Positions 1 through 64,000 of a stretch of DNA of 64,000 nt are shown in pieces; within the stretch, counting starts at the first letter, position 1; every line of letters begins with the position of its first letter. Source of the stretch: Thermoplasmata archaeon (lineage in GTDB: Archaea > Thermoplasmatota > Thermoplasmata > Lutacidiplasmatales > UBA184); the NCBI GenBank assembly GCA_021844945.1, contig JAKBSJ010000002.1, positions 230,965-294,964 of the forward strand. The letters are read 5' to 3'. The position numbers and the translations under genes were made by a program. The notes under the pieces are model-generated. The model made no database searches, was not told the origin of the DNA, and saw nothing but the letters and a program-made list of their open reading frames with translations.

Positions 1-253
1 CGACGAGGCGGCGCAGGACGCTCGGCGCATCGTGACGATACAGTAGGGTCACGGTGGCGACCGAATCCGCCTCCGGGTTCCCCAGCGCCTGCTCCGAGAG
101 CTCCTTCCGTATCAAGGTGCGAATGGCATCAGATCGGCTCGGAGAGTTCCGTTCGCGCACCCAAGAATCCAAGAGGCGCAGTAGACCGGGCTCGAGCGAT
201 ACGCCGATGCGCTCGACGTATTCCTTTCGCTTGCGGCGGGTCGTCCCTCGCAT
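1..253 (-). CDS. NikR/CopG-family ribbon-helix-helix regulator (3' part runs off the window)
   Basis: My own minus-strand translation from ATG 253..251 gives MRGTTRRKRKEYVERIGVSLEPGLLRLLDSWVRERNSPSRSDAIRTLIRKELSEQALGNPEADSVATVTLLYRHDAPSVL. This has an RHH motif followed by the start of a NikR-like C-domain. It is absent from the ORF track because no stop falls inside the window. Confidence 0.55.
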   Translation of the reverse strand, partial: MRGTTRRKRKEYVERIGVSLEPGLLRLLDSWVRERNSPSRSDAIRTLIRKELSEQALGNPEADSVATVTLLYRHDAPSVLRRLV

Positions 254-387
254 GGTAGTTTCCCCTCCAAGACCGGTGGGCCCTTCACGTTACGCCGCGA
301 GCAGGGGGCCGTTCCATGGCGAGGGCCACCGGTTCGGCGCTAGGATGGACCGGCAATGACCCAAATGGGTCGAAGGTGCCGAGATCG

Positions 388-1545
388 TTACCCGCTCGGG
401 CGACGTCGGGACGGTTCCCGAGCCCGCCGGTCGGAGACGATCCCGAGCATCTCGGCGATTTTCTCGGTGGCCTTGGGCAGGGGGAGCTGCATCAGCTCCT
501 CCGGACGTACCCAGGCCTGAGAGGACTGGGGGGGTGGCCGTGCCTGAAGGGGAATTCGTCCGCCGAATGCATGGAGCTCGACGGTGAAGTGGCTGTATGC
601 GTGGTGCACGACACCGACGTACGTCAACCCCGGAGCGGGAGAGCCTACCTCCTCCCTCCACTCGCGCCGAGCGGCCGTGCGCGGGCTCTCGCGAGGTTCG
701 AGCTTGCCGCCGGGAAATTCGTAGAGGCCCCCCAGCAGCCCGGTCGGAGCTCGCTGTTGGACGAGGTAGCGTCCTCCCGACTCGACCACGACGACGGCGG
801 CCACCACGTGGGGTCGGGGCGGGCGTCGGCGCCTCCGAGGCAGCGACCCAGGGTCGTCCAAAATCGCGTACGCCCGACAGTGCTCTTGTACCGGGCAGCG
901 GGGGCAATCGGGGTGGGACGGAAGGCAGACCGTCTCCCCGAGCTCCATCAGAGCTTCGTTGAACCGTCCGGGGTGCCGGCGAGGGAGGACTCCCTCGAGA
1001 TCCTGCACGAGTCGCTTTGTCACGGCTGTCGAACGAACGTCCCCCCGTTCGGCCCACCAACGAGCGGCCACCCGCCGACCGTTGGCCTCGAGAGCGACTA
1101 CCGGGAGGTCGAACGCGATCGCCGCGATCGCGCGTGCGATGTACGGGCCGACCCCCGGCAAGGTCTCCAGCTCGTCCACGGTCTGCGGGAATATCCCTCG
1201 TCGCTCGGTCACGATCTGCCGCGCGGCGGCGTGAAGGTTCCTCGCTCGGGAGTAGTATCCCGCTCCCTGCCAGATCTTCAACACCGAAGGGAGCGGTGCG
1301 CGGGCGAGCGACCGAACGGTCGGGAAGCGAGCGAGGAACCGCTCGTAGTAGGGCATCGCCTGAGCGACCCGGGTCTGCTGGAGCATCACTTCGGCGACCC
1401 AAACCGAGTACGGGTCGTGCGAGCGTCTCCACGGTAAGGGGCGACGCGACCGGTCGAACCAGGCCACGAGCGCCGACCCGACCGACGCGCTCGGTACGGC
1501 GCGCGGCGGTCGCGAAAGGGCCACCGTCTCCTCGGCCCGACGCAT
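388..1545 (-). CDS. mutY: A/G-specific adenine DNA glycosylase (MutY) with C-terminal NUDIX-like domain
   Basis: 385-aa ORF. It has LPWRR..DPYSVWVAEVMLQQTRV..YYERF, an HhH region (GVGPYIARAIAAIAF) and a 4Cys cluster (CLPSHPDCPRCPVQEHC), then a MutT-like tail. Confidence 0.85.
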   Translation of the reverse strand: MRRAEETVALSRPPRAVPSASVGSALVAWFDRSRRPLPWRRSHDPYSVWVAEVMLQQTRVAQAMPYYERFLARFPTVRSLARAPLPSVLKIWQGAGYYSRARNLHAAARQIVTERRGIFPQTVDELETLPGVGPYIARAIAAIAFDLPVVALEANGRRVAARWWAERGDVRSTAVTKRLVQDLEGVLPRRHPGRFNEALMELGETVCLPSHPDCPRCPVQEHCRAYAILDDPGSLPRRRRRPPRPHVVAAVVVVESGGRYLVQQRAPTGLLGGLYEFPGGKLEPRESPRTAARREWREEVGSPAPGLTYVGVVHHAYSHFTVELHAFGGRIPLQARPPPQSSQAWVRPEELMQLPLPKATEKIAEMLGIVSDRRAREPSRRRPSG

Positions 1546-1595
1546 CGACCTACAGCTTAAAGCGGGCCCGGCCCTCGAATCGCGGCTTCACCATC

Positions 1596-1940
1596 ATGAG
1601 CGGAATGGTCGTCGTCACCGACGACAACTTCGAGCGGGAAGTGATCCACTCCCGATTGCCCGTCGTTGTCGACTTCACCGCCGAGTGGTGCGCGCCGTGT
1701 CGCATCACCGAGCCGATACTCAAGGAGCTCAGCCAGAAGCTCGATGGACGAGTCAAGTTCGCGAAAGTCGAGGTCGACAGCGCCGACCGGACGACCCGTG
1801 CCTACGGGATCCATTCGATCCCGACGTACCTCTTCGTCGTGGAAGGAAAGGAGAAAGGGCGCGAGATCGGCCCGGTAGAACCGGCCGAGTTCCGTTCGAT
1901 CCTGAAGCGCTACTTCGACTTCGCCCGATCCCCGCGCTAG
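1596..1940 (+). CDS. trxA: thioredoxin
   Basis: Internal ATG at 1596, in frame within ORF 1017..1940. The sequence MSGMVVVTDDNFEREV..VVDFTAEWCAPCR..IPTYLF has a WCxPC active site. The upstream part of the ORF is Arg/Pro-rich shadow of mutY. Confidence 0.85.
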   Translation: MSGMVVVTDDNFEREVIHSRLPVVVDFTAEWCAPCRITEPILKELSQKLDGRVKFAKVEVDSADRTTRAYGIHSIPTYLFVVEGKEKGREIGPVEPAEFRSILKRYFDFARSPR

Positions 1941-2127
1941 CCGTTCCTTCGCGCCGTCGACCCGGACCCCTAACCCCTTGGTCGGGTGCCCTCCCCGCAG
2001 GTCCGCGGAACATCGCCGACGCGTAGCGCGCGAAGGAGGAAGCATCCCCGCCGCTCGGTGTCGACTCCTGCCGTCGGTCGGTCGCAGGATCTACTCGGCG
2101 GCGCGATCGCGGAGGGTAGCGGGATTA

Positions 2128-3717
2128 TCAATGGCGGAAAACGCGCCAGCCCGTGAAGAGCATCGAGATATGATAGCGCTCGGCCATCGCGATCACCTCG
2201 GGATCGCGCATGCTACCGCCCGGCTGGAGTATCGCGCGCACGCCGGCCTTGCCGGCGATCTCGACGCCATCGGCGAACGGGAAGAACGCGTCGGACGCGA
2301 GCACCGCTCCTTTCGCCCGGTCCCCTGCGATCTCACACGCCAGCTGGACCGACTTCGCCCGGGTCGGCTGACCGCCTCCGATCCCCACGGTCTTCGATCC
2401 CTGGGCGAGGACGATCGCGTTCGACTTCGTGTGACGGACGACACGCCAGGCGAAGTCGAGCGAGAAGGCCGTCTCACCGTTGATCGGCGGGCCGGCTACG
2501 AGACGGAACTCGTGGGGAGCGAGTTGGCGTTGGTCCACCTCTTGAAGGAGAAGGTAATCGAGCGCGCTGTGCGCCTCCCATCGGGTCGGCCCGAGGGTTC
2601 GCGGGGTCATGCGGACGAGTTTGATCTTCGGGCGCTTGTCGAGCAGCTCCTTGGCCGACGGTTCGAAGTCGGGGGCGGCCAGGAGGTCGACAAAAACTCC
2701 CTTGAATCCTATCAGATCGGCCGGTCCAAGGCGTCGATTGACCGCCACGGCGCAGCCATACCGGGCCACCGGGTCGGTGACGATCGCGCCTTCGACCGCT
2801 TCGCCGATCGTGTTCCCGGAGGCGACGCCGCACGGCGTGGCGTGCTTCACCACCGTTGCGCTCGGGGTCCGGAACTCCGCGACCGTGGCCCGCGCGGTCT
2901 CGAGGTCCAAGAGGTTGGTGAACGAGAGCGGATCGCCCTTGATCTGCTCGAACGGTTCGCCCGTGAGGCCCGCGCCCGGCGAGGCCGCGGTGTAAACGGC
3001 CGAACGTTGGTGGGGGTTCTCGCCGTAGCGAAGGCGCAGCGGCGCCCGGCGAAAGACGACCTCCGGGGGAAACGGGTCTTCCTGGGAGATGGCCGAAGAG
3101 ATCCCGCGGGCGATGGCGCCGTCGTAGGCGGAAATCCTTCGGAACGCCTCGACTGCCAAGTTCCGACGAGTGGCCGCCGACAATGCCCCGGACGCGGCGC
3201 GCAGCTCGTCCAGGACCGGAGCGTATTGACGAGGGTCGAGCACGACCGCGACCCGGGAATGGTTCTTCGCCGCCGCTCGGGCCAGGGTGACGCCGCCGAT
3301 GTCGATGTACTCCTCGTGGTCGCTCTGCGTCGGGTGCTCGGTGAGATGCTTCTCGAACGGGTACAGTTCGACGACGACCAGATCGAATCGAAGGAAGCCG
3401 CGTTCGCCCAGCTCCTTCTCGCCTTCGGCGGTCGCCGCCGAAAGGATCCCCGCGAGGAGTGCCGGATGCAGGGTCTTGATCCGGCCGCCGAACCACGAAC
3501 CGATCCCCGTGAGGTCCTCGGCGGCTCGGGCCGGCACCCCCGCCGCTGCGAGGGCCTGCCGGGTACCTCGCGTCGCCCAGAGTTCTATGCCGAGGTCGGT
3601 GAGCCCCCGCGCGAAATCCGCGAGCCCACTCTTATCATCCACCGAAAGGAGAGCCCGCTCGACGCGAACCCTTCCGGCTCCCGGCTCTGCCAATCCCTTA
3701 CCCCTTACGGGGAGCAT
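2128..3717 (-). CDS. purH: bifunctional AICAR formyltransferase / IMP cyclohydrolase
   Basis: It has an MGS-like N-domain (ALLSVDDKSGLADFARGL..GGRIKTLHPALLAGIL) and an AICARFT domain. The start is placed at Met53 of ORF 2128..3873 so that it does not overlap the Pop5 gene. The start is uncertain. Confidence 0.85.
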   Translation of the reverse strand: MLPVRGKGLAEPGAGRVRVERALLSVDDKSGLADFARGLTDLGIELWATRGTRQALAAAGVPARAAEDLTGIGSWFGGRIKTLHPALLAGILSAATAEGEKELGERGFLRFDLVVVELYPFEKHLTEHPTQSDHEEYIDIGGVTLARAAAKNHSRVAVVLDPRQYAPVLDELRAASGALSAATRRNLAVEAFRRISAYDGAIARGISSAISQEDPFPPEVVFRRAPLRLRYGENPHQRSAVYTAASPGAGLTGEPFEQIKGDPLSFTNLLDLETARATVAEFRTPSATVVKHATPCGVASGNTIGEAVEGAIVTDPVARYGCAVAVNRRLGPADLIGFKGVFVDLLAAPDFEPSAKELLDKRPKIKLVRMTPRTLGPTRWEAHSALDYLLLQEVDQRQLAPHEFRLVAGPPINGETAFSLDFAWRVVRHTKSNAIVLAQGSKTVGIGGGQPTRAKSVQLACEIAGDRAKGAVLASDAFFPFADGVEIAGKAGVRAILQPGGSMRDPEVIAMAERYHISMLFTGWRVFRH

Positions 3718-3755
3718 GCAATCCAGATAATGCTCGCGGGCGGTGGCGGGGCCGA

Positions 3756-4112
3756 TCAGCCCGACGACCCGCTCGTTTTCCGCCGGATCCAGCTCTTCGC
3801 GCCGACGAGAGTTCCCCAAGTGCGGATCGTGCGGATCGACCAACGACCTGCGGGGCGCGAGGTGGCGTTCCATCGGGCGCGAGCGAACGTCATCGTATGC
3901 TGATCGACGACGACGATCGCGCGACGGGCATCCGACCGTATCACGCGGTAGCTGAGCGATGGAGGCGACGGCGAACCGATGTCATCAAGGACCCGACGCC
4001 ATGCATCGGGGGACCCTACCGGGACGAGCTCCCCCGCCACCTCGATCCCGAGGTAGCGGGGGCGGGAAGGGGTTCGCTTACCGGACGAGGTCGATGACTT
4101 CCTCGGACTCAC
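3756..4112 (-). CDS. rnp2: RNase P protein component 2 (Pop5/Rpp14 family)
   Basis: 118-aa ORF. RYLGIEV...RRAIVVVDQHTMTFARARW...IRTIRTWGTLVGAK follows the archaeal Pop5 pattern (RYIAF.V ... I.T..vSGTi...). The GTG start overlaps the ftsZ 3' end by 35 nt. Confidence 0.6.
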   Translation of the reverse strand: MSPRKSSTSSGKRTPSRPRYLGIEVAGELVPVGSPDAWRRVLDDIGSPSPPSLSYRVIRSDARRAIVVVDQHTMTFARARWNATSRPAGRWSIRTIRTWGTLVGAKSWIRRKTSGSSG

Positions 4113-5211
4113 CGGCCGCGTAGCCCCCCTTCTGGCCGAGGAGGCTGGTCGCGCGGACTCCCGTGATGATTAGGAGCACCTTGATGGTGTTCTCCATCTC
4201 GGGGGACGACTCGACCGAGCACCCCCAAATGATGCGGGCGCGCTTGGAGATCTTGCCACCTACGAGCGACGCGGCCTTCTCCGCCTCGGAGACCGTCATC
4301 GTCGGTCCGCCGATGACGCGCACGAGCGCGCCGGTGGCGTCCTTGAGCTCCACGCTGCCGAGCAGCGGGCTCGTCAGGGCTTCGGTGACCGCTTCGTTCA
4401 CCCGGTCGGTCGCGCTCTCGCTCTCGCCGAGGCCGATCAGGGCGACCCCGCCGTCCTTCATGACCGTCAGGATGTCGGCGTAGTCGAGATTGACCAGCCC
4501 GGGGCGCGTCACGATTTCGGCGATCCCTTTGATCGCGGTCATCAGGACTGCGTCCGCGAGTTTGAACGCCGCATCGAGCGGCATGCGCGGGACGAGCTCG
4601 AGCAGCTTGTCGTTCTGGATGACGATCGTCGTATCGCAGACGCGGCGCAGGCGCTCGAGGCCGTCGCGGGCCTGCTCCATGCGCGCCGTCCCCTCGCCGG
4701 CGAACGGAAGGGTGACGACGCCCATCGTGAGCGCGCCGCTCTCCTTCGCGAGACGCGCCACGAGGTGCGCGGAGCCGGTCCCGGTTCCACCGCCCATCCC
4801 GGCGGTCACGAATACGATATGAGCTCCCTGGATGAATTGTCGGATCTCTTCCTCGTTCTCCCGCGCCGCCTCTTCGCCGATCTCGGGGCGAGCGCCGGCG
4901 CCCAAGCCCTTGGTGGCCCGGCGGCCAATGAGGATCTTCCGAGGCGCGTGGATGGTGAGAAGGTGCTTCGCATCGGTGTTGATGGCGCACATCTCCGCGC
5001 CTTGGATGCCTTCCTCAACGCAACGGTTGATCGTGTTCGATCCGCCGCCTCCGCACCCGACGATCCGGATGTTGACCTTCAACGTCTCCGCTAGTTTCGC
5101 GAGCTCCGCGTCGTCCGCGCTCGCGTACGTCGGAGCATCGGCCTTCTTCTCCTCGACGAGGGCCTGGTCGTCCTGGTGCTTCGCGATCGCTTCCTGAATG
5201 ATGGATTTCAT
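4078..5211 (-). CDS. ftsZ: cell division GTPase FtsZ
   Basis: It has IVGCGGGGSNTINR, the tubulin signature GMGGGTGTGSA and NTDAKHL. A GGAG sits about 10 nt upstream of the ATG. Confidence 0.95.
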   Translation of the reverse strand: MKSIIQEAIAKHQDDQALVEEKKADAPTYASADDAELAKLAETLKVNIRIVGCGGGGSNTINRCVEEGIQGAEMCAINTDAKHLLTIHAPRKILIGRRATKGLGAGARPEIGEEAARENEEEIRQFIQGAHIVFVTAGMGGGTGTGSAHLVARLAKESGALTMGVVTLPFAGEGTARMEQARDGLERLRRVCDTTIVIQNDKLLELVPRMPLDAAFKLADAVLMTAIKGIAEIVTRPGLVNLDYADILTVMKDGGVALIGLGESESATDRVNEAVTEALTSPLLGSVELKDATGALVRVIGGPTMTVSEAEKAASLVGGKISKRARIIWGCSVESSPEMENTIKVLLIITGVRATSLLGQKGGYAAGESEEVIDLVR

Positions 5212-5323
5212 CGTTGGCTCCGTTTGTCAGACGAGCGTCATACGCTCTAGCAACGACTCGGAGATTCGCTACTTAAACGTTTGTTTGGACCGGCGCTTGT
5301 GGCTAAAATCCCGGCGAGGAACG

Positions 5324-5356
5324 AATTTAGCGACAGGCGAGGGCAATTTAGCGACA
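5324..5356. promoter_or_regulatory. two exact 12-nt direct repeats AATTTAGCGACA spaced 21 nt apart, upstream of ftsZ
   Basis: The repeats are at 5324..5335 and 5345..5356, with a one-mismatch partial copy, TTTAGCTAC, at 5443..5451. They lie in the AT-richer 320-nt ftsZ upstream gap. A TATA-like TTTAAGT (minus-strand sense) is at about 5273..5279. Confidence 0.5.
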
Positions 5357-5531
5357 CGACGTTTGGACTCGGCGTTTGCGGTGATGATACCGGTGATGGC
5401 CGAGTCGAGGGCCGACGACTCGATCCTAGCTGCAAGAGACCCTTTAGCTACGAAACCCGAAGAACACGAACTCCGCTCCTGACACTAGACGCTATCCCGA
5501 AGGACGGAGCGGGTGGTTCCCGGCTCTCGAC

Positions 5532-6917
5532 CTAGGGGCGTCGGCGCAGTACGACCGCGATCGCTCCCGCCGCGACGGCCGCTACGACCACACCTACGAC
5601 AATCCAGGCGGTCGTCGAGCTCTCGAACATCGATGGCGGCAGGCTCGAGGTACTGCCGGACGAGCAGGAGCCTATCTGGAGGCAGGCGGCGGTAGTTCCC
5701 GCCGAGCTAGCGGTCATCGGGTGCGCGTCCTCCGTCTGAGGGGCGATCCCGTTCTGGGCAAAGCCCGAGACGCCTGAGGCGTCCGTCGCTGCCGCCGAGA
5801 ACGTCACGCCCGACATCGGGTCGCGTACGCTGCCACCGGACGAGACCAGGAGGTACGTCGGACCGAGCGAAGCGCTCGCGCTGGCGAACGCCACACTGGA
5901 CCACGACCCACCCCAACCCTGACCCCACGCCCTCGCCGACGCCGCGCCGTCGACCACGTACGGTCCGATCATCTCGAGATTCCGCGTACTGAGACCAAAC
6001 CGTACGATTGCGGCATGGTCTCCGTCGATATGACCCCAGACCGAGCCGCTACGCCCGACGAGGGTCACGTTGCCAGACAGGGGGCCGATCGAGCCGTTGA
6101 CGCCGCCGGTCGAGGTTCCCGAGATGTGCGGGAGCGAGACGTTGATCGACCACTGGGCGGCCCACGCGCCGGCGAGGCTGTACGCGGCGATGCTGGACCA
6201 CAGCTCGCCCCGAGTCAGGTTCCCGGTCGGGTAGAGTCCCAGCGCCGGGTTGAACGCGACGTTCGAGTTCGAGGCGTAGGTCGCGTCCGCCACCACCGAG
6301 TACGTGCGGGGCGTTGGCGGGGTCGCATTCGTACTCGTGGGTTGGACCATGACGTACATGGCCTCGGAGTCGTGAGAGCGGCTTTGCGTGGCCGCGTTGA
6401 TCAGTCCGATCGCCGTGACCGGCGTGCCAGTCCGGTTCTCCCCTTCGAAGCGGGACGATCCGTTGTACACGGTGACGGTCGCGGTGTCGGTCAGGTTCGC
6501 CCAGCTATCATGGACCTCGGAGGCAACGTAGGTGATGTTGGCTGTCTCGACCGGGGCCGAACAGTTGGGCCGGCAGAATTCGAGGTGGAAAAAGATCCCG
6601 ACGGTCTCTTGATAGTGGACCGTGGTGACATTGGCGCTCACGTTGGTAGTGGTTTCGTTCACGACGAACCCCTCGCTCGCATTGCCGTAGTACACGCCAC
6701 CGAATACGGTTCCGTTGAACGTCGTGTTGGTGACGTTACCGTATGACCCCGACGCCCCGCTCCCCACCGACGAGGGGAGCGGCACTGCCTGGGCCGCGGG
6801 GTTACCTCCGAGCCCTAGGGCCGGCGCCACGAACAGGCTCGCAACGAGAACCGCGAGTACCGTACCCACGACCAACGGGCCGCGAATCGTCGCTCGTAGC
6901 GCGGAATGTGTCGACAT
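5532..6917 (-). CDS. secreted, membrane-anchored surface glycoprotein candidate
   Basis: It has an N-terminal signal/TM segment (GPLVVGTVLAVLVASLFVAPALG) and about 18 N-x-S/T sequons (NVTNTTFNGT, NASEG, NETTTNVSANVTT and others). A Ser/Thr-rich stalk leads to a C-terminal TM helix followed by RRRP. The start is taken at Met17 of the ORF. Confidence 0.6.
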   Translation of the reverse strand: MSTHSALRATIRGPLVVGTVLAVLVASLFVAPALGLGGNPAAQAVPLPSSVGSGASGSYGNVTNTTFNGTVFGGVYYGNASEGFVVNETTTNVSANVTTVHYQETVGIFFHLEFCRPNCSAPVETANITYVASEVHDSWANLTDTATVTVYNGSSRFEGENRTGTPVTAIGLINAATQSRSHDSEAMYVMVQPTSTNATPPTPRTYSVVADATYASNSNVAFNPALGLYPTGNLTRGELWSSIAAYSLAGAWAAQWSINVSLPHISGTSTGGVNGSIGPLSGNVTLVGRSGSVWGHIDGDHAAIVRFGLSTRNLEMIGPYVVDGAASARAWGQGWGGSWSSVAFASASASLGPTYLLVSSGGSVRDPMSGVTFSAAATDASGVSGFAQNGIAPQTEDAHPMTASSAGTTAACLQIGSCSSGSTSSLPPSMFESSTTAWIVVGVVVAAVAAGAIAVVLRRRP

Positions 6918-7052
6918 CGCTCCTTCTGCCTCGCCCCCTCCCACATCCGAAGGGCAGATAGCCACTCGTTTCTCGACGGTCCGTGGATATTGGACCGTGT
7001 GCTAACCTCTCGCCGACGTCCGGCCCGATGCGGTCGTCGGCCCGACGCGGAT

Positions 7053-7565
7053 CTACGTCATCTCGGGCGGCGCGAGATCGTGCTGCCACATCACACCGAT
7101 GATCTCGCCGAGGTGATGCGCCTGTTCGAATGTCGCTTGGAGGAGCCCGTCGGCCGCGGCGTAGCGGCCCGGCATCCAGGAGGTGTGGACGGGTCGCGCG
7201 AGCGCGCGCGGGCTGACGTCCTCCAAGTAACGGTTCACGGTCCTCCAGACCCGTCGGTCGTAGGTACGAAAGCCGGCCCAGTCCTTCGGCTGACGCGTCG
7301 GGTCCGAGAACAGGGTCTCGAGCTGGGGGTTCGAGGTCCGCCCCTGGACGATGTACCCGACCCAGACCTCGTGGACGTTCAGGATGTGCACGAGGGTGCC
7401 GAAGAGCGTCCGGTGCCCGATCCCCTCCCGCCGGTAGACCGCTCGCTCGGGCAGGCGACGGATTCGGCGGACGTACCGTTCGAAGAGGCGCTCGTTGTAG
7501 GCGTAGATCGCCCGGGCCTGCGCCGCCGTCAGGACGGCGCCACGACGTCCAGGCGGGCGAATCAT
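7053..7565 (-). CDS. DinB/YfiT-like metal-dependent four-helix-bundle protein
   Basis: 170 aa. The motifs HRTLFGTLVHILNVHEVW and FEQAHHLGEI are typical spaced His motifs of the DinB superfamily. Confidence 0.55.
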   Translation of the reverse strand: MIRPPGRRGAVLTAAQARAIYAYNERLFERYVRRIRRLPERAVYRREGIGHRTLFGTLVHILNVHEVWVGYIVQGRTSNPQLETLFSDPTRQPKDWAGFRTYDRRVWRTVNRYLEDVSPRALARPVHTSWMPGRYAAADGLLQATFEQAHHLGEIIGVMWQHDLAPPEMT

Positions 7566-7651
7566 ACTCGCTCCACTCGCGGGCAGCAGTAAATAGCTCC
7601 GACCCGGGACTTCGCCGGTTTCGGGGATGCTCTCGGATCCATGGGCCCTCC

Positions 7652-8269
7652 TCAGGGTGCGGTAGGCGGCTGCGAAGTCGGAGCGGACGAAGTATCCGCG
7701 TCCGGCGCCTCATCGAAGATGGGAGGCACCCGCATGTTCTCCGGCATCGCAGCACTGGAGGGGGTAGGGGGCGGGCTCGTCGGCTCCTCCATCGCGGATG
7801 GCGTTGCCTCCGCCGGTCCCGCGGGTCGCACCGCGATCAGCAGCATGAAGACCCCCGCAGCGAGAAGGAAGATACCGAGGAGGAGGTAGATCGTCAACCC
7901 GAGGAGCGTGTAGGTGAAGTGCGGTTGGACGACCCCGCCGGCGCCGGTGCATCCGAAGAGATAGTACGTCGTCCCGGGGTTCATCCCGAGCGAGAGCGAG
8001 CCGTTGTTCCCGAGCCCGCGCGCGACGACGCCGGTCGGGGAACTGCACGAAACCGGAGCGCTGGTGATGTAGACGGTGTCGTTCGCTCCCGCGTCGGTCC
8101 ATCGTACGGTCGCCCGAAGCGGTCCGATCGTCGACGGCGTGAGGGTCAGAGCGTGTCCCGGGGGAGCCGTGGCTCCGGTCGGCGCGAGCCCGGAGTACAG
8201 GCTCAGCGCGACGAGCCCCGCCCCGAGCACCAACGCCACAATGCCGACGGCGAGGGTCCCAGTGCGCAC
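7652..8269 (-). CDS. membrane protein with extracellular beta-rich domain and Pro/Ser/Thr-rich cytoplasmic tail
   Basis: It has an N-terminal TM helix (LAVGIVALVLGAGLVALSL) and a second TM helix (LLGLTIYLLLGIFLLAAGVFMLLIAV), followed by a low-complexity tail. I recognise no family. Confidence 0.5.
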   Translation of the reverse strand: MRTGTLAVGIVALVLGAGLVALSLYSGLAPTGATAPPGHALTLTPSTIGPLRATVRWTDAGANDTVYITSAPVSCSSPTGVVARGLGNNGSLSLGMNPGTTYYLFGCTGAGGVVQPHFTYTLLGLTIYLLLGIFLLAAGVFMLLIAVRPAGPAEATPSAMEEPTSPPPTPSSAAMPENMRVPPIFDEAPDADTSSAPTSQPPTAP

Positions 8270-8430
8270 GGCGAGTCGGAAGAGCCGGCGCTCTACTTGA
8301 AGGGGGTCGGGACCGCCTCCCCAGCGTTTATCTCGGGAGCGGCCGTATCACGGATGGGCTGTGGGGTCAGCCCGCGATCCGAACGGGTCGCGAACCGCCA
8401 CCGAGCCGATGACCCCTGGGGAAGAAGGAG

Positions 8431-8892
8431 ATGACCCAGGGGAACCGATCCGAAGGGGACGCGGGACGCGACCAACGGCCGGAGAACTGGCCCGAAGCGT
8501 CCGCGCGCGAGGCACCTTGGGGCCCCCCCTCGCCGGGCGTGGTGGCCGCGCTTCGACCATGGATCGACCTGCGAGAGGTCGGCCCGGAGGAGTTCTACCA
8601 CTGGCTGGTGACGATCGCTCGGCTCCTGCCGGAGCCGGTAAAACCCACGGCTTCCGCGAAAAGCGCCGAGAAACGAATCACCGAGCTCGCGAGGGCCCTC
8701 GCCGATAGCTCGGGAGCGGAGGCCGAATCGCACTTCCGAGCCTCCGAGTACTTTCGCGAGAACGCACTGCTCGCGCGTCGTGTGAAAGCCCTCGAGTCGA
8801 TCCTTCGCACATCACGCCGGGCGGTGCCGCCTCCATCGCCCGGGACCTCGGTCGCGACGGAACGCTACCTTCCGCACAGCGGCGCCCCGTGA
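8431..8892 (+). CDS. hypothetical protein
   Basis: 153-aa ORF with high GC3 in this frame and a helical C-half (EFYHWLVTIARLL..ITELARALADS..ALLARRVKALESIL). There are no recognisable motifs. Confidence 0.35.
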   Translation: MTQGNRSEGDAGRDQRPENWPEASAREAPWGPPSPGVVAALRPWIDLREVGPEEFYHWLVTIARLLPEPVKPTASAKSAEKRITELARALADSSGAEAESHFRASEYFRENALLARRVKALESILRTSRRAVPPPSPGTSVATERYLPHSGAP

Positions 8893-9057
8893 ACCGCTAG
8901 CAGCCTCCCTTCACGACGGTCGCCGGTTCGCGAGACCGTCGACCACCTATCGTGCGCCGGCGCTCCTAATGAACGCCGACTTGGACGAGCTGCCGAGCCG
9001 CCCTCCCTCGACCCGCTTCAGGGCCGTGCTTATCGGCCCCGCCCGGTTGGCCCTGAT

Positions 9058-12000
9058 GTGGAAGCGTATTTCCGGGCGATCGAGGGCGAGATCGAACGAG
9101 GTTATTCCGTGGCCGAGCGCGCCCGCAGCCTCGGCATCGACCCTGAGACCCGCCCGGAGATTCCCCGTGCCCAGGACATGGCGAGCCGGGTCGAGAAGCT
9201 GCTGGCCCACCTCGGCATCGATGGGATCGCCGACGAGATCCGCGCCCTCGCCCGGACGATGCCGCGGGAAGAGGTGGCGGTGGCGATCGCCCGCCGTCTC
9301 GCGAGCGACACGAGCCGGCCGGGGAGCGTCGCCCGACGTGTCGAAGCCGCCCTGCGTGTCGGCCTCGCGATCCTGACCGAAGGGATTCTCGTCGCGCCGC
9401 TCGAGGGGCTCGCCGAGGTCCACCTCGTCGACGGCCCCGAGGGGAGGTTCATCGAATTGTACTATGCCGGTCCCATCCGCGCGGCCGGCGGCACTGCCCA
9501 GGCGCTGAGCGTACTGCTCGCCGACGTGATCCGCCGGGACCTCCATCTCGCTGCGTACCGCGCGTCGCGCGAGGAGATCGGACGCTACCAGGAGGAGATC
9601 CCTCTCTACAAGCATTTCCAGCACCTCCAGTACGTCCCGACACCCGAGGAGATCTCGACGGTCGTGCGCCACGTTCCGGTCTGCATTTCGGGCGAGGCGA
9701 CGGAGGGCGACGCTGAGGTCAGCGCGTTCCGCAATCTCGATCGCGTGAAGACGAACGGGATCCGCGGCGGTGCCTGCCTCGTCATCGCGGAAGGCATGTG
9801 TCAGAAGGCTTCGAAGATCAAACGGATCGTCGACAAGCTCGCAATTCCAGATTGGGAGTTCTTGGACGATCTCGGGCACTCGACCGCGCACGAGGAGGAC
9901 GGCTCGGTTGCGAAGTACCTCGCCGACGCCGGCGTCGGTGGGCGACCGATCCTCGCGCACCCGAACCGACCCGGTGGATTCCGGCTCGTCTACGGCCGAG
10001 CACGAACTACGGGCCTCGCGGCGTGCGCGATCAACCCGGCGACGATGGTCCTCCTTCGGCATTTCGTGGCCGTCGGGACCCAGCTCAAGCTCGAGTACCC
10101 GGGCAAGGCGGCCGCGATGGGGCTCTGCGATCTGCTCGAAGGGCCGATCGTCGAGCTCTCCGATGGTACGGTGACGGCGGTGCACGATGTCGATCGGGCC
10201 GAAGCGCTCCTTCCGCAGATCCGTCGGATCGTCGATCTGGGAGAGATCCTCGTCGCCTACGGGGAGTTTCTCGAGAACAACCGCGCGCTTGTGCCGGGAG
10301 CCTATACGGTGGACTGGCACGAAGAGGAACTGCGCGCCGCGGGCGCGCCGGCGACCGAGGGAGCGGGGGCGGAGAGCTTTGCCGCGTCACTCGCGCTCGC
10401 CCGACGCTACCGCGTTCCGCTGCACCCGCGGTGGCTGCTCTTCTGGCACGACCTCACGAGTGCGGAGATCCGGGCCCTCGCGGAGCAGGTCGAGCGTTCC
10501 GGGGCCTGGCGGGATGGACGGCTCGAGCTTCCTTGGGACGAGGTCTGGCGCGAGCTGCTCGCCCGCCTGGGGTTCCTGCACACGCGTGGGCCCACGGGAC
10601 AAGTGCTCGGCGAGCCCGAAACCAGCGAGGCCCTCGTCGGCACGCTCGGCCTCGAGATCGTCGGCGGCCTCCTCGTGCGCAAGACCCTTCTCGATCCGGT
10701 CGACCCGGATCCGCTCGCCTACGTGAGCCGGCTCGCCGGCGCGACCGTCATGCCTCGCAGCCCTTCCCGGGTCGGTGCCCGCGTGGGTCGACCCGAGAAA
10801 GCGTACCAGCGTAAGATGCAGCCGAACGTTCACGGCCTCTTCCCCGTGGGCGAGGCCGGGGGCCCCTCGCGGTCCGTCGGCGAGGCGGTCCGACGCGCGA
10901 TGAAGGGCCAGCCCGTCCAGACGCAACTCGGGGTCCGGCTATGTCCGGCGTGCTCCCGGAGCTCGGTCTGGCCCCGGTGCTCCTGCGGAGCGCACACAGT
11001 AGCGAACGGGACCACCATCCAGGTCGCGTTCCCGGTCGACGAGCTCTGGGGAGACGCGTTGCAACGGCTCCGGCTCAACCGCGTTCCCCAGGTCAAGGGA
11101 GTCAAGGGGCTCACTTCGGTGGGGCATACCCCCGAACCGATCGAGAAGGCGATCCTACGGGCGGAGCACGGGATCTCGGTCTACCAGGATGGTACCGCGC
11201 GCTTCGACCTCATGGACCTGCCGCTCACCCACTTCCGCCCGATCGAGATCGGTACGGACATCGCGCGCCTCCGCGAGCTCGGCTACACCCAGGATTGGGC
11301 GGGCCGACCGCTCGAACGGGGCGATCAGCTGGTCGAGCTGCGGCCGCAGGACATCGTCGTGGCGCGATCATGCGGCCGGTATCTCCTCCACTTATCCCAA
11401 TTCCTCGACGACGAGCTCGTCCACCTCTACGGGCTCAGCCCTTTCTACCGGGCCCGGGTCCCCGAGGACCTTATCGGGGCCGTCGTCGCGGCCCTCGCGC
11501 CGCACACGTCGGGCGCGGTCGCGGGTCGCATCATCGGCTTCTCCGAGGCCGAGGCGTGTTTCGCGCACCCAATCTTCCACGCGGCGAAGCGGCGGAACTG
11601 CGACGGCGACGAGGACTCCGTCACCCTCCTGTTGGACGCTCTGCTGAACTTCTCCCGAGCGTACCTGCCCGAGACGCGCGGGGCGATGATGGACAAGCCG
11701 CTCGTCCTCACGACACGTCTGGACGCGACCGAGGTCGACAAGGAGGCCCACCATCTCGACCTCAACGACCGCTACCCGCTCGAGTTCTACCGAGCCGCCG
11801 CTCGGCGAGCGAACGCGAAGGACGTCGAGGCGCTCTTCGACACCGTCGGTCACCGGCTCGGCAGCGCTCACTCCCTCGACCTCTATGCCTTCACGCACGA
11901 TACCCACGACATCGCCCGTGGCCCAGTCCGATCGGCCGGTCGGGACGGCCGCGCGATGAGCGATATGGTCGAGCAGTCGGTGACGCTGATGACCCAGATC

Positions 12001-12423
12001 CGGTCGGTCGATGCGGCGGAAGCGATCGCGAGCATACTGACCACGCACTTCCTGCCCGACGCGATGGGAAACCTGCGCAGCTTCGCGACGCAGAAGTTCC
12101 GGTGCAAGACCTGCGGAACGAGCTACCGACGACCTCCTCTGTCGGGCCGATGCACCGCCGTCGGGCGCGGATCGAGCCCGTGCGATGGGGAGCTCCTGCC
12201 CACGGTTTACGAAGGCATGATCCGGAAGTACCTCGCCCTGAGCGCGCACCTGGGCGCTGCCGAGGGGGTGCCTCCGTACCTGCGCCAGCGGGTCGAGATC
12301 CTGACGCAATCGCTCGCGACCCTATTCCCCGGTTCGGACGAGCAAACGACGCTGGAGTCGTTCGCGGCGATCGACGCCACCGGCCCGTCGCACGACAACC
12401 CCCAAATACGCGAGCCCCGCTAG
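9058..12423 (+). CDS. polC: DNA polymerase II (PolD) large subunit DP2
   Basis: 1121 aa with a GTG start. The N-terminus MEAYFRAIEGEIERGYSVAERARSLGIDPE..IPRAQDMASRVE matches the DP2 N-terminus. Zn-finger clusters are present (CPACSRSSVWPRCSCG; KFRCKTCGTSY..CTAVGRGSSPCDG). The length is consistent with no intein. Confidence 0.95.
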   Translation: MEAYFRAIEGEIERGYSVAERARSLGIDPETRPEIPRAQDMASRVEKLLAHLGIDGIADEIRALARTMPREEVAVAIARRLASDTSRPGSVARRVEAALRVGLAILTEGILVAPLEGLAEVHLVDGPEGRFIELYYAGPIRAAGGTAQALSVLLADVIRRDLHLAAYRASREEIGRYQEEIPLYKHFQHLQYVPTPEEISTVVRHVPVCISGEATEGDAEVSAFRNLDRVKTNGIRGGACLVIAEGMCQKASKIKRIVDKLAIPDWEFLDDLGHSTAHEEDGSVAKYLADAGVGGRPILAHPNRPGGFRLVYGRARTTGLAACAINPATMVLLRHFVAVGTQLKLEYPGKAAAMGLCDLLEGPIVELSDGTVTAVHDVDRAEALLPQIRRIVDLGEILVAYGEFLENNRALVPGAYTVDWHEEELRAAGAPATEGAGAESFAASLALARRYRVPLHPRWLLFWHDLTSAEIRALAEQVERSGAWRDGRLELPWDEVWRELLARLGFLHTRGPTGQVLGEPETSEALVGTLGLEIVGGLLVRKTLLDPVDPDPLAYVSRLAGATVMPRSPSRVGARVGRPEKAYQRKMQPNVHGLFPVGEAGGPSRSVGEAVRRAMKGQPVQTQLGVRLCPACSRSSVWPRCSCGAHTVANGTTIQVAFPVDELWGDALQRLRLNRVPQVKGVKGLTSVGHTPEPIEKAILRAEHGISVYQDGTARFDLMDLPLTHFRPIEIGTDIARLRELGYTQDWAGRPLERGDQLVELRPQDIVVARSCGRYLLHLSQFLDDELVHLYGLSPFYRARVPEDLIGAVVAALAPHTSGAVAGRIIGFSEAEACFAHPIFHAAKRRNCDGDEDSVTLLLDALLNFSRAYLPETRGAMMDKPLVLTTRLDATEVDKEAHHLDLNDRYPLEFYRAAARRANAKDVEALFDTVGHRLGSAHSLDLYAFTHDTHDIARGPVRSAGRDGRAMSDMVEQSVTLMTQIRSVDAAEAIASILTTHFLPDAMGNLRSFATQKFRCKTCGTSYRRPPLSGRCTAVGRGSSPCDGELLPTVYEGMIRKYLALSAHLGAAEGVPPYLRQRVEILTQSLATLFPGSDEQTTLESFAAIDATGPSHDNPQIREPR

Positions 12424-12432
12424 CGCGCCTGC

Positions 12433-12532
12433 GGGCTTGTGGGGTAGTCTGGACTATCCTGTTGGCCTTCGAAGCCAACGACCTGGGTTCGAATTCGCGG
12501 TGGAATCCGTGACGAAACTCCCAGCAAGCCCG
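12433..12532 (+). tRNA. tRNA-Arg (anticodon UCG) with a 25-nt non-canonical intron (12494..12518) in the T-loop, position 59/60
   Basis: Hand fold. Acceptor stem GGGCTTG (12433-39) pairs with CAAGCCC (12525-31), with discriminator G12532. U8, A14, G18G19 and A21 are present. D-stem is GGGT/TCCT. Anticodon stem TTGGC/GCCAA carries loop CTTCGAA (UCG). T-stem CTGGG (12483-87) pairs with CCCAG (12520-24). The spliced T-loop is TTCGAA+T. The intron region forms an hBHBh' motif (details in the first finding). No CCA is encoded. Confidence 0.85.
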
Positions 12533-12602
12533 TCCCGCCGGGAGCGCCGGGCGCGGCCCGACGGAATTTAGGCCTGTATGCCTATCGGTCGGCCGGTGTC
12601 CT

Positions 12603-14261
12603 ATGGACGGCTCTCCCCACCGGCCGGTCGACGCGCCGTCTCCGCTCCCCGCGTCGACCCCGGGTCGCGTGCGCGTCGTCGGGCCGCCCGTGCCGCCAGG
12701 GGATGGTGTGTTGACGCCGGACGCTCTTCGCTTCGTCGGCGAGCTCGCGGCGCGCTTCGAGGACCGCCGCCAAGAGCTCCTCGCCCACCGCGCACGGTTT
12801 CACGAGGACCTGGTCCGAGGGCATCGGCCGTCCTTTCCCGAAGCGACGCGAGCGATCCGAGAGGGAGTGTGGAGGGTCGCGCCTCCTCCGGACGATATCG
12901 TCGACCGACGTGTCGAGATCACGGGACCCACCGATCGGCGGATGGTGATCCACGCGCTCAACTCCGGCGCCCGCGTCTACATGGCGGACTTCGAGGACTC
13001 GCACTCTCCCGTGTGGGCACGGACGGTCGAGGGACAAGCGAACCTCATCGACGCCGTCCGAGGAACGATCGAGGACGTCGGTCCCGACGGGGTACGTCTC
13101 ACTCTCGGAGATCGCCCGGCCGTGCTGTTCGTCCGTCCTCGCGGTTGGCATCTGGACGAACGCCACGTAACGGTTGACGGCCGGCCGGTCTCGGCGAGCC
13201 TCTTCGACTTCGGAATTTACTTCTTCCATACCTCGCACGAACTGGTCGCGCGGGGCCACCGCCCCTACTTCTACCTGCCCAAGATCGAGCATTTTCCCGA
13301 GGCCGAGCTCTGGAACGACGTCTTCCGGTTCAGCGAGGGCCGCAGGGGGTTCCCGTGGGGAACGATCCGCGCGACGGCCCTGATCGAGACCCTGCCCGCC
13401 GTTTTCGAGGCGGAGGAGATTCTGTACGCCCTTCGCGAGCACTCCGCCGGGCTGAACTGCGGTCGCTGGGACTACATCTTCAGCTTCCTCAAGCAGTTCC
13501 GGGACGACGCGTCGGTGATCTTTCCCGATCGCTCGGAGCTCACGATGGATCGGCCCTTCCTGCGCGCCTACGTCCGCCACCTCATCCGGATATGTCACCG
13601 ACGCGGCGCGCACGCGATCGGTGGAATGGCGGCGCAGATCCCCCTCCGGTCGGACCCCTCGGCGAACGAGGCGGCGATGGCGGCCGTCCTCGCGGACAAG
13701 GAGCGCGAGGTGGCCCTTGGCCACGACGGTACGTGGGTCGCCCACCCGGGGCTCGTCGCGGTCGCGCAACGCGCCTTCGACGCCCGGATGCCCGGGCCCA
13801 ACCAGATCGACCGCCGCCCTCTCCCCGAGGCCGTCCGTCCCGAGGATCTCCTCGAGATCCCCGTCGGACCCGTGACCGAGGACGGGATCCGAACGAACGT
13901 CCGGGTGGCGGTTCGCTACCTCGAGTCGTGGTTGCGAGGGGTCGGATGCGTTCCGATCGATCACCGCATGGAAGATGCGGCCACGGTCGAGATCGCTCGC
14001 GCCCAGCTTTGGCAGTGGGCCCATCGAAGGGTCCACCTCGCTTCGGGCGAAACGGTCACGGTCCCCTACATCGCCGAGGCGATCGCCACGGAGGCGCAAC
14101 GCCTGCGCGCGGAGCGGACCCGGGAGGGGGGGCCGACCTCCACGATCGCGGCGGCCGCGGGTCTGATGGAAGGATTGGTGGCGAGCGCGGCCTTCCAAGA
14201 GTATTTTACCAACTCGGCCTACCGTGTACTGGAGCCGACGGTTCCGGCGGACCCCTCATGA
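12603..14261 (+). CDS. aceB: malate synthase A
   Basis: 552 aa. It has [38 protein letters not shown] and [10 protein letters not shown], which are classic malate synthase A blocks. Confidence 0.9.
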
Positions 14262-15607
14262 AGGACCCGAAAGAACTCGCGGACGACTGGTCCCAGGCGG
14301 CGCGCTGGAAGCGCACGCAGCGACCGTACCGCCCCGAGGCCGTCGCGCGCCTGCGAGGTTCGATCCGGATCGAGCATACGCTCGCCGACGTCGGCGCGCG
14401 TCGGCTCTGGCAACTGCTCGAGAACGAAGAGTACGTCCCGGCGCTTGGGGCGATGAACGGGAGCCAGGCCGTCCAGATGGTGCAGGCGGGCCTCCTTGCC
14501 ATCTACGCGAGCGGCTGGCAGGTCGCGGCCGATGCGAACGACGCGGGCCAAACGTACCCGGACCAGAGCCTTTACCCCGCGCTCAGCATGCCGACCTTGG
14601 TTCGTCGGATCAATAATGCCTTCCGTCGCCAGGACGAAAAGCAGCACGCGTCCGGTGCGGGCGCCATCTACTGGTACGCTCCGATCGTCGCCGACGCGGA
14701 AGCCGGGTTCGGCGGCACGCTCAACGTCTTCGAGCTCACCAAGGCGCTGATCGAGGCCGGGGCCGCCGGCCTGCACATCGAGGATCAGCTCGCCTCGGTG
14801 AAGAAGTGCGGGCACATGGGGGGCAAGGTCCTCGTCCCGACGCGTGAGTTCAACCAGAAGCTATGGGCGGCCCGCCTCGCCGCCGACATCCTGGACGTCC
14901 CTACGGTCATCATCGCGCGCACCGATGCCCACTCCGCGAAGCTCCTGACGAGTGACGTCGATCCCCGGGATCAGGAGTTCATCACCGGGGAGCGTACGAC
15001 CGAAGGATTCTTCGCGATCCGCCCGGGGATCGACTCGGCGATCGCCCGCGGGATCGCCTACGCTCCGTACGCCGACATGCTCTGGTTCGAGACGTCGGGC
15101 CCCGACCTCGACGAGGCCCGAGCCTTCGCGGACGCCGTCCACGCGAGGTACCCGGGCAAGCTGCTCGCCTACAACCTCTCTCCGTCGTTCAACTGGCGTC
15201 GCCGGCTCGGCGAGAAGGAGATCGGCCGATTCCAGTCGGACCTCGCCCAGCTCGGTTACAAGTTCCAGTTCGTCACGCTCGCGGGATTCCACGCCGTGAA
15301 CCTCTCGGCGTTCCGGCTCGCGACGGATTACAAGACCCGGGGGATGCTCGCCTATTCCGACCTCCAGGAGGAGGAACTCGCCGTCGAGGGATCCGGGTAC
15401 CGTGCGGTCAAGCACCAGAGCTTCGTCGGGACGGACTACTTCGACGAGGTCGCCCAGGTCCTTTCCGGCGGACTCACGTCGACGCTCGCGCTCGAAGGCT
15501 CGACCGAGGCCCAGCAGTTCCGTTCGTCCCCTGCGGGGAAGGCCAAGGATCCGGTGGATGGGAGCCCGAGGCCGACCCGCGGCTCGGCTCCGGGGACCAC
15601 GACGTAG
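14258..15607 (+). CDS. aceA: isocitrate lyase
   Basis: Internal ATG at 14258 in ORF 13355..15607. It has [12 protein letters not shown], the ICL signature KKCGHMGGK, and LAGFH. The ATG overlaps the aceB TGA (ATGA). Confidence 0.9.
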
Positions 15608-15617
15608 CGGTCCGTCG

Positions 15618-15926
15618 CTAGCGAAAGTACTCGGGGGTGGACGATGGCTTGTCCGCGCGCTTCTCCTCTTCGTCCTTCGCTTCGAGGATGTCGATCACCC
15701 AGGTCGCGGCCGTCGCGATGAGGCGCGTCCGCCCCTTCTCTTCGCCCTCTCCGTCGAGCTCGATCGCGAGGATGTTGTCGCCTCCGATGCTGACGAGCCC
15801 GCGGTAGATCCCCTCCGAGACGAGGCCGGTGTCGTCCGACCCGGCCGAGATGATCCGCACCCGCGAGCCCACGGTGAGGTTGGGGGCTCGTCGTTCCTTC
15901 TCCGAACCGTAGGGGGACGAGCTCAT
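15618..15926 (-). CDS. small acidic protein, possible Sm/LSm-like beta-barrel
   Basis: 102 aa starting at the internal ATG 15926. The sequence VGSRVRIISAG..GIYRGLVSIGGDNILAIELDG...RTRLIATAATWVIDILE loosely follows the Sm1/Sm2 pattern. Its start overlaps the stop of the upstream HTH gene (ATGA). Confidence 0.4.
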   Translation of the reverse strand: MSSSPYGSEKERRAPNLTVGSRVRIISAGSDDTGLVSEGIYRGLVSIGGDNILAIELDGEGEEKGRTRLIATAATWVIDILEAKDEEEKRADKPSSTPEYFR

Positions 15927-16444
15927 CGGCCGCCTCCGCGCGCCGCGGCCCGGGGCACGGTCTTCGCGGCCGGCGGGACCGCCGCCCCTTGATCGATGAG
16001 CGTCTGGAGATGGTTCACGGTCTCGCGATACCGTCGCAGCGCGTTCTGGGCGTGGGCTTCGGTGAAATCCCATGCGCGGGCGATGTTGCCGTAGCGCAGC
16101 CGGTAGGCCTTGCGCCCCCCGCCATGGTCCCGCCGGCTCGGCACGCCGACCTCCTCGAGAAGGTCGAGCGACTTGAGCTTGTTGATGTGCCGATAGACGG
16201 TGGGCCTCGTCGTCTTGAGCGCTACGGCGAGTTCGTCCGGTTGCCACGCCCGGCTGGGCTCCCCTAGGAAGCACTGACGCACCAGCCGATAGGCAAGACT
16301 CTCGCCCACAGGCCCTTCGCTACCGCGGCCCTCCTCGCCGTTCGGGAGGTACCCGACCAGGCGAAGGAACTCTCCGAGCACCTCGTCGACATCCGCGATC
16401 GGAGTGAGCGGCGTGCTGTACCGCAGCGAGAGATCGAACCCCAT
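15923..16444 (-). CDS. winged-helix (ArsR/TrmB-like) transcriptional regulator
   Basis: The HTH is ELAVALKTTRPTVYRHINKLKSLDLLEEV. The start is taken at the internal Met (MGFDLSLRY). It is divergent from the molybdoenzyme operon. Confidence 0.65.
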   Translation of the reverse strand: MGFDLSLRYSTPLTPIADVDEVLGEFLRLVGYLPNGEEGRGSEGPVGESLAYRLVRQCFLGEPSRAWQPDELAVALKTTRPTVYRHINKLKSLDLLEEVGVPSRRDHGGGRKAYRLRYGNIARAWDFTEAHAQNALRRYRETVNHLQTLIDQGAAVPPAAKTVPRAAARGGGR

Positions 16445-16450
16445 CCCTCC

Positions 16451-16478
16451 CTCGGTCAGCGACCGAGCAGATAAAAAG
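16451..16478. promoter_or_regulatory. perfect inverted repeat CTCGGTC-AGC-GACCGAG (16451..16467) abutting TATA-like ATAAAAAG (16471..16478)
   Basis: It lies in the 91-nt divergent gap between the HTH regulator (start 16444) and the FAD-subunit gene (start 16536). Confidence 0.55.
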
Positions 16479-16535
16479 CCGGAGCCGGGCCGCCCGCTCC
16501 TACGTCGGCGAGACGATATCCCGCCCAACGGGGTG

Positions 16536-17402
16536 ATGCCCCCGATGGCGCCGTTCGACCTCGTGCACCCTCGAAGCACGGACGAAGCACTCGCCGAGCT
16601 GCGCGCCGCATCCCCCGAAAGGGTTGCGGTCCTGGCCGGCGGGACCGATCTGCTCCTCGACATCGACCGTGCGCGCATCGCCCCCCACCGCGTCGTTTCC
16701 TTGCGCTACCTTCCCTGGAAGTTCCTCGAGTGGTCCGGCGACTCGTTGACGATCGGCAGCACCCTGCCGCTGCGTGCGCTCGAGGTGGAGCCGCGGGTCC
16801 GCCAGCGGATCCCCGGGCTTTGGGAAGCCGTTCGTGCGGTCGGGAGCGTCGCCCTGCGGCATCGGGCGACCCTCGGAGGCAACCTCGTGCGCAGCGCGCC
16901 GGCCTCCGACCTGTCGCCGATCCTCCTTGCACTGGACGCCGAAGTCGAGGTCGTCGGGCCCCAAGGGTCCCGTTGGACCCCGGTCGACGCCTTCCTCTCC
17001 GCCTCACGTCGACCGAGGCTCTCCTTCGGCGAGCTCGTGCGCGCGGTGCGAATCCCCGAGGCACGTCCGAGCGCCTACCATTGGCAGCGGGTACGTCCGG
17101 TCAACGACATCTCGCAGGTCGGCGTGGCGGTCGCGCGTTCCCCCTCCGAAGGGTACTATCGGATCGCCGTCGGGGACGTCCTGCCGCGGCCGGTCCGGAT
17201 CCTGCCGGCCGAAGAAGCGTTGCGTTCTCGTCCTCCCACGGACGACGAGGTCCGCTCGGCGGCCGAGCTCGTGGGGAAACTTTCTCCCTTCGCTACGGAT
17301 CGTCGCGGGACCGAAGAGTACCGGCGCCACATCGTCGCGGTCTTGGCCCGGCGAGCTCTCCTCGCAATCCGAACCGCGGCACCCCGGGGGCCGGCGCCGT
17401 GA
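16536..17402 (+). CDS. xanthine dehydrogenase / CO dehydrogenase family, FAD-binding (medium) subunit
   Basis: The sequence FDLVHPRSTDEALAEL...VLAGGTDLLLDI...ATLGGNLVRSAPASDLSPILLALDAEVEV is a CoxM/XdhB-type FAD domain. Confidence 0.85.
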   Translation: MPPMAPFDLVHPRSTDEALAELRAASPERVAVLAGGTDLLLDIDRARIAPHRVVSLRYLPWKFLEWSGDSLTIGSTLPLRALEVEPRVRQRIPGLWEAVRAVGSVALRHRATLGGNLVRSAPASDLSPILLALDAEVEVVGPQGSRWTPVDAFLSASRRPRLSFGELVRAVRIPEARPSAYHWQRVRPVNDISQVGVAVARSPSEGYYRIAVGDVLPRPVRILPAEEALRSRPPTDDEVRSAAELVGKLSPFATDRRGTEEYRRHIVAVLARRALLAIRTAAPRGPAP

Positions 17403-17872
17403 CGACCGCCCCCTTCTTCACCGTCAACGGGACATCGGTCGACCTGTCCCCGGTCCCGGGGTCGGAGCGTTTACTGGACACCCTTCGCTGGCGACTCGGG
17501 CTCAAAGGAACCAAGGAAGGCTGTCGCACGGGGGACTGCGGCGCGTGCACCGTCCTCGTCGACCGAGCGAGCGTCCTGAGCTGCCTGACGCTCGCGCACG
17601 AAGTCGCGGGAAGCGAGGTCACCACCATCGAGGGCCTCGCCGCCGAGGACGTCGGCGCCCGGATCGTGCAATCGTTCGCCGATGAGGGTGCATCTCAATG
17701 CGGGTACTGCACTCCCGGGTTCGTGATGGCGCTCGCCTCGCTCCTTCACGAGCGGGGAGCCGCCGGCGACCTCGCGGAGTTCGAGGAGGACCTCCAGGGG
17801 AACCTGTGCCGTTGTACGGGATACGTCTCAATCCGTCGAGCCTCCCAGCGCGCCCGGGAGGCGGTGAGATGA
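17399..17872 (+). CDS. xanthine dehydrogenase / CO dehydrogenase family, [2Fe-2S] (small) subunit
   Basis: GTG 17399 overlaps the upstream TGA (GTGA). Both 2Fe-2S Cys clusters are present: GCRTGDCGACTV and CGYCTPGF...CRCTGY. Confidence 0.85.
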   Translation: MTTAPFFTVNGTSVDLSPVPGSERLLDTLRWRLGLKGTKEGCRTGDCGACTVLVDRASVLSCLTLAHEVAGSEVTTIEGLAAEDVGARIVQSFADEGASQCGYCTPGFVMALASLLHERGAAGDLAEFEEDLQGNLCRCTGYVSIRRASQRAREAVR

Positions 17873-20064
17873 GCTACGCCGTGCGCTCGGACGCGCTGGC
17901 GAAGGCACGCGGCGCGGTCCCCTACGGCACGGACATCGAGAGCCCGGGAATGCTCTGGGGCGCTCTCGTTCTCGCGCCCATCACCCACGGTACGATCCGC
18001 TCGATCGATCTCACCGCGGCGCGGGCGATCCCCGGTGTGACCGCGATCGGCCCCGAGGATCTCCCCCGGCTTCTCCCGGGCGTGCCGACCGACCCGGAAC
18101 GACCGATCTTCCCATCCAAGACGATCCAGTACCACGCTCAGCCAATCGCCGCCGTCGCGGCGCCCACCTTCGGAGCCGCCCGTCGGGCGGCCCAAGCCGT
18201 GAAGGTCGAAACGCGCGAGCACCCTGCCGTCGAGAGCATCGACGAGGCTGCGACGGGCCCGGAGCCCGAGGTGATCGGTCATGTTCACGCACGATACGGC
18301 GATCTGGACGGGGTGTTCCGGACCGCCGACTTTGTTCTCACGGAGACGTACCGGACGAACGCGGTGTCGCAGGTGGCGCTCGAGCCCCACGCTGCGATCG
18401 CGGAGATACGGGACGATGGAACGTGGTTCGTCCGCACCTCGACCCAGAGCCCGTTCGGAGTGCGCGAGGACCTCGCCGCGATGCTGGGGATCCCTGAACC
18501 GCAGATCGTCGTCGAAGGAACGTGGGTCGGAGGCGGATTCGGCGGGAAGGGATCTTCGCTCGTGGAACCGTACGCGTTGTTGTTGGCCCGTGCGAGCGGT
18601 CGACCCGTCCGGCTCGCGCTCACCTATCGGGAGGAGTTCCTCCTGGGACGGTCGACCCTTCCCTCGCTCATTCGGCTGTCGAGCGCGGTCCGGGGCGGCA
18701 CGATCGTCGGCCGGCGCGTTCTCTGGAAGGTCGACGCCGGATCCAGCCTTCCCGGACGAGATTTCGCCACCGGCTATGGAATCGGTTTCACGGTGGGGCC
18801 CTACCGGGTCCCGGCGATCGAGCTGGAGGGGATCGCGTTGCGCACGCACAAGCCTCCGCTCGGACCCCATCGCGCTCCGCTCGCTCCGCAATGCGCATTC
18901 GCGGCGGAATCGCACATGGACCACCTCGCCCAACGCCTCGGGGTCGACTCCGTCGAGTTCCGCCGTCGGCACGTCTGGCTCTCGGGGGACGCGACACACC
19001 TGGGCCAGACGGTCGGACCGTTCGGCCTTTCGGAGTGCCTCGCCGAAGCCGGCGCCCGGGCGAGGAAATGGAGAGAGCGCCTCCCCGAGAATCATGGGAT
19101 CGGGGTGGGGGCCGGTTTCTGGTCGACCGGAACGGGTGCCGGAGGAGAAGCCCGGCTCTTCCTACAACCCGAGCGCCTGCGAATCGTGCAGGGCGAGCCC
19201 GAGATCGGGAGCGGGAGCGTGATCCGGGGGCTGGCGGCGGTGGTCGAGGTCGTCCTGGGAATCCCCCGAGAGCGGATCGAGGTCGACTACCGCGACACCG
19301 CGACCGCTCCGTTCGACTCGGGCGTGTGGGGCAGCCGCACCCTGGGCGCCCTCGGCCAAGCCGTCGAAAAGGCAGCGCGGGAGCTTCGGGCGGAGCTGGC
19401 GAAACGAACGGACGCTCCCGAAGGAGCGATCCGACTCACCGTTCAAGGTCCGGAGTTGGCCGTCGAGGTCGACGGGGTCTCCCGGCCGGTGCGCGAGATT
19501 CTCCGCCGCGACGAGATCGAGAACGGGGGTCTCACGACGTACGGCACGCACTACGGGGCGGCCGGATCGTTCGACGCCCTTCGGGTCCTGGACGGGACGT
19601 TCTACCCGTACACTGATTTCACCGGGGCGGCGCACGTCGCCGAGGTCGCGCTGGACCCTGAGCTCGGCACCGTGCACGTGGTCCGGTACGCGGCGTTCCA
19701 CGATGCGGGACGGGTGGTGGACTTCGAGACGGCCAAGGCCCAGGTCGAGGGCGGTATTGTCATGGGGCTGGGGACCGCGCTGACCGAAGAGGGCCTCTGG
19801 AGCCCGGAGGGCGTACTGCAGAACCCGGGGCTGGTCGACTACCGGATCCCGACCCTGGCCGAGGTACCTCCGATCGAAGTCCACTTCGTCGAAGGATTCC
19901 TCGGCGCCGGGCCGTTCGGTGCGAAAGGCCTCGGAGAACCGCCGATCATCCCGGTGCCCGCGACCATCGCCAACGCGGTGCGCGACGCGTGCGGAGAAGG
20001 GCCTACCGAGCTCCCGATGACCGGCGAGCGGCTCGCCCGGCATCTTAAACTTCTGAGGACGTGA
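17869..20064 (+). CDS. xanthine dehydrogenase / aldehyde oxidase family, molybdopterin (large) subunit
   Basis: ATG 17869 overlaps the upstream TGA. It has GGGFGGKG and QVALEPHAAIA and is 731 aa long. Neither the CODH form I (AYRCSFR) nor the form II (AYRGAGR) active-site loop is seen. Confidence 0.85.
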   Translation: MSYAVRSDALAKARGAVPYGTDIESPGMLWGALVLAPITHGTIRSIDLTAARAIPGVTAIGPEDLPRLLPGVPTDPERPIFPSKTIQYHAQPIAAVAAPTFGAARRAAQAVKVETREHPAVESIDEAATGPEPEVIGHVHARYGDLDGVFRTADFVLTETYRTNAVSQVALEPHAAIAEIRDDGTWFVRTSTQSPFGVREDLAAMLGIPEPQIVVEGTWVGGGFGGKGSSLVEPYALLLARASGRPVRLALTYREEFLLGRSTLPSLIRLSSAVRGGTIVGRRVLWKVDAGSSLPGRDFATGYGIGFTVGPYRVPAIELEGIALRTHKPPLGPHRAPLAPQCAFAAESHMDHLAQRLGVDSVEFRRRHVWLSGDATHLGQTVGPFGLSECLAEAGARARKWRERLPENHGIGVGAGFWSTGTGAGGEARLFLQPERLRIVQGEPEIGSGSVIRGLAAVVEVVLGIPRERIEVDYRDTATAPFDSGVWGSRTLGALGQAVEKAARELRAELAKRTDAPEGAIRLTVQGPELAVEVDGVSRPVREILRRDEIENGGLTTYGTHYGAAGSFDALRVLDGTFYPYTDFTGAAHVAEVALDPELGTVHVVRYAAFHDAGRVVDFETAKAQVEGGIVMGLGTALTEEGLWSPEGVLQNPGLVDYRIPTLAEVPPIEVHFVEGFLGAGPFGAKGLGEPPIIPVPATIANAVRDACGEGPTELPMTGERLARHLKLLRT

Positions 20065-20073
20065 CCCGTCCGC

Positions 20074-21231
20074 ATGTCGCTGGAACCGGAGGAGATCCGC
20101 GGTCTCCTCGACTCCTACCCGGATCGCCCCTGGATCGGCGCGGTCGGCTCCCATTCTGCCCTCGACATTGCGGACGGAGCGCGGCACGAGGGCTTCACGA
20201 CGCTGATCCTGGGTGAACGGGGTCGAGAGGCGACGTACTCCCGGTACTTCGCGACGCGACCGGCCGCACCGGGGCGGTCGGCGCGCGGATGCGTCGACGA
20301 GGTCTGGACCTACCCGAAGTTCCGGGACCTCGCCGCGGCCGCCGAGCAGGAACGCCTGCGCCACCGCGGCGTCCTCTTCGTGCCCAACCGAGCGTTCAGT
20401 TCCTACGTCCCGCTTCCCGCGATCGAGTCCGAGTTTCGCGTGCCGATCGTCGGATCCCGCTCGATGCTCCGGATCGAGGAACGGAGCGAGCGGGAGAACT
20501 ACTACACCCTCCTCGAGTCGGCCGACATCCCGATCCCGCGACCGATCGTCGACCCGCACGCGATCGATCGCCTCGTGATCGTGAAGCTTCCGCATGCGGT
20601 CCGACGGCTAGAGCGCGGGTTCTTCACCGCGGCGAGCTTCGAGGAGTACCAACGCAAGTCCGACCAGCTCCTCGCGCAGGGAACGATCGCGCGCGACGAC
20701 CTCGAGGGCGCGCGGATCGAGGAATACGTGCTCGGGCCGGTGTTCAACTTCAACTTCTTCTTTTCGCCGCTCGCGCCCCGCTCGGAGGGCTTGGAGCTTC
20801 TCGGTGTGGACGAACGCCGCGAGAGCAATCTCGACGGGATGGTTCGCCTACCGGCCGACCAACAGCTCGAGCTTCCCCCGGGGATGCGGATCCCCGAGTA
20901 CACGGTCGTGGGCCACGGAAGCCTGACCGTGCGCGAATCGATCCTGGAGGAGGCGTTCCGCCTCGGCGAGAGGTTCGTCGACGCGAGCCGGACGCGCTAC
21001 CCGCCGGGGATCGTCGGGCCGTTCTGCCTGCAGACCTGCATCGACCGGAACGGCCACCTCACCGTTTTCGACGTCGCGGTCCGAATCGGAGGCGGCACGA
21101 ACATCCATCTCTCCCTCGGCCACCCGTATGGCAACGCGCTCTACCACGAGCCGATGAGCTCAGGGCGTCGCATCGCTCGCGAGATCCGGCTCGCGCTGGA
21201 CACCGACCGCCTCCCGGAGATCGTTACATGA
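20074..21231 (+). CDS. purP: FAICAR synthetase (formate-dependent, ATP-grasp, archaeal PurP)
   Basis: It has IGAVGSHSALDIADGARHEGF.TLILGERGRE.TYSRYF and VGPFCLQTCID...VFDVAVRIGGGTN. Confidence 0.8.
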   Translation: MSLEPEEIRGLLDSYPDRPWIGAVGSHSALDIADGARHEGFTTLILGERGREATYSRYFATRPAAPGRSARGCVDEVWTYPKFRDLAAAAEQERLRHRGVLFVPNRAFSSYVPLPAIESEFRVPIVGSRSMLRIEERSERENYYTLLESADIPIPRPIVDPHAIDRLVIVKLPHAVRRLERGFFTAASFEEYQRKSDQLLAQGTIARDDLEGARIEEYVLGPVFNFNFFFSPLAPRSEGLELLGVDERRESNLDGMVRLPADQQLELPPGMRIPEYTVVGHGSLTVRESILEEAFRLGERFVDASRTRYPPGIVGPFCLQTCIDRNGHLTVFDVAVRIGGGTNIHLSLGHPYGNALYHEPMSSGRRIAREIRLALDTDRLPEIVT

Positions 21232-22409
21232 ACGCCGGGCCTGCCGCGGCACCGTTGTTGCGAACGCCGCTGTATGACTTCCACGTCGCGCACGGAGCGC
21301 ACTTCGTGCCGTTCAACGGGTGGGAGATGCCGCTCTACTATTCCAGCATCCTCGCCGAGCACGCCGCCGTCCGCTCGGGCGTCGGGTTCTTCGACGTCGG
21401 ACACATGGGCATCCTCACCGTGGAGGGCTCCACGGCCGCGGCCCTATTGTCGCGTCGGACGACCGCCAACGTCGAGCGCCTCGTGCCGGGCCAGGCGCAC
21501 TACACGTTCTTCCTCGAGCTGACGGGCCACATCGTCGACGACCTGTTGATCACTCGGCTCGACCGCGGGACATCTCCGGTGCGCACCTTCCTCGCGGTTC
21601 CGAACGCAGGACGCGCGTTCGAGATCGAGTCCATCCTCCAGCAGCATCGCCACCCGGACGTGACGATCCGCCGATGGAACGGCGCGGTGACGATCATCGC
21701 GGTGCAGGGACCGGGCTCTCGCCGCCTCCTCGAGACCTTGATGAATTGGTCGTTGGCCCCCCTCAAGTTCTACACGAGCCGCTTCTATCCGGACCCGGCC
21801 CCCTCGGGAGCGTCCTCCGAAGGGATCGTCGGAGGCGCGATCCCCGGCGACCTTGCGCACGGGATCTTCGTGAGCCGGACCGGCTACACGGGCGAGCTCG
21901 GCTACGAGCTGTACGTTCCCGGCCCGCGCGCGATCCCGATCGCCGAGGCCCTCACCCGCGCGGGCGCTGTCCCCTGCGGACTGGGCGCGCGCGACACGCT
22001 CCGGCTGGAGAAGGGCTTCCTTCTTTCCGGGCAGGAGTTCTCGCGGGACCGGTCTCCGATCGAGGCCGGCCAGGACCGGTTCGTCGAGCTCGACCACCCG
22101 TTCGTGGGTCGACCGACCATCGACAAGGAGGTCGCCGAGGGGACCCCCGAGCGGCTCGTGGGGCTGACGGTGACGGAGCCGGGGGCCATTCCACGCCACG
22201 GGACCCCGATCCGGCACGACGGCACGGCCATTGGCACGCTCACCAGCGGAGGTTTGTCTCCGAGCCTGCATGTGGGCATCGCGCTCGCCTACCTTCCGAA
22301 GGAACTGACGAGGCCCGGCACGGTGGTGGAGCTCGAGCTTCGAGGAAGATGGGTGCCGGCCACGGTCACCCGGCTCCCGTTCGTGCCGGCCGCCCCTCCG
22401 TCGAAATGA
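21228..22409 (+). CDS. gcvT: glycine cleavage system T protein (aminomethyltransferase)
   Basis: It has TPLYDFHVAHGAHFVPFNGWEMPLYYSSILAEHAAVRSGVGFFDVGHMG. There is an ATGA overlap with purP. Confidence 0.9.
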   Translation: MNAGPAAAPLLRTPLYDFHVAHGAHFVPFNGWEMPLYYSSILAEHAAVRSGVGFFDVGHMGILTVEGSTAAALLSRRTTANVERLVPGQAHYTFFLELTGHIVDDLLITRLDRGTSPVRTFLAVPNAGRAFEIESILQQHRHPDVTIRRWNGAVTIIAVQGPGSRRLLETLMNWSLAPLKFYTSRFYPDPAPSGASSEGIVGGAIPGDLAHGIFVSRTGYTGELGYELYVPGPRAIPIAEALTRAGAVPCGLGARDTLRLEKGFLLSGQEFSRDRSPIEAGQDRFVELDHPFVGRPTIDKEVAEGTPERLVGLTVTEPGAIPRHGTPIRHDGTAIGTLTSGGLSPSLHVGIALAYLPKELTRPGTVVELELRGRWVPATVTRLPFVPAAPPSK

Positions 22410-23296
22410 GCCGCGTGCGTTCGGTCCGGAGGCCGCACCCCTCCGAGCTCGCCCGAGCGGTCGCGTCGGCGCTCGACGAGGACCGCTTCCGGGACGATCG
22501 GACGACGAGGGCGCTCGGCATCGGCGCGGTCCCCGTCGAGGGTCGGGTGATCGCTCAGGCCCGCGGAGTGCTCTCAGGAATGTCGGCGGCCCGAGAGGTC
22601 GCGCGCCGGGCCGGTCTGGCCGTCGTGCGCGCGCGGGCCGACGGGTCCGCCGTCCGGCCCGGGACGGAGGTACTGCGGCTGCGCGGGCGCGCCCGCGCGA
22701 TCCTCGGAGCCGAGCGGACCTTGCTCAACTATCTCATGCACCTGTCGGGAGTTGCGACCGCCACTGCGAGGGCCGTCGCGGCCGGTCGTCGCGCCCGTCC
22801 CCCGCTCGAGGTCTGGGGGACCCGCAAGACGCTGCCCGGCCTGAGGGACCTAGAGAAGAAGGCGATCGTGGACGGCGGGGGACGCCCGCACCGTCGCGAT
22901 CTCTCCGACGCGATCCTGGTGAAGAACACCCATCTCGCCCTCCTCCCGTTGCCCCGCGCTCTGGCTCGCCTGCCGCTCGCGCACGACTCTGCGATGCGGG
23001 TTGAGGTGGAGGTCCGCACCGCGCGCGAGGCCATCGCTGTCGCCCGCGCGGGGGTGCGAGCAATTCTAATCGACAACGCATCCCCGAACACGGCCCGGGC
23101 GATCGTCCGAGCGCTCGATCGGGCCGGCCTACGTCGCGGGGTGTTCATCGAGCTCTCCGGTGGGATCACTCCGGAACGCGTGGGGCGATACCGACGAGTG
23201 GGCGCGGACGCCGTGAGCATCGGGGCCCTCTCCCATTCGGCGGCGGCCCTCCCGTTCCACCTCGAACTGGTCGCCCGCGCCCCACCGCCGAGTTAA
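22406..23296 (+). CDS. nadC: nicotinate-nucleotide pyrophosphorylase (quinolinate phosphoribosyltransferase)
   Basis: It has AERTLLNYLMHLSGVAT, GTRKTLPGLRDLEKKAIVDGGG..HR and ILVKNTH. There is an ATGA overlap with gcvT. Confidence 0.85.
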   Translation: MSRVRSVRRPHPSELARAVASALDEDRFRDDRTTRALGIGAVPVEGRVIAQARGVLSGMSAAREVARRAGLAVVRARADGSAVRPGTEVLRLRGRARAILGAERTLLNYLMHLSGVATATARAVAAGRRARPPLEVWGTRKTLPGLRDLEKKAIVDGGGRPHRRDLSDAILVKNTHLALLPLPRALARLPLAHDSAMRVEVEVRTAREAIAVARAGVRAILIDNASPNTARAIVRALDRAGLRRGVFIELSGGITPERVGRYRRVGADAVSIGALSHSAAALPFHLELVARAPPPS

Positions 23297-23326
23297 GAGG
23301 CCCTGCGGGCTATTTTTGGTAGCGAG

Positions 23327-24247
23327 GTGCCGATGTCGGTTGAGGAGGAGGTGCGCCGGCTGAAGGAAGAACGCAATGCCGTGCTGCTCGCCCACAACTA
23401 TCAGCTCCCCGAGGTCCAGGACATCGCGGACTACGTCGGCGACTCCCTCTACCTTTCCCGGCAGGCGATGGAGACGGACCGGCCGGTGATCGTCTTCGCG
23501 GGGGTGCGGTTCATGGCCGAGACCGCCAAGATCCTCAACCCGACGAAGACGGTCCTCCTTCCCGATCTCACGGCCGGCTGCAGCCTCGCCGACGCGATCA
23601 CCGCGGAACAGCTGCGCACGTGGAAGTCCGAGCACCCCGGCGCCGTGGTCGTCTCCTACGTCAACACCTCGGCCGAGGTGAAGGCGGAGAGCGACTATTG
23701 CTGCACGAGCTCGAACGCGGTCCGGGTCGTCAACTCGATCCCGGCCGATCGGGAGATCCTCTTCCTCCCCGACATGTTCCTCGGCGACTACGTGCGCACG
23801 CAGACCGGCCGCACGTCGCGCACGATGCACCTGTGGCCAGCGGACTGCCACGTACACGGCCGGATTCGGCCCGAGATGATCGCCCACCTGCGCTCCGAGC
23901 ACCCCGGCGCCCCCCTGATCGCCCACCCCGAGTGCGGGTGCGCTTCCGAGTCACTCCCCCACGTGGACCAGGTCCTGTCGACCGACGGCATGGTCCGTTT
24001 CGCGAAGGAAACGAAGGCGCCCGAGGTCCTGGTCGCGACGGAGGTCGGTATCCTGCACCGGATGCGGCAGCTCAATCCCACGACCCGGTTCACTCCGGTC
24101 GACGCGGGCGCGATCTGCCCGTTCATGAAGAAGACCCATCTCGCGGACGTGCGGGACGCGTTGAAGCTCAACCGCTACGAGATCGACGTGCGGCCGGACG
24201 TGGCCGAGCGCGCGCGCCGGGCGCTCGAGCGCATGGTCGCGTCCTGA
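23327..24247 (+). CDS. nadA: quinolinate synthase
   Basis: It has LLAHNYQLPEVQDIADYVGDSL.LSRQA, VRFMAETAKILNP and HPEC. Confidence 0.9.
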   Translation: MPMSVEEEVRRLKEERNAVLLAHNYQLPEVQDIADYVGDSLYLSRQAMETDRPVIVFAGVRFMAETAKILNPTKTVLLPDLTAGCSLADAITAEQLRTWKSEHPGAVVVSYVNTSAEVKAESDYCCTSSNAVRVVNSIPADREILFLPDMFLGDYVRTQTGRTSRTMHLWPADCHVHGRIRPEMIAHLRSEHPGAPLIAHPECGCASESLPHVDQVLSTDGMVRFAKETKAPEVLVATEVGILHRMRQLNPTTRFTPVDAGAICPFMKKTHLADVRDALKLNRYEIDVRPDVAERARRALERMVAS

Positions 24248-25917
24248 CCGGGGCGCGCGGACGCCGGCGATTCGAGGTCCGCGAGGCGGAGCGCGTTGCC
24301 CACGTCGGACGCTTTCGCCCAGGCCCGCCGCGCGAACCCGAGCGAGATCGGTCCGGTCGGATCTTCGGGCGGTCGGTCGAAGCCCGTGGCGACGTGAACG
24401 GCCCCGCCGCGCCGCAACAACTCGCGCGCCCCGTCCGAGTCGAGCCGTTCTGGGCCCGGTCCCACCTCGATCCAGAGGCCGTGGGAGGCTGCGAAGGCGA
24501 GCCACCCCTCCCAACGCTCTCGCTCCGCCGCATCGTCCGGCGCCGGTCCGAGGTGGCTGACGAGGCGCCAGCCGGTTCCGAGACGTTGTGTCGCCGGAGG
24601 TGGGGGTCCTTGGGCTCGCAGCACTCGGAAGTCGACCTCTCGGTCCGCCTCTCCGTTCGTGACGGTCGCGAATTCTCCCCCGACGAGCACCCGAGCCTCG
24701 CCGGGCCGTCGCCGCTCCCGACGGACGGCGAGGCGCTGACGGGTCTCCGCCGGGAGCTCGGCCGGATGGCCCTCCTCGTCCGTTCCGTGCACGAGGATGC
24801 CCACGTAGTCGAGCCGACGCCGTCGGGCCTCGGCGAGAGCTCGATCGAGGTCGTCCGGGGTCGCATCGGCCGCCAGGCGACCGTGCCAATCCCCCCGGAG
24901 GTCCGCGAGCTCGACGAGCTGAGGGACCGAATCCGTGGTGGCGAGGTCGATCTCGCCGCGGTCCTCGCGCATTTCGGGCGGGATCCAGCTCAGGCCGATG
25001 GCGTCGTAGACATCGTACTCCGTTCGGCCGGCGATCCGCCGCTCGCCGCGATAGACGCCGTACTCATTGACCTTGAGCCCGAGGTCCTTGGCGAGCGTGC
25101 GCAATCGCACGTTGTGGTCCTTGGAGCCGGTGAAATAGACGAGCGCGGCGCCGTAGGACTCGAGGTCGACCACCCGCACGTCCACCTGCAGCCCGCCCTC
25201 GAGGACCACGGTCATCTTGGTGTCGCCCCGCAGCAGGACGTCCAGGACGTCGGGTCCCTGGGCGACACGGTCGAAGACCTCCGTGGACCGCCGGCTCCCC
25301 ACCAGAAGGTCCACGTCGCCGATCGTCTCCCGGCATCGACGCAGGCTCCCGGCGATCTCGGCCCGTTCCTCCCCCGTCAGGCGCTCGCGGATCGCGGCGA
25401 CCAGCCGCTGGGCCCGAGGCCATGCTTCGGCGATCGGGGTGCGGGCTCCGGCCGGCCGGGCTCCCGCGGCCTCGCGGAACTGGGCGATCTTGCGCTCGCC
25501 GAACCCTTTCGCTCCGGACAGCCGCCCCGCGTCGATCGCCGTTCGGAGTGCCGAGGGGCTCTCTACCCGGAACTCGATCCAGAGGCGTCGCGCCGTCTTA
25601 GGGCCGATGCCGGGTAGCCGCATCAGCTGGACGACGCCGGTGGGTATCTCGGTCCGGAGCTGATCCAGGTATCCTAGGCGGCCGGTGGCAAGGAACTCGG
25701 TCAGCTTCTCCGAGATCGCTTCGCCAATCCCCGGGATGGCGCGCAGTTCGCCGCGATCGGCGTACTTCGAGAGCGGCTCCGGAAGGGACTCGATGGAACG
25801 AGCGGCCCGGCGATACGCCTCGGGCTTGAACTGCTCCCCCTGGAGATCGAGCAGGTCGGCGATCGACCGAAGGAGCTCGGCAGCTTCCGTGTTAGAGACC
25901 ATGGCCGAAAGGCGCAT
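24175..25917 (-). CDS. polX: family X DNA polymerase with C-terminal PHP domain
   Basis: The N-terminus NTEAAELLRSIADLLDLQGEQFKPEAYRRAARSI and HhH motifs (IPGIGEAISEKL; LPGIGPKTARRL) are present, with a PHP-like C-half. The 3' end overlaps nadA by 73 nt (convergent). Confidence 0.85.
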   Translation of the reverse strand: MRLSAMVSNTEAAELLRSIADLLDLQGEQFKPEAYRRAARSIESLPEPLSKYADRGELRAIPGIGEAISEKLTEFLATGRLGYLDQLRTEIPTGVVQLMRLPGIGPKTARRLWIEFRVESPSALRTAIDAGRLSGAKGFGERKIAQFREAAGARPAGARTPIAEAWPRAQRLVAAIRERLTGEERAEIAGSLRRCRETIGDVDLLVGSRRSTEVFDRVAQGPDVLDVLLRGDTKMTVVLEGGLQVDVRVVDLESYGAALVYFTGSKDHNVRLRTLAKDLGLKVNEYGVYRGERRIAGRTEYDVYDAIGLSWIPPEMREDRGEIDLATTDSVPQLVELADLRGDWHGRLAADATPDDLDRALAEARRRRLDYVGILVHGTDEEGHPAELPAETRQRLAVRRERRRPGEARVLVGGEFATVTNGEADREVDFRVLRAQGPPPPATQRLGTGWRLVSHLGPAPDDAAERERWEGWLAFAASHGLWIEVGPGPERLDSDGARELLRRGGAVHVATGFDRPPEDPTGPISLGFARRAWAKASDVGNALRLADLESPASARPGQDATMRSSARRARSATSGRTSIS

Positions 25918-25929
25918 GGTTCACCCCTC

Positions 25930-26754
25930 CTAACGGTCGTCGCTCCCCCTCTTCCGGCGAGCGGCCGGTGGTTCGGCCGCCTCGATCCAAGCGATCCGGT
26001 CCACGAACTCGAATCCGAGCCGATCATAGACGCGTCGAGCCCCGAGGTTCTCCTCCCGTACGTAGAGCGCGGCGGGGGCTCCCGCGCGTCGGGCCGCCTC
26101 CATTCCGAAGGCGGTGAGAGCCCGTCCCAGCCCCTGACCGCGGGCGCGTTCCTCAACGAAGATCCCGTTGAGGACCCATACCTCGGGAAGCCGGACCGAC
26201 GCGAACGCGATCCCGATCGGCCGAGACCCGTCCCACGCGGCCCAAACGAAGCGACGGTCCGGGTCGAATTGGAACTGTGCGTAGCCTTGCACGAACACGT
26301 CCCCGTGATGGGCGGCCCAGTCCCGGATCGATGGGGCATCCTCGGCTCCGACAGTCCGCACCCGAGGGTCTCCGCTCCCGGGGACCTCGGCGGTGGGTCG
26401 CGCGATCAACCGATCGATGACCGACCAACGTACCGGCCCTCGGGCGGCTTCCACGATCGCCACGCACTCGTCCGACCCCCCGACGGTCAGCGGGCGCGGA
26501 GGCAGGTATTCGGCGAGAGCTCGGGTGATCCTCGGGTCCCCGACCCAATGGACGACCGGATGGGCCGGCTCTCCCAGCCAAATGAGGAGGTATCCCAGCG
26601 GCGAACGCTCGGGTCCGCAGGAATAGACCCGGATCCGCTCGGGTTCCCACGTGACGTCCCACGCCGCCAACGCGTGTCGTACGGGTTCTACTCGGACCGC
26701 ATGCGCGAGCCAATCCCGATCGATGCCGGCACGGACCGTTGGCTCGCCCGTCAT
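25930..26754 (-). CDS. GNAT family N-acetyltransferase
   Basis: The C-terminal acetyl-CoA motif is IFVEERARGQGLGRALT......ALYVREENLGARRVYDRLGFEF. Confidence 0.75.
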   Translation of the reverse strand: MTGEPTVRAGIDRDWLAHAVRVEPVRHALAAWDVTWEPERIRVYSCGPERSPLGYLLIWLGEPAHPVVHWVGDPRITRALAEYLPPRPLTVGGSDECVAIVEAARGPVRWSVIDRLIARPTAEVPGSGDPRVRTVGAEDAPSIRDWAAHHGDVFVQGYAQFQFDPDRRFVWAAWDGSRPIGIAFASVRLPEVWVLNGIFVEERARGQGLGRALTAFGMEAARRAGAPAALYVREENLGARRVYDRLGFEFVDRIAWIEAAEPPAARRKRGSDDR

Positions 26755-26854
26755 CGAGCTCCCTCCCGCAAGAGCGCGGGCCTATCGAAGAGGTCTGCGG
26801 CGTCGTTCCGGCCCGTACGTAACCGTAAACGCGGGGATCCGACCTTCCGGATCC

Positions 26855-27727
26855 GTGGTACGAGCGCACCGTCCGAGCCCGGAGCTCGCCGTCCATCTCG
26901 CGACGCTCTACGACCGCTTCCCGTTCCCGCGCTCCTTCTCGGACGATCCCATCGCAGAGATCCGGACGTACAGCACGGACCGGCGTCATGCGGAGGTGAC
27001 CGCTCTCTACGGCGCCACGCTCGCGACCGGGAACGCTACGGCGATCCGGGGATCGATCCGCACGCTGGTCGCTCTCGCCGGCGGCGATCTCGTCGACGCG
27101 GTCCGGGTTGGCGGAGATCCGGATCCATGGCGGACGTTCCGTCACCGGTGGATTCGAGGGGACCAGATGGCCCACCTCGCTCGCCGACTCCATGCGATCT
27201 ACGACTCCTACGACTCGCTCGAGGACGTCTTCCTCGAGGGGATGGAAAAGGACGGTTTCGCGAGCGGGATCGACGCCCTCGCCCAAGCCCTACGGGGCCC
27301 GGGCGAGGGTCCGAGAGCCCCGCGAGGCTACCGCGCCCTCTTCCCGAGCCCCCTCGATCCCCATCACAGTCCGGCCAAACGCCTCACGCTGTACCTGCGC
27401 TGGATGGTGCGGGACCGGTTCCCGGACTTCGGCATCTGGAAGCGGGTGCCGATGAACGAACTACGAGTACCGCTGGACCAGCACGTCTTCTGGATCGCCT
27501 ACCACCTGGGCCTCACCCAGCGACGGACGCGGACATGGGCGACCGTCGAGGAGGTCACGGCCGCCCTGCGTCGGATCGATCCGGTCGACCCCATCCGCTT
27601 CGACTTCGTCCTGTGCCACACCGGGATCAGCGGAGATTGCCCGAAGCGACGGGACATCACCGTGTGCGGCCCGTGCGTGGTGCGGCCGGACTGCCGGATG
27701 TGGCGTTCCGTGCGGGAGGCATCGTGA
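26855..27727 (+). CDS. TIGR02757/DUF2400 family protein
   Basis: It has YSTDRRHAEVTALYGATLATGNA, AKRLTLYLRWMVR, VPLDQHV and a C-terminal Cys cluster (HTGISGDCPKRRDITVCGPCVVRPDC). The start is set at in-frame GTG 26855 to clear the divergent GNAT gene, and it is uncertain. Confidence 0.55.
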   Translation: MVRAHRPSPELAVHLATLYDRFPFPRSFSDDPIAEIRTYSTDRRHAEVTALYGATLATGNATAIRGSIRTLVALAGGDLVDAVRVGGDPDPWRTFRHRWIRGDQMAHLARRLHAIYDSYDSLEDVFLEGMEKDGFASGIDALAQALRGPGEGPRAPRGYRALFPSPLDPHHSPAKRLTLYLRWMVRDRFPDFGIWKRVPMNELRVPLDQHVFWIAYHLGLTQRRTRTWATVEEVTAALRRIDPVDPIRFDFVLCHTGISGDCPKRRDITVCGPCVVRPDCRMWRSVREAS

Positions 27728-28116
27728 GCCCGCCGATCCTTCCCTCGGGCGACCCGTTGCGCCCTCGGCTCGAAGCCGAAGCGGCGAGGATCGCTTGGCG
27801 CATCGCACCGGGAGCTCCGAGAGGGGTTCGGGCGCGGATCGCGCACCTGCACGACGAGGAGGCGCGGGTCGAGCGTCGACCGAAGGGGCGGAACGCCTAC
27901 GCGATCCTGGTGGACTCCGGGCCGGTCGGAGCGCTGGTCCTCCTGCTGGAGATCGACCGGGCCGGTTCGGCCCCCACCCTATCCTCCCTCGAGGCCGGAC
28001 AGGACGAACGGTTCCCCCAAGGGGCCCTGGTCGCGACCTGGCCGGCGCACCACGCGCCGGTCGCTCCGATCGGGATCCCGGACCTGATCGCCCTCGCGCG
28101 CTATGCCCTCCGATGA
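27724..28116 (+). CDS. hypothetical protein
   Basis: GTG 27724 overlaps the TGA of the upstream gene (GTGA). It is the 130-aa C-terminal portion of ORF 26269..28116, with a plausible non-shadow composition (NAYAILVDSGPVGALVLLLEIDRAG). Confidence 0.35.
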   Translation: MSPPILPSGDPLRPRLEAEAARIAWRIAPGAPRGVRARIAHLHDEEARVERRPKGRNAYAILVDSGPVGALVLLLEIDRAGSAPTLSSLEAGQDERFPQGALVATWPAHHAPVAPIGIPDLIALARYALR

Positions 28117-28205
28117 GGCTCCCCCTTCGCGCCTCGACCCGCGATAGGTCGAAAGCAACCATTATCCGATGAAAAACTCCCGCTCGGGTCGGGGGAACGC
28201 TCCAC

Positions 28206-29900
28206 GTGAGCGAGAACGCGGGCCCGGGGGCCATGACGGCGGCCGGCGGACAGGCCTACCACCCGCGCTCCGCGCGCAACATGCTGATCATCCTCGCCGG
28301 GATGGCGCTGATGGTCACCTACGTCGAGACGATGGTGCTCCCGGCCTTCAACAATTTCGTCACGTTCTTCAACTACCCGCCGGACTCGACGGTCGTTTGG
28401 ATCCTCTCCGCCTACCTTCTAGTCGGGGTCGTCGCGACACCGGTATTCGGGAAGCTCGGCGACATCTACGGCAAGAAGAGGATGCTTCTGGTCGCGATGG
28501 GCGTCTACGCCATCGCCGTGTCGATCGCCGGATTCACTCCCGACATCGGAGCGGCGCTCGGCGTCAGCGTGCGCGATCAGATCTACCTCCTGATCGCAGC
28601 CCGCGCGGTACAAGGGATCGGGATGGGGATGTTCCCCCTCGCCTTCGCCATGATTCCCGAGTTCTTCCCGGCGAGGGAAGTCGGACGCGCCCAGGGAATC
28701 ATCAGCGCGATGTTCGCCGGCGGGGCGTGCGTCGGACTGGTCCTAGGCGGCTGGATCGCGCAGGACTACGGATGGCAGCTCACCTACCACACCGTGATCC
28801 CGTTCGCGGTCGGCCTACCGATCCTCGCGGGATACATCCTGCGCGAGTCGCCGACGAAGACCGCGGAGTCTCTCGACCTGCCGGGGATCGCCTCGCTGGG
28901 GCTCGCCCTCACGATGCTGATGCTCGGGATCACCGAATCGACGTACTGGCCGTTCTTCAGCTTCACCGGCGGAACGATCGGACCCGTGACGTGGGGCGTA
29001 CCCGAGTTCCTGATCCTCGCTGCGATCCTCTTCGCGTTCTTCGCGTGGTGGGAGCTGCGGGCCCGCTTCCCGGTGATCCGGCTGAAATCGCTGAAGGCGC
29101 GCAACATCCTCGTCAGCAATATCAACGGGGTCGTCGCCGGGCTCGCGATGTTCCTGGTCTTCACCGGGCTCGTCATCCTCCTCGAGCTCCCGTACACCCC
29201 CCTCGAGAGCCTCACGGGATTCGGCCAGTCGGAGCTGTGGATGGGGATCCTCGCGCTCCCGGCCGCGGGAGCGATGCTCGCCCTCGGGATGCCTCTCGGC
29301 CGGGCGACCTCGAAGTACGGCCCCAAGCCGATCATGATCCTCGGTTTCGGCCTGAGCGCCCTCGGCGCGCTCTTGCTCACGCAGTACGCCAACCCCGCGT
29401 TCCAGCTCGGTCGCTTCTCCACCCTGTCCCCTTCCTTGCCTCCCTTCAACATCCCGCAACCGGTTCCGGTGATCCTGGTCGTCGCTCCGGCGCTCGTGCT
29501 CGTGGGAACCGTGGGCATCCTGATCTCGATGTCAAACGTGATCGTGCTGAGCGTTGGGCCGGCCGAGCTCGGGGTTCAGACCGGGATGAACCAGACGTTC
29601 CGGAACCTCGGCAGCGCAATCGGCCCGGTGCTGGTCAGCTCGATCATCGCCTCGTACGTTGCGCGCTACGTCGCCTACCCGCCGCCGATCGGAACCCAAC
29701 CGGTGTACACCGTCGCAGCGTTCCAGTGGGTCTTCATCGTCCTGGCCGCGATCGCGCTGTTCGGCCTGGCGTGCAGCCTGTTCCTGCGCAATTACAAGTT
29801 CGCGACGGACGGAACGCGCAGCGATGCGCCCGCCGCGTCCGGTGTCGCGTCCGGACCGTACCCCCGGGTTATCCTGCCGGAAGAGACCGACTCCCGTTAG
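28206..29900 (+). CDS. MFS transporter, 14-TM DHA2/EmrB-like
   Basis: 564 aa with many hydrophobic spans and the MFS motif GKLGDIYGKKRM between TM2 and TM3. Confidence 0.8.
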   Translation: MSENAGPGAMTAAGGQAYHPRSARNMLIILAGMALMVTYVETMVLPAFNNFVTFFNYPPDSTVVWILSAYLLVGVVATPVFGKLGDIYGKKRMLLVAMGVYAIAVSIAGFTPDIGAALGVSVRDQIYLLIAARAVQGIGMGMFPLAFAMIPEFFPAREVGRAQGIISAMFAGGACVGLVLGGWIAQDYGWQLTYHTVIPFAVGLPILAGYILRESPTKTAESLDLPGIASLGLALTMLMLGITESTYWPFFSFTGGTIGPVTWGVPEFLILAAILFAFFAWWELRARFPVIRLKSLKARNILVSNINGVVAGLAMFLVFTGLVILLELPYTPLESLTGFGQSELWMGILALPAAGAMLALGMPLGRATSKYGPKPIMILGFGLSALGALLLTQYANPAFQLGRFSTLSPSLPPFNIPQPVPVILVVAPALVLVGTVGILISMSNVIVLSVGPAELGVQTGMNQTFRNLGSAIGPVLVSSIIASYVARYVAYPPPIGTQPVYTVAAFQWVFIVLAAIALFGLACSLFLRNYKFATDGTRSDAPAASGVASGPYPRVILPEETDSR

Positions 29901-29928
29901 GGAAGCGGAGCGCCCTCCGCGATGGGTA

Positions 29929-32739
29929 TCACGAGCATCCGCTCGTCGCGCCGCACGTCGGACACGCGTAGCACGTGCCCGATCGGACCATGATGCCGCC
30001 GCAGACCGGGCAGCTCGGGGAGTCCTCCATGGCCCGACCGCTTCCCTCGTCGGCCGCCGAAGCCTCGAACGAGTCGAGCGGCTTGATCTCGAACTTGACG
30101 ACGGTGCTGGGCGGCGGGGCTGCGGCCGCCGTCGCATGCCCGTTGCCGTTCCCGTTACCCTCGGAATGGCCCTCGAGCCCGATCGAGCGGCGATCGTTCT
30201 CGGTCAGGAACTCGAGCGACAGCCACCGCGCGACGTAGTCGGGGATCGACTGCGCGAAACGAATCTTCGGGTTGTTGGTCGCCCCCGCCGGCTCGAAGCG
30301 CATGTGCGCGAGCTTTCGGACGAGGTCCTTGAGCGGCACTCCGTGCTGGAGCGCCATCGACATCGAGATCCCGAGCGAGTCCATGAGACCGTTCACGGTC
30401 GATCCCTCCTTCGTGACGCGGAAGAAGATCTCGCCGGGGCGACCGTCCGGGTACAGGCCGACGGTCACGTAGCCATCGTGCCCGCCGACGCTGAAGTGGT
30501 GCGTGATCGCCCGCCGCTCATCCGGAAGCCGCTCGCGGACCGGGGTGCGGACGCCCCCCGGACCGACCGGCCCACTGGGGGCGCGACCGTGGGTGGTGTC
30601 GTAGGGCTGCGAAGCCTTGCAGCCGTCGCGGTACAGCGCGACCGACTTGATACCGAGACGCCAGGCCTCCAGGTAGATCTTCTCGATGTCCTCGACCGTA
30701 GCGTCGTTCGGGAGGTTGATGGTCTTCGACGCGCCGCCGGAGAGGAACGGCTGCACCGCGCCGAGCATGCATAGGTGGCCCATCGGGGCAATCGTGCGAT
30801 GGCCGCCCGGAGGGGCGAGCGCGCAATCGAAGACAGGAAGGTCCTCCGGGTCGAGTCCGGGGGCTCCCTCGATCGTTCCCTTCTCCTCGACGTGCTTCAC
30901 GATCTCTCGGATCTCGCTCTCCGAGTAGCCGAGGCTCGAAAGGGCGTCGGGGACGGTCCGGTTGACCATCTTCATCACGCCGCCACCGACGAGGTTCTTC
31001 ACCTTCACGAGCGAGAGCTCGGGCTCGAGCCCGAGCGTGTCGCATCCCATGAGGAGCCCGATCGTCCCGGTCGGGGCGATGACGGAGATCTGGGCGTTGC
31101 GGTACCCCCAGAGCTCGCCCGCCTTCTTCGTGTCGTGCCAGCGGTCGACCGCGGCATTCACGAGCGGCGTCAGGCGCCCGTCGTTGAGCGGGATCCGCTC
31201 GGCGGCGGCCCCGTGCTTGCCCATCACGCGGAGCATCGGGGCCCGGTTCTTGTCGAATCCCGAGAACGGTCCCATGCGCTTGGAAATCTCTGCGCTCGTG
31301 TGGTACCCCTCGGCCGACAGCAGCGCCGAGATCGCCCCCGCGAGGGTGCGTCCGGGGTCGGAGTCGTAGGCGAACCCGTAGTGCATGACGAGCGAGCCCA
31401 GGTTCGCGTATCCGAGCCCGAGCGGGCGGTAGTCGTGGGAGTTCCGCGCGATCGCGGCGGTCGGGTAGCTCGACGCGTCGACGAGGATCTCCATCGCCAC
31501 GATCATCGTGCGCACGGCGCGTCGGAAGAGTTCGATGTCGAACTGTCCCTTCGCATCGAGGAACTTCATCAGGTTGATTGACGCGAGGTTGCACGCCGTG
31601 TCGTCGAGGAACAGGTACTCGCTGCACGGGTTGGAGGCGTTGATGCGGCCGGACATCGGGCTCGTGTGCCAGTCGTTCGTGATGTCATCGAACTGGACTC
31701 CGGGGTCGCCGCAGCGCCAGGCCGCGTAGGCGAGCTTGCGCCACAGCTCGCGGGCGCGATAGGTCCCCGCGACGGCGTGGTCGGTCCGGTTGATCGTCTT
31801 CCACTCCTGGTCGTGGAGGACCGCTTCCATGAATGAGTCGGGGATGCGGACCGAGTGGTTCGCGTTCTGGTAGGCGATCGAGGCGTAGGCGCTGTTGGGG
31901 TCGGTCCCGTCGAAGTTGGGGCTGTAGCCCTCGCGGATGAGGGCGTAGGCCTTGTCCTCCTCCTTGACCTTGCACTCGATGTACTCCTCGATGTCGGGGT
32001 GGTCCATGTTCAGAATCACCATCTTCGCCGCGCGGCGGGTCGTGCCGCCGGATTTGATCACGCCGGCCATCGCGTCGAAGGCCCGCATGAAGGAGACCGG
32101 CCCGCTCGCGATTCCCCCGCCCGAGAGGTGTTCGTGGCTGCCTCGCAGGGAGGAGAGATTCGTCCCGGTGCCGCTCCCTCCCTTAAACAAGCGGCCCTCG
32201 CTCGTCGCGAGGGCGAGGATTGAGTCCATGTCGTCGGTGACGGACTGGATGAAGCACGCGGAGCATTGCGGCGGCTCCCGAACGCCGACGTTGAACCAGA
32301 CGGGGCTGTTGAACGCCGCCATCTGGTGGACCATCAGGTAGGAGAGGCTCTCCTCCAGCGTCGTCGCCTCCTCGGGAAGGTCGAAGTAGCCGAGCGCGAG
32401 CCCCTGCTGGGCGATCCAGTGGCAGACCCGACGGATCATCCCGTCGACGCTGGACTCCCGACGGCCCTGGATGATCCGGAAGTACTTCGACGCCGCGATG
32501 TTGACCGAGGTATCGGACCAATCGGTCGGGGCGCGGATCCCCTTCTGCTCGAAGATGACCTTGCCCTCCGCGTTCTTGATCAACGCGTCGTGGGACCGCC
32601 ACGTCACGGTATCGAACGCCGTCTTGCCCTTCGGCACGAGGCGCGGGACGGGGATGGATTCCTCCCCGTAGGTGCGGGCCGAAGGGCCCGCGTCTTCCGC
32701 GATGGGGATGGGGGATGCGCGCTTTTTCGATGCAGCCAT
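29929..32739 (-). CDS. nrdJ: class II (adenosylcobalamin-dependent) ribonucleotide reductase
   Basis: It has the NPCSEYLFLDDTACNLASINL active-site block, SNMGGG-type regions and a C-terminal Zn ribbon (CPVCGGIMVRSGTCYACPTCG). The start is taken at MAASKKR. A GTG 60 nt upstream is also possible. Confidence 0.9.
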   Translation of the reverse strand: MAASKKRASPIPIAEDAGPSARTYGEESIPVPRLVPKGKTAFDTVTWRSHDALIKNAEGKVIFEQKGIRAPTDWSDTSVNIAASKYFRIIQGRRESSVDGMIRRVCHWIAQQGLALGYFDLPEEATTLEESLSYLMVHQMAAFNSPVWFNVGVREPPQCSACFIQSVTDDMDSILALATSEGRLFKGGSGTGTNLSSLRGSHEHLSGGGIASGPVSFMRAFDAMAGVIKSGGTTRRAAKMVILNMDHPDIEEYIECKVKEEDKAYALIREGYSPNFDGTDPNSAYASIAYQNANHSVRIPDSFMEAVLHDQEWKTINRTDHAVAGTYRARELWRKLAYAAWRCGDPGVQFDDITNDWHTSPMSGRINASNPCSEYLFLDDTACNLASINLMKFLDAKGQFDIELFRRAVRTMIVAMEILVDASSYPTAAIARNSHDYRPLGLGYANLGSLVMHYGFAYDSDPGRTLAGAISALLSAEGYHTSAEISKRMGPFSGFDKNRAPMLRVMGKHGAAAERIPLNDGRLTPLVNAAVDRWHDTKKAGELWGYRNAQISVIAPTGTIGLLMGCDTLGLEPELSLVKVKNLVGGGVMKMVNRTVPDALSSLGYSESEIREIVKHVEEKGTIEGAPGLDPEDLPVFDCALAPPGGHRTIAPMGHLCMLGAVQPFLSGGASKTINLPNDATVEDIEKIYLEAWRLGIKSVALYRDGCKASQPYDTTHGRAPSGPVGPGGVRTPVRERLPDERRAITHHFSVGGHDGYVTVGLYPDGRPGEIFFRVTKEGSTVNGLMDSLGISMSMALQHGVPLKDLVRKLAHMRFEPAGATNNPKIRFAQSIPDYVARWLSLEFLTENDRRSIGLEGHSEGNGNGNGHATAAAAPPPSTVVKFEIKPLDSFEASAADEGSGRAMEDSPSCPVCGGIMVRSGTCYACPTCGATSGCS

Positions 32740-32924
32740 GGGGCCTCTTGGTGGAGGACGCTGGAACCGGGTGGGCAGCGTGCCGGTCCGGAAACCCACG
32801 ATACCCCGCCGCTCTAAGACGCCGTCGCGGACCTACCGGAACGCTCTCGAAGGGAGGGCGTTTCAGCTTCGGCGGTGGGTCGATAGAACGCGGGCGCCAC
32901 GTGGTCGGACACCCGTCGTGAATC

Positions 32925-32940
32925 CTCCGAGCGCTCGGAG
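32925..32940. promoter_or_regulatory. 16-nt perfect palindrome CTCCGAGCGCTCGGAG just downstream of a TATA-like AAATACTAGAA (32946..32956, minus sense), upstream of nrdJ
   Basis: Read directly from the sequence. It lies about 185 nt upstream of the nrdJ ATG and about 100 nt downstream of the Zn-ribbon gene stop. It could be an operator or a terminator hairpin. Confidence 0.4.
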
Positions 32941-33041
32941 ACCCGTTCTAGTATTTGGGCACGCCGTTGCAGCGAAGCCGTGCGCGGGCCGATGGGTGGA
33001 CAAAGACGCGGGCTTCGCGTCCGGAACGTGATGGACGCTTC

Positions 33042-33200
33042 TCAGTTCACGGGACGGGCGAGCTCGACGGGCTTGACGTACATGGTGCACGGCATCAGCA
33101 CTCCGCATTCTCCGCAATAGAGTCCTTCTTCGGCCACCCACAGGAAGGCACCGCAGCGCTCGCACTTCCGTGGATCGTCCGTCTCGTTCCGACAGACCAT
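33042..33200 (-). CDS. small zinc-ribbon protein
   Basis: MVCRNETDDPRKCERCGAFLWVAEEGLYCGECGVLMP has two CxxC pairs. The start is at the internal ATG of ORF 33042..33260. Confidence 0.45.
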   Translation of the reverse strand: MVCRNETDDPRKCERCGAFLWVAEEGLYCGECGVLMPCTMYVKPVELARPVN

Positions 33201-33335
33201 CGAGGCGGTCCAGACCGAACCGGCAGATGAACTCGCGCTCGGAGAGGACCCCGAGGGCAACCCTCTTCATCGAACGGGAACGGCTACCGGGGCCGCTCCG
33301 GAGGGAACGGCCCCGGGAAAAGGTGGTCGAGACGT

Positions 33336-33551
33336 TCAGGCGTTCTTCATCCGGGCGCGGGAGATGTACCCCTTCTTGTCGAGGAAATACATGTACCCAG
33401 CCTGGCGAGTGATCTTCTCCGTGCCAACCTTGCCCTTGCGCCCGGACTTGTTCAACTTGGTCGGCGTCTTCCACAGGTACCCGTCCTTGCCGAGGTAATA
33501 CAGGTAGCCGTTCTCTCGCTTGATCTGCTCCTTGCCAATTCGCTCCGCCAT
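33336..33551 (-). CDS. small, very basic tandem-repeat protein (candidate nucleic-acid binder)
   Basis: The 71-aa sequence is MAERIGKEQIKRENGYLYYLGKDGYLWKTPTKLNKSGRKGKVGTEKITRQAGYMYFLDKKGYISRARMKNA. It contains two copies of G-Y-[LM]-Y-[YF]-L-x-K-x-G-Y. Its own TATA (TAAATAT, 33592..33586) and an SD-like GGTGAGG (33567..33561) precede the ATG. Confidence 0.6.
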   Translation of the reverse strand: MAERIGKEQIKRENGYLYYLGKDGYLWKTPTKLNKSGRKGKVGTEKITRQAGYMYFLDKKGYISRARMKNA

Positions 33552-33589
33552 ATCGAGGGACCTCACCGGCGAGAGAATAGGCCCGATAT

Positions 33590-34864
33590 TTAGATGTAAG
33601 GGTCCATTCTCGGCGGAGAAATCCGAATTCCCTGACGATAAATCTGCGCCGGCGCGGACCCGATACGGTACGGGATCTCCTCCGGGGAACCGAGATCATA
33701 GACGAGGAAGTCGGCGGGGCGTCCGAGCGCGATCATCCCGACGCGCCCGGCGACGTCCAGAGCGGCCGCCGCGTTGACGGTCGCCGCGCTGATCGCTTCC
33801 GCCGGCGTAAGATGGGCGCCATAGACGGCGTGAGAGAGGACGAGCGACATCGACTCGACCCACGAGTTCGGCGAGCAATCGCTGCCGAGCGCGACCGGCA
33901 CGCCGGCCCGGACGAGCTCGCGGCCCGGGCTCGGCCGGCTTCCGATCGTGGTGAAAGGAGTTGCCGGCAGCAGGACCCCGATCACACCCGCCCGCGCGAG
34001 GGCGCGCAGGTCTCCGGATCGAGCGGCGAGCAAGTGGTCCGCGCTGCGCGCCCCCAAGCGGGCTGCCAGCCGAGCTCCGCCCGAAGCGACGAACTCGTCG
34101 GCGTGAATCTTCGTACCGAGGCCGAGCGCGATCGCCGCGCGCAGGATCCGTTCCGACTGTTGGATCGAGAAGTATCCGGGTTCGCAGAAGACGTCGCAGA
34201 AGCGAGCGAGCCTCCGCCGCGCGACCTCGGGCAGCGTGCGCCGGACAATCTCGTCGACGTAGGCGTTCGGGCGACGGCGGAAAATCGGAGGGATCGCGTG
34301 AGCGCCGAGGTAGGTGGGAACGAGGTGCGCGCCGCGACGACGCCCGAGTCGCCGCACGAGCTCGAGGAGCCGGATCTCCCCGGCGTGATTGAGCGCGTAG
34401 CCGGACTTCACCTCGATCGTCGTTGCCCCGCCCGCGGCCATCCGGTCGAGCCGACCGGCGGTCGCGTCCCGGAGCTCGGCGGTCGAGGCTTCCCGGGTCG
34501 TCCGCACGGTGGACAGGATCCCTCCGCCCCGACGGGCAATCTCGGCGTAGCTCGCTCCCTCGACCTTCCACGGAAGCTCGAACGACCGCTCTCCGGCGAA
34601 GACGGCATGCGAATGCGCATCGACGAGCCCCGGGAGGACGGTACCACCCCGCGCGTCGATCCGGCGGCCCTGTCGGGCGAGGCGGACGGTACGCGCGGCG
34701 CCCCGCGACGATCCCACGTACACGAACGTCCCGTCCCGGACCCCCAGGGCAGCATCCCGTACGATCCCGAGATTCCCGAGCGCGGCGCCGGTCCGGGGGA
34801 TAGGTCCCCGCTCGAGGGTCGCCAGCTCTCCGATGTTCGTGACGAGCAGGTCCGCGCGGATCAT
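33590..34864 (-). CDS. hutI: imidazolonepropionase-like amidohydrolase
   Basis: It has PGLVDAHSHAVFAG, TTIEVKSGY, the KIHADEF metal ligands and GSDCSPNS. The start is at the internal ATG 34864 (MIRADLLVTN). Confidence 0.75.
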   Translation of the reverse strand: MIRADLLVTNIGELATLERGPIPRTGAALGNLGIVRDAALGVRDGTFVYVGSSRGAARTVRLARQGRRIDARGGTVLPGLVDAHSHAVFAGERSFELPWKVEGASYAEIARRGGGILSTVRTTREASTAELRDATAGRLDRMAAGGATTIEVKSGYALNHAGEIRLLELVRRLGRRRGAHLVPTYLGAHAIPPIFRRRPNAYVDEIVRRTLPEVARRRLARFCDVFCEPGYFSIQQSERILRAAIALGLGTKIHADEFVASGGARLAARLGARSADHLLAARSGDLRALARAGVIGVLLPATPFTTIGSRPSPGRELVRAGVPVALGSDCSPNSWVESMSLVLSHAVYGAHLTPAEAISAATVNAAAALDVAGRVGMIALGRPADFLVYDLGSPEEIPYRIGSAPAQIYRQGIRISPPRMDPYI

Positions 34865-35763
34865 GGTTGGCGTATGAGATAGGTCATGAGGTCCCGAGCG
34901 GCGATCGTAGAGGGAAAGATCGCGCGCGCCTCGGCCTCGAGCGGTTCGACGTCGGGATACCGGGAGGAGAAGTGGGTCAGGATGAGGGTGCCCACGTTGG
35001 CATCCCGCGCGATCGTCGCGGCCTGGCGAGCCGAAGAGTGGCCCCACTCGTTGGACTGACCCTCGAGTTCGGCGAGGGTCGTCGCCTCGTGGATGAGGAC
35101 GGTCGCATGGGTGGATAGGACGCGTACGGCCTCGGTCGGGGCCGTGTCACCGGTGTACACCACCGACCGCCCCGGGCGCGGGGGCCCCTGGAGGTCCGAA
35201 GGGGCGACCGTTCGATCTCCGACTCGGACGGACTCGCCGGCCTCCAGCTTCCTAAAGTCGGCGCCTCGGATGCCCATCGCCCGGGCCTTCTCGGCGTCGA
35301 ACCTTCCGCGCTTTTCGTTCTCCTGAAGGCGGTAGGCGAGGGAAGGAACGGGGTGCTTCGTCTGTCCCGTCCGGACCGAGTAGTCGTCGAGCACCACCTC
35401 CTCGCCGGCGGACAGCGCGTGAATGTGCACCGGAAACCGCAAGGTGAAGTATCCCATCTGGAGGGCCCGTCCGACCATCTCCTTCGCATCCGGCGGGCCG
35501 TAGACATCGAGCGGCTCGGTGCGGTTGTTCAGGCACATCGTCTGGATGAGGCCCGGTAGGCCGAGGAAGTGGTCCCCGTGGAAATGGGTGATGAAGATGC
35601 GCCGCAGGCGCATGAACGACGCGTTCGACTGGAAGAACTGACGCTGGGTGCCCTCGCCGCAGTCGAACAGAACGCTCTCCCCGTCCATCTGAAGGGCGAC
35701 CGCGCTCGGCGATCGCTCCTTCGTGGGCCACGAGCCGGCGGTCCCCAGGAACGTGAGCTCCAT
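34861..35763 (-). CDS. rnz: ribonuclease Z (tRNA 3' endonuclease)
   Basis: It has MELTFLGTAGSWPT and the metallo-beta-lactamase motif ITHFHGDHFLGLPGL. Its stop overlaps the hutI ATG (ATGA). Confidence 0.85.
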   Translation of the reverse strand: MELTFLGTAGSWPTKERSPSAVALQMDGESVLFDCGEGTQRQFFQSNASFMRLRRIFITHFHGDHFLGLPGLIQTMCLNNRTEPLDVYGPPDAKEMVGRALQMGYFTLRFPVHIHALSAGEEVVLDDYSVRTGQTKHPVPSLAYRLQENEKRGRFDAEKARAMGIRGADFRKLEAGESVRVGDRTVAPSDLQGPPRPGRSVVYTGDTAPTEAVRVLSTHATVLIHEATTLAELEGQSNEWGHSSARQAATIARDANVGTLILTHFSSRYPDVEPLEAEARAIFPSTIAARDLMTYLIRQP

Positions 35764-35868
35764 TACGGGCTCCCACCCCGGCGGGGGTAAAAGCCAGTCG
35801 GACGGCACGTCGATCGGGCCCACCGGCGGGGGAAAAGAGGGAAGTACGGTACCCTATCTCGACCTGCC

Positions 35869-37089
35869 GTGGTCGACTGGGACCGCGTGGAACAACTCCA
35901 CGAAAAGGGGCTGAGCTGGGAGGATATCGCAGCCGACCCCAAGGTCGGCTTCAAGCCGGATCAGAGCGTGACTCAGGCCGGCCCCGCCCTTCGCCGCCTG
36001 TACTATCGACGCAAATCCCGCGAGGAGCGCCAAGGACCCAGCGAAGCCCCGTCGCCCCGCAAGGCCCTCGACACGGACAAGAAGTGGAACCTCACCCGGA
36101 TTGGCTACCTGCTCGTCCCCCTCGTCGCGATCTGGTTCCTCTTCGCCTACCTGATCCCGTCTCCGGTCGGCCTGCTCCTGACCGCCATCCCCTACATCGC
36201 GATCATCCTCGGCGTATCGATCATCCTCCTCGCGATCGGCCTCTTGCGCCAGAGCAACCGCAAGCGTTGGAACGCGGTCTTCCGCAACACGGTGGTGATG
36301 GGCGTGGTCTTGGGGGTCGTGATCACGGGTCTGATCTCGCTCACGGCCGTCATTTCCGGCTGCCCGTTCCTTCCTTCCTCCGCGCTGCTCACGAGCGTCC
36401 CGGGCGGACAGGGCTGGACCCAGACGCCTTCCTCCGTGAGCCCCTGGACTTCGAGCGGTCTGCCCGTCTTTTATTTCTACGGGGCGCAGTGGTGCCCGTA
36501 CTGCTCGGCCAGCAGCTGGGCCATCTACAAAGCCCTCACCGAGTTCCAATTAAATTTCCATCCGAGTAGCGGCAGCACCGGTATCCCTGGGACCTACACC
36601 TCGTACTCGGACGGCGCCCCCGAGCCGTACCCCTACACGCCGAACGTCGTCTTCGCGAACGCCGTGGTCAGCTCGCAGACAATCGCCTTCGTCGTCAACG
36701 AGGCCCAAAACGTGAGCGACGGGACGTTCCCAGGAACCACGAACTGCATCGAGTCGGCCTATGTGAGCGCCTACTCCGGCTCTTCCATCCCGTTCGTCGT
36801 CCTCAACGGTCAGTACATCCACGGCGGCTCTACGCTCATCAACCCTGCGCTTTTCGCTAACTACGAGCAGACCGGGGCCCCCGCCGTACTGTCCTCGGTC
36901 CTGAGCGAGAGCGGGACGCCGTGGAGCTACGTCTCCACGCAGGCGTACTGGATCACGGCCCTCTTAGTGAAGGCGAGCGGGGAAACCGTCAGCAACCTCG
37001 CGAGCACCTACCACGGAACGGCCCAGTGGACGGGCTCGTTCCAGAGGGGCGTGAATGCGACACTGTCGCAACTGGGGTACTCCGGATAG
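35869..37089 (+). CDS. DUF929 membrane protein with extracytoplasmic thioredoxin-like domain
   Basis: The N-terminal region carries 3 TM helices, followed by FYFYGAQWCPYCSASSWAIYKAL (a CxxC in a thioredoxin-fold context). GTG start. Confidence 0.7.
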   Translation: MVDWDRVEQLHEKGLSWEDIAADPKVGFKPDQSVTQAGPALRRLYYRRKSREERQGPSEAPSPRKALDTDKKWNLTRIGYLLVPLVAIWFLFAYLIPSPVGLLLTAIPYIAIILGVSIILLAIGLLRQSNRKRWNAVFRNTVVMGVVLGVVITGLISLTAVISGCPFLPSSALLTSVPGGQGWTQTPSSVSPWTSSGLPVFYFYGAQWCPYCSASSWAIYKALTEFQLNFHPSSGSTGIPGTYTSYSDGAPEPYPYTPNVVFANAVVSSQTIAFVVNEAQNVSDGTFPGTTNCIESAYVSAYSGSSIPFVVLNGQYIHGGSTLINPALFANYEQTGAPAVLSSVLSESGTPWSYVSTQAYWITALLVKASGETVSNLASTYHGTAQWTGSFQRGVNATLSQLGYSG

Positions 37090-37101
37090 GGATCGGCCGC
37101 C

Positions 37102-37572
37102 ATGAGGACTCGCTCGATTCGCACGCTCATCTACGCGGCCGCCGGCGTCGGCCTGCTCCTCGCGGCGTTCGCCGCGTTCGAAGTGATCGATGCGGGGCTG
37201 ACCAAGCTCTGTACGATCAACACGTTCTTCTCGTGCGCGGCGGTGGCCAACAGCGGCCATACGACCACGCTCTACATCCCCGACTGGCTCTGGGGAGTGC
37301 TCGGATTCATATTGATCCTCGTCGTGGCCAGCCTGGCCGAGCGGAATCCCAAGGACCGACGCTACGTCTACGGACTCATCGCGCTCACGACCATTGGAAT
37401 CGCCTTGTCCCTGTACTTCCTCTACGTGGAACTGGCCGTGATCCACGCGGTCTGCGTCGTCTGCGCCTCGGCGTACGCGATGGGATTCATCTCATGGGGC
37501 GGCGCGATCGCTCTCGCTCGCGCCCCTCCCGGGGCCTCAAACGACCCCGACGAAAGCGAAGACGAATCGTAG
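37102..37572 (+). CDS. vitamin K epoxide reductase (VKOR) family membrane protein
   Basis: It has loop cysteines LCTINTFFSCAAV and a CxxC in the last helix (HAVCVVCASAY). 4 TM helices. Confidence 0.75.
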   Translation: MRTRSIRTLIYAAAGVGLLLAAFAAFEVIDAGLTKLCTINTFFSCAAVANSGHTTTLYIPDWLWGVLGFILILVVASLAERNPKDRRYVYGLIALTTIGIALSLYFLYVELAVIHAVCVVCASAYAMGFISWGGAIALARAPPGASNDPDESEDES

Positions 37573-37596
37573 CCCGGACCGGCGGTCGGCTCTGCG

Positions 37597-37604
37597 TTAT
37601 ATAG
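37597..37604 (+). promoter_or_regulatory. TATA box of the atpK-E-C unit (GCGTTATATAGGC core)
   Basis: TTATATAG lies 46 nt upstream of the atpK ATG. A GAGGT SD-like element sits about 10 nt before the ATG. Confidence 0.6.
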
Positions 37605-37649
37605 GCGACCCAAATCGGCCCGCCGGGCTCGCCCCGAGGTCGATCGAAG

Positions 37650-37868
37650 ATGGTATCGGATTACGCCGTGCTCGCCGCGGGTATCGCAATCGCCGGAGGT
37701 CTGATCGGGACGGGCATGGCCCAGTCCGGGATCGGCGCCGCCGGCATGGGGATCATCGCCGAGAAGCCCGAGAAGTTCGGTCAGGTGCTCTTCTTCTTCG
37801 TCATCCCCGAGACACTGTGGATCATCGGGTTCGTGCTCGGGATCATCCTGCTGCTGGGGATCCTGTAG
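37650..37868 (+). CDS. atpK: A-type ATP synthase subunit K (proteolipid c)
   Basis: 72-aa two-helix hairpin with a Gly-rich helix 1 and the ion-binding Glu in FFVIPETLWI. Confidence 0.9.
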   Translation: MVSDYAVLAAGIAIAGGLIGTGMAQSGIGAAGMGIIAEKPEKFGQVLFFFVIPETLWIIGFVLGIILLLGIL

Positions 37869-37888
37869 TCCGGGACGAGCGGGGCGCG

Positions 37889-38440
37889 ATGAGCCTGGAC
37901 CGCCTCGTCGAAGAGATTCGCGCCCGAGGCGGGGCCGAGGTCCGCTCCATCGAAGAGAACGCCGCGATCGAGACGGCCAAGATCGCGGCCGATCGGGACC
38001 GACGCATTCTCGAGATACAGCAAGAGTCCGAGCGCGCGGGAACAATCGAGGCGAACCACGAGCGCGTGCAGCGGATCGCCGCCGCGAAGCTCCGGTCCCG
38101 GCAGCGCCTGTACGAGGCGCGCGAGGCGCGACTGAAGTCCTCGCTCGGCGCCACCCACCAACTGCTCGCCGACTACACGACCCAGCCCGAGTACCCGAAG
38201 GTCCTCGAGCGCATGTACCGCTACGCGACCGAGGCCCTCGGCCCGGACGTGCGTCTCAAAGGTCGGGCCGAGGACGCCGCGGCCCTGAAGCGTATCGCTC
38301 CGGGGCGCGTCGATCCGAACCCCGTCCCCATCGTGGGGGGCCTCATCGCCGAGACCCCCGACGGGAGCCGCCAGCTCGACCTCTCCTTCAACGAGCTTCT
38401 GCGCCTGCGCGAAGACCGCGTCCGCGAGCTCCTCGCGTAG
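37889..38440 (+). CDS. atpE: A-type ATP synthase subunit E
   Basis: Internal ATG 37889. It has a long charged N-terminal helix (LVEEIRARGGAEVRSIEENAA...) and a globular C-domain ending GGLIAETPDGS...D.SF..LL. Confidence 0.8.
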   Translation: MSLDRLVEEIRARGGAEVRSIEENAAIETAKIAADRDRRILEIQQESERAGTIEANHERVQRIAAAKLRSRQRLYEAREARLKSSLGATHQLLADYTTQPEYPKVLERMYRYATEALGPDVRLKGRAEDAAALKRIAPGRVDPNPVPIVGGLIAETPDGSRQLDLSFNELLRLREDRVRELLA

Positions 38441-38455
38441 CGGAGGGACGCGCTC

Positions 38456-39535
38456 GTGGCCGGCAGCCCCTATGCGAGCTCCCTCGGCCGCCTCAAAGCC
38501 GACGGCATCTCATTCCTCACGAAGGAGTCATTCGCCCCGTTCCTCTCCGCGACCTCCGTCGACGAGATCGCGAAACAGCTCGCCCTGACCCCGTACGCCT
38601 TCGAGCTGGATCAGGCCCGCGCGGCCTACTCCGGGCTCCCGCTCATCGAAGCGGCGGTCAACCGCACGCTCGTGCGGCGCAACCGACACGCCTTCGACGC
38701 GACGCCCTTCGCCGGCCGCCTCGTCATCGCCGCGTATCTGAAGCGCTGGGACATCGAGAACATCGGGGCGATCCTCGCGAGCAAGGCGCAGAGCCGCCCG
38801 CTCACGCTCTCCGACACCGAGCTCGTCAGCAGCCGCGACATCCCGGCGGGTCTCATCGCGGGTACTCTCTCGCTGGACGACCTGCGCAACCTGGTCGGGC
38901 AACCGACGATCGACGCGGTCATCACCGACCTCGTGCGCTTCGGCTACGGCGGTCCGCTCCTTCCGCTCCTCGAGGAGTTCCGCCGCACGCGGGACATCTT
39001 CCCGTTCCTGCATGCCCTGCGGGTCCAGTACTACGCGGGCCTCCTCGAGGCGGCCCGCTTCTTCCAGGGCGATGAGGGGATCGTCCGCCAGCTCGTCCGG
39101 AGCGAGATCGACGTCGACAACGTGCTCGTGCTCCTGAAGGGGAAGGACTCCGACCTCCCTCTCGAGGACGTCCAGGTCCGGTGGATCGAGGGAGGATCGA
39201 TCCCGGCCCACGAAGCGACCGACCTCTACGCCGCGCGCTCCGTGCCGGAACTCGTCGACCGTCTCTCGCCCCATTACCCCACGCTCTCCGAGGGCAACGC
39301 CGCGTACTCCGAGGCGCACAGCCTCGCGCACTACGACGTCCACCTCCAACGCGAGCGGGCCGCGGCCGAGCTCCGGCGCCTCTCGAGCTACCCGATGAGC
39401 TTGGGCGGGATCTTCGCCTACCTCTTGATCGCCGAGCTGGAACGCTCCGACCTACGGCGCGTGACCTACGGGGTTCTCTACGGCATCCCGTCGGAAAGGC
39501 TCGGCCGCATGCTCACAAACCCCCGCTTCGCGTAG
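38456..39535 (+). CDS. atpC: A-type ATP synthase subunit C
   Basis: 359 aa with a GTG start preceded by GGAGGG. It is all-helical and its position and length are typical of A1Ao subunit C (the V-type d homolog). Confidence 0.8.
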   Translation: MAGSPYASSLGRLKADGISFLTKESFAPFLSATSVDEIAKQLALTPYAFELDQARAAYSGLPLIEAAVNRTLVRRNRHAFDATPFAGRLVIAAYLKRWDIENIGAILASKAQSRPLTLSDTELVSSRDIPAGLIAGTLSLDDLRNLVGQPTIDAVITDLVRFGYGGPLLPLLEEFRRTRDIFPFLHALRVQYYAGLLEAARFFQGDEGIVRQLVRSEIDVDNVLVLLKGKDSDLPLEDVQVRWIEGGSIPAHEATDLYAARSVPELVDRLSPHYPTLSEGNAAYSEAHSLAHYDVHLQRERAAAELRRLSSYPMSLGGIFAYLLIAELERSDLRRVTYGVLYGIPSERLGRMLTNPRFA

Positions 39536-39542
39536 GCCGGGC

Positions 39543-41558
39543 CTACGGCTCCGGGGCCCGCAGGATCGGGCCGAGGGGACTCGCGCCCGAAGGGGTGCCG
39601 CCCGGCGGCTCGGGAGGGGCGGTGTAGGCGCGCTCCGAGCCGAACGGGCGGAACGGCCGGCCGTTGCCCGTGTAGAACTTCGAGAAGTACTCGACGAAGA
39701 TCAGACGCGCCCCTTGGATCCCCGGCTCGAAGACGCCGAGGACGACGTTGAACGCTTGGCCGATAACGAGGATGATCGCGCCGACGAAGATCCCCACGGC
39801 CACGAACTCCGCCGGGAAGTGGTGCGGCAGGTGCGTCCCGATGAGGTCGATGACGCTCGCGAGAACGACGCTCGCGAGCAGGATGCCCACGAGACGCGTG
39901 TAGGACAGGATGTGGCTCACGATCTCGATGAGCCCCATGATCCCGAAGCCTCCCTCTCCGACGAGGAGGACCACGAGCCCGGCGATCACGACCCCGAGGT
40001 ACGGGTAGAGGAGCGAGCCCGAGAAGCCGTGCTGGTGAATGACGTAGAGCCCGAACAAAGCGATCCCCCAGGTGAAGATGATCCCGCCGACCTTCGCGAC
40101 CGCCTCGCGGGGGTGGTGGTGGAGGGTCTCCTTGATGGCCCCGAGCAGGAAGCCGAACGTGACCATCGCGACGCCGATGTATCCCGCGATGACCAGGAGG
40201 GTCCCGACGTCCACGAGCGGCGAGAACGGGGCGGTGTAGCCGAACAGCGTGTGGAGCACCGCGAAGCCGAAGAACTCGTCAAAGTAGAGGCCGAGGCCGA
40301 CCGCGATCGCGCATCCGGGGATGAGGGCGTAGGCGAGCTGACGCATCGCCGGCGGGCTCATGATCCTCGTGACGAAGTTGCGCAGCACTCGAGGGACGTA
40401 GCGACCTCCGGGGAACCCGCCGATCATCCAGAGGCTGATGCCGAGGATGACGAGGCCGTAGCCCCAATCGCCGAGCATGAGGCCAAAGAAGATGGGGAAG
40501 ACGATCGCGAAGACGATCGTCGGGTCCCACTCCGTGGCCTGCGGAAGCGAGTAGAACCGGATGAAGAACTCGTAGCGCCGCACGCCCGCGGGGTTGCGCA
40601 TCAGGGTCGGCGGCTCCTCGTGCGTCGGGACGAGGTAGAAGTACGCGCGACCCGAGCTCACGCGCTCGATCGCCGCGCGCAGCCGATCGAGCTCGCGCTT
40701 CGGGACCCATCCCTCCACCGCGAAGGTGTTCGGCCCCCGGCCGAGCTTGGTGTAGACCTCGAAGAGCCGGCTCTGGATGGAGAGCGCCTCTTCGAGCGCG
40801 GCGACGAGGGGGTACCATTCCTTCGAGATCTCGGCAAGCCGGGCCCGGATCTCGGCGCGCCGTCGCGTCACGCGCGCGATCTCCTCTTCGAGGCGGGCGG
40901 TTTCCTCCGGTACGCTCCGGGCGAGCGCCGGCACCGCCGTCAACCGTATCCCGCTGGAGGGGAGCACCCGGCCGACGAGGTCCGCGTGGCTGCGGGGGAA
41001 GAGGACGATTGCCCGGGTCGGGTCCGGCGCGCCGACCGTCACGACCTCCGTTTCCGCCGGATACGTCGCTCGCAGCCGATCGACCAGATCCAAAGGACCC
41101 TCGGCGAGGAACGATAGGTAGGTCCGGGTCGACAGGTCGTCCAGCGGGTCGTGATAGAAGGCGAGCTTCCCGAGGAGTGTGACCGTCTCGCGGAGCCCTT
41201 TGAGCTCCGTCTGGAGGCGATCGTCCTCCCGCACGAGCGCGCCGACCTCGGCATCGATCGGAACGGTCCGCGCGGCGGCGAGGATCGCCGGAAGGTCCTG
41301 GAACCGCATCGGCTGGGGTACGGGGACCGCGGGGAGGGCCGCCTTCAGGCCGCGAAACCGAAGGGCTTCGTCGCCGACGGAACGCTGGGTCTCGCTCGCG
41401 CGTTCGGGCTCGAGGTACTGGAGCGTCTCGGCGCAGACCGGCTCGATCTGGGCCACGCGCAGGTCGTGGAGCGCGGTGAGCACCGCTTCCCGGTCGTCCG
41501 TGAGGCCGAGGACGCCGACCTTGCGCATCGGCTCCGGTCGCAGAATCCCCATCGCCAC
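39543..41558 (-). CDS. atpI: A-type ATP synthase subunit I (stator a subunit)
   Basis: 671 aa with a soluble N-half and a C-half of about 7-8 TM helices, including the conserved Arg region (SYTRLVGILLAS). Confidence 0.9.
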   Translation of the reverse strand: MAMGILRPEPMRKVGVLGLTDDREAVLTALHDLRVAQIEPVCAETLQYLEPERASETQRSVGDEALRFRGLKAALPAVPVPQPMRFQDLPAILAAARTVPIDAEVGALVREDDRLQTELKGLRETVTLLGKLAFYHDPLDDLSTRTYLSFLAEGPLDLVDRLRATYPAETEVVTVGAPDPTRAIVLFPRSHADLVGRVLPSSGIRLTAVPALARSVPEETARLEEEIARVTRRRAEIRARLAEISKEWYPLVAALEEALSIQSRLFEVYTKLGRGPNTFAVEGWVPKRELDRLRAAIERVSSGRAYFYLVPTHEEPPTLMRNPAGVRRYEFFIRFYSLPQATEWDPTIVFAIVFPIFFGLMLGDWGYGLVILGISLWMIGGFPGGRYVPRVLRNFVTRIMSPPAMRQLAYALIPGCAIAVGLGLYFDEFFGFAVLHTLFGYTAPFSPLVDVGTLLVIAGYIGVAMVTFGFLLGAIKETLHHHPREAVAKVGGIIFTWGIALFGLYVIHQHGFSGSLLYPYLGVVIAGLVVLLVGEGGFGIMGLIEIVSHILSYTRLVGILLASVVLASVIDLIGTHLPHHFPAEFVAVGIFVGAIILVIGQAFNVVLGVFEPGIQGARLIFVEYFSKFYTGNGRPFRPFGSERAYTAPPEPPGGTPSGASPLGPILRAPEP

Positions 41559-41574
41559 CCTCTCCGAATGCTAC

Positions 41575-41943
41575 CTACGCGGAACCGTCGGTGAGAAACT
41601 CCCCGAGCACAGCGCGGAGGATCGCCTCACGCTGCTCGGCCGGCGCCGAACCGGTGCCGGCGGCGACCTGCTCCGCCTCGGTCGCTCCCGCAGCGAGGAT
41701 CTGCGCAGCTTCGCGATCACCCTCCTGCTGGGCGGCCCGGACGCGTTCCTCACGGGACTGGCGGGCCGCCGTCCGCGCGAGGGCGATGCGGGCGTCCGCG
41801 TCCTCACGGAGGTGCTGGAGCGCCGTGTCCGCCCGCGCATGCGCGTCGCGGACGCGCTCGTCCCACTCGCGTTCGACGTCCTTGACCCGCTTGAGCTCGT
41901 CCAGCGAGCCGACGACGGTGGAGGGGGGTGCGTCCGCGGCCAT
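41575..41943 (-). CDS. atpH: A-type ATP synthase subunit H (peripheral stalk)
   Basis: 122-aa charged coiled-coil (LDELKRVKDVEREWDERVRDAHARADTALQ...) immediately upstream of atpI. Confidence 0.7.
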   Translation of the reverse strand: MAADAPPSTVVGSLDELKRVKDVEREWDERVRDAHARADTALQHLREDADARIALARTAARQSREERVRAAQQEGDREAAQILAAGATEAEQVAAGTGSAPAEQREAILRAVLGEFLTDGSA

Positions 41944-41949
41944 GGGTTC

Positions 41950-42099
41950 CTACGCCAGGCCTCCGGACAGCTTGACGAGGAGGGCCAGGAAGAGGACCGC
42001 AGCGGCGATCTTCCACGCCCAGGAGAGGACCCAGAGCGCGCGGAAGCGACGGGCCGCGGGCGTCGCGGCGACGGGACGGATCGGATTAGGCGCCCACAC
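41950..42099 (-). CDS. unlisted 49-codon ORF encoding a single-TM peptide between atpD and atpH
   Basis: My own translation gives (GTG)WAPNPIRPVAATPAARRFRALWVLSWAWKIAAAVLFLALLVKLSGGLA-TAG. About 43 of 49 codons end in G/C, matching the coding bias here. It fills an otherwise empty 142-nt gap in a tightly packed operon. The GTG overlaps the atpD 3' end. Confidence 0.35.
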   Translation of the reverse strand: MWAPNPIRPVAATPAARRFRALWVLSWAWKIAAAVLFLALLVKLSGGLA

Positions 42100-42730
42100 C
42101 GGCGGCTTCCTCCTGTTCCATCTTCCGCTTCACCGTCTTGAGCATGCTGAACGAGTCGCGTTCCATCTCATCGAATCGGAACTTGATGTAGCGTACGGTG
42201 TCCTGAAGGCGAGGGATCAGGACGTTCTCGATCGCGCTGGCGCGGCGCTTGGTCTTCTCGATCTCGAGAAGAAGGCGGCGCAGCGCGTTCTCCTTTTCCG
42301 CGATGTCGAGCACGACCTGGTAGATCCCCTGGAAGTGGTAGATCGCCTCGTGAATCGACGTCGGTAGGTCGAGCAGCGCGGCCGAGGAGACCGGAGCGTA
42401 GGCGCCGCGCTGGACCTGGGGGGTCTTGACGCCCATCACGTTCTTCGTCGACACTCCGATCGGGGCGATCTCGGGCAACAGAAGCGAGATGTTCTCGAGC
42501 CGGGTCGTTCCTTCCATCATCTCGGCGACGCGGATCGCCTCGTAGCCGCGGGCGACGCGCTGCGCGAGGTCCCCGCGCAGGCGCATCGCCTCCTTGGAAA
42601 GATCGAAGAACTCGGCGATCAGCGCAGAGCGCTTGAGCTTGAGGAGATTGAGCCCGCGCTTCGCGAGCCCGATGCGCCGGCGCGTTTGCAACAGGACGAG
42701 CCGGGTCGGCCGCACATTCTCCGGGGGCAT
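42086..42730 (-). CDS. atpD: A-type ATP synthase subunit D (central stalk)
   Basis: It has RPTRLVLLQTRRRIGLAKRGLNLLKLKRSALIAEF. The start is at the internal ATG 42730. Confidence 0.9.
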   Translation of the reverse strand: MPPENVRPTRLVLLQTRRRIGLAKRGLNLLKLKRSALIAEFFDLSKEAMRLRGDLAQRVARGYEAIRVAEMMEGTTRLENISLLLPEIAPIGVSTKNVMGVKTPQVQRGAYAPVSSAALLDLPTSIHEAIYHFQGIYQVVLDIAEKENALRRLLLEIEKTKRRASAIENVLIPRLQDTVRYIKFRFDEMERDSFSMLKTVKRKMEQEEAAGVGA

Positions 42731-42755
42731 CGCGCGTCTCCTCCCTCTTCCGTCC

Positions 42756-44168
42756 CTACGCGGCCTTCTTCGCAACCCGGTACTTCTGCACGAACTCCGG
42801 TCGAATGCGCTTGAGCTCGGAATCGGGAAGATCGCTCAGGATCTCCCAGGCGATCCCCAGGCTCTGGTCGATCGAGCGGTCCTCGTCGGGCCGCTGGTTG
42901 ACGAACTCCGTCTCGAACCGGTCCGCGATCTTGAGGTAGATCCGGTCGGTGGGGCTTAGCGACTCCTCGCCGACGATCGCGCTGAGGGCGCGTTGGTCCT
43001 TTCCCGTCGCGTAGGCGGCGAAGAGCTGGTCGGCGACCCCGCGGTGGTCCTCGCGCGTGCGGTCCTTGCCGATCCCCTGGTTCATGAGGCGCGAGAGCGA
43101 AGGGAGGACGTCGATCGGAGGGTAGACCCCCCGGCGCTGGAGCTCGCGGCTCACGTAGATCTGACCCTCGGTGATGTACCCGGTCAGGTCCGGGATCGGG
43201 TGCGTCACGTCGTCGGCGGGCATCGTCAGGATCGGGAGCTGGGTGATCGATCCCTTGCGTCCGTGGATCTTCCCGGCGCGTTCGTAGATCGTCGCAAGGT
43301 CGGTGTACATGTATCCGGGATAGCCGCGGCGACCCGGCACCTCCTCCCGGGCGGAAGCGACCTCGCGGAGCGCCTCGCAGTAGTTTGTCATGTCCGTGAG
43401 CACGACCAGGATGTGCATGTCGCGCTCGTAGGCGAGGAACTCGGCGGCGGTGAGCGCCATGCGCGGCGTGACGACGCGCTCCATCGAGGGGTCGCTCGAG
43501 AGGTTGAGGAAGACGACCGCGCGCTCGAGCGCCCCGGTCGACTCGAACTCGCGCAGGAAGTAGTTGGCCTCCTCGCTCGTGATCCCCATCGCGGCGAAGA
43601 CGACCGCGAAGCTCTCGGAGGAGTTCCTCAGCTTCGCCTGACGGACGATCTGGGCGGCGATCTGGTTGTGCGGAAGGCCCGCGCCCGAGAAGATCGGGAG
43701 CTTCTGGCCGCGCACCAGCGTGTTGTTGACATCGATGGTGGAGATGCCGGTCTGGATGAACTCGCTCGGCTCTTCGCGCGAGTACGGGTTCATCGCGTTC
43801 CCGACGATCTCGTAGCGTTGCTCGCTGACGATCTTCGGCCCGCCATCGCGCGGCTCACCGAGCCCGTTGAAGACGCGGCCGAGCAGCTCGTCCGAGACCG
43901 CGAGCCGCGCGACCTCGCCGAGGAACTTCACGCTCGTCTGCTCGACGTTCATGCCCATCGTGGGGCCGAACACCTGAACGATCGCGAGCCCCTTGCGCGA
44001 GTCGAGCACCTGGCCCTGCCGTCGCTCTCCGCCGGGAACCTCGATCTCGACGATCTCTCCGTAGGCGGCGTTCGTGACATCGCGCACGAAGAGGAGGGGG
44101 CCGGTAACGCGGTCGACGGTCCGGTAGTCGATCGGGATGCGCGGGACCTTCGCGCTCGCGCCCGCCAC
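42756..44168 (-). CDS. atpB: A-type ATP synthase subunit B
   Basis: GTG 44168 lies 2 nt after the atpA stop. It has [14 protein letters not shown] and [22 protein letters not shown]. The ORF-track N-terminal extension (to 45200) overlaps atpA out of frame. Confidence 0.95.
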
Positions 44169-44170
44169 GG

Positions 44171-47100
44171 TCAGGCACCCCCCGCCGCGGCGACCTGCCC
44201 GATCGCTTGGGTCATCTCGGTCTCCAGCGCGTCGAACTGCGCCGGAGCGTCGGCCTCGGGGATCCACTTCATGCGCGAGAGCTTCGTGCGCACCGGGAGC
44301 GCCTGGAGCTGGGCCACGGTCGCTCCCTTGCCAATCGCCTGCTGCTCTTGGTCCCCAAAGGAGAGGATGGCACGCAGCATCCGGAACTGCTTCTTGATCG
44401 AGGTGTAGGTGTCGACGTCGTCGAACGCGCTCTGCTGGAGGTAATCCTCCCGGATCATGCGCGCGACGTCCAACGTTCCCTTTTCGCGCTCGGGGAGCGC
44501 GTCGACGCCGACGAGCTGGACGATCTCCTGGAGCTCGGACTCCTTCTGGAGGACCTCCAGGGCACGTTGGCGCAGCGTCACGAACTCCGGAGAAAGCTCG
44601 CTGCGGTACCACGGCTCGAGATCGCCGATGTAGAGCGAATAGCTCTGCAGCCAGTTGATGGAGGGGAAGTGGCGTCGAGAAGCGAGGGCCGCATCGAGGG
44701 CCCAGAACACGCGCGTGACCCGTAAGGTGTTCTGGCTGACGGGCTCGGAGAAGTCGCCGCCCGGGGGGCTCACGGCCCCGACCACGGTCACCGAACCGGT
44801 CCGCCGATCGGGAGAGAGCGTCACCACGCGCCCGGCGCGCTCGTAGAACTCGGCGATACGGCGTCCGAGATAGGCGGGGTACCCTTCCTCGCCCGGCATT
44901 TCCTCGAGACGGCCCGAGATCTCGCGCATCGCCTCGGCCCATCGGCTCGTGGAGTCGGCCATCAACGCGACATCGTAGCCCATGTCGCGGTAGTACTCCG
45001 CGATCGTGATCCCGGTGTACACGCTGGCCTCCCGTGCCGCGACCGGCATGTTCGAGGTGTTCGCGATCAGGATCGTCCGCTCCATCAACGGACGCTTCGT
45101 CTTCGGATCGATGAGGTTCGGGAAGGTGGCGAGCACCTCGGTCATCTCGTTGCCCCGCTCTCCACATCCGACGTACACGACCACGTCGGAGTCGGCCCAC
45201 CGGGCAAGTTGTTGCTGCGTGACGGTGTTGTGGAGGAGCATGCCGCCCACGCCCCCCACGAAGTTGCTGCCGTAGCCGGGCACCGAAACGTCGTACACGT
45301 CGTACGGTCCGGCGCGCTCGACCGCGGTCTCCACGACCTCGTCGTAGAACAAGTCATCGCGAAGTCTCCGTAGCCGATCGGCACCGAGTTCGCTCTCGCG
45401 CCACGTCGACCTATCTTCCCCGGGGTACGCGGGCGTCGTGAACGTCCTTGCGTCCCAACGCCCTTCGCGGTCCGTACCATGGTAGATCTGCCCCCCGCTA
45501 CGGAGCGGGCTCGAGGGGAGCCGGTGCTCCCGCTCGATTTGAGGGGAAGCGAGCGGAGCCCCATCGACGCCGGCGTCGCGGGCGCGCCCGAACGGAATGC
45601 GGTCCCGGATGGATGCGGCCCGGGGCGCGCTCGACACGAGGACTTCTCCGAGCCGTCGGAGGCTGACCGGGCCCGGGATGGAAAGGCGATAGGACTCGGT
45701 CCCGTCGATCGTTCGCGGGCCGAGCGTCGATAGGATCCCGAATCGGGCCAGCACGTAGGTAAGCTCGGTACGAAGCCGCGCGCTCGCGGCACGGAACTCG
45801 ACTTCGCCTGCGCGGGCAGCACCGCTCCCGAGATAGTAACCGAGCAGGAACGATGCAAGGACACGGTTGCTCGAGCCGAGCACCGACGGCGGGATCCGCG
45901 GTTCCGCCGTCGACCCGCCGGTCCCGAGCTGGTGCAGCACATCGACCAGCTCGGCACTACGGAGGACGGCGCTCGGAGCCCGGTCCTTCGGACGCTCGAT
46001 GTACCCTTCGAGTCCGAAGAGCTCCCGGCCCAGCGAGAGGAACCGCTCGAGAAGAGCCGGGTCCGAACTGGAGAATGCAATGGCCTCCTCTCCTCGTGGC
46101 CATCCCTCGGCGACGAAGTAACCCAGGAACTCGGCGAGTTCGCGGGTCATCATGTTCGGCGCTCGAAGGATCGTCCCCGCCCGCAAAGACCTCGGCGGGC
46201 GAAGGTCCAGCCTCCGGTCGCGGGACGGTCCGGGTATCCGATGGACCGACGCGACGTAGTCGCCCGGCGCGAGCTCGGAGGCCGCGGTCTCGCGGAGTTC
46301 TCCGTTCGGCCGGAAGGTAAAGAGACGGTGGATCGGAGTGACCCGTACGGTACGCCCGCTCCGCGTGCGAATTCGCACGAGCAGGTCGCTCTTTCCCTTG
46401 TAGAAGGTCCGGCTCTCGCTCGGAACGAGCCGATCTCCGACCCACGAGTACAGAGGCAGCGGCTCCTTCGGCCGGATCCACTCGTCGGACCCGTCAAGGG
46501 AGACCTCCCCGTCGGCCTTCGAGCGCTCGTAAAGCTCCTCCATCGTGAGCACCTCGCCGCTTCCGAGGACCACCGGCGTCTCGCCCGCGACGCACTTACC
46601 GGATCCGAACGGTCCCGGAATGCACGCGGAACCGCCCTTGGCGACGGGGAAGAACGAGTCGATGACTCGCTGGCCGGTGACCAGCGGGATGCTCGGCGGG
46701 AGCTTCTGACTCACCGGCCGCGGGATGCGGACCACCCACTTCTGGCTCAGGTAGAGGGGTACCTTGCCGTGGTCCGTCGCGAGCGAACCGATCTGTTCGC
46801 GGATCGTGAACGATCCGCCCTTCAGAGATTCGATCGTCCCTTCCACGCCGGGAGGGACCATGATCTTGTGGAGGATGAGCGGCGTCTCCTGAACGGTGCC
46901 GAGGACCGTCCCGGGCGAGACGTGGTCGCCCACGTGGGCGGTCGCCGTGAAGTCCCACTTCTTCGTCTCGTCCAGCGGCGGAGCGACGAATCCGCGGGTG
47001 ATGAAATCCCCCAAGCTCTTCTGCAGGACGTCGAGCGGGCGCTGGACCCCGTCATAGATGGATTTCAACAGACCGGGTCCGAGCTCGACCGAGAGCGCCT

Positions 47101-47299
47101 GTCCCGTGTTCTCCACCGGGTCGCCCGGGCGCACGCCCGTAGTGTCCTCGTACACTTGGACGGTGGCGGTCTTCTCGATCAGCCGGATGATCTCTCCGAC
47201 CAGCCCCTGGGAGCCGACGCGAACGACATCGAACATCTTCGCGTTCTCGAGGCCCTCGGCGATGACGACCGGACCGGACACCCTGGCCACCACTCCCAT
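44171..47299 (-). CDS. atpA: A-type ATP synthase catalytic subunit A, interrupted by an intein (586-aa mature extein + 456-aa intein)
   Basis: The Walker A motif GPFGSGK|C.....HN|TVTQQQLA is split. The exteins carry the canonical GERGNEM and [10 protein letters not shown] blocks. Confidence 0.95.
45227..46594 (-). mobile_element. VMA-type intein with LAGLIDADG homing-endonuclease domain inside atpA (aa 236..691)
   Basis: It begins with Cys1 ([10 protein letters not shown]). Block B is [11 protein letters not shown] motifs are [13 protein letters not shown] and [14 protein letters not shown]. The C-terminus is [19 protein letters not shown] followed by Thr+1. The length is 1368 nt, exactly 456 codons. 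Confidence 0.9.
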
Positions 47300-47320
47300 C
47301 GTTGTTCTCCTTGCGTTAGC

Positions 47321-47662
47321 TCAATGAGGAACGGAGAGCGAGATACCGAGCACTCGCTTCGCGAGCGACTCGATCCCTTCCGTCTCGGCCCCCGGTGCGC
47401 CCGGGGTCGGTACGAAGACGACGAGCGGGTGGAGCGACGCGTCCGCGTGCGCGCGTTGGCTTTCCGTCAATCGGGACCGAATCGTCTGGCTCGCGACGAC
47501 CAGGCTGTATTCGTCGCTCGCGATCAAGCGGAAGAACTCCTTCATCGAGTTCTCGGCGGTGACCTCGAAGACATCCTGGATACCGATCAAACGGAATCCG
47601 ATGGCCAGCTCGCGCTCGCCCACGACCGCAGTACGGCCTGTCCGTACGCTCGACTCCGGCAC
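47321..47662 (-). CDS. atpF: A-type ATP synthase subunit F
   Basis: 113 aa. AIGFRLIGIQDVFEV....FFRLIASDEYSLVVASQTI is typical of subunit F. Confidence 0.85.
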   Translation of the reverse strand: MPESSVRTGRTAVVGERELAIGFRLIGIQDVFEVTAENSMKEFFRLIASDEYSLVVASQTIRSRLTESQRAHADASLHPLVVFVPTPGAPGAETEGIESLAKRVLGISLSVPH

Positions 47663-47685
47663 GGCGGCGTCGGCGGGGAACGGGC

Positions 47686-47694
47686 CTATTTAAC
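47686..47694 (-). promoter_or_regulatory. TATA box of the atpF-A-B-D-H-I unit (GCGTTAAATAGGC core), probably leaderless
   Basis: GTTAAATAG (minus sense) lies 25-32 nt upstream of the atpF ATG at 47662. Confidence 0.6.
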
Positions 47695-47705
47695 GCCATC
47701 AGGAC

Positions 47706-47722
47706 GGACGAAAAAAACGTCC
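47706..47722 (-). terminator. hairpin GGACG-T7-CGTCC / oligo-T terminator after the ferredoxin gene
   Basis: On the plus strand this reads ggacgAAAAAAAcgtcc, which gives a T7 run on the minus strand about 40 nt past the ferredoxin stop. Confidence 0.55.
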
Positions 47723-47756
47723 CCGGAAAGCGGCCGGGCGGGCGCTTCCCAGCCCC

Positions 47757-48035
47757 CTACTTGTACGTCGAGTGGTGGATGTGCCCTTCGTCGTCCGTGA
47801 TGTCGATGCACTCTCCTTCGCACTCGAAGAGGCACGCTTCGCAGACGATGCATTCCGGGCCGTTCACCGCGACCGACTTCTCTCCGCGGAACTGGAACTT
47901 CGCCCCGACGGTGGCGTCGTCGACCACGTTCGGGAACTGGTCGCGAGGCTTGAGCTCGAAGACATTCACCGGGCACACGTCACGACAGTGGGCGCAACCG
48001 GTGCACTTCTCAATTACAATGTCGACTTGGACCAT
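47757..48035 (-). CDS. 2x[4Fe-4S] ferredoxin
   Basis: The clusters are CTGCAHCRDVCP and CIVCEACLFECEGEC. The start is at the internal ATG (MVQVDIV). A TATA-like TAAATAT is at 48071..48078 (minus sense). Confidence 0.8.
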   Translation of the reverse strand: MVQVDIVIEKCTGCAHCRDVCPVNVFELKPRDQFPNVVDDATVGAKFQFRGEKSVAVNGPECIVCEACLFECEGECIDITDDEGHIHHSTYK

Positions 48036-48207
48036 CTCGCCCGTCTCCGGCCGCGCCACCACAGGACGCGATATTTACGGTTTCGGGCGCCCGGGAGGCC
48101 CCGCATCGCCTGCGGGGAACCGGTCCGGGGCCTTGGGGCGGGCGCGGCCGGACCGCCCTCGTACAACTACCTCCTTAACGGACGAGAGCGTACCGAATAG
48201 GCCGTCG

Positions 48208-48972
48208 ATGGCCGACATCCTGTTGGGGACGAGCGGGTGGGACTACCCCGAGTGGGTCGGGCCGGTCTACCCGAAACGGGGGGCCGAGGACAAACTCCGT
48301 TACTACGCCGGCCGGTTCCCGATCGTCGAGGTCAACTCGACCTTCTACCACCTCCCTTCCGTCGCGGTAGCCGCCTCCTGGGTCCGTCGCACTCCTTCCC
48401 GCTTCCGTTTCGCCGCGAAGTTTCCGCAATCGATCACCCACGAGCGGGAGCTGGTCGGGGCCGAGGAGGAACTGCGCCAGTTCCTCGCCGTTCTGAGGCC
48501 GTTGCGCGAGGCCGGAAAGTTCGCCGCCGCGCTCCTTCAGCTTCCCCCGTCGCTCAAGTTCGTCCCGGGCACCGTGCGTTCCTTCTACGAGAGCCTGCCT
48601 GCCGATCTACCGGTCGCCGTCGAGTTCCGCGAGCCGTCGTGGCTCGCGCCGGAATCGTTCGATCTCTTGCGCGAGTTCCACCTTGCCTACGTGATCGTTG
48701 ATGAGCCCCACCTCCCCCTCCAACTCGAGACGACCGCTCCGTTCGCCTACGTGCGCTGGCACGGCCACGGGTCGAACGTGTGGTACGACTACACCTACTC
48801 CGCCGACGAGCTCGCGGCGTGGGTCCCCCGCGTGCGAGAGGTTGCCGAAAAGGTCCCGACCGTCTACGGGTTCTTCAACAACCATTTCCGGGGCGACGCC
48901 GCCGCGAACTGCGCCTCCCTCACCGAGCTCCTCGGCCTGTCGCCCCCGTCGTGGCGTTCGCGCCTCGACTGA
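48208..48972 (+). CDS. DUF72 (UPF0759) family protein
   Basis: It has LLGTSGWDYPEWVGPVYP, YYAGRFPIVEVNSTFYHLP and RFAAKFPQSITHE. Confidence 0.8.
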   Translation: MADILLGTSGWDYPEWVGPVYPKRGAEDKLRYYAGRFPIVEVNSTFYHLPSVAVAASWVRRTPSRFRFAAKFPQSITHERELVGAEEELRQFLAVLRPLREAGKFAAALLQLPPSLKFVPGTVRSFYESLPADLPVAVEFREPSWLAPESFDLLREFHLAYVIVDEPHLPLQLETTAPFAYVRWHGHGSNVWYDYTYSADELAAWVPRVREVAEKVPTVYGFFNNHFRGDAAANCASLTELLGLSPPSWRSRLD

Positions 48973-49084
48973 TCGCGCCTCCCGTCTCCGCGCGCCGGTC
49001 GGCGAAGCCGGAACGCTGTCCCCTGGGCGTTTCACGTACCCTCGTCCCGTCGCTTTAGAAGCGAGTTGACGTGAAACCGTCGCC

Positions 49085-49957
49085 ATGAGCGCGATCCCAT
49101 TGGCCTCCCCGCTTCCGAGCTTCGTGCCTTCGGCGGACGAGTTTGTCGAGGAGCCGGTGCAAAGCGAAGCGATCCCGAGGCTCCCGAGCGCTCGCTCCCG
49201 TACGCCCGTCGCCCCCACGAGCGCGCACGTTCGACCACGGCTTCCGGAATCCCCGGGGATCCTCGCATGGCTCGCCCGTCGCTTCCAACCCGGCGAAGCG
49301 ACGATCTGGCTCGGCCCCTCTTCGGCCGTCACCCCCCTCCTCGAGCTCACCTACGCGGGTAGCGCGTCGGTCGAGGGGGAGATCTCCCTGATCGAGGGTG
49401 CGAACCGCTTCCATCCGTTCCGCATCGGCGAGCTCGGCCGCGACTTTGGGGTCCCTCCCGAGGAGGTCCTCCGGCGGATTCGGCTCGCTCGGGCGTTCAC
49501 CGCGTACCAGCTCGTCGCCCTCGTGGATGGTTGGTCGATCGAAGCCCGACGGCGCCGTCCCACGCTCCTCGTTGCCCACGAGCTCCCCACCCTGTTCGAG
49601 ACCGCGGAGATACGGTCCGAGGAGCGCGACGCGCTGTTGCGGCACGTCGCCCGGACGCTGCGAACGGTCATCGATCGCGCTCCCTACCCGTTGCTGGTCG
49701 CGCTGGAGGGCGGCTTCGATCGTTTTCCGGGCCTTCTCGAGACCGGGCCACGGTTCGCCGACCTCATCACGTTCCGCCGTCACCCGCGGGGCCTCGCGTT
49801 GCGCGCGTACCGCGACGACGCGCGGGTCCGCCTCGTCCGGCGACGGGACGGTCAGCGCGGGATGGAGGAGTTCGCCGACGACCGCACCGAAGAACCGGAG
49901 GTGATCCCTTGGGCCGCACCGCACCCACCTACCGTCAGGCACTGGACGAGCGGCTGA
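49085..49957 (+). CDS. RecA/RadA/KaiC-fold-like protein lacking Walker A lysine (putative inactivated ATPase)
   Basis: GEATIWLGPSSAVTPLLEL sits where G-x4-GK[ST] would be expected. ISLIEGANRFHPFRIGELGRDFGVPPEEVLRRIRLARAFTAYQLVALV resembles the RadA/RadB core. PTLLVAHELPTLF stands in for Walker B. The fold call is pattern recognition only. Confidence 0.45.
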   Translation: MSAIPLASPLPSFVPSADEFVEEPVQSEAIPRLPSARSRTPVAPTSAHVRPRLPESPGILAWLARRFQPGEATIWLGPSSAVTPLLELTYAGSASVEGEISLIEGANRFHPFRIGELGRDFGVPPEEVLRRIRLARAFTAYQLVALVDGWSIEARRRRPTLLVAHELPTLFETAEIRSEERDALLRHVARTLRTVIDRAPYPLLVALEGGFDRFPGLLETGPRFADLITFRRHPRGLALRAYRDDARVRLVRRRDGQRGMEEFADDRTEEPEVIPWAAPHPPTVRHWTSG

Positions 49958-50154
49958 AGCGCTGGGAGGCGTTCGAGCGTCTCCTGACGACCCCGGAAGA
50001 GCGGGAGGCGTTCGGCCTTCTTCGGTCCGGAGCGCGACGCTACGTCGCCCAAGCGACCCAGGTCGGGAGCCCGGATCTATTGGAGTCGATCCTGCTCTCC
50101 GTCCTGCTCGACATCGCCCAGCGCCTTCCTCCCCGCGACGCCAACGCGGAGTAG
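49909..50154 (+). CDS. small helical protein (start uncertain, TTG 49909 proposed)
   Basis: It is the C-terminal part of ORF 49531..50154: YRQALDERLKRWEAFERLLTTPEEREAFGLLRSGARRYVAQA..LLESILLSVLLDIAQRL. It ends 14 nt before the polymerase ATG. Confidence 0.3.
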   Translation: MGRTAPTYRQALDERLKRWEAFERLLTTPEEREAFGLLRSGARRYVAQATQVGSPDLLESILLSVLLDIAQRLPPRDANAE

Positions 50155-50168
50155 GGCGCCCCGGCGCG

Positions 50169-52457
50169 ATGTCCGCAGAGGGCTGGTTGCTCGACATCAC
50201 CGACGCGAGCGACGGGCGATCCGTCCTATTGTGGACGAAGGAACGTAGGAGCGGATCGGTGCGTCCGGAGGCGGTCGCGTTCCGGCCGCCGTTCTACGTC
50301 GCCGCGCCGCGCGCGGAGCGCCGTGGGCTCGCACGCGACCTGCGCAACGACCCGCTCGTCGACGAGGTCATCGAGCGGACGGAGCGCCCCTCGCTCTTCG
50401 ACGCCCGGCCGGTCACGCTGCTCGCGGTCCGTCCCCGATCGAACCGGTCCCGTCGGGCCCTCGCGGAACGGATCGATCGCCGCGGGAACTTCCACCGCTA
50501 CACGCTCTACGATGTCGATCTCACAGCGCCCCAGCTCTGCTATCTCACGAACGATCTCTACCCCTTCGCCCCGATCGTCCGGAGGGACGGCGTTTGGGCC
50601 GCGACCGAGCCGGCGGAGACCGTCGACTACGAGCTCCCCCCGCTCCGTCTCGCGCGACTCGAGGTCCGATGGACGGGAGGCACGCGCCGGCCGGGTCCCG
50701 GGGATCGGATCGCGGAGATCTGTCTCGGCCCCGATCGTCTCGAGGGGCCGGAGGAGGAGCTCCTGCGGATCCTTCCCTCCGCGATCGCCCAGCGGGATCC
50801 CGACGTCGTGCTCACCGACGGGGGGGACGCGCTCGACCTTCCGTGGCTGTACGAGGGAGCGGCCCGCTGCGGTCTCACCGACGCGGAGTTCGTTCTCGGG
50901 CGCGCCCCGTCCCGATGGACCCCTTCACGGGGCGCCCGGTCGTACATGAGCTACGGCCGGATCCTCCACTCCGCGGCCGCGTTCAACCTCCCCGGCCGTT
51001 TCCATATCGACCGGGAGAACTCCTTTCTCTTCGAAGACACCGAGCTGCCCGGCCTCATCGACGCCGCCCGTCTCTCCCGCCTGAGCCTCCAGTCGGTCGT
51101 GCGGCAATCTCCCGGGACGAGCTTCAGTGCGATGGAGATCGCCGAAGCGATCCGTTCCGGTGTCCGAGTCCCTTGGAAGAAGAACCGGCCCGAGCGTTTT
51201 CGGCCGGCCGATCACCTGGTTGCGGCGGACCGAGGCGGTACGATCCTGCGGCCACCCATCGGCGTTCACGACCACCTGGACGAGTTCGATTTCGCGAGTC
51301 TCTTCCCCCAGATCATGGTCCGGCACAACCTCTCTGCGGAGACGCTCGACTGCCGGTGCTGCCCCCGAAGCCCGCACGTCGCTCCCGGGCTCGGCTACCG
51401 CTCCTGCACGAAGCGTGTCGGCCTCCTACCGCGGACGCTGCTCCCGCTGCTCCGGCGTCGGACCGCGCTCAAGGCGGCCATGCGGGCGAGCCCTCTCGGC
51501 TCGGCGGAGCGTCGCCGGCTCCACGGCCGCGTGAAGATGCTCAAGTGGATTCTCGTGACGGCGTTCGGCTACCAAGGCTACCGCAACGCGCGCTTCGGGC
51601 GGATCGAGTGCCACGAGGCGATCAACGCCTACGCGCGCGAGCTGTTCGCCGACATGGTCCGCGAGGCGGAGCGGGCCGGCTACCGCTTCGTCCACGGGAT
51701 CGTCGACTCGATGTGGCTCGCCCCGGGTCCGGGGTGCGTCCCTACGGAGGAGTTCGCTCGGGCGATCGGCCAGCGCTACCGTCTCCCGCTCGGCTACGAG
51801 GGTCGGTACCGATGGATCGTCTTCCTGCCGACCGTCTCCGATGGATTCGGCGTGCCGAACCGTTACTACGGGATCTACGAAACGGGCGAGTTCAAGCTCC
51901 GCGGGATCGGCGGACGCCGACACGACACGACCGGGGTCGCCCGGCGCCTCGAAGGGGAGATCCTCCAGCTCCTCGCCCCGGCGCGGGACGCTGCCGAGTT
52001 CCGCCGTCTCCTCCCTCGTGCCCTCGCCCGGGCCGACCGGTTCGCCGAGCGTCTTCGGGCAGGGGACTGGCCGTGGACCGAACTGGTCATCACCCGGCGC
52101 ACGACCGCCGCGGTCGACGATTACGCGGTCTTCACCGATACCGTCAGCGCCCTGTACCAGTCCCGGGCGATCGGCCGGTCCCTGGCGCCGGGGGAGAAGG
52201 CGCGTTACGTCGTCCTCGACCGCCGCTCCCGTTCCTGGCGGAATCGGGTCCGCCTCGCCGCAACCATGCAGGGCGACGAGCGGTACGACGTCGACGCCTA
52301 CCTCGATCTGCTCGCGCGGGAGGTCGAGACCCTCCTCGCTCCGTTCGGCGTCACCCGCGCGGATCTGCTCGCTCGTTGGGGAGCCCGCGCCACCCCACCG
52401 CGGGACCGGTATGCCTCTCCGAGCCGTCCGCACCAGCTGCGGCTGGCTCCAGGCTAG
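50169..52457 (+). CDS. family B DNA polymerase, divergent PolB2-like (Exo I lost, motif C altered)
   Basis: Motif A DFASLFPQI is present. Motif B is degenerate (KWILVTAFGYQGY against K...NS.YG). Motif C is HGIVDS against YGDTDS. Exo I is LARLEVR against FDIET. Exo II-like is GGDALDLPWLY. Confidence 0.8.
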   Translation: MSAEGWLLDITDASDGRSVLLWTKERRSGSVRPEAVAFRPPFYVAAPRAERRGLARDLRNDPLVDEVIERTERPSLFDARPVTLLAVRPRSNRSRRALAERIDRRGNFHRYTLYDVDLTAPQLCYLTNDLYPFAPIVRRDGVWAATEPAETVDYELPPLRLARLEVRWTGGTRRPGPGDRIAEICLGPDRLEGPEEELLRILPSAIAQRDPDVVLTDGGDALDLPWLYEGAARCGLTDAEFVLGRAPSRWTPSRGARSYMSYGRILHSAAAFNLPGRFHIDRENSFLFEDTELPGLIDAARLSRLSLQSVVRQSPGTSFSAMEIAEAIRSGVRVPWKKNRPERFRPADHLVAADRGGTILRPPIGVHDHLDEFDFASLFPQIMVRHNLSAETLDCRCCPRSPHVAPGLGYRSCTKRVGLLPRTLLPLLRRRTALKAAMRASPLGSAERRRLHGRVKMLKWILVTAFGYQGYRNARFGRIECHEAINAYARELFADMVREAERAGYRFVHGIVDSMWLAPGPGCVPTEEFARAIGQRYRLPLGYEGRYRWIVFLPTVSDGFGVPNRYYGIYETGEFKLRGIGGRRHDTTGVARRLEGEILQLLAPARDAAEFRRLLPRALARADRFAERLRAGDWPWTELVITRRTTAAVDDYAVFTDTVSALYQSRAIGRSLAPGEKARYVVLDRRSRSWRNRVRLAATMQGDERYDVDAYLDLLAREVETLLAPFGVTRADLLARWGARATPPRDRYASPSRPHQLRLAPG

Positions 52458-52587
52458 AGGTTTTCGTCTCGACCCCGCTCGTCGGGGCGTGCCCCGCTCG
52501 GTCCGTCGCGCGAAACCCAAGACCCGAACGCGAACGCCTCCCCGGTCCCGTGCGAGCGCGGTCCACGGCGAAGAGGATCTCGCGCCG

Positions 52588-53937
52588 ATGATCCGGGCCC
52601 TCAGCGACCCGGACCCGCGGGTCCGACGGACGGTCGCGAAGGTCCTGGGGGACCGGGGCGACCCGCGGGCGGCCAGCGCCCTCGTCCCCTCGCTCGTCGA
52701 CCCGGAGCCGGCGGTCCGCGCGAGCGCCGCGAAGGCGCTCGGCCAGATCGGGCGGTCCGAGAGTCACGGGGCGATCGAGAGGGCGTTGGACGATCCGGAT
52801 CCGCGGGTCCGCGAGATGGCGGCATGGGCGCTAGGGCGCATCGGGGACCCGGGCTCGCTGGACCCGTTGATTCGGCGCATGACCGACCCCTCCTCCGAGG
52901 TCCGCTCGACGGCGGCCGGTGGGCTTGGACGTATGCGGAGCCCCGCTGCCACGCGCGCCCTCCTGCTCGCGCTGAGCGACCCCAGTGAGCGTGTCCGACG
53001 CGGGGCCGTGATCGCGTTGGGCGAGTCGGAGGATCCCGCCGTGTCGGACCGCCTCCGACCGATGTTCGCCGACGAAGCGCGTACCGTGCGCAACGCGATC
53101 GCCATCGTGATGGGGCGTCGTCGGGATCGGCCGAGCGTTTCCGTCCTGCTCGAACGCGCCGAAGGAGCCGATCCGGCGGAGCGCCCGGCCGCCCTCGTCG
53201 CGCTCGGACGGATCGGCGATCGCCGCGCCGAAGTGACGCTCGTGCGCGCCGCCGAGGACCCGTCCCGCTCCGTGCGCGTCTGCGCCTTGCACGCCTTGGG
53301 AGAGATGCGCGGGACCCGCGCCCGCGCGGTCGCGCTCGAGCACGTATCCGACCCCGAGCACGCGGTCCGAGGGGCCGCAGCGATCTGCCTGGGTGAGGTC
53401 GGCACCCCGACGGACCTGCCCGTGCTGTTCCGCCTTGTCGAGGACCCGCACCCGTGGCCGCGCAGCGCGGCGATCTATGCAATCGGTCGGCTCGGCCTCA
53501 TCGAGGCGATCCCTCGGGTCCGAGAGGAGCTCTTCCACGCGGCTCCCGAGGTCCGCCTGGCCGCGATCTGGACGCTCGGGCGCTTGCGGGACGATGCGTC
53601 GCGCGCGAACCTCGTTCGCTTGCTCGATCCCAACCTGGCCCGCCCCGACCTCCATGTCCCGGACGCCGAGGGAAACGCGGCGGTCGCGAGGGCGGCGGAC
53701 GCGGAGGACCGGATCTTCGACACCGTGGTGCAGGCATTGGGGCGGCTCCGTCATCCCGAGGAGGATCCGTTCGTGGAGGAGGCGCTCTGGGACGCGAGGG
53801 CGCGCTTCTCCGAGGAAGAGCTCGATCGCGTCGCCCGGCTCCCGCGCGCCGAGGTCGAGGGGATCTCGCGCCCTCCGACGTTACGGGACCTTTTCGAGCT
53901 CGCCCTACCCGACGGATCCGGCACCGAGGGTGGATGA
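52588..53937 (+). CDS. HEAT-repeat (PBS-lyase HEAT-like) protein, about 11 repeats
   Basis: The recurring unit is DP.p.VR..AA.ALG.iGd, for example DPRVRRTVAKVLGDRGD, EPAVRASAAKALGQIG, DPRVREMAAWALGRIGD, SRSVRVCALHALGEM and APEVRLAAIWTLGRL. ATG at 52588. Confidence 0.8.
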   Translation: MIRALSDPDPRVRRTVAKVLGDRGDPRAASALVPSLVDPEPAVRASAAKALGQIGRSESHGAIERALDDPDPRVREMAAWALGRIGDPGSLDPLIRRMTDPSSEVRSTAAGGLGRMRSPAATRALLLALSDPSERVRRGAVIALGESEDPAVSDRLRPMFADEARTVRNAIAIVMGRRRDRPSVSVLLERAEGADPAERPAALVALGRIGDRRAEVTLVRAAEDPSRSVRVCALHALGEMRGTRARAVALEHVSDPEHAVRGAAAICLGEVGTPTDLPVLFRLVEDPHPWPRSAAIYAIGRLGLIEAIPRVREELFHAAPEVRLAAIWTLGRLRDDASRANLVRLLDPNLARPDLHVPDAEGNAAVARAADAEDRIFDTVVQALGRLRHPEEDPFVEEALWDARARFSEEELDRVARLPRAEVEGISRPPTLRDLFELALPDGSGTEGG

Positions 53938-54890
53938 TCCGGGAGTTCCGGCCGTCCGAATCCGCCCGTCTCTTCGAGCTGCTGAAGGAGAACTTTCCCG
54001 AGGAAGAGGCACTCTATGGGAGCCGCCCGGGCGCGTGGAATCGGGTCGTCCGCCGAATCTATCGTTGGGACGTTCGGGTCCTGGTCGGACTGATGCGAGC
54101 CCTGGGACGACCGATCTTCCGCTTCTTCACCGTGGAGATGGACGGACGGATCGTCGCGACCACGATCGTCTCGTTCACCCCGCGGGCGGGCTACATCAGC
54201 ATGGTGATGGTCGACAAGCCGTTTCGCGGGAGGGGGTACGCGCGCGCGCTGATGGAACGCGCCCGGGAGGCCGCCGAACGGGCGCATCGACGTTACGTGG
54301 CGCTCGACGTTCTCGCCGACAACGCTCCCGCGATCGCGCTCTACCGCTCGCTCGGCTACGAAGACCTGCGCGAGGTCGGGCTGTTCTCGCGCCCCCTCGC
54401 CCCCGTGGTCCCGGTCGACGCAACTCCCGTGCTCCCTCTTCCTCCGGGTCTGCGCCCCTACCGGTCGAGCGATCGCGAGGCGCTGGTCGCGATCGCGTCC
54501 CGTGCGATACCGGCGACCGTCGCCGAGGTGCTGCCGCTGAACCGTCGGGCCCTGGACAGCTCGTACTCGTTGGATAGGATACTTTCGAGCGAGAGCGGGA
54601 GCTGGGTCCTCGAACAGGATGGCGCTCCCGTCGCGTGGTCCTCGGTCACGGTCTCCGACGCGATGGAGGCGGCGGGCCTATCGTCTCCGATCGTCGGCGA
54701 ATCGGCCGATCCCGCGCAGGTCGATGCGCTGCTTCGTACCGGCGTGGAGTGGTGCGCCCGTCGGGGAGCGGCACGGATCGTCTGCCAGACACCGCTCGAG
54801 CACCGACGCTCGGTCGCGGCGTTGGAGCGCGCCGGATTCTCGATCGCGCACCGGCTGCGCACCCTGTACCGTTCGGCGGCGCATGCCTAG
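53934..54890 (+). CDS. tandem GNAT-domain acetyltransferase
   Basis: The first domain has MVMVDKPFRGRGYARALMERA...ALYRSLGYE. A second GNAT-like half ends in ALERAGFSI. There is an ATGA overlap with the HEAT gene. Confidence 0.75.
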   Translation: MIREFRPSESARLFELLKENFPEEEALYGSRPGAWNRVVRRIYRWDVRVLVGLMRALGRPIFRFFTVEMDGRIVATTIVSFTPRAGYISMVMVDKPFRGRGYARALMERAREAAERAHRRYVALDVLADNAPAIALYRSLGYEDLREVGLFSRPLAPVVPVDATPVLPLPPGLRPYRSSDREALVAIASRAIPATVAEVLPLNRRALDSSYSLDRILSSESGSWVLEQDGAPVAWSSVTVSDAMEAAGLSSPIVGESADPAQVDALLRTGVEWCARRGAARIVCQTPLEHRRSVAALERAGFSIAHRLRTLYRSAAHA

Positions 54891-56181
54891 GAGACGCTCG
54901 CCGGCCCGACCGGACGTCTACCTTCTCCCCGCAGTCGTCGGAGGGGGCCTCGGCGACATTGACGAGGTACTGTGCGCGGGTCGGTATCTCGCCGACGCCG
55001 GCTTCCCCCTCACGCTCTACCGCGCGCGAGGACGACCTCTTCCCCGGAGCGTCGACGGCCCGTGGAGTTGGCCCCCGCACACGCGAACGGATCGCCTCGT
55101 CCGTCGGGCGCCGAAGGCGCTGACGATCGCTCCGGCGTGGGGGATTAGCGCCGCTCCTTCGCGTGACGAGCCGTACGGTCGGGGCGGACCGTGGGAGGAG
55201 GAGGCGGGGGAGATCGAGCGGACCTACGGCCCCGACGCGACCCTCCATCTGAGCCTGGAGGAGTTCGCCCGTACGTGGACCTCGCGGCGAGAGGTGAAGG
55301 AGCGCTGGCGAGAGGGAGGGATTCCTTCGCGAGAGATCCGACGCCGCGCGCGACGTCGTTCGTTCGCTCGGGAGGCCGCGCGCTTCCATGCATGGTACCG
55401 ACGGTTCCGGGCCTTCGATCGAGCGAACGTGGTCCATCTCTATGCGACGTTCCGGCCGGATCGCGCTTTTGCGCTCGAGTACCCCGAGGCGATCCAGTCG
55501 GGCCCCCTTTGGCCGATCCGGCCGGCCGGAACGGCGCCCGCTACGGACCGACGCGCGCGCTGGGTCTGGTACGCGAGCCCTGCGAGCGCCGAGCGGATCG
55601 CGGGGCGCGTGCTCCGGACCCTGGCGCGGTCCGACCGCCCTCCGTTCCTGTGCATCCGCTCGCCACGCCCATGGCCGCTGTCCATCGATCCCCGCTGCGG
55701 AGCGCTCGAGCTCGAACCCCGCTCTCCGTCCGCGTGGAGGAGCGAGTTCGACCACGCGCAGGTGAGGATCGTCACCGGAAGCCGAACGCTGCTCGAGGCG
55801 ATCGTGCAGGGCGGGCCGTTCCTCTACTTCAACGGCATCCTAGGGGCGGGAAGCGCCGCACGACGCCACCGACCCGAGAAGATCGATCGCCTGCGGGAGG
55901 TCGCCCGCCTTTCGCGATCGGCCCGCCGCGATCTGTCCGATTTTGCGCGGGGCCGTCGTGTCGAAGCCGTCGTGGAGCGCACCCTTCGGGACCCTCCCCG
56001 ACTCCCGGCCCGCTTCCGCGAGCATGTGCGCGGGCAGTTCGCGCCCGAGTGGGGGGACGCGGGCGCGCTCGTCGTGCGAATCGCGCGAGCGTGGGAGCGA
56101 ACGCCGCAACCCAGCGGCATCTTCGTTCGAGACCTGCGGGAGGCCGCTCGTCGATCCGTCCGGCGAACGCATGCAACCTAG
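54883..56181 (+). CDS. uncharacterised protein, possible GT-B-like glycosyltransferase fold
   Basis: 432 aa overlapping the GNAT gene by 8 nt. The N-terminus DVYLLPAVVGGGLGDIDEVLCAGRYLADAG and the C-terminus VRIVTGSRTLLEAIVQGGPFLYFN resemble the layout I recall for EarP/DUF2331-type GT-B enzymes. This is low-confidence and not computed. Confidence 0.35.
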   Translation: MPRRRSPARPDVYLLPAVVGGGLGDIDEVLCAGRYLADAGFPLTLYRARGRPLPRSVDGPWSWPPHTRTDRLVRRAPKALTIAPAWGISAAPSRDEPYGRGGPWEEEAGEIERTYGPDATLHLSLEEFARTWTSRREVKERWREGGIPSREIRRRARRRSFAREAARFHAWYRRFRAFDRANVVHLYATFRPDRAFALEYPEAIQSGPLWPIRPAGTAPATDRRARWVWYASPASAERIAGRVLRTLARSDRPPFLCIRSPRPWPLSIDPRCGALELEPRSPSAWRSEFDHAQVRIVTGSRTLLEAIVQGGPFLYFNGILGAGSAARRHRPEKIDRLREVARLSRSARRDLSDFARGRRVEAVVERTLRDPPRLPARFREHVRGQFAPEWGDAGALVVRIARAWERTPQPSGIFVRDLREAARRSVRRTHAT

Positions 56182-56416
56182 GCTCGGGCCTACGCTACCG
56201 GGACGATGGAGGGACCCCCGACGGGGTCGCATCGTGCCTCGGCCCGTGCCCGCCCGCTGCGGAGCCCACATACGATGCACCCACCGAGCCGCTCGACCGC
56301 GTGAGGTCGATCGGACACCGCCGCTCGGCTATCGATATCGGGTCGGGGCACTCGAACCGCTCCTGACCGGTCGGCCGTGAAGCTCTAAGACTCGCCCACG
56401 GTTCCCCGGGTCGAGG

Positions 56417-56995
56417 ATGACCGTCGCGCGTCTCGGACGTTCGTTCTTCGATCGGCCGACGCGCATCGTGGCGCGGCAACTGATCGGGTGCGAGCTCTGG
56501 ACGCGCGACCCGGGCGTCGAGCGCGGCGTGCGGATCGTGGAGACAGAAGCGTACGTCGGCCGCGACGAAGCCAACCACGCGAACCGGGGTATGACCCGCC
56601 GCAATCGTTCGATGTTCGGCGCTCCCGGGACGCTCTACGTCTACCGCATCCACCGGGTGGTCTGCGCGAACGTCGTCACCCGTCCCGGACAGGCCGTCCT
56701 GATCCGTGCAGGGGAACCCCTGGGGGGGACGCGCGAACTTTGGGCGGGAGGTCCGGGCCGGCTGTGCCGCGCATTGGGGATCACGATCGCGGACGATGGG
56801 ACCGACGCGGCCGCGGGCGCTCGGATCCGCTTCCGTCCTTGGCGCCGTCGGCCCCGCGCGATCGTGAGCGGACCGCGTATCGGGATCTCCCGCGCGGTGG
56901 AACGGCCATTACGGTTCGCCGAAGCGGGATCTCGATACGTTTCCTCTCCGCGCCCGTGGGCGGGTTCCGCGGGGAAGCGCCCTACTTCAGCTTAG
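56417..56995 (+). CDS. mpg: DNA-3-methyladenine glycosylase (AAG/MPG family)
   Basis: It has FFDRPTRIVARQLIG, IVETEAYVGRDE.ANHA, APGTLYVYRIH and GPGRLCRALGIT. Confidence 0.85.
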   Translation: MTVARLGRSFFDRPTRIVARQLIGCELWTRDPGVERGVRIVETEAYVGRDEANHANRGMTRRNRSMFGAPGTLYVYRIHRVVCANVVTRPGQAVLIRAGEPLGGTRELWAGGPGRLCRALGITIADDGTDAAAGARIRFRPWRRRPRAIVSGPRIGISRAVERPLRFAEAGSRYVSSPRPWAGSAGKRPTSA

Positions 56996-57143
56996 CCCAG
57001 TCGTAGCTGCGCCGGCGAGAGTTGTCCCCAAATCCGCAGGAGGCGCAGACGCCTTTCTGGCGGTGGTAGGAGTGGCTGCCGCACCGGCGGCAAATGACGT
57101 GCACGATCTTCCCGCCTCGGCGGGACGGAGTTCCCTTTCCCAT
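56982..57143 (-). CDS. rpl37e: 50S ribosomal protein L37e
   Basis: My own translation (below the ORF-track size cutoff) gives MGKGTPSRRGGKIVHVICRRCGSHSYHRQKGVCASCGFGDNSRRRSYDWAKLK. This has the classic L37e N-terminus and a C4 zinc ribbon. Confidence 0.9.
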   Translation of the reverse strand: MGKGTPSRRGGKIVHVICRRCGSHSYHRQKGVCASCGFGDNSRRRSYDWAKLK

Positions 57144-57199
57144 CGTCGTCCTCCTTGAGCGTCGGCCGCTCGGGGAGGTCGCTCACCGACCCCCTGATT

Positions 57200-57892
57200 T
57201 TAACGTTGCCTCGCGCCCGGACGGCGCCAACGTGCCCCGTTGGATCGGCGAGAACGCTCTCGACGCGGGGTTCGAGGCACGGCGTTCAGGCGGGGGACCA
57301 AGCGTCTCGCGAGCGCCTCCGGTGACGTCCCCGCGCCGACTCGGATGCGACGAATGCCGCGACGGCGACCCCACGCTCCGCTCGCGAGTGAGCGTTCGGT
57401 AGGGGCTACCCGTGCATGCCGCTCGTAGAGCCGCGCCGGATGACCGCGCCGGTCGAGCCGGGCGCGCCGGTCCCTCTCTCGCACCGGAACATCGAGGTAG
57501 AACGTCCGGTGGGGCCATCCGATCTGGCCACCGCGCTCGAGGCGGGAGAACTCCGCCCGGACTCGCGCGAGCACCCACTTCGGGGCGAAGCCGGCGACGA
57601 CGAGGCCCGCAGTGTAGGTCCTTGGTCCCCAGGGGCCCGTGTCCAGGATCACATCCTCCCCGGACGATGCGAGCCGGACCGCCCGCTTCCAGCGTGCGAC
57701 TTCCCGTCGGATCAACCGATGCTCCAGGAGCGCAAGTTCGGTCGGGGTCCGGTATCGCAGCGATACGGCCGGGCCCGATCGATACGCCTCGTCGAGCGTG
57801 GTCCATCCCAAGATCTTCCCAAGACGCCGCACGAGCTCGGTCTTACCCGAGGCCGACGGTCCATCGATCGCGACGATCCGGCCGGCGGGCAT
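57200..57892 (-). CDS. P-loop nucleoside/nucleotide kinase-like protein (dTMP/dNK-kinase fold)
   Basis: The Walker A motif is IVAIDGPSASGKTELVRRL. It also has VILDTGPWGPRTYT and TFYLDVPVRERDRR, which resemble thymidylate-kinase-type blocks. The substrate is unknown. Confidence 0.5.
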   Translation of the reverse strand: MPAGRIVAIDGPSASGKTELVRRLGKILGWTTLDEAYRSGPAVSLRYRTPTELALLEHRLIRREVARWKRAVRLASSGEDVILDTGPWGPRTYTAGLVVAGFAPKWVLARVRAEFSRLERGGQIGWPHRTFYLDVPVRERDRRARLDRRGHPARLYERHARVAPTERSLASGAWGRRRGIRRIRVGAGTSPEALARRLVPRLNAVPRTPRRERSRRSNGARWRRPGARQR

Positions 57893-58086
57893 CGCCCCTC
57901 CACGCGCCCCGGAGGATAGGCGTACCGGCTCCGCGCCCTTATGCGCTCGGGCACGGTCGCGTTCGTGTGCCCGGCGAATGGGAAGGGCGCCACCGCTTCT
58001 CCGCTCGAGTGGTGGAGAGCCACTCTTCCTCCGAGCTCGCCCGCGAGCTGAGCCGGACCGATTCGGACCCCGAGGGCGTCGGGATC

Positions 58087-59226
58087 ATGACCCAGAAAGG
58101 GCGCATCTACGCGGTGCGCCTCGATCGCGTCTCGCTTCGGGCGGCGCCCCTCCTGAAACAGGAGGCCCTCGCCGTGGGCGCCGACTCGGCCCACGCCCGC
58201 GGGATCGCTGACCACTCGGTGAGCGAGACCTCGGTCGTGCTGCTCGCGACCTGGGCCCAGTACCGGCGGCTTATCGAGAAGCTCGAACGCCAGCCGTTCC
58301 AGTTGCGTGCGCTCGGGGCCGAGGTCGAGGCCGCGCTTCGAGCCTACGTGCGGCACGGCCCTCGAACCGTCCGGGGGACCCACCGTTCGCTCGTCGTCGG
58401 GGATCGGCCCCGGGTGATGGGCGTCGTGAACGTGACCCCCGATTCCTTCAGCGATGGAGGCGAGTTCCTCGATCCAGAACGGGCGATCGCTCACGGCCGG
58501 GTGTTGATCGACGAAGGGGCGGACCTGCTCGACATCGGGGGGGAGTCGACCCGGCCCGGGGCCACGCCGATCGATCCGGAGGAGGAATGGCGGCGCATCG
58601 CGCCCGTGGTGCACGCTCTCGCGCAGGAGCAACGGGTGCCGATCAGCGTCGACACGCGCCACGTGAGCGTAGCCGAGCGGGCGCTCCAAGCGGGGGCGGA
58701 CATGATCAACGACGTCAGCGGTCTCGCGGACCCCGAGATGCGACGGGTCGTCCGGGAAGGGAAGGCTGCGGCGATCGTGATGCACATGCGTGGCGAGCCC
58801 GCCACGATGCAGAACGACACCCGGTACGCGGACCTGCGGGGCGAGGTGTTCTCGACGCTCGCGGCCCGAAGCGACGCGGCCCTGCGCGATGGGATCTCGG
58901 CGGACCGGCTCCTGATCGACCCGGGCCTGGGTTTCGGGAAGACCCCTGAGCAGAGCCTGGAGCTCCTCGCGCACTCGGGCGAGCTGCGCAGCCTCGGCTA
59001 TCCGGTCGTGCTCGGTGCCTCGCGCAAGTCGATGCTGGGTTGGGCGCTCGGTTCGGTCGGGTACGCGTCCCGGCTCGAAGCGGGGATCGCGGCCGCCGTG
59101 ATCGCGGCCATGCGCGGGGTCGAGGTCATACGGACCCACGACGTCGCGCCCACCGTGCGAGCGCTCGCCGTGGTCGCGCGGGTCGCGGAGGCTGCGCACG
59201 CACGCCCCGAGCCGCCGGAGTACTAG
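58087..59226 (+). CDS. folP: dihydropteroate synthase with about 100-aa N-terminal extra domain
   Basis: It has VMGVVNVTPDSFSDGG, LLDIGGESTRPGA, SVDT, MINDVSG and IDPGLGFGK. The first ATG is at 58087, but in-frame GTGs at 58009/58012 or 57967 could extend it. Confidence 0.85.
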   Translation: MTQKGRIYAVRLDRVSLRAAPLLKQEALAVGADSAHARGIADHSVSETSVVLLATWAQYRRLIEKLERQPFQLRALGAEVEAALRAYVRHGPRTVRGTHRSLVVGDRPRVMGVVNVTPDSFSDGGEFLDPERAIAHGRVLIDEGADLLDIGGESTRPGATPIDPEEEWRRIAPVVHALAQEQRVPISVDTRHVSVAERALQAGADMINDVSGLADPEMRRVVREGKAAAIVMHMRGEPATMQNDTRYADLRGEVFSTLAARSDAALRDGISADRLLIDPGLGFGKTPEQSLELLAHSGELRSLGYPVVLGASRKSMLGWALGSVGYASRLEAGIAAAVIAAMRGVEVIRTHDVAPTVRALAVVARVAEAAHARPEPPEY

Positions 59227-59423
59227 GGGATCTTCGATTCGTCCAGCGGAGCGTTCGGATCGGGCGTGTCCATCTCGATCACGAACGATCCCATGTAGCC
59301 GCACGTCTGGCAGCGGTATACCTGCCCGGTGATCAACCCGGCTTCGTAGACGAGCCGGGCGGAGCGGCACTGGGGGCAAAGGAGGATCGTATCGCGAGGG
59401 TCCAAGGACCTACGATGCTTCAT
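59223..59423 (-). CDS. small zinc-ribbon protein
   Basis: [47 protein letters not shown] has two CxxC pairs. Its start lies inside the last 14 nt of gyrA. Confidence 0.5.
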
Positions 59424-61992
59424 CGCTGTCTCCGTCCGCGTCGGGCCCCTGCGCCGAACCGCGGCCGTCGTCCGTCGGCGGCGCCGTAGGCGCCTCGGGA
59501 TCCTCGAGGGCTTCGGCTCCGTTGTCCGGGTCGACGCCACCGGCTAGGGCGACCGCGTCCCGGACCTCGTCACCCTCGTCCAGGCGAATGACACGCACGC
59601 CCATCGTGCTGCGTCCCTGGGAACGGATCCCCTTCACCGGCGCGCGGATCGTGATGCCGTTGCGCGTCGTCACGAGGACCTCCGCATCCTCGCTCGTCGG
59701 GAGGACGGCAACGACGGATCCGTTCCGACCGCCGGTCGCGATCGTCCGGACGCCTTTCGCTCCGCGCTGGGTCTTGCGATACTCCTCGATCGGCGTGCGC
59801 TTGCCGTATCCCTGGCTCGTCAGGGAGAGGAGGTAGGGCAACTGCGCTCGTACCGGGGCCATCGCGACGACCCGGTCACTCTTCTCGTCGCTCAGGCGGA
59901 CCCCGATCACGCCGTAGGTCGCCCGCCCCATGGGACGCACGTCCGAGAGCGGGAAGCGGACCAGCTGCCCGGCGTGGGTCGCCAGGATCACCTCGACCGA
60001 TGGGTCGTCGATCAACGCCACGTCGACGAGCTCGTCGTTCTCGAGAAGGATCGCCTGGATGCCGCTCGTACGTATGTTCTGGAAGTCGGCGAGCGCGGTC
60101 CGCTTCACGAGCCCCGTGCGGGTCGCGAAGAGCAACGACGCTTCGGCGGTCATGTCGCGGACCGGCAGCAACGTCTGGATCCGCTCGCCGTCCTTGAGCT
60201 TGGGAAGGAGGTTGATCACTGCCTTGCCTTTGGAGTGTCGGCTCCCCTCGGGGAGCTCGTAAGCCTTGAGTCGGTAGACCCGCCCCAGGTTCGTGAAGAA
60301 GAGCACGTCGTCGTGGGTCCGGGTCACGAACGTCCGGATGACGAAATCCTCCTCCTTCGTCTCCATCTGGACCAGGCCCCGTCCGCCCCGGCGCTGGCGT
60401 CGGTACTGGTCGAGCGGAAGGCGCTTGATGTATCCGTCCCGCGTGACCACGACAACCACGTCGGTGTCCGGGATTAGGTCTTCTAGCGTGCGGGCGGTGA
60501 ACGCGGGAACGATCCGCGTGCGGCGCGGGTCGCCGAATTTCTGCTTGAGCTCGGTCAGCTCGGTGACGATGAGCCCGTCGAGCTCCGTCTTCGAGGCGAG
60601 GATCGCCTTCAGCCGACGGATGAGCGCCTCCTTCTCCTCCTTCTCCTTCAGGATCGCCTCGCGCTCGAGCGCGGTGAGCCGGGCGAGGCGCATGTCGAGG
60701 ATCGCCTTCGCCTGCTCGCTCGAGAGGAGGAACTTGCCCATGAGCGACGCCTCGGCCGCGGCGGCGTCCTTGGACCGTCGGATGACCCGGATGACCTCGT
60801 CGATGTGATCGATCGCGGTGAGAAAGCCCTCGAGGAGATGGAGCCGCTCCTCGGCCTTCTTCAGCTCGAACTGCGTGCGTCGGGTGAGGACCTCTCGGCG
60901 CTGGTCGATGTGCAGCTGGAGCAGGTCCCGCAGCGGGAGGACGCGCGGTCGACCGTCGACGATGCACAGGTTGATCACGCCATAGCTCGACTCGAGCGGT
61001 GTGTGCTCGTAGATGCGGTTGAGCACGATCTCGGCGGGCACGTCGCGTCGCAGCTCGAGGACTACGCTCGTTCCGTTCCGATCGGACTCGTCCCGAAGGT
61101 CGGTGATTCCGTCGATCCGCTTCGATTTGACGAGATCGGCGATCAAAAGGAGCAGGTTCGATTTGTTGACCTCGTACGGAATCTCGGTGATGACGATCTC
61201 TTCCTTGCCATCCCGCTCCCGGGTCTCGGCGGTTCCCCGGATGTGGATCATCCCGCGGCCGGTCTCGTAGGCCTCCCGGATCCCTTCCCGGCTCAGGGCT
61301 CCTCCCGTGGGGAAATCGGGCCCGGGAATGAATTTCATCAGCTCGTCGAGGTCCGTCTGCGGTTTCTTGAGCAGCAGCAGGAGCCCGTCGACAATCTCGC
61401 CGAGATTGTGCGGCGGCATGTTGGTTGCCATGCCGACGGCGATCCCGGCCGAGCCGTTGATCAAGAGATTCGGGAGTTTCGCGGGAAGGTAGGCCGGCTC
61501 CTTGAGGGTCCCATCGAAGTTGTCGCTCCACTCAACGGTGTCGCTCTCGATGTCCTGAAGCAGCTCTTCGGCGAGCCGGGAGAGACGGGCCTCGGTGTAC
61601 CGCATCGCGGCCGGCGAGTCCCCATCGATCGATCCGAAGTTTCCCTGCCCTTCGACCAACGGGTAGCGCAGGCTGAACGACTGCGCCATTCGCGCGAGCG
61701 CATCGTAGACCGAGAGATCGCCGTGCGGGTGGTACTTCCCCAGCACCTCGCCGACGGTGCGCGCGCTCTTGCGGAACGCCTTGTCGTGCGTCGCACCGGA
61801 TTCCCACATCGACCACAGGATGCGGCGCTGGACCGGCTTCAGGCCATCTCGGCCGAGCGGCAGGGCCCGGCCGATGATTACGCTCATCGCGTAGTCGATG
61901 TAAGACCGGTGCATCTCCCGCTCCAGCGGGTGATCGCGGACGCGGTCCGCCGCGCCCTCGGTCTCGAGGGTCGGAAGCCCGGGATCGGTCAT
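59410..61992 (-). CDS. gyrA: DNA gyrase subunit A
   Basis: It has [40 protein letters not shown] and AMRYTE (active-site Tyr), plus a beta-pinwheel C-terminal domain and an acidic tail. The start is at the internal ATG 61992. Confidence 0.95.
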
Positions 61993-63383
61993 GGAGCGGC
62001 TCCGGCGGACGGTCGGGGCGCGAGCTGACCTGCGATCTCGCGGTCGAGGATGGCGAGAAAGGCGTCGCGCGAACCATCGGGGATTGTGGCGCCGCTGGCG
62101 ATCCGATGGCCTCCCCCTTCCCCTCGGACCTCCTGAGCGGCGGTACGGCACGCGCTCGCGAGGTCCAGCCCTCGAGCGACGAGCTCCGTCGTCCCACGCC
62201 CGCTGACCTTGATCGGTCCGCCACCCTCGTGCGAGAACGCGAAGACCGGACGCTGCGGATCGAGGAGATAGTTCATCGCGAGTCCTGCTTGCGTGCCCGC
62301 GAGCGCAGTCTCCGGGCTTTCGAACCACTGGAGAGACCGCATCGAATTTATGCCCCCCGCTTCGAGGCGAAGGAGGCCCTCGAGGACCCCTCGACGCCAG
62401 CGTTCCTCGGCGGCCCGCGCGCGGTCCACGGCGGCCGCGTCCCCGAGGGCAATCGCGACCCCAGTGCCGGGCTCACCGGCCCGTCCGCACGCGTTCTGGA
62501 GGTCGGCCAGCTCCTCTGCGTCCATTCCCAACGAAGGGATCGACCACTGTTCTCGCCGGACCATCGCAGCGTAGGTCTCGTTGACCCCGGAGGCCCGCAA
62601 ACGGTCCATGAGCGCCTGCGCGAGCCGGTCCTCTTCCTCCGGAGCGAGCCGGTGGGGGGGGCGATGGCCGTCGATCGCAAGTCCGGCAAGGAGGTCCCGA
62701 ACGCCGTCCGGATGACCTGAGACGCCTCGGACGAACGGATCGACGCTCGTCTCCAGCGCGGTAGCGACGTTCCCCCCGCGGAGCGCGAGGCCCTGATGCG
62801 AAGTGATGAGGGATCGGTGGATCGCCTCCCTTACGAGCACGGCGTTGAGGCCCCGGAAGCCGCCGACATGCTGCCGATCCGCGATCGCTCCCGAGAGTCC
62901 CCACGGGGCGTTGTCCCAGTTCCGGCCGTCGAGGTGGATCGTGAACAACCACGTGAGCGTCGCCGCGCACATCTCGCTCATCCCATCGGTCCCCCAGTCG
63001 AGAGGGTTCACATGGGCAATCCGTCCCGTCCGTGGAGGAGGGTTGGAGTAGCGGTGGTGGTCGAGGACCACGACAGGGTGAGGGTGCTCGGCGAGAAGAT
63101 CGAGCCAGCTCGCTCCCGTGTCCACCACGAGGAGAGGCCCCGACGTGGCCCGCATCAGGTCGGCCATCCGCTCCCGCTCGACTCCGAGCAGCGCCGTCGC
63201 TTGCGTCGGATAGCCGAGCCGCGCGAAGGCGCGCAGTGCGCTCGAGGCGCTCGCGATCCCGTCTCCGTCGTAGTGGTAGATGACCCGCCAGCGCCCCGGG
63301 TGTTCGAGCACGAGGCCCTTTGCCTGGGCGAACTCCTCACCGTAGCGGGTGTCGGAAACGAAATCTTCGGGCCCTTGTGGCAT
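61989..63383 (-). CDS. recJ: DHH-family RecJ/GAN(Cdc45)-like nuclease
   Basis: It has [13 protein letters not shown] (DHH motif I/II region), VVVLDHH (DHH motif), and a DHHA1-like end, [10 protein letters not shown]. Its stop overlaps the gyrA ATG (ATGA). Confidence 0.75.
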
Positions 63384-63838
63384 CACTCCACCTGGAGGGC
63401 AGCCCCCGCGGCGGAGTAGCGCCACGTCTCGGGAAGGACCTTGTGGTCGCGGTAGTAGCGCGCCAGACGGCGGATCCGGGACTCGATGAGCGACAGGCCC
63501 CGCTGGTTCGCCAGGTCCTTCGGGTGCGTCTGCAGGTGGCGCTGGAGGTGGACGACCCGCTTGAGAAGGGCCTGGAGGTCCTCGGGAAGTTCCGTCTGGA
63601 TCCCTTGAACCCTCAGCAGGTCCGTCATCCGCTCGCCCGTGACCGCGCGGACCGAGGGGACTCCGTAGGAATCGCGCAAACGCTGGCCGACCTGCGCCGC
63701 AGTGAGCCCGGTCTTGGACAGGGATACGGCCTGCTCGACGACCTCCTCCCGGGTCTGAGTGACCCAGGCAGGCTTCGTCGCTGGGTACGGGCGGTGAGAA
63801 CCGGCCCGTCCCTTGCGGCTCGAGTGGATGCGCGACAC
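63383..63838 (-). CDS. rps15: 30S ribosomal protein S15 (uS15, S13e-type)
   Basis: 151 aa. It has HSSRKGRAGSHRPY and the C-terminal LSLIESRIRRLARYY. Confidence 0.9.
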   Translation of the reverse strand: MSRIHSSRKGRAGSHRPYPATKPAWVTQTREEVVEQAVSLSKTGLTAAQVGQRLRDSYGVPSVRAVTGERMTDLLRVQGIQTELPEDLQALLKRVVHLQRHLQTHPKDLANQRGLSLIESRIRRLARYYRDHKVLPETWRYSAAGAALQVE

Positions 63839-63862
63839 GGCTCCGCGCGGATTGAGGTCCTG

Positions 63863-63870
63863 TACTTAAG
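63863..63870 (-). promoter_or_regulatory. TATA-like CTTAAGTA 25-32 nt upstream of the rps15 ATG (leaderless-type spacing)
   Basis: The plus strand reads tacttaag at 63863..63870. It could also serve the divergent plus-strand gene that starts at about 63961. Confidence 0.45.
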
Positions 63871-63960
63871 CCTCGCCGGCGAGAAGGCCCTCCGAATGGG
63901 GCGGATCCACGCCCATCGCCGACCTCATACCTCCCTCGAACGTGGGGGTGCGGGAGCAGC

Positions 63961-64000
63961 GTGCCCGAGAAGGAATCGTTCGTCGTCACCCCCTACGAGG
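63961..64000 (+). CDS. 5' end of a plus-strand gene, possibly tryptophanyl-tRNA synthetase (13 codons only)
   Basis: GTG 63961 is followed by PEKESFVVTPYE. The F.VTPWE/YE string recalls the archaeal TrpRS N-terminus. This is too short to be sure. Confidence 0.2.
   Translation, partial: MPEKESFVVTPYE

Follow-up and report, generated by a model that had tools for sequence, protein, structure and literature searches.

The interrupted gene and its surroundings

At 12433-12532 on the forward strand of the window, by which we mean the whole 64,000-nt stretch of DNA analysed, lies what reads as a tRNA-Arg(UCG) gene in two parts, separated by a 25-nt insert in the T-loop (Table 1). The first part holds the 5' strand of the acceptor stem, the D-arm, the anticodon arm, a 4-nt variable loop, and the 5' strand of the T-stem, and closes on T-loop positions 54-59 (TTCGAA). 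Features expected of an Arg-type cloverleaf were found in the sequence and in the ARAGORN drawing—the UCG anticodon, A20, G18 and G19, a T-loop TTCGAAT with A58, and the pair G53-C61—and the D-arm also has A14 and A21; A20 is an identity element for arginine. The two strands of the T-stem stand 32 nt apart, compared with the usual 7, and CCA is not encoded, the bases directly 3' of the discriminator being TCC. Deletion of the insert yields a 75-nt sequence that ARAGORN calls as tRNA-Arg(tcg) with a standard cloverleaf. A sequence-only reading of the locus had predicted this spliced product, including its T-loop TTCGAAT; every coordinate that it gave agrees with the sequence, base for base, as does its placement of polD directly upstream, where a gene with all three PolD DP2 domains (Pfam) ends at 12423, leaving a gap of 9 nt before the tRNA.

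Table 1. Positions of the interrupted tRNA gene, its elements, and other features of the window
Feature	Position	Strand	Content or basis
FtsZ gene	4078-5211		
Sub-threshold Rfam match, Pospiviroid RY motif	5681-5744	+	30.5 bits vs 40
Putative promoter	12397..12409	+	Inferred from position and archaeal TATA consensus
Conserved AAC	12397-12399		
TATA-like box	12402-12409		CCAAATAC
5' exon	12433..12493	+	tRNA positions 1-59; sequence, ARAGORN cloverleaf of edited sequence
Acceptor stem	12433-12439 / 12525-12531		GGGCTTG / CAAGCCC, 7 bp
Anticodon	12469-12471		TCG, within loop CTTCGAA
hBHBh' splicing motif	12483..12524	+	Minimum-energy fold and conservation
Outer helix h (T-stem)	12483-12487 / 12520-12524		CTGGG / CCCAG, 5 bp
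Central helix H	12488-12491 / 12513-12516		TTCG / CGAA, 4 bp
5' bulge	12492-12494		AAT
Intron	12494..12518	+	25 nt, TTCGCGGTGGAATCCGTGACGAAAC; between tRNA positions 59 and 60
Inner helix h'	12495-12500 / 12507-12512		TCGCGG / CCGTGA, 6 bp including one G-U
Loop capping inner helix	12501-12506		TGGAAT
3' bulge	12517-12519		ACT
3' exon	12519..12532	+	T60, CCCAG, CAAGCCC, discriminator G73 at 12532
Glyoxylate-shunt pair	12603-15607	+	
Malate synthase	12603-14261	+	
ORF with isocitrate lyase domain	13355-15607	+	Domain start near 14285
Sub-threshold Rfam match, Guanidine-III riboswitch	16204-16259	-	26.9 bits vs 36
Family X DNA polymerase	24175-25917	-	
Class II ribonucleotide reductase	29929-32799	-	With TSCPD domain
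Metallo-beta-lactamase protein	34861-35823	-	tRNase Z domain match
A-ATPase gene cluster	~37817-47662		
A-type ATPase subunit A with intein	44171-47299	-	Pfam Intein_splicing, LAGLIDADG_3
Weak family B polymerase match	50169-52457	+	
Gyrase subunit A	59410-62328	-	

An element with a TATA-like box overlaps polD, falling entirely inside its final codons; counted from the 5' end of the mature tRNA, CAAATA of the box occupies -30 to -25. The element CCAAATA(C/G) occurs at -30 to -24 in the window and in 19 of 21 syntenic relatives, the other two (L019 and L020) having CTTATAC in its place, and its position is kept in genomes where polD ends further upstream. We infer that this element is an archaeal TATA box and the putative promoter of the tRNA gene; a conserved AAC a few bases 5' of it may represent a BRE. 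Beyond the tRNA, a motif, CTACCGGAAGTA, is conserved 10-25 nt downstream in L006-L013, L019, L020, and others, and reads ...Tyr-Phe-Arg-stop on the opposite strand, where it probably closes a convergent gene absent from the window. The window itself carries a glyoxylate-shunt pair directly 3' of the tRNA, a neighbourhood apparently common only to the closest relatives (L018 and perhaps L034).

In the 30 window genes with Pfam support, 1,452 of 14,362 codons (10.1%) specify arginine, and nearly all of these are CGN; the same genes hold 187 CGA codons (about 13 per 1000) and 66 AGA and AGG codons together. Archaea have, to our knowledge, no inosine-34 tRNA-Arg, and CGA decoding therefore needs a UCG anticodon; the interrupted gene is probably essential to its host. 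No other tRNA-like or interrupted tRNA sequence was found in the window with Rfam at a permissive E-value, nor did the window contain a repeat of the tRNA 3' half or a second copy of the 3' exon. There was no sign of an integrated element or of a retro-copy made from the spliced form.

The remaining content of the window agrees with the earlier description of the genome as euryarchaeal-like: in addition to PolD, it encodes FtsZ, a family X DNA polymerase, a class II ribonucleotide reductase, and gyrase subunit A, and includes a weak match to family B polymerases. Separately, an intein with a LAGLIDADG homing-endonuclease domain interrupts subunit A within the A-type ATPase gene cluster. The two sub-threshold Rfam matches, to the Pospiviroid RY motif and the Guanidine-III riboswitch, are probably due to chance in GC-rich DNA.

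Precursor fold and recovery of the gene by search tools

The insert and the T-arm together can form a bulge-helix-bulge in which the outer helix is the T-stem itself, and the window sequence has every element of the strict form: two 3-nt bulges on opposite strands, a 4-bp central helix, and flanking helices h and h'. In RNAfold, this structure was both the minimum-energy and the centroid structure of the 100-nt precursor (-47.4 kcal/mol; z = -4.28), and none of 200 shuffled sequences folded equally well. Identification of the locus as a tRNA-Arg(UCG) gene with a 25-nt intron at 59/60 and a strict hBHBh' motif, as first proposed from the letters and open reading frames, was borne out by ARAGORN, RNAfold, a profile HMM, and covariation among homologues (the last two below).

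The sequence-only reading had also warned that standard tRNA finders might miss the gene, and ARAGORN and Rfam do. ARAGORN called no tRNA in the unedited 64-kb window, and Rfam at its gathering score did not match the gene there; at a permissive threshold, the match to the Rfam tRNA model (RF00005) stopped at a false 3' end (12508) and scored 18.9 bits where the gathering score is 29, a shortfall that is expected because the gene is interrupted. By comparison, seven intronless tRNA-Arg(UCG) genes from metagenomes scored 55-62 bits against the same model. The spliced window sequence is identical to five of these seven at 61-67 of 75 positions, and the best of them (67/75) is a gene that itself scores 61.6 bits against Rfam tRNA. 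When the seven intronless genes were made into a profile HMM, it aligned the spliced form over positions 1-75 with 71.1 bits, and the unspliced form only over positions 1-64 with 61.2 bits. R2, a covariance model made from these genes, scored 61 bits on the window with a false end at 12509, inside the intron, and opened no 25-nt insertion, a match that confirms the predicted 5' exon, though not the full spliced molecule. Support for the spliced form thus comes from ARAGORN, the profile HMM, and near-identity to genes that pass Rfam, Rfam having been run on the unedited sequence only.

Similar difficulties recur among the relatives. In 13-14 of them, ARAGORN called a tRNA-Arg(tcg) of 73-91 nt with its 3' end inside the intron (L001-L005, L008, L009, L011-L013, L016, L017, L022, L034), and in 7-8 others it missed the gene altogether. 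When the ARAGORN intron search was applied to all loci, it returned introns of hundreds to thousands of bases, which are implausible and were set aside. Because ARAGORN and Rfam drop the gene or misplace its end, genomes can seem to be without their only CGA-reading tRNA, and such an apparent loss would distort assessments of tRNA complement and completeness. Public annotations of the relatives—widespread archaea of acid soil, peat, and mine sites—may accordingly hold mis-bounded or missing tRNA-Arg(UCG) genes. In archaeal mode, tRNAscan-SE 2.0 seeks non-canonical introns by default (PMC8450103).

Distribution and constraint among relatives

A search with the C-terminal region of PolD recovered 22 loci in metagenome-assembled genomes of Thermoplasmata, 64-97% identical to the query, the next matches, at about 45%, belonging to Hadarchaeota, Bathyarchaeia, and Nitrososphaeria. 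The interrupted gene lies just 3' of polD in 21 of the 22; the other locus (L015) ends inside polD, and 21 loci therefore cover the tRNA region. In all 21 syntenic genes, the insertion, 23-31 nt long, sits at exactly one site. The 5' exon is 93-100% identical to that of the window, and the 3' exon departs from the window sequence in few relatives (for example, the T-stem variant CCCGG in L007). Five of the relatives' genomes are Lutacidiplasmatales (AcS1-67, AcS1-45, AcS5-34, SubAcS13-64, and SubAcS15-67; Table 1 of PMC9287336, which introduced the name of the order), and the nearest relatives of the window are the genomes YS5.bin51, FK1.bin102, and YF1.bin60. [quoted passage not shown] Judged by these sequence relationships, the host is an uncultured Thermoplasmata archaeon of high GC content and a relative of Lutacidiplasmatales. 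Its GC content had at first hinted at a haloarchaeon, an idea abandoned once the genome matches proved to be Thermoplasmata. No tRNA follows polD at four loci from more distant Thermoplasmata (L155-L158; three PolD genes, 46-50% identity), which indicates that the synteny does not extend to outgroups or sister orders.

Metagenomes were scanned with a pattern confined to the 5' exon, and at least 120 stretches matched. In at least 101 of these the gene is interrupted and has the acceptor stem of the window gene, and at least 17 carry an intronless tRNA-Arg(UCG) with another acceptor stem (GGGCCCG, GGGCTCG, or GGGCGCG); two further stretches among the matches listed are broken off by a contig end. 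Flanks of the intronless genes were AT-richer in those inspected, and we take these genes to belong to other lineages. No intronless gene with the CAAGCCC acceptor strand was present among the matches listed (at least 120 stretches).

Pooling genomes and the metagenome matches listed gave at least 123 genes with at least 110 distinct introns, which range from 22 to 38 nt with 26 nt the commonest length. Among the matches listed, the central helix is fully paired (4/4) in 109 of 110 distinct introns: its 3' strand is CGGA in 65, CGAA in 40, CGAG in 4, and CGAC in 1, and all of these retain pairing (the variants, which are A-to-G changes, via G-U) except CGAC. The 5' bulge is AAN in 110/110 and the 3' bulge ACT in 104/110 of the introns among the matches listed. 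The first pair of the inner helix is mismatched in 6/110 of them, and a few relatives therefore depart from the strict form. By contrast with this fixed geometry, the sequence of the hairpin loop and the length of the hairpin drift freely across the set (at least 110 distinct introns).

To quantify covariation, base pairs were counted in alignments of the genes to R1, a covariance model that represents the precursor. Standard pairs made up 98.7% of cells in the 22 genome sequences and 97.8% in a set of 100 sequences (96 distinct), with 7 of 8 inner-helix pairs changed on both sides in the former and 8 of 8 in the latter. None of 500 shuffles equalled the covariation score in either set, and in a control where the 3' partners were slid by 1-3 columns, only 30-55% (22 sequences) and 30-58% (100 sequences) remained paired. 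Alignments to R1 are fitted to the model and thereby favour the structure somewhat, but a model-free parse of the 110 introns from the matches listed agrees. Changes in the body of the tRNA are likewise compensatory (31:39 and 50:64, each UA or CG). The precursor is thus able to form a strict hBHBh' motif, and this motif has been preserved by evolution. Taken together, frozen exons and bulge-helix-bulge geometry, a compensated inner helix, and a free loop fit the pattern expected of a substrate for the archaeal splicing endonuclease. The distribution is best explained by a single gain of the intron in the ancestor of this order-level clade and its retention since, with constraint limited to the features that the endonuclease (EndA) needs.

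We weighed three other readings against these data. The first holds that the insert is retained and that the unspliced transcript works as a tRNA-like RNA whose T-arm is enlarged by an expansion hairpin. The extended arm is indeed very stable in the predicted fold, but in that fold the insert pairs with T-loop bases 54-57, which are required for the elbow between D-loop and T-loop and for recognition by translation factors. Nor does an expansion need paired 3-nt bulges set 4 bp apart, an arrangement kept in 109 of 110 variants among the matches listed; fixed geometry combined with free hairpin length and loop is what EndA requires of its substrates (PMC6379350). We regard an unspliced product as very improbable, and we think just as little of the second reading, in which the intron is removed at other junctions or by a route other than EndA and RtcB, such as a shift of both cuts by one base or self-splicing. 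Some encouragement for a shifted cut comes from the first intron base, which is A in 67 of 110 relatives among the matches listed, where a shift would leave the T-loop as UUCGAAA. However, UUCGAAU is the loop of intronless tRNA-Arg(UCG) genes, and in the window only the 59/60 cut rebuilds it because the first intron base there is T. Self-splicing would be hard to reconcile with introns of 22-38 nt, far too short for group I or group II elements with their catalytic cores of at least a few hundred nucleotides, and Rfam found no match to an intron family in the window. Weakest of all is the idea that the locus is a tRNA pseudogene broken by the insertion, CGA being read by a copy elsewhere in the genome: although the gene goes uncalled by ARAGORN and Rfam, its exons are 93-100% identical where the C-terminal region of PolD is only 64-97% so, its stem changes at 31:39 and 50:64 are compensatory, its promoter-like box is conserved, and no intronless gene with this acceptor stem occurs among the matches listed (at least 120), which leaves this reading a negligible chance. 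We therefore consider 12433-12532 to be a functional tRNA-Arg(UCG) gene with a 25-nt archaeal bulge-helix-bulge intron at 59/60, with a probability of roughly 93%.

Proposed maturation and comparison with known introns

If maturation follows the usual archaeal route, the gene's own TATA-like promoter, within the 3' end of polD, would drive its transcription, and the transcript would be trimmed by RNase P at its 5' end and by RNase Z at its 3' end. For the latter step, the metallo-beta-lactamase protein encoded in the window, given its tRNase Z domain match, is likely the 3'-end processing enzyme for tRNA genes without encoded CCA. In the precursor, T-loop bases 54-57 (UUCG) would pair with CGAA of the intron and, with the T-stem and the intron hairpin, complete the strict hBHBh' motif. 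By analogy with the archaeal mechanism, EndA is expected to cut after the second base of each 3-nt bulge (12493|12494 and 12518|12519), and an RtcB-type ligase to join the exons and restore the T-loop UUCGAAU; the predicted exon junction is GGTTCGAA|TCCCAGCAAGCCCG and the predicted spliced-junction sequence GGGTTCGAATCCCAGCAAGCCCG. Since splicing restores the T-loop, the tRNA elbow could not form beforehand, and T-loop modification and docking with the D-loop would occur only after splicing, with CCA added next.

No gene for EndA, RtcB, or the CCA-adding enzyme was found in the 64-kb window, and Pfam gave no tRNA_int_endo domain among the approximately 48 ORFs scanned there. A tblastn search of 1.2 Mb of loci with EndA of M. 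jannaschii (checked against 1a79) returned a sole match, in L129, which was spurious and lay in a molybdopterin dehydrogenase gene. Cluster II Euryarchaeota, including Thermoplasmatales, are reported to have EndA of the alpha'2 type only (PMC5829648), and we assume the same of the host lineage. Besides 37/38, strict bulge-helix-bulge motifs are found in D-loops, T-loops, and acceptor stems, where archaeal EndAs cut them, the (alpha-beta)2 or epsilon2 enzyme being required only for relaxed motifs (PMC6379350). The near-universal strictness of the motif in the clade would fit an endonuclease of narrow specificity.

Whether the intron is more than a neutral relic is a separate matter, and we think it unlikely, counting together the three variants below, that it is a selected, order-wide feature; only if its long retention proved to be selected would the locus point to new biology. 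First, it could disrupt the segment from the T-arm to the 3' end, a frequent attachment site of integrating elements. Second, it could make elbow formation and T-loop modification of the sole CGA decoder dependent on EndA, which, if true, would amount to a maturation checkpoint in a proteome with 10% arginine codons. In a related reading, a lineage of the alpha'2 type may tolerate and long keep a non-canonical intron, and such tolerance, if real, would make the suggested correspondence of intron position with EndA type less secure. Whatever its origin, the set of at least 110 natural variants separates what must stay—both 3-nt bulges, the 4-bp helix between them, and the foot of the inner helix—from loop sequence and hairpin length, which are free.

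A T-arm intron in a genome of this kind had been called unusual from the sequence alone, a description that holds in part. Non-canonical introns are rare in Euryarchaeota, with 25 recorded in 6,970 tRNA genes of 144 genomes (PMC8450103), and one review takes the position that such euryarchaeal organisms have introns only at 37/38 (PMC4090602). On the other hand, such introns had already been counted in Thermoplasmata, with six in three genomes of Methanomassiliicoccales and one in five of Thermoplasmatales (PMC8450103, Suppl. Table S7), and 59/60 is a known site. These earlier Thermoplasmata introns come from the same class of organisms and belong to the same class of feature as the one described here; the table gives counts only, without identity or position. 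In the paper on Lutacidiplasmatales genomes, the word 'intron' is absent (PMC9287336). A tRNA-Arg(UCG) intron at 59/60, fixed across a Lutacidiplasmatales-like clade, was not found described in the literature, and it may already be recorded in resources of the GtRNAdb type; what appears new is its fixation across the clade. It offers a clear example of a non-canonical intron fixed in an order-level euryarchaeal clade.

Introns at 59/60 are numerous in Thermoproteales. They are also found in ARMAN-2, in pre-tRNA-Pro(GGG) with a strict hBHBh' motif and in pre-tRNA-Cys(GCA) with a relaxed hBH motif (PMC3239211). The intron described here resembles those of both groups in its T-loop site and similar size range (PMC3239211, PMC6379350), and in that bases of the T-loop pair with the intron while the T-stem serves as the outer helix. 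It differs in its host, a Thermoplasmata archaeon in which a narrow alpha'2 EndA would be expected, whereas the ARMAN-2 and Thermoproteales hosts have (alpha-beta)2 or epsilon2 enzymes. Here, moreover, the motif is strict in almost every variant and the intron is the sole one seen in its gene and is fixed across an order-level clade, in contrast to Thermoproteales, where tRNA genes with several introns are common, and to ARMAN-2, whose tRNA set is rich in introns.

The closest parallel in architecture is the canonical intron at 37/38, whose geometry is identical, with the T-arm in place of the anticodon arm and the same enzymes presumed to act. In our mapping, 54-57 correspond to 32-35 and the cut after 59 to that after 37, while the 3' bulge lies directly against the outer stem. 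Splicing here would restore the T-loop, where splicing at 37/38 restores the anticodon loop, and an intron at this site does not point to a new mechanism.

Follow-up and report, generated by a model that had tools for sequence, protein, structure and literature searches.

An iRadA-PPB2-PolB2 operon on the chromosome of an uncultured Thermoplasmata archaeon

The locus and its conservation

Three open reading frames on the plus strand of the window (the whole 64-kb stretch of DNA that was analysed) were confirmed at the coordinates listed in Table 1. They encode an inactivated RadA/Rad51-fold protein (iRadA), a small protein of the arCOG07300 family (PPB2) and a family-B DNA polymerase (PolB2). 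A DUF72 gene precedes them; its start is probably the ATG at 48208, in an ORF that is open from 48172, and a 112-nt spacer separates its end from the iRadA start. As the initial annotation had it, the trio is co-directional and closely spaced: the final 49 nt of iRadA also encode, in a different frame, the beginning of PPB2, and a gap of 14 nt lies between PPB2 and PolB2.

Table 1. Features of the PolB2 locus; positions are those of the window
Feature	Position	Strand	Description	Basis
DUF72 gene	48208..48972	+	TIM-barrel protein; conserved upstream neighbour	Pfam PF01904, E 7.3e-67
GTTTC-N20-TTTAGA	49029..49059	+	Conserved element; putative promoter	Read directly
iRadA	49085..49957	+	Inactivated RadA/Rad51-fold protein, 290 aa	Pfam, phmmer, alignment, AF2, Foldseek
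PIP-box-like motif	49853..49876	+	Q257-R-G-M-E-E-F-A264 (QRGMEEFA), iRadA C-terminal region; candidate PCNA-binding motif
Shine-Dalgarno for PPB2	49897..49904	+	GGAGGTGA, inside the iRadA coding sequence	Read from sequence
PPB2	49909..50154	+	arCOG07300 family, 81 aa	TTG start, arm MGRTAPTYRQ, three helices
PolB2	50169..52457	+	Family-B DNA polymerase, PolB2 clade, 762 aa; decayed exonuclease domain	NCBIfam NF004418, Pfam DNA_pol_B, PDB alignment
PolB2 D(K/R) loop	51171..51239	+	P335-W-K-K-N...A-D354-R355-G-G357, D(K/R) motif and preceding segment; putative iRadA-binding
Polymerase motif A	51288..51314	+	D374-F-A-S-L-F-P-Q-I; metal-binding Asp kept	Alignment to Thermococcus PolB
Polymerase motif C	51693..51710	+	H509-G-I-V-D513-S; IVD for DxD, second Asp kept

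Is the adjacency of these genes fortuitous? Adjacent homologues occur in 80 species-level genomes (GTDB species, Thermoplasmata), and the adjacency is for this reason far beyond chance. Conservation of the trio in relatives, to which the initial annotation had looked for support, was borne out: of the 80 Thermoplasmata loci, 75 lie on a contig that is long enough, and every one of these has the order iRadA-PPB2-PolB2, with PolB2 directly next in 71 of the 75; the 49-nt overlap is fixed across the set of 80 species. These are genuine genes, and they are conserved together. This order and overlap argue against both a chance juxtaposition and a mobile or viral element carrying its own family-B polymerase, either of which we regard as scarcely credible. 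Archaeal mobile elements commonly carry such polymerases (PMC4104785 mentions casposons), and in one related locus a TnpB-like ORF, identified by reading its translation, lies between the DUF72 gene and iRadA. In the window, however, GC content is uniform and the trio is flanked by housekeeping genes (a V-ATPase operon, DHPS, gyrase); integrase, Cas1 or terminal repeats were not noted.

The GTTTC-N20-TTTAGA element stands upstream of iRadA in 79/80 loci (consensus of 58 unique sites, cGTTTCAacgtCtCCCGAgCcGCCGCTTTAGAGCG), and the promoter PWM has a single match in the 64-kb window. Its TATA-like box (49054-49059) is placed 26-31 nt ahead of the iRadA ATG, a spacing compatible with leaderless or near-leaderless transcription. 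From the sequence we infer that the element functions as a promoter.

PolD was initially placed elsewhere in the window, and its DP2 gene is indeed found at 9058-12423. No orc1/cdc6 or SRAP gene was seen among the approximately 40 ORFs of the window that were scanned.

The polymerase

PolB2 matches NCBIfam NF004418 with an E-value of 2e-124. Its top two NCBIfam matches score 416 and 369 bits, and models named DNA polymerase I or II reach at most 92 bits; the two top scores fall below the curated cut-offs (692 and 516, respectively), indicating that the lineage is divergent from the seed families. A published Thermoplasmata PolB2, compared over its N-terminal 399 aa, shares 33% identity with the window protein (E 7e-69), the N-terminal and exonuclease domains being homologous along the full length, whereas Thermococcus PolB3 aligns only from about residue 297. 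The block from motif B to motif C is 55-65% identical to three published PolB2s as against 26-30% to Thermococcus PolB3. By these comparisons the polymerase appears closer to PolB2 than to PolB3 or PolB1. Its assignment as a replicative PolB3 or PolB1 was rejected: there are no intact Exo I-III carboxylates and no DxD in motif C.

The initial annotation described a polymerase with degenerate catalytic motifs, and most of that description holds on alignment to reference sequences. Exo I is degenerate as described, but a clean loss of both carboxylates is not what the alignment gives. In an alignment with a published PolB2, the canonical FDIET of PolB sequences corresponds to L164-E165-V166-R167-W168, so that Asp is replaced by Glu and Glu by Arg. 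Motif A is intact, as noted earlier, and D374, aligned to Thermococcus PolB, is invariant in 66/66 PolB2s of the lineage. In motif B (K-W-I-L-V-T-A-F-G-Y) V and T stand where Thermococcus PolB has N and S, in keeping with the replacement already reported. Motif C likewise retains one Asp: HGIVDS aligns with Y-S/A-D-T-D-G of Thermococcus PolB, I511 occupying the position of the first Asp. Among the 66 lineage members H509, G510, V512, D513 and S514 are invariant, and I511 is found in 58. Published PolB2s are tabulated with the identical HGIVDS (PMC11791011). D374 and D513 are what we take to be the two metal-binding carboxylates.

Could the polymerase nevertheless be catalytically dead, and the trio purely structural or regulatory, acting for example at stalled forks or in origin-linked regulation? 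The degenerate exonuclease site, the lost first Asp of motif C and the replaced Asn-Ser of motif B would all suit such a role, which is the original proposal for 'inactivated' PolB2 and the reading of Rogozin 2008 and Makarova 2014 (PMC4104785). We consider it improbable. That neither the motif A Asp nor the second Asp of motif C varies in the lineage points to selection on catalysis; Sulfolobus Dpo2 carries the same I-x-D substitution and is an active polymerase that targeted mutagenesis requires (cited in PMC11791011); and no orc1/cdc6 gene lies next to the trio.

A further hallmark is the D(K/R) loop. Residues 334-357 read VPWKKNRPERFRPADHLVAADRGG and match the IPWKKNMPENWKTAEELLVADRGG segment of a published PolB2; P335-N339, E342 and D354-G357 are invariant in 66/66 lineage PolB2s. 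In published models this loop acts as a mimic of the RadA oligomerisation motif in its binding to iRadA (PMC11791011), and the window loop may do the same. Aromatic residues are absent from the PolB2 C-terminus (HQLRLAPG).

iRadA

The RecA/RadA fold first proposed for the 290-aa protein is recovered by profile, sequence and structure searches alike. It scores above the gathering score of Pfam Rad51 (PF08423; E 9.9e-6, 25.4 bits against 22), and phmmer against the PDB returns a RadA/Rad51 match (E 1.8e-7). The AF2 model (mean pLDDT 77.9, core >90) has a RecA-like core at approximately residues 57-252, in which a strand (72-76) leads into a helix (79-95) and another strand spans 161-165; residues 1-56 form no folded domain, and model confidence there is mostly low. 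The best 50 Foldseek matches to the model are all RadA/Rad51/Dmc1 or paralogue complexes (E 3e-11 to 8e-10), the top ones being RadA/Rad51/Dmc1 cores (E ~3e-11, probability 1.0, TM normalised to target ~0.65).

The canonical RadA P-loop is GxxxxGK[T/S]. In the family alignment G77-P-S-S-A-V-T83-P84 replaces GxxxxGKT in the window protein, and the family consensus at this site is GPRxAVEP, most homologues having Glu where the Lys would be. His takes the place of the Walker B Asp, and this residue, H165, does not vary among 36 homologues. The earlier statement that the protein has neither the Walker A Lys/Ser-Thr nor the Walker B Asp is thus correct, and iRadA is, as judged from its sequence, an ATPase-dead RecA/RadA-fold protein. 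It shares the ATPase-core fold with canonical archaeal RadA and eukaryotic Rad51 but, unlike them, also has no N-terminal HhH domain. With the Walker residues gone, iRadA was rejected as a canonical RadA/Rad51 recombinase; it is a relative by fold.

Near its C-terminus iRadA carries a PIP-box-like motif in which, across 36 homologues, Q257 and G259 never vary and conservation of E261, E262 and F263 is 90% or higher; the second aromatic residue is absent, and the AF2 model has a short helix at 260-263. The motif is a candidate for PCNA binding. Clamp (PCNA) motifs in iRadA have been reported, a fraction of published members having one in iRadA or PolB2, and the motif QSHLEAFG tabulated for a Thermoplasmata iRadA shows the same pattern (PMC11791011).

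PPB2

The second protein of the trio, originally described as a helical protein of about 80 aa, is modelled by AlphaFold with three helices (8-25, 29-52 and 57-72). Confidence in the monomer model is only moderate (pLDDT 73), and a Foldseek comparison with the PDB gave no significant match. Homologues bear the precomputed family PF26485. The N-terminal arm reads M(TTG)-G-R-T-A-P-T-Y-R9-Q, and 33 homologues all share G2, R3, T4, P6, T7, Y8, R9 and Q10. Since an N-terminal MGRT arm with Arg3 and Arg9 is the published hallmark of PPB2 (PMC11791011), and the family profile is one of ~80-90 aa with three helices, the window protein matches on every point. Its TTG start is preceded by the Shine-Dalgarno sequence GGAGGTGA. 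The PPB2 N-terminus was located in 77 sequences (76 loci and the window), and every one of them has an SD-like sequence, mostly GGAGGTGA.

Identity of the operon and its DUF72 neighbour

The initial annotation proposed the trio as a candidate undescribed module. This does not hold: an operon of PolB2, arCOG07300 (PPB2) and inactivated RadA (iRadA) was defined in 2013-2014 (Makarova et al. 2014, PMC4104785) and is treated in detail by Timinskas et al. 2025 (PMC11791011), who modelled it in silico as a PolB2:iRadA:PPB2x3 "mutasome" heteropentamer, with ranking scores of 0.8-0.91. The supplement of the latter paper lists Thermoplasmata operons as "1a (iRadA-PPB2-PolB2)", with DUF72 upstream and IVD/IID in motif C. 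The trio is an ordinary copy of this archaeal operon, whose presumed product is a DNA polymerase complex for damage tolerance, and the locus is very probably a standard group-1a PolB2 operon of an uncultured Thermoplasmata chromosome with the commonly associated DUF72 gene just upstream.

Might DUF72 instead be an obligatory partner in a new four-component variant, coupling lesion incision to PolB2 gap filling? Several observations lean that way. The gene lies within 3 kb upstream of iRadA in 74/80 related loci, a similar GTT[TC]C-TATA element precedes it in nine loci, and the family is structurally related to UV-damage endonuclease (PMC11791011). Such a variant is unlikely all the same, for the DUF72 gene is set apart by the intergenic spacer, the operon has its own putative promoter, the DUF72 promoter in the window has no GTTTC element, and DUF72 and iRadA are often separated by additional genes. 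In the literature, DUF72 is reported as enriched near polB2 and not as a subunit; enrichment in DUF72, SRAP or orc1/cdc6 is typical of PolB2 neighbourhoods but not obligatory (PMC11791011).

Proposed function

The likely function of the standard operon, by analogy with Sulfolobus Dpo2, is damage-induced translesion extension. Dpo2 is damage-induced in an Orc1-2-dependent manner (PMC6061795), and has extender activity (as cited in PMC11791011). Homology with Dpo2, together with the published structural models, leads us to expect a complex that combines a PPB2 trimer with one copy each of PolB2 and iRadA. PolB2 would be the catalytic subunit, without proofreading and with its motif A Asp and second motif C Asp kept, and would extend mismatched or lesion-distorted primer ends. 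iRadA, unable to hydrolyse ATP, would serve as a structural subunit, held by the PolB2 loop in its imitation of an adjacent RadA protomer; the candidate PCNA-binding motif of the complex probably comes from iRadA in this lineage. One of the PPB2 N-terminal arms (MGRT) is predicted to insert between PolB2 and iRadA, beside the DNA. The suggestion made at first sight, of a damage-tolerance polymerase with a RecA-like accessory, agrees with the literature.

Comparison with known systems

Published group 1a operons and the locus have the same three families in the same gene order, and nothing essential differs. Shared with the published mutasome operon are the IVD motif C, the D-R motif with its PWKKN loop, the MGRT arm (Arg3, Arg9), an iRadA without ATPase residues and without the N-terminal domain, and DUF72 as upstream neighbour; the candidate PIP-like motif, too, lies in iRadA and not in PolB2. 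Details of the lineage are the fixed iRadA/PPB2 overlap (in place of separate or fused genes), the TTG start, an N-terminal extension of ~55 residues without a folded domain in iRadA, the lack of an adjacent orc1/cdc6 or SRAP gene, and the conserved GTTTC-N20-TTTAGA putative promoter. No discussion of this element was found in PMC4104785 or PMC11791011, nor was the fixed overlap with its conserved Shine-Dalgarno sequence found there; these apparent additions are minor.

The only experimentally studied PolB2 is Dpo2 of Sulfolobus/Saccharolobus. It is a homologue of the window PolB2, its motif C contains I-x-D and its two partners are the same, but Sulfolobales are distant from Thermoplasmata and their operon has the order PPB2-PolB2-iRadA (group 3a). 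The host of the present locus, unlike Sulfolobales, is a euryarchaeal-type Thermoplasmata archaeon that encodes PolD.

The E. coli Pol V mutasome (UmuD'2C-RecA-ATP) is alike in that a translesion polymerase binds a RecA-family protomer via an oligomerisation-like motif and a small subunit puts its N-terminal arm near the active site (PMC11791011). Its catalytic subunit, however, is of the Y family, its RecA is active and borrowed from the filament where the archaeal operon has a dedicated dead paralogue, and its small subunit is a dimer as against the modelled PPB2 trimer; there is no homology except the RecA fold. Eukaryotic Pol zeta (Rev3-Rev7x2-Pol31-Pol32), although its accessory subunits are unrelated and include no RecA-fold partner, is likewise a multisubunit family-B polymerase with an inactivated exonuclease that is linked to damage and extends past lesions (PMC11791011).

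The polymerase cluster is an iRadA-PPB2-PolB2 operon

Three tightly packed forward-strand ORFs, predicted to encode a RecA-fold protein, a helical protein and a degenerate PolB2-like polymerase, were described in the initial annotation as a candidate undescribed module. Their coordinates stand exactly as first given and the anatomy is right, but the module is not new: it is the published iRadA-PPB2-PolB2 operon (PMC4104785, PMC11791011), of which the trio is a typical, ordinary member with all the sequence-level hallmarks, among them a candidate clamp motif. Makarova, Krupovic and Koonin (2014, PMC4104785) placed PolB2 genes, across archaea and some bacteria, in a predicted operon with inactivated RadA-family proteins and the small (about 90 aa) alpha-helical protein arCOG07300. 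The names iRadA and PPB2 were given to these partners by Timinskas, Timinskas and Venclovas (2025, PMC11791011), who classified the operon arrangements and found an enrichment of DUF72, SRAP and orc1/cdc6 genes in the neighbourhood. In their supplementary table Thermoplasmata archaeon operons appear as type "1a (iRadA-PPB2-PolB2)" with DUF72 before them; these entries have HGIVDS or HGIIDS as motif C, and QSHLEAFG is given as the clamp motif of one iRadA (PMC11791011). The useful outcome is thus a negative one, and iRadA-PPB2-PolB2 operon is the correct annotation.

Features of the operon and its surroundings (window positions)
Feature	Position	Strand	Remarks
MutY-like HhH-GPD+NUDIX protein	388-1545	-
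ORF	5532-6965	-	477 aa
DinB_2 superfamily protein	7053-7565	-
PolD DP2	9058-12423	+
PolX	24175-25917	-
V-type ATPase A subunit	44171-47299	-	1042 aa
CTTAAC before DUF72	48174-48179
DUF72 gene	48208-48972	+	ends 112 nt upstream of iRadA; family match E 7e-67
GTTTC-N20-TTTAGA	49029-49059	+	upstream of iRadA; promoter-like
iRadA	49085-49957	+	290 aa
iRadA N-terminal extension	49085-49250	+	residues 1-66
iRadA/PPB2 overlap with Shine-Dalgarno	49897-49957	+
PPB2	49909-50154	+	81 aa; TTG start
PolB2	50169-52457	+	762 aa
ORF	54898-56181	+	432 aa as tested
Methylpurine DNA glycosylase	56417-56995	+
GyrA	59410-62328	-
DHH/DHHA1 (RecJ-like) protein	61989-63989	-

Conservation and genomic context

Scanning one genome per GTDB species with an iRadA profile gave 213 confirmed relatives, the best 80 of which (loci L001-L080, all Thermoplasmata MAGs, 50-93% iRadA identity) were compared with the window. 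By tblastn, the order iRadA, PPB2, PolB2 is kept in 75/75 loci whose contig is long enough, and in the five of 80 without PolB2 the contig ends within a few hundred bases. The adjacency of the trio is therefore not due to chance. PolB2 follows directly in 71 of the 75, and DUF72 lies within 3 kb upstream of iRadA in 74 of the 80. A few loci carry additional ORFs, characterized by reading of translations: two membrane-protein-like ORFs between PPB2 and PolB2 in L021 (7031-10497), one resembling a TnpB-type transposase between DUF72 and iRadA in L026 (4358-5797), and an opposite-strand ORF, membrane or DUF929-like, between the same two genes in L006 (4620-5822, minus strand), L008 and L012. The PolB2 match is displaced or partial in L055, L070 and L077.

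The operon lies in an archaeal chromosome segment of 65-73% GC, flanked by housekeeping genes (a V-type ATPase operon, ferredoxin, a HEAT-repeat protein, a GNAT acetyltransferase, methylpurine glycosylase, DHPS, GyrA and a DHH/DHHA1 protein). On account of these flanks and the uniform GC, the idea that PolB2 belongs to a mobile element or virus was rejected. Elsewhere in the window, farther from the operon, are genes for class II ribonucleotide reductase and FtsZ. As originally noted, PolD is encoded away from the module, and the DNA glycosylase, PolX, MutY, RecJ and gyrase genes are all present without adjoining it. The gene for the DinB_2 superfamily protein does not adjoin it either. About 40 ORFs of the window were scanned, and neither orc1/cdc6 nor SRAP is among them. 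Some antisense ORFs called downstream of PolB2 by a GC3-based gene caller were mis-picked, the real genes being those for the HEAT-repeat protein and GNAT, on the plus strand. Neither the 432-aa ORF beyond these two genes, 2.4 kb downstream of PolB2, nor the 477-aa ORF has a significant Pfam family. The A subunit of the V-type ATPase, as its translation reads, apparently has an intein inserted in the P-loop.

iRadA

That the 290-aa protein has a RecA fold is borne out at several levels. It matches Pfam Rad51 (E 9.9e-6; 25.4 bits, above the gathering score of 22), NCBIfam RAD51/RadA models weakly, and RadA/Rad51 chains of the PDB (phmmer, best E 1.8e-7). In an AlphaFold2 model built on 36 homologues the core is confident (pLDDT above 90, residues 60-240), with alternating strands and helices that fit a RecA-like core, and a Foldseek search of the PDB with this model returned RadA, Rad51, Dmc1 or Rad51-paralogue chains as its best 50 matches (E 3e-11 to 8e-10, probability 1.0). 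Residues 1-56 form no folded domain and are mostly of low confidence; the helical domain found at the N-terminus of RadA is therefore absent. The extension that this lineage carries at its N-terminus, about 55 residues without a folded domain, ends in a conserved LLPxxPxxFPWLARRF (L53, P54, P57 and W62 are invariant).

As we read the family alignment by comparison with the canonical RadA P-loop, G77-P-S-S-A-V-T83-P84 takes the place of GxxxxGKT, and in most homologues the Lys is a Glu. Opposite the Walker B Asp stands His165, an invariant residue of the family. The Walker A Lys and Walker B Asp are therefore missing, as first proposed, and judged from the alignment the ATPase site is gone. Alignment and model also reveal a conserved Q257-R-G-M-E-E-F-A264 with a short helix, a candidate clamp motif whose pattern matches that of the PCNA motif published for iRadA. 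Clamp-binding motifs are commoner in iRadA than in PolB2 (PMC11791011), and iRadA is the putative PCNA-binding subunit in this organism.

PPB2 and its overlap with iRadA

The 81-aa protein had no match in NCBIfam or in a Pfam copy scanned without PF26485, the precomputed family carried by its homologues. Because these scans gave no name, it was identified as PPB2 by its MGRT motif, size, fold and position. Its N-terminus is M(TTG)-G-R-T-A-P-T-Y-R-Q, with G2 to Q10 essentially invariant among 33 homologues, and in its model three helices follow an N-terminal arm, in line with the helical protein first predicted.

PPB2 overlaps iRadA in a different frame by 49 nt including the stop codon, a length identical in 68/68 sequences measured (67 loci and the window). 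All 77 sequences in which PPB2 was found (76 loci and the window) have GGAGGTGA 4 nt before its start codon, which is ATG in 29, GTG in 43 and TTG in five. For this reason much of the conservation of the iRadA tail, EEVIxW...RRSRSG, reflects the Shine-Dalgarno sequence and the PPB2 arm encoded in the other frame. PPB2 being in the -1 frame, programmed frameshifting that fuses the two proteins was considered and set aside; by eye the overlap contains no slippery heptamer, and what is conserved is instead a strong Shine-Dalgarno sequence and a start codon. We did not find the fixed overlap with its Shine-Dalgarno sequence described in PMC4104785 or PMC11791011.

PolB2

Motifs A, B and C were read by alignment to Thermococcus PolB structures, and the initial reading of all three holds. 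Motif A (DFASLFPQI) keeps its Asp, D374; in motif B (K-W-I-L-V-T-A-F-G-Y) the N and S are replaced by V and T; and in motif C (H-G-I-V-D-S) the first Asp is Ile whereas D513 is kept. With PolB3, as represented by these structures, the N-terminal and exonuclease part gives no alignment at all, but it aligns end to end with a published PolB2. When the canonical FDIET of PolB sequences is placed through the latter alignment, Exo I is L164-E-V-R-W. The claim that both acidic residues of Exo I are lost needs correction: Asp has become Glu, and Glu has become Arg.

The block from motif B to motif C is 55-65% identical to three published PolB2s versus 26-30% to PolB3. The protein has VPWKKNRPERFRPADHLVAADRGG, where P335-N339 and D354-R-G-G357 do not vary among 66 lineage sequences; the equivalent segment of the published Thermoplasmata PolB2 is IPWKKNMPENWKTAEELLVADRGG. 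No canonical PIP box was found at the C-terminus, which ends in HQLRLAPG in the window protein; a Gln is conserved there, and relatives end in Phe or Tyr, but nothing more of such a motif is seen.

Is such a polymerase active? An older view holds PolB2 to be an inactive scaffold, as replacements in motifs B and C might suggest. However, D374 and D513, which we take to be the two metal-binding carboxylates, are strictly retained, being invariant in the 66 lineage sequences. This retention favours an active enzyme over a dead scaffold.

A conserved promoter-like element

The only lead left is an element of about 40 nt before iRadA: GTTTCA, then CTCCCGAGCCGCCGC, then TTTAGAGCG, with the TATA-like box 26-31 nt before the ATG. 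An element of the GTTTC-N20-TTTAGA type occurs upstream of iRadA in 79 of the 80 loci, about 30-60 nt before the start, and 58 unique sites give the consensus cGTTTCAacgtCtCCCGAgCcGCCGCTTTAGAGCG. The iRadA site is the single hit of the corresponding PWM in the 64-kb window. We did not find this element described in PMC4104785 or PMC11791011.

In nine loci (L011, L013, L032, L035, L036, L037, L041, L060 and L075) DUF72 is preceded at about 40-60 nt by a weaker GTT[TC]C...TATA-like element, a hint that this gene may be co-regulated with the PolB2 operon; if so, a putative lesion endonuclease would belong to the same regulon. In the window, CTTAAC is present in the DUF72 promoter, but GTTTC is missing at the corresponding distance.

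In Sulfolobales, induction of Dpo2 depends on Orc1-2, which binds a damage-response element, ANTTTC, with the consensus AGTTTC / AATAGTTTCRG (PMC6061795). The GTTTC core found here is the core pentamer of that element but differs in position relative to the TATA box, and the shared pentamer may be coincidence. We consider it unlikely that the element is the operator of a DNA-damage regulon in Thermoplasmata. Were an Orc1/Cdc6 paralogue to recognise it, Orc1-2-type damage signalling would be extended from Crenarchaeota to Thermoplasmatota. The very well conserved GTTTC-core promoter, the fixed, translationally coupled overlap of 49 nt and the presence of DUF72 next to the operon in nearly all members of this Thermoplasmata lineage are minor additions for studies of regulation and expression.

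Comparison with known systems

The best-supported explanation is the published one, with which the damage-tolerance role first guessed agrees: the trio would form a damage-tolerance family-B polymerase complex. AlphaFold predicts a PolB2:iRadA:PPB2x3 heteropentamer in which the PolB2 loop ahead of the D(K/R) motif binds iRadA as one RadA protomer binds the next, and one PPB2 places its conserved MGRT arm between PolB2 and iRadA (PMC11791011). The experimental evidence on PolB2 function is from Sulfolobales only; according to work cited in PMC11791011, Dpo2 is there an active polymerase, the only damage-induced one, is required for targeted mutagenesis and extends mispaired termini. By analogy, the three proteins of this organism would form such a complex and would be induced by damage. 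PolB2 complexes are regarded as the main origin of damage-induced mutations in archaea that possess them, and hence as a counterpart to Pol V of bacteria and Pol zeta of eukaryotes.
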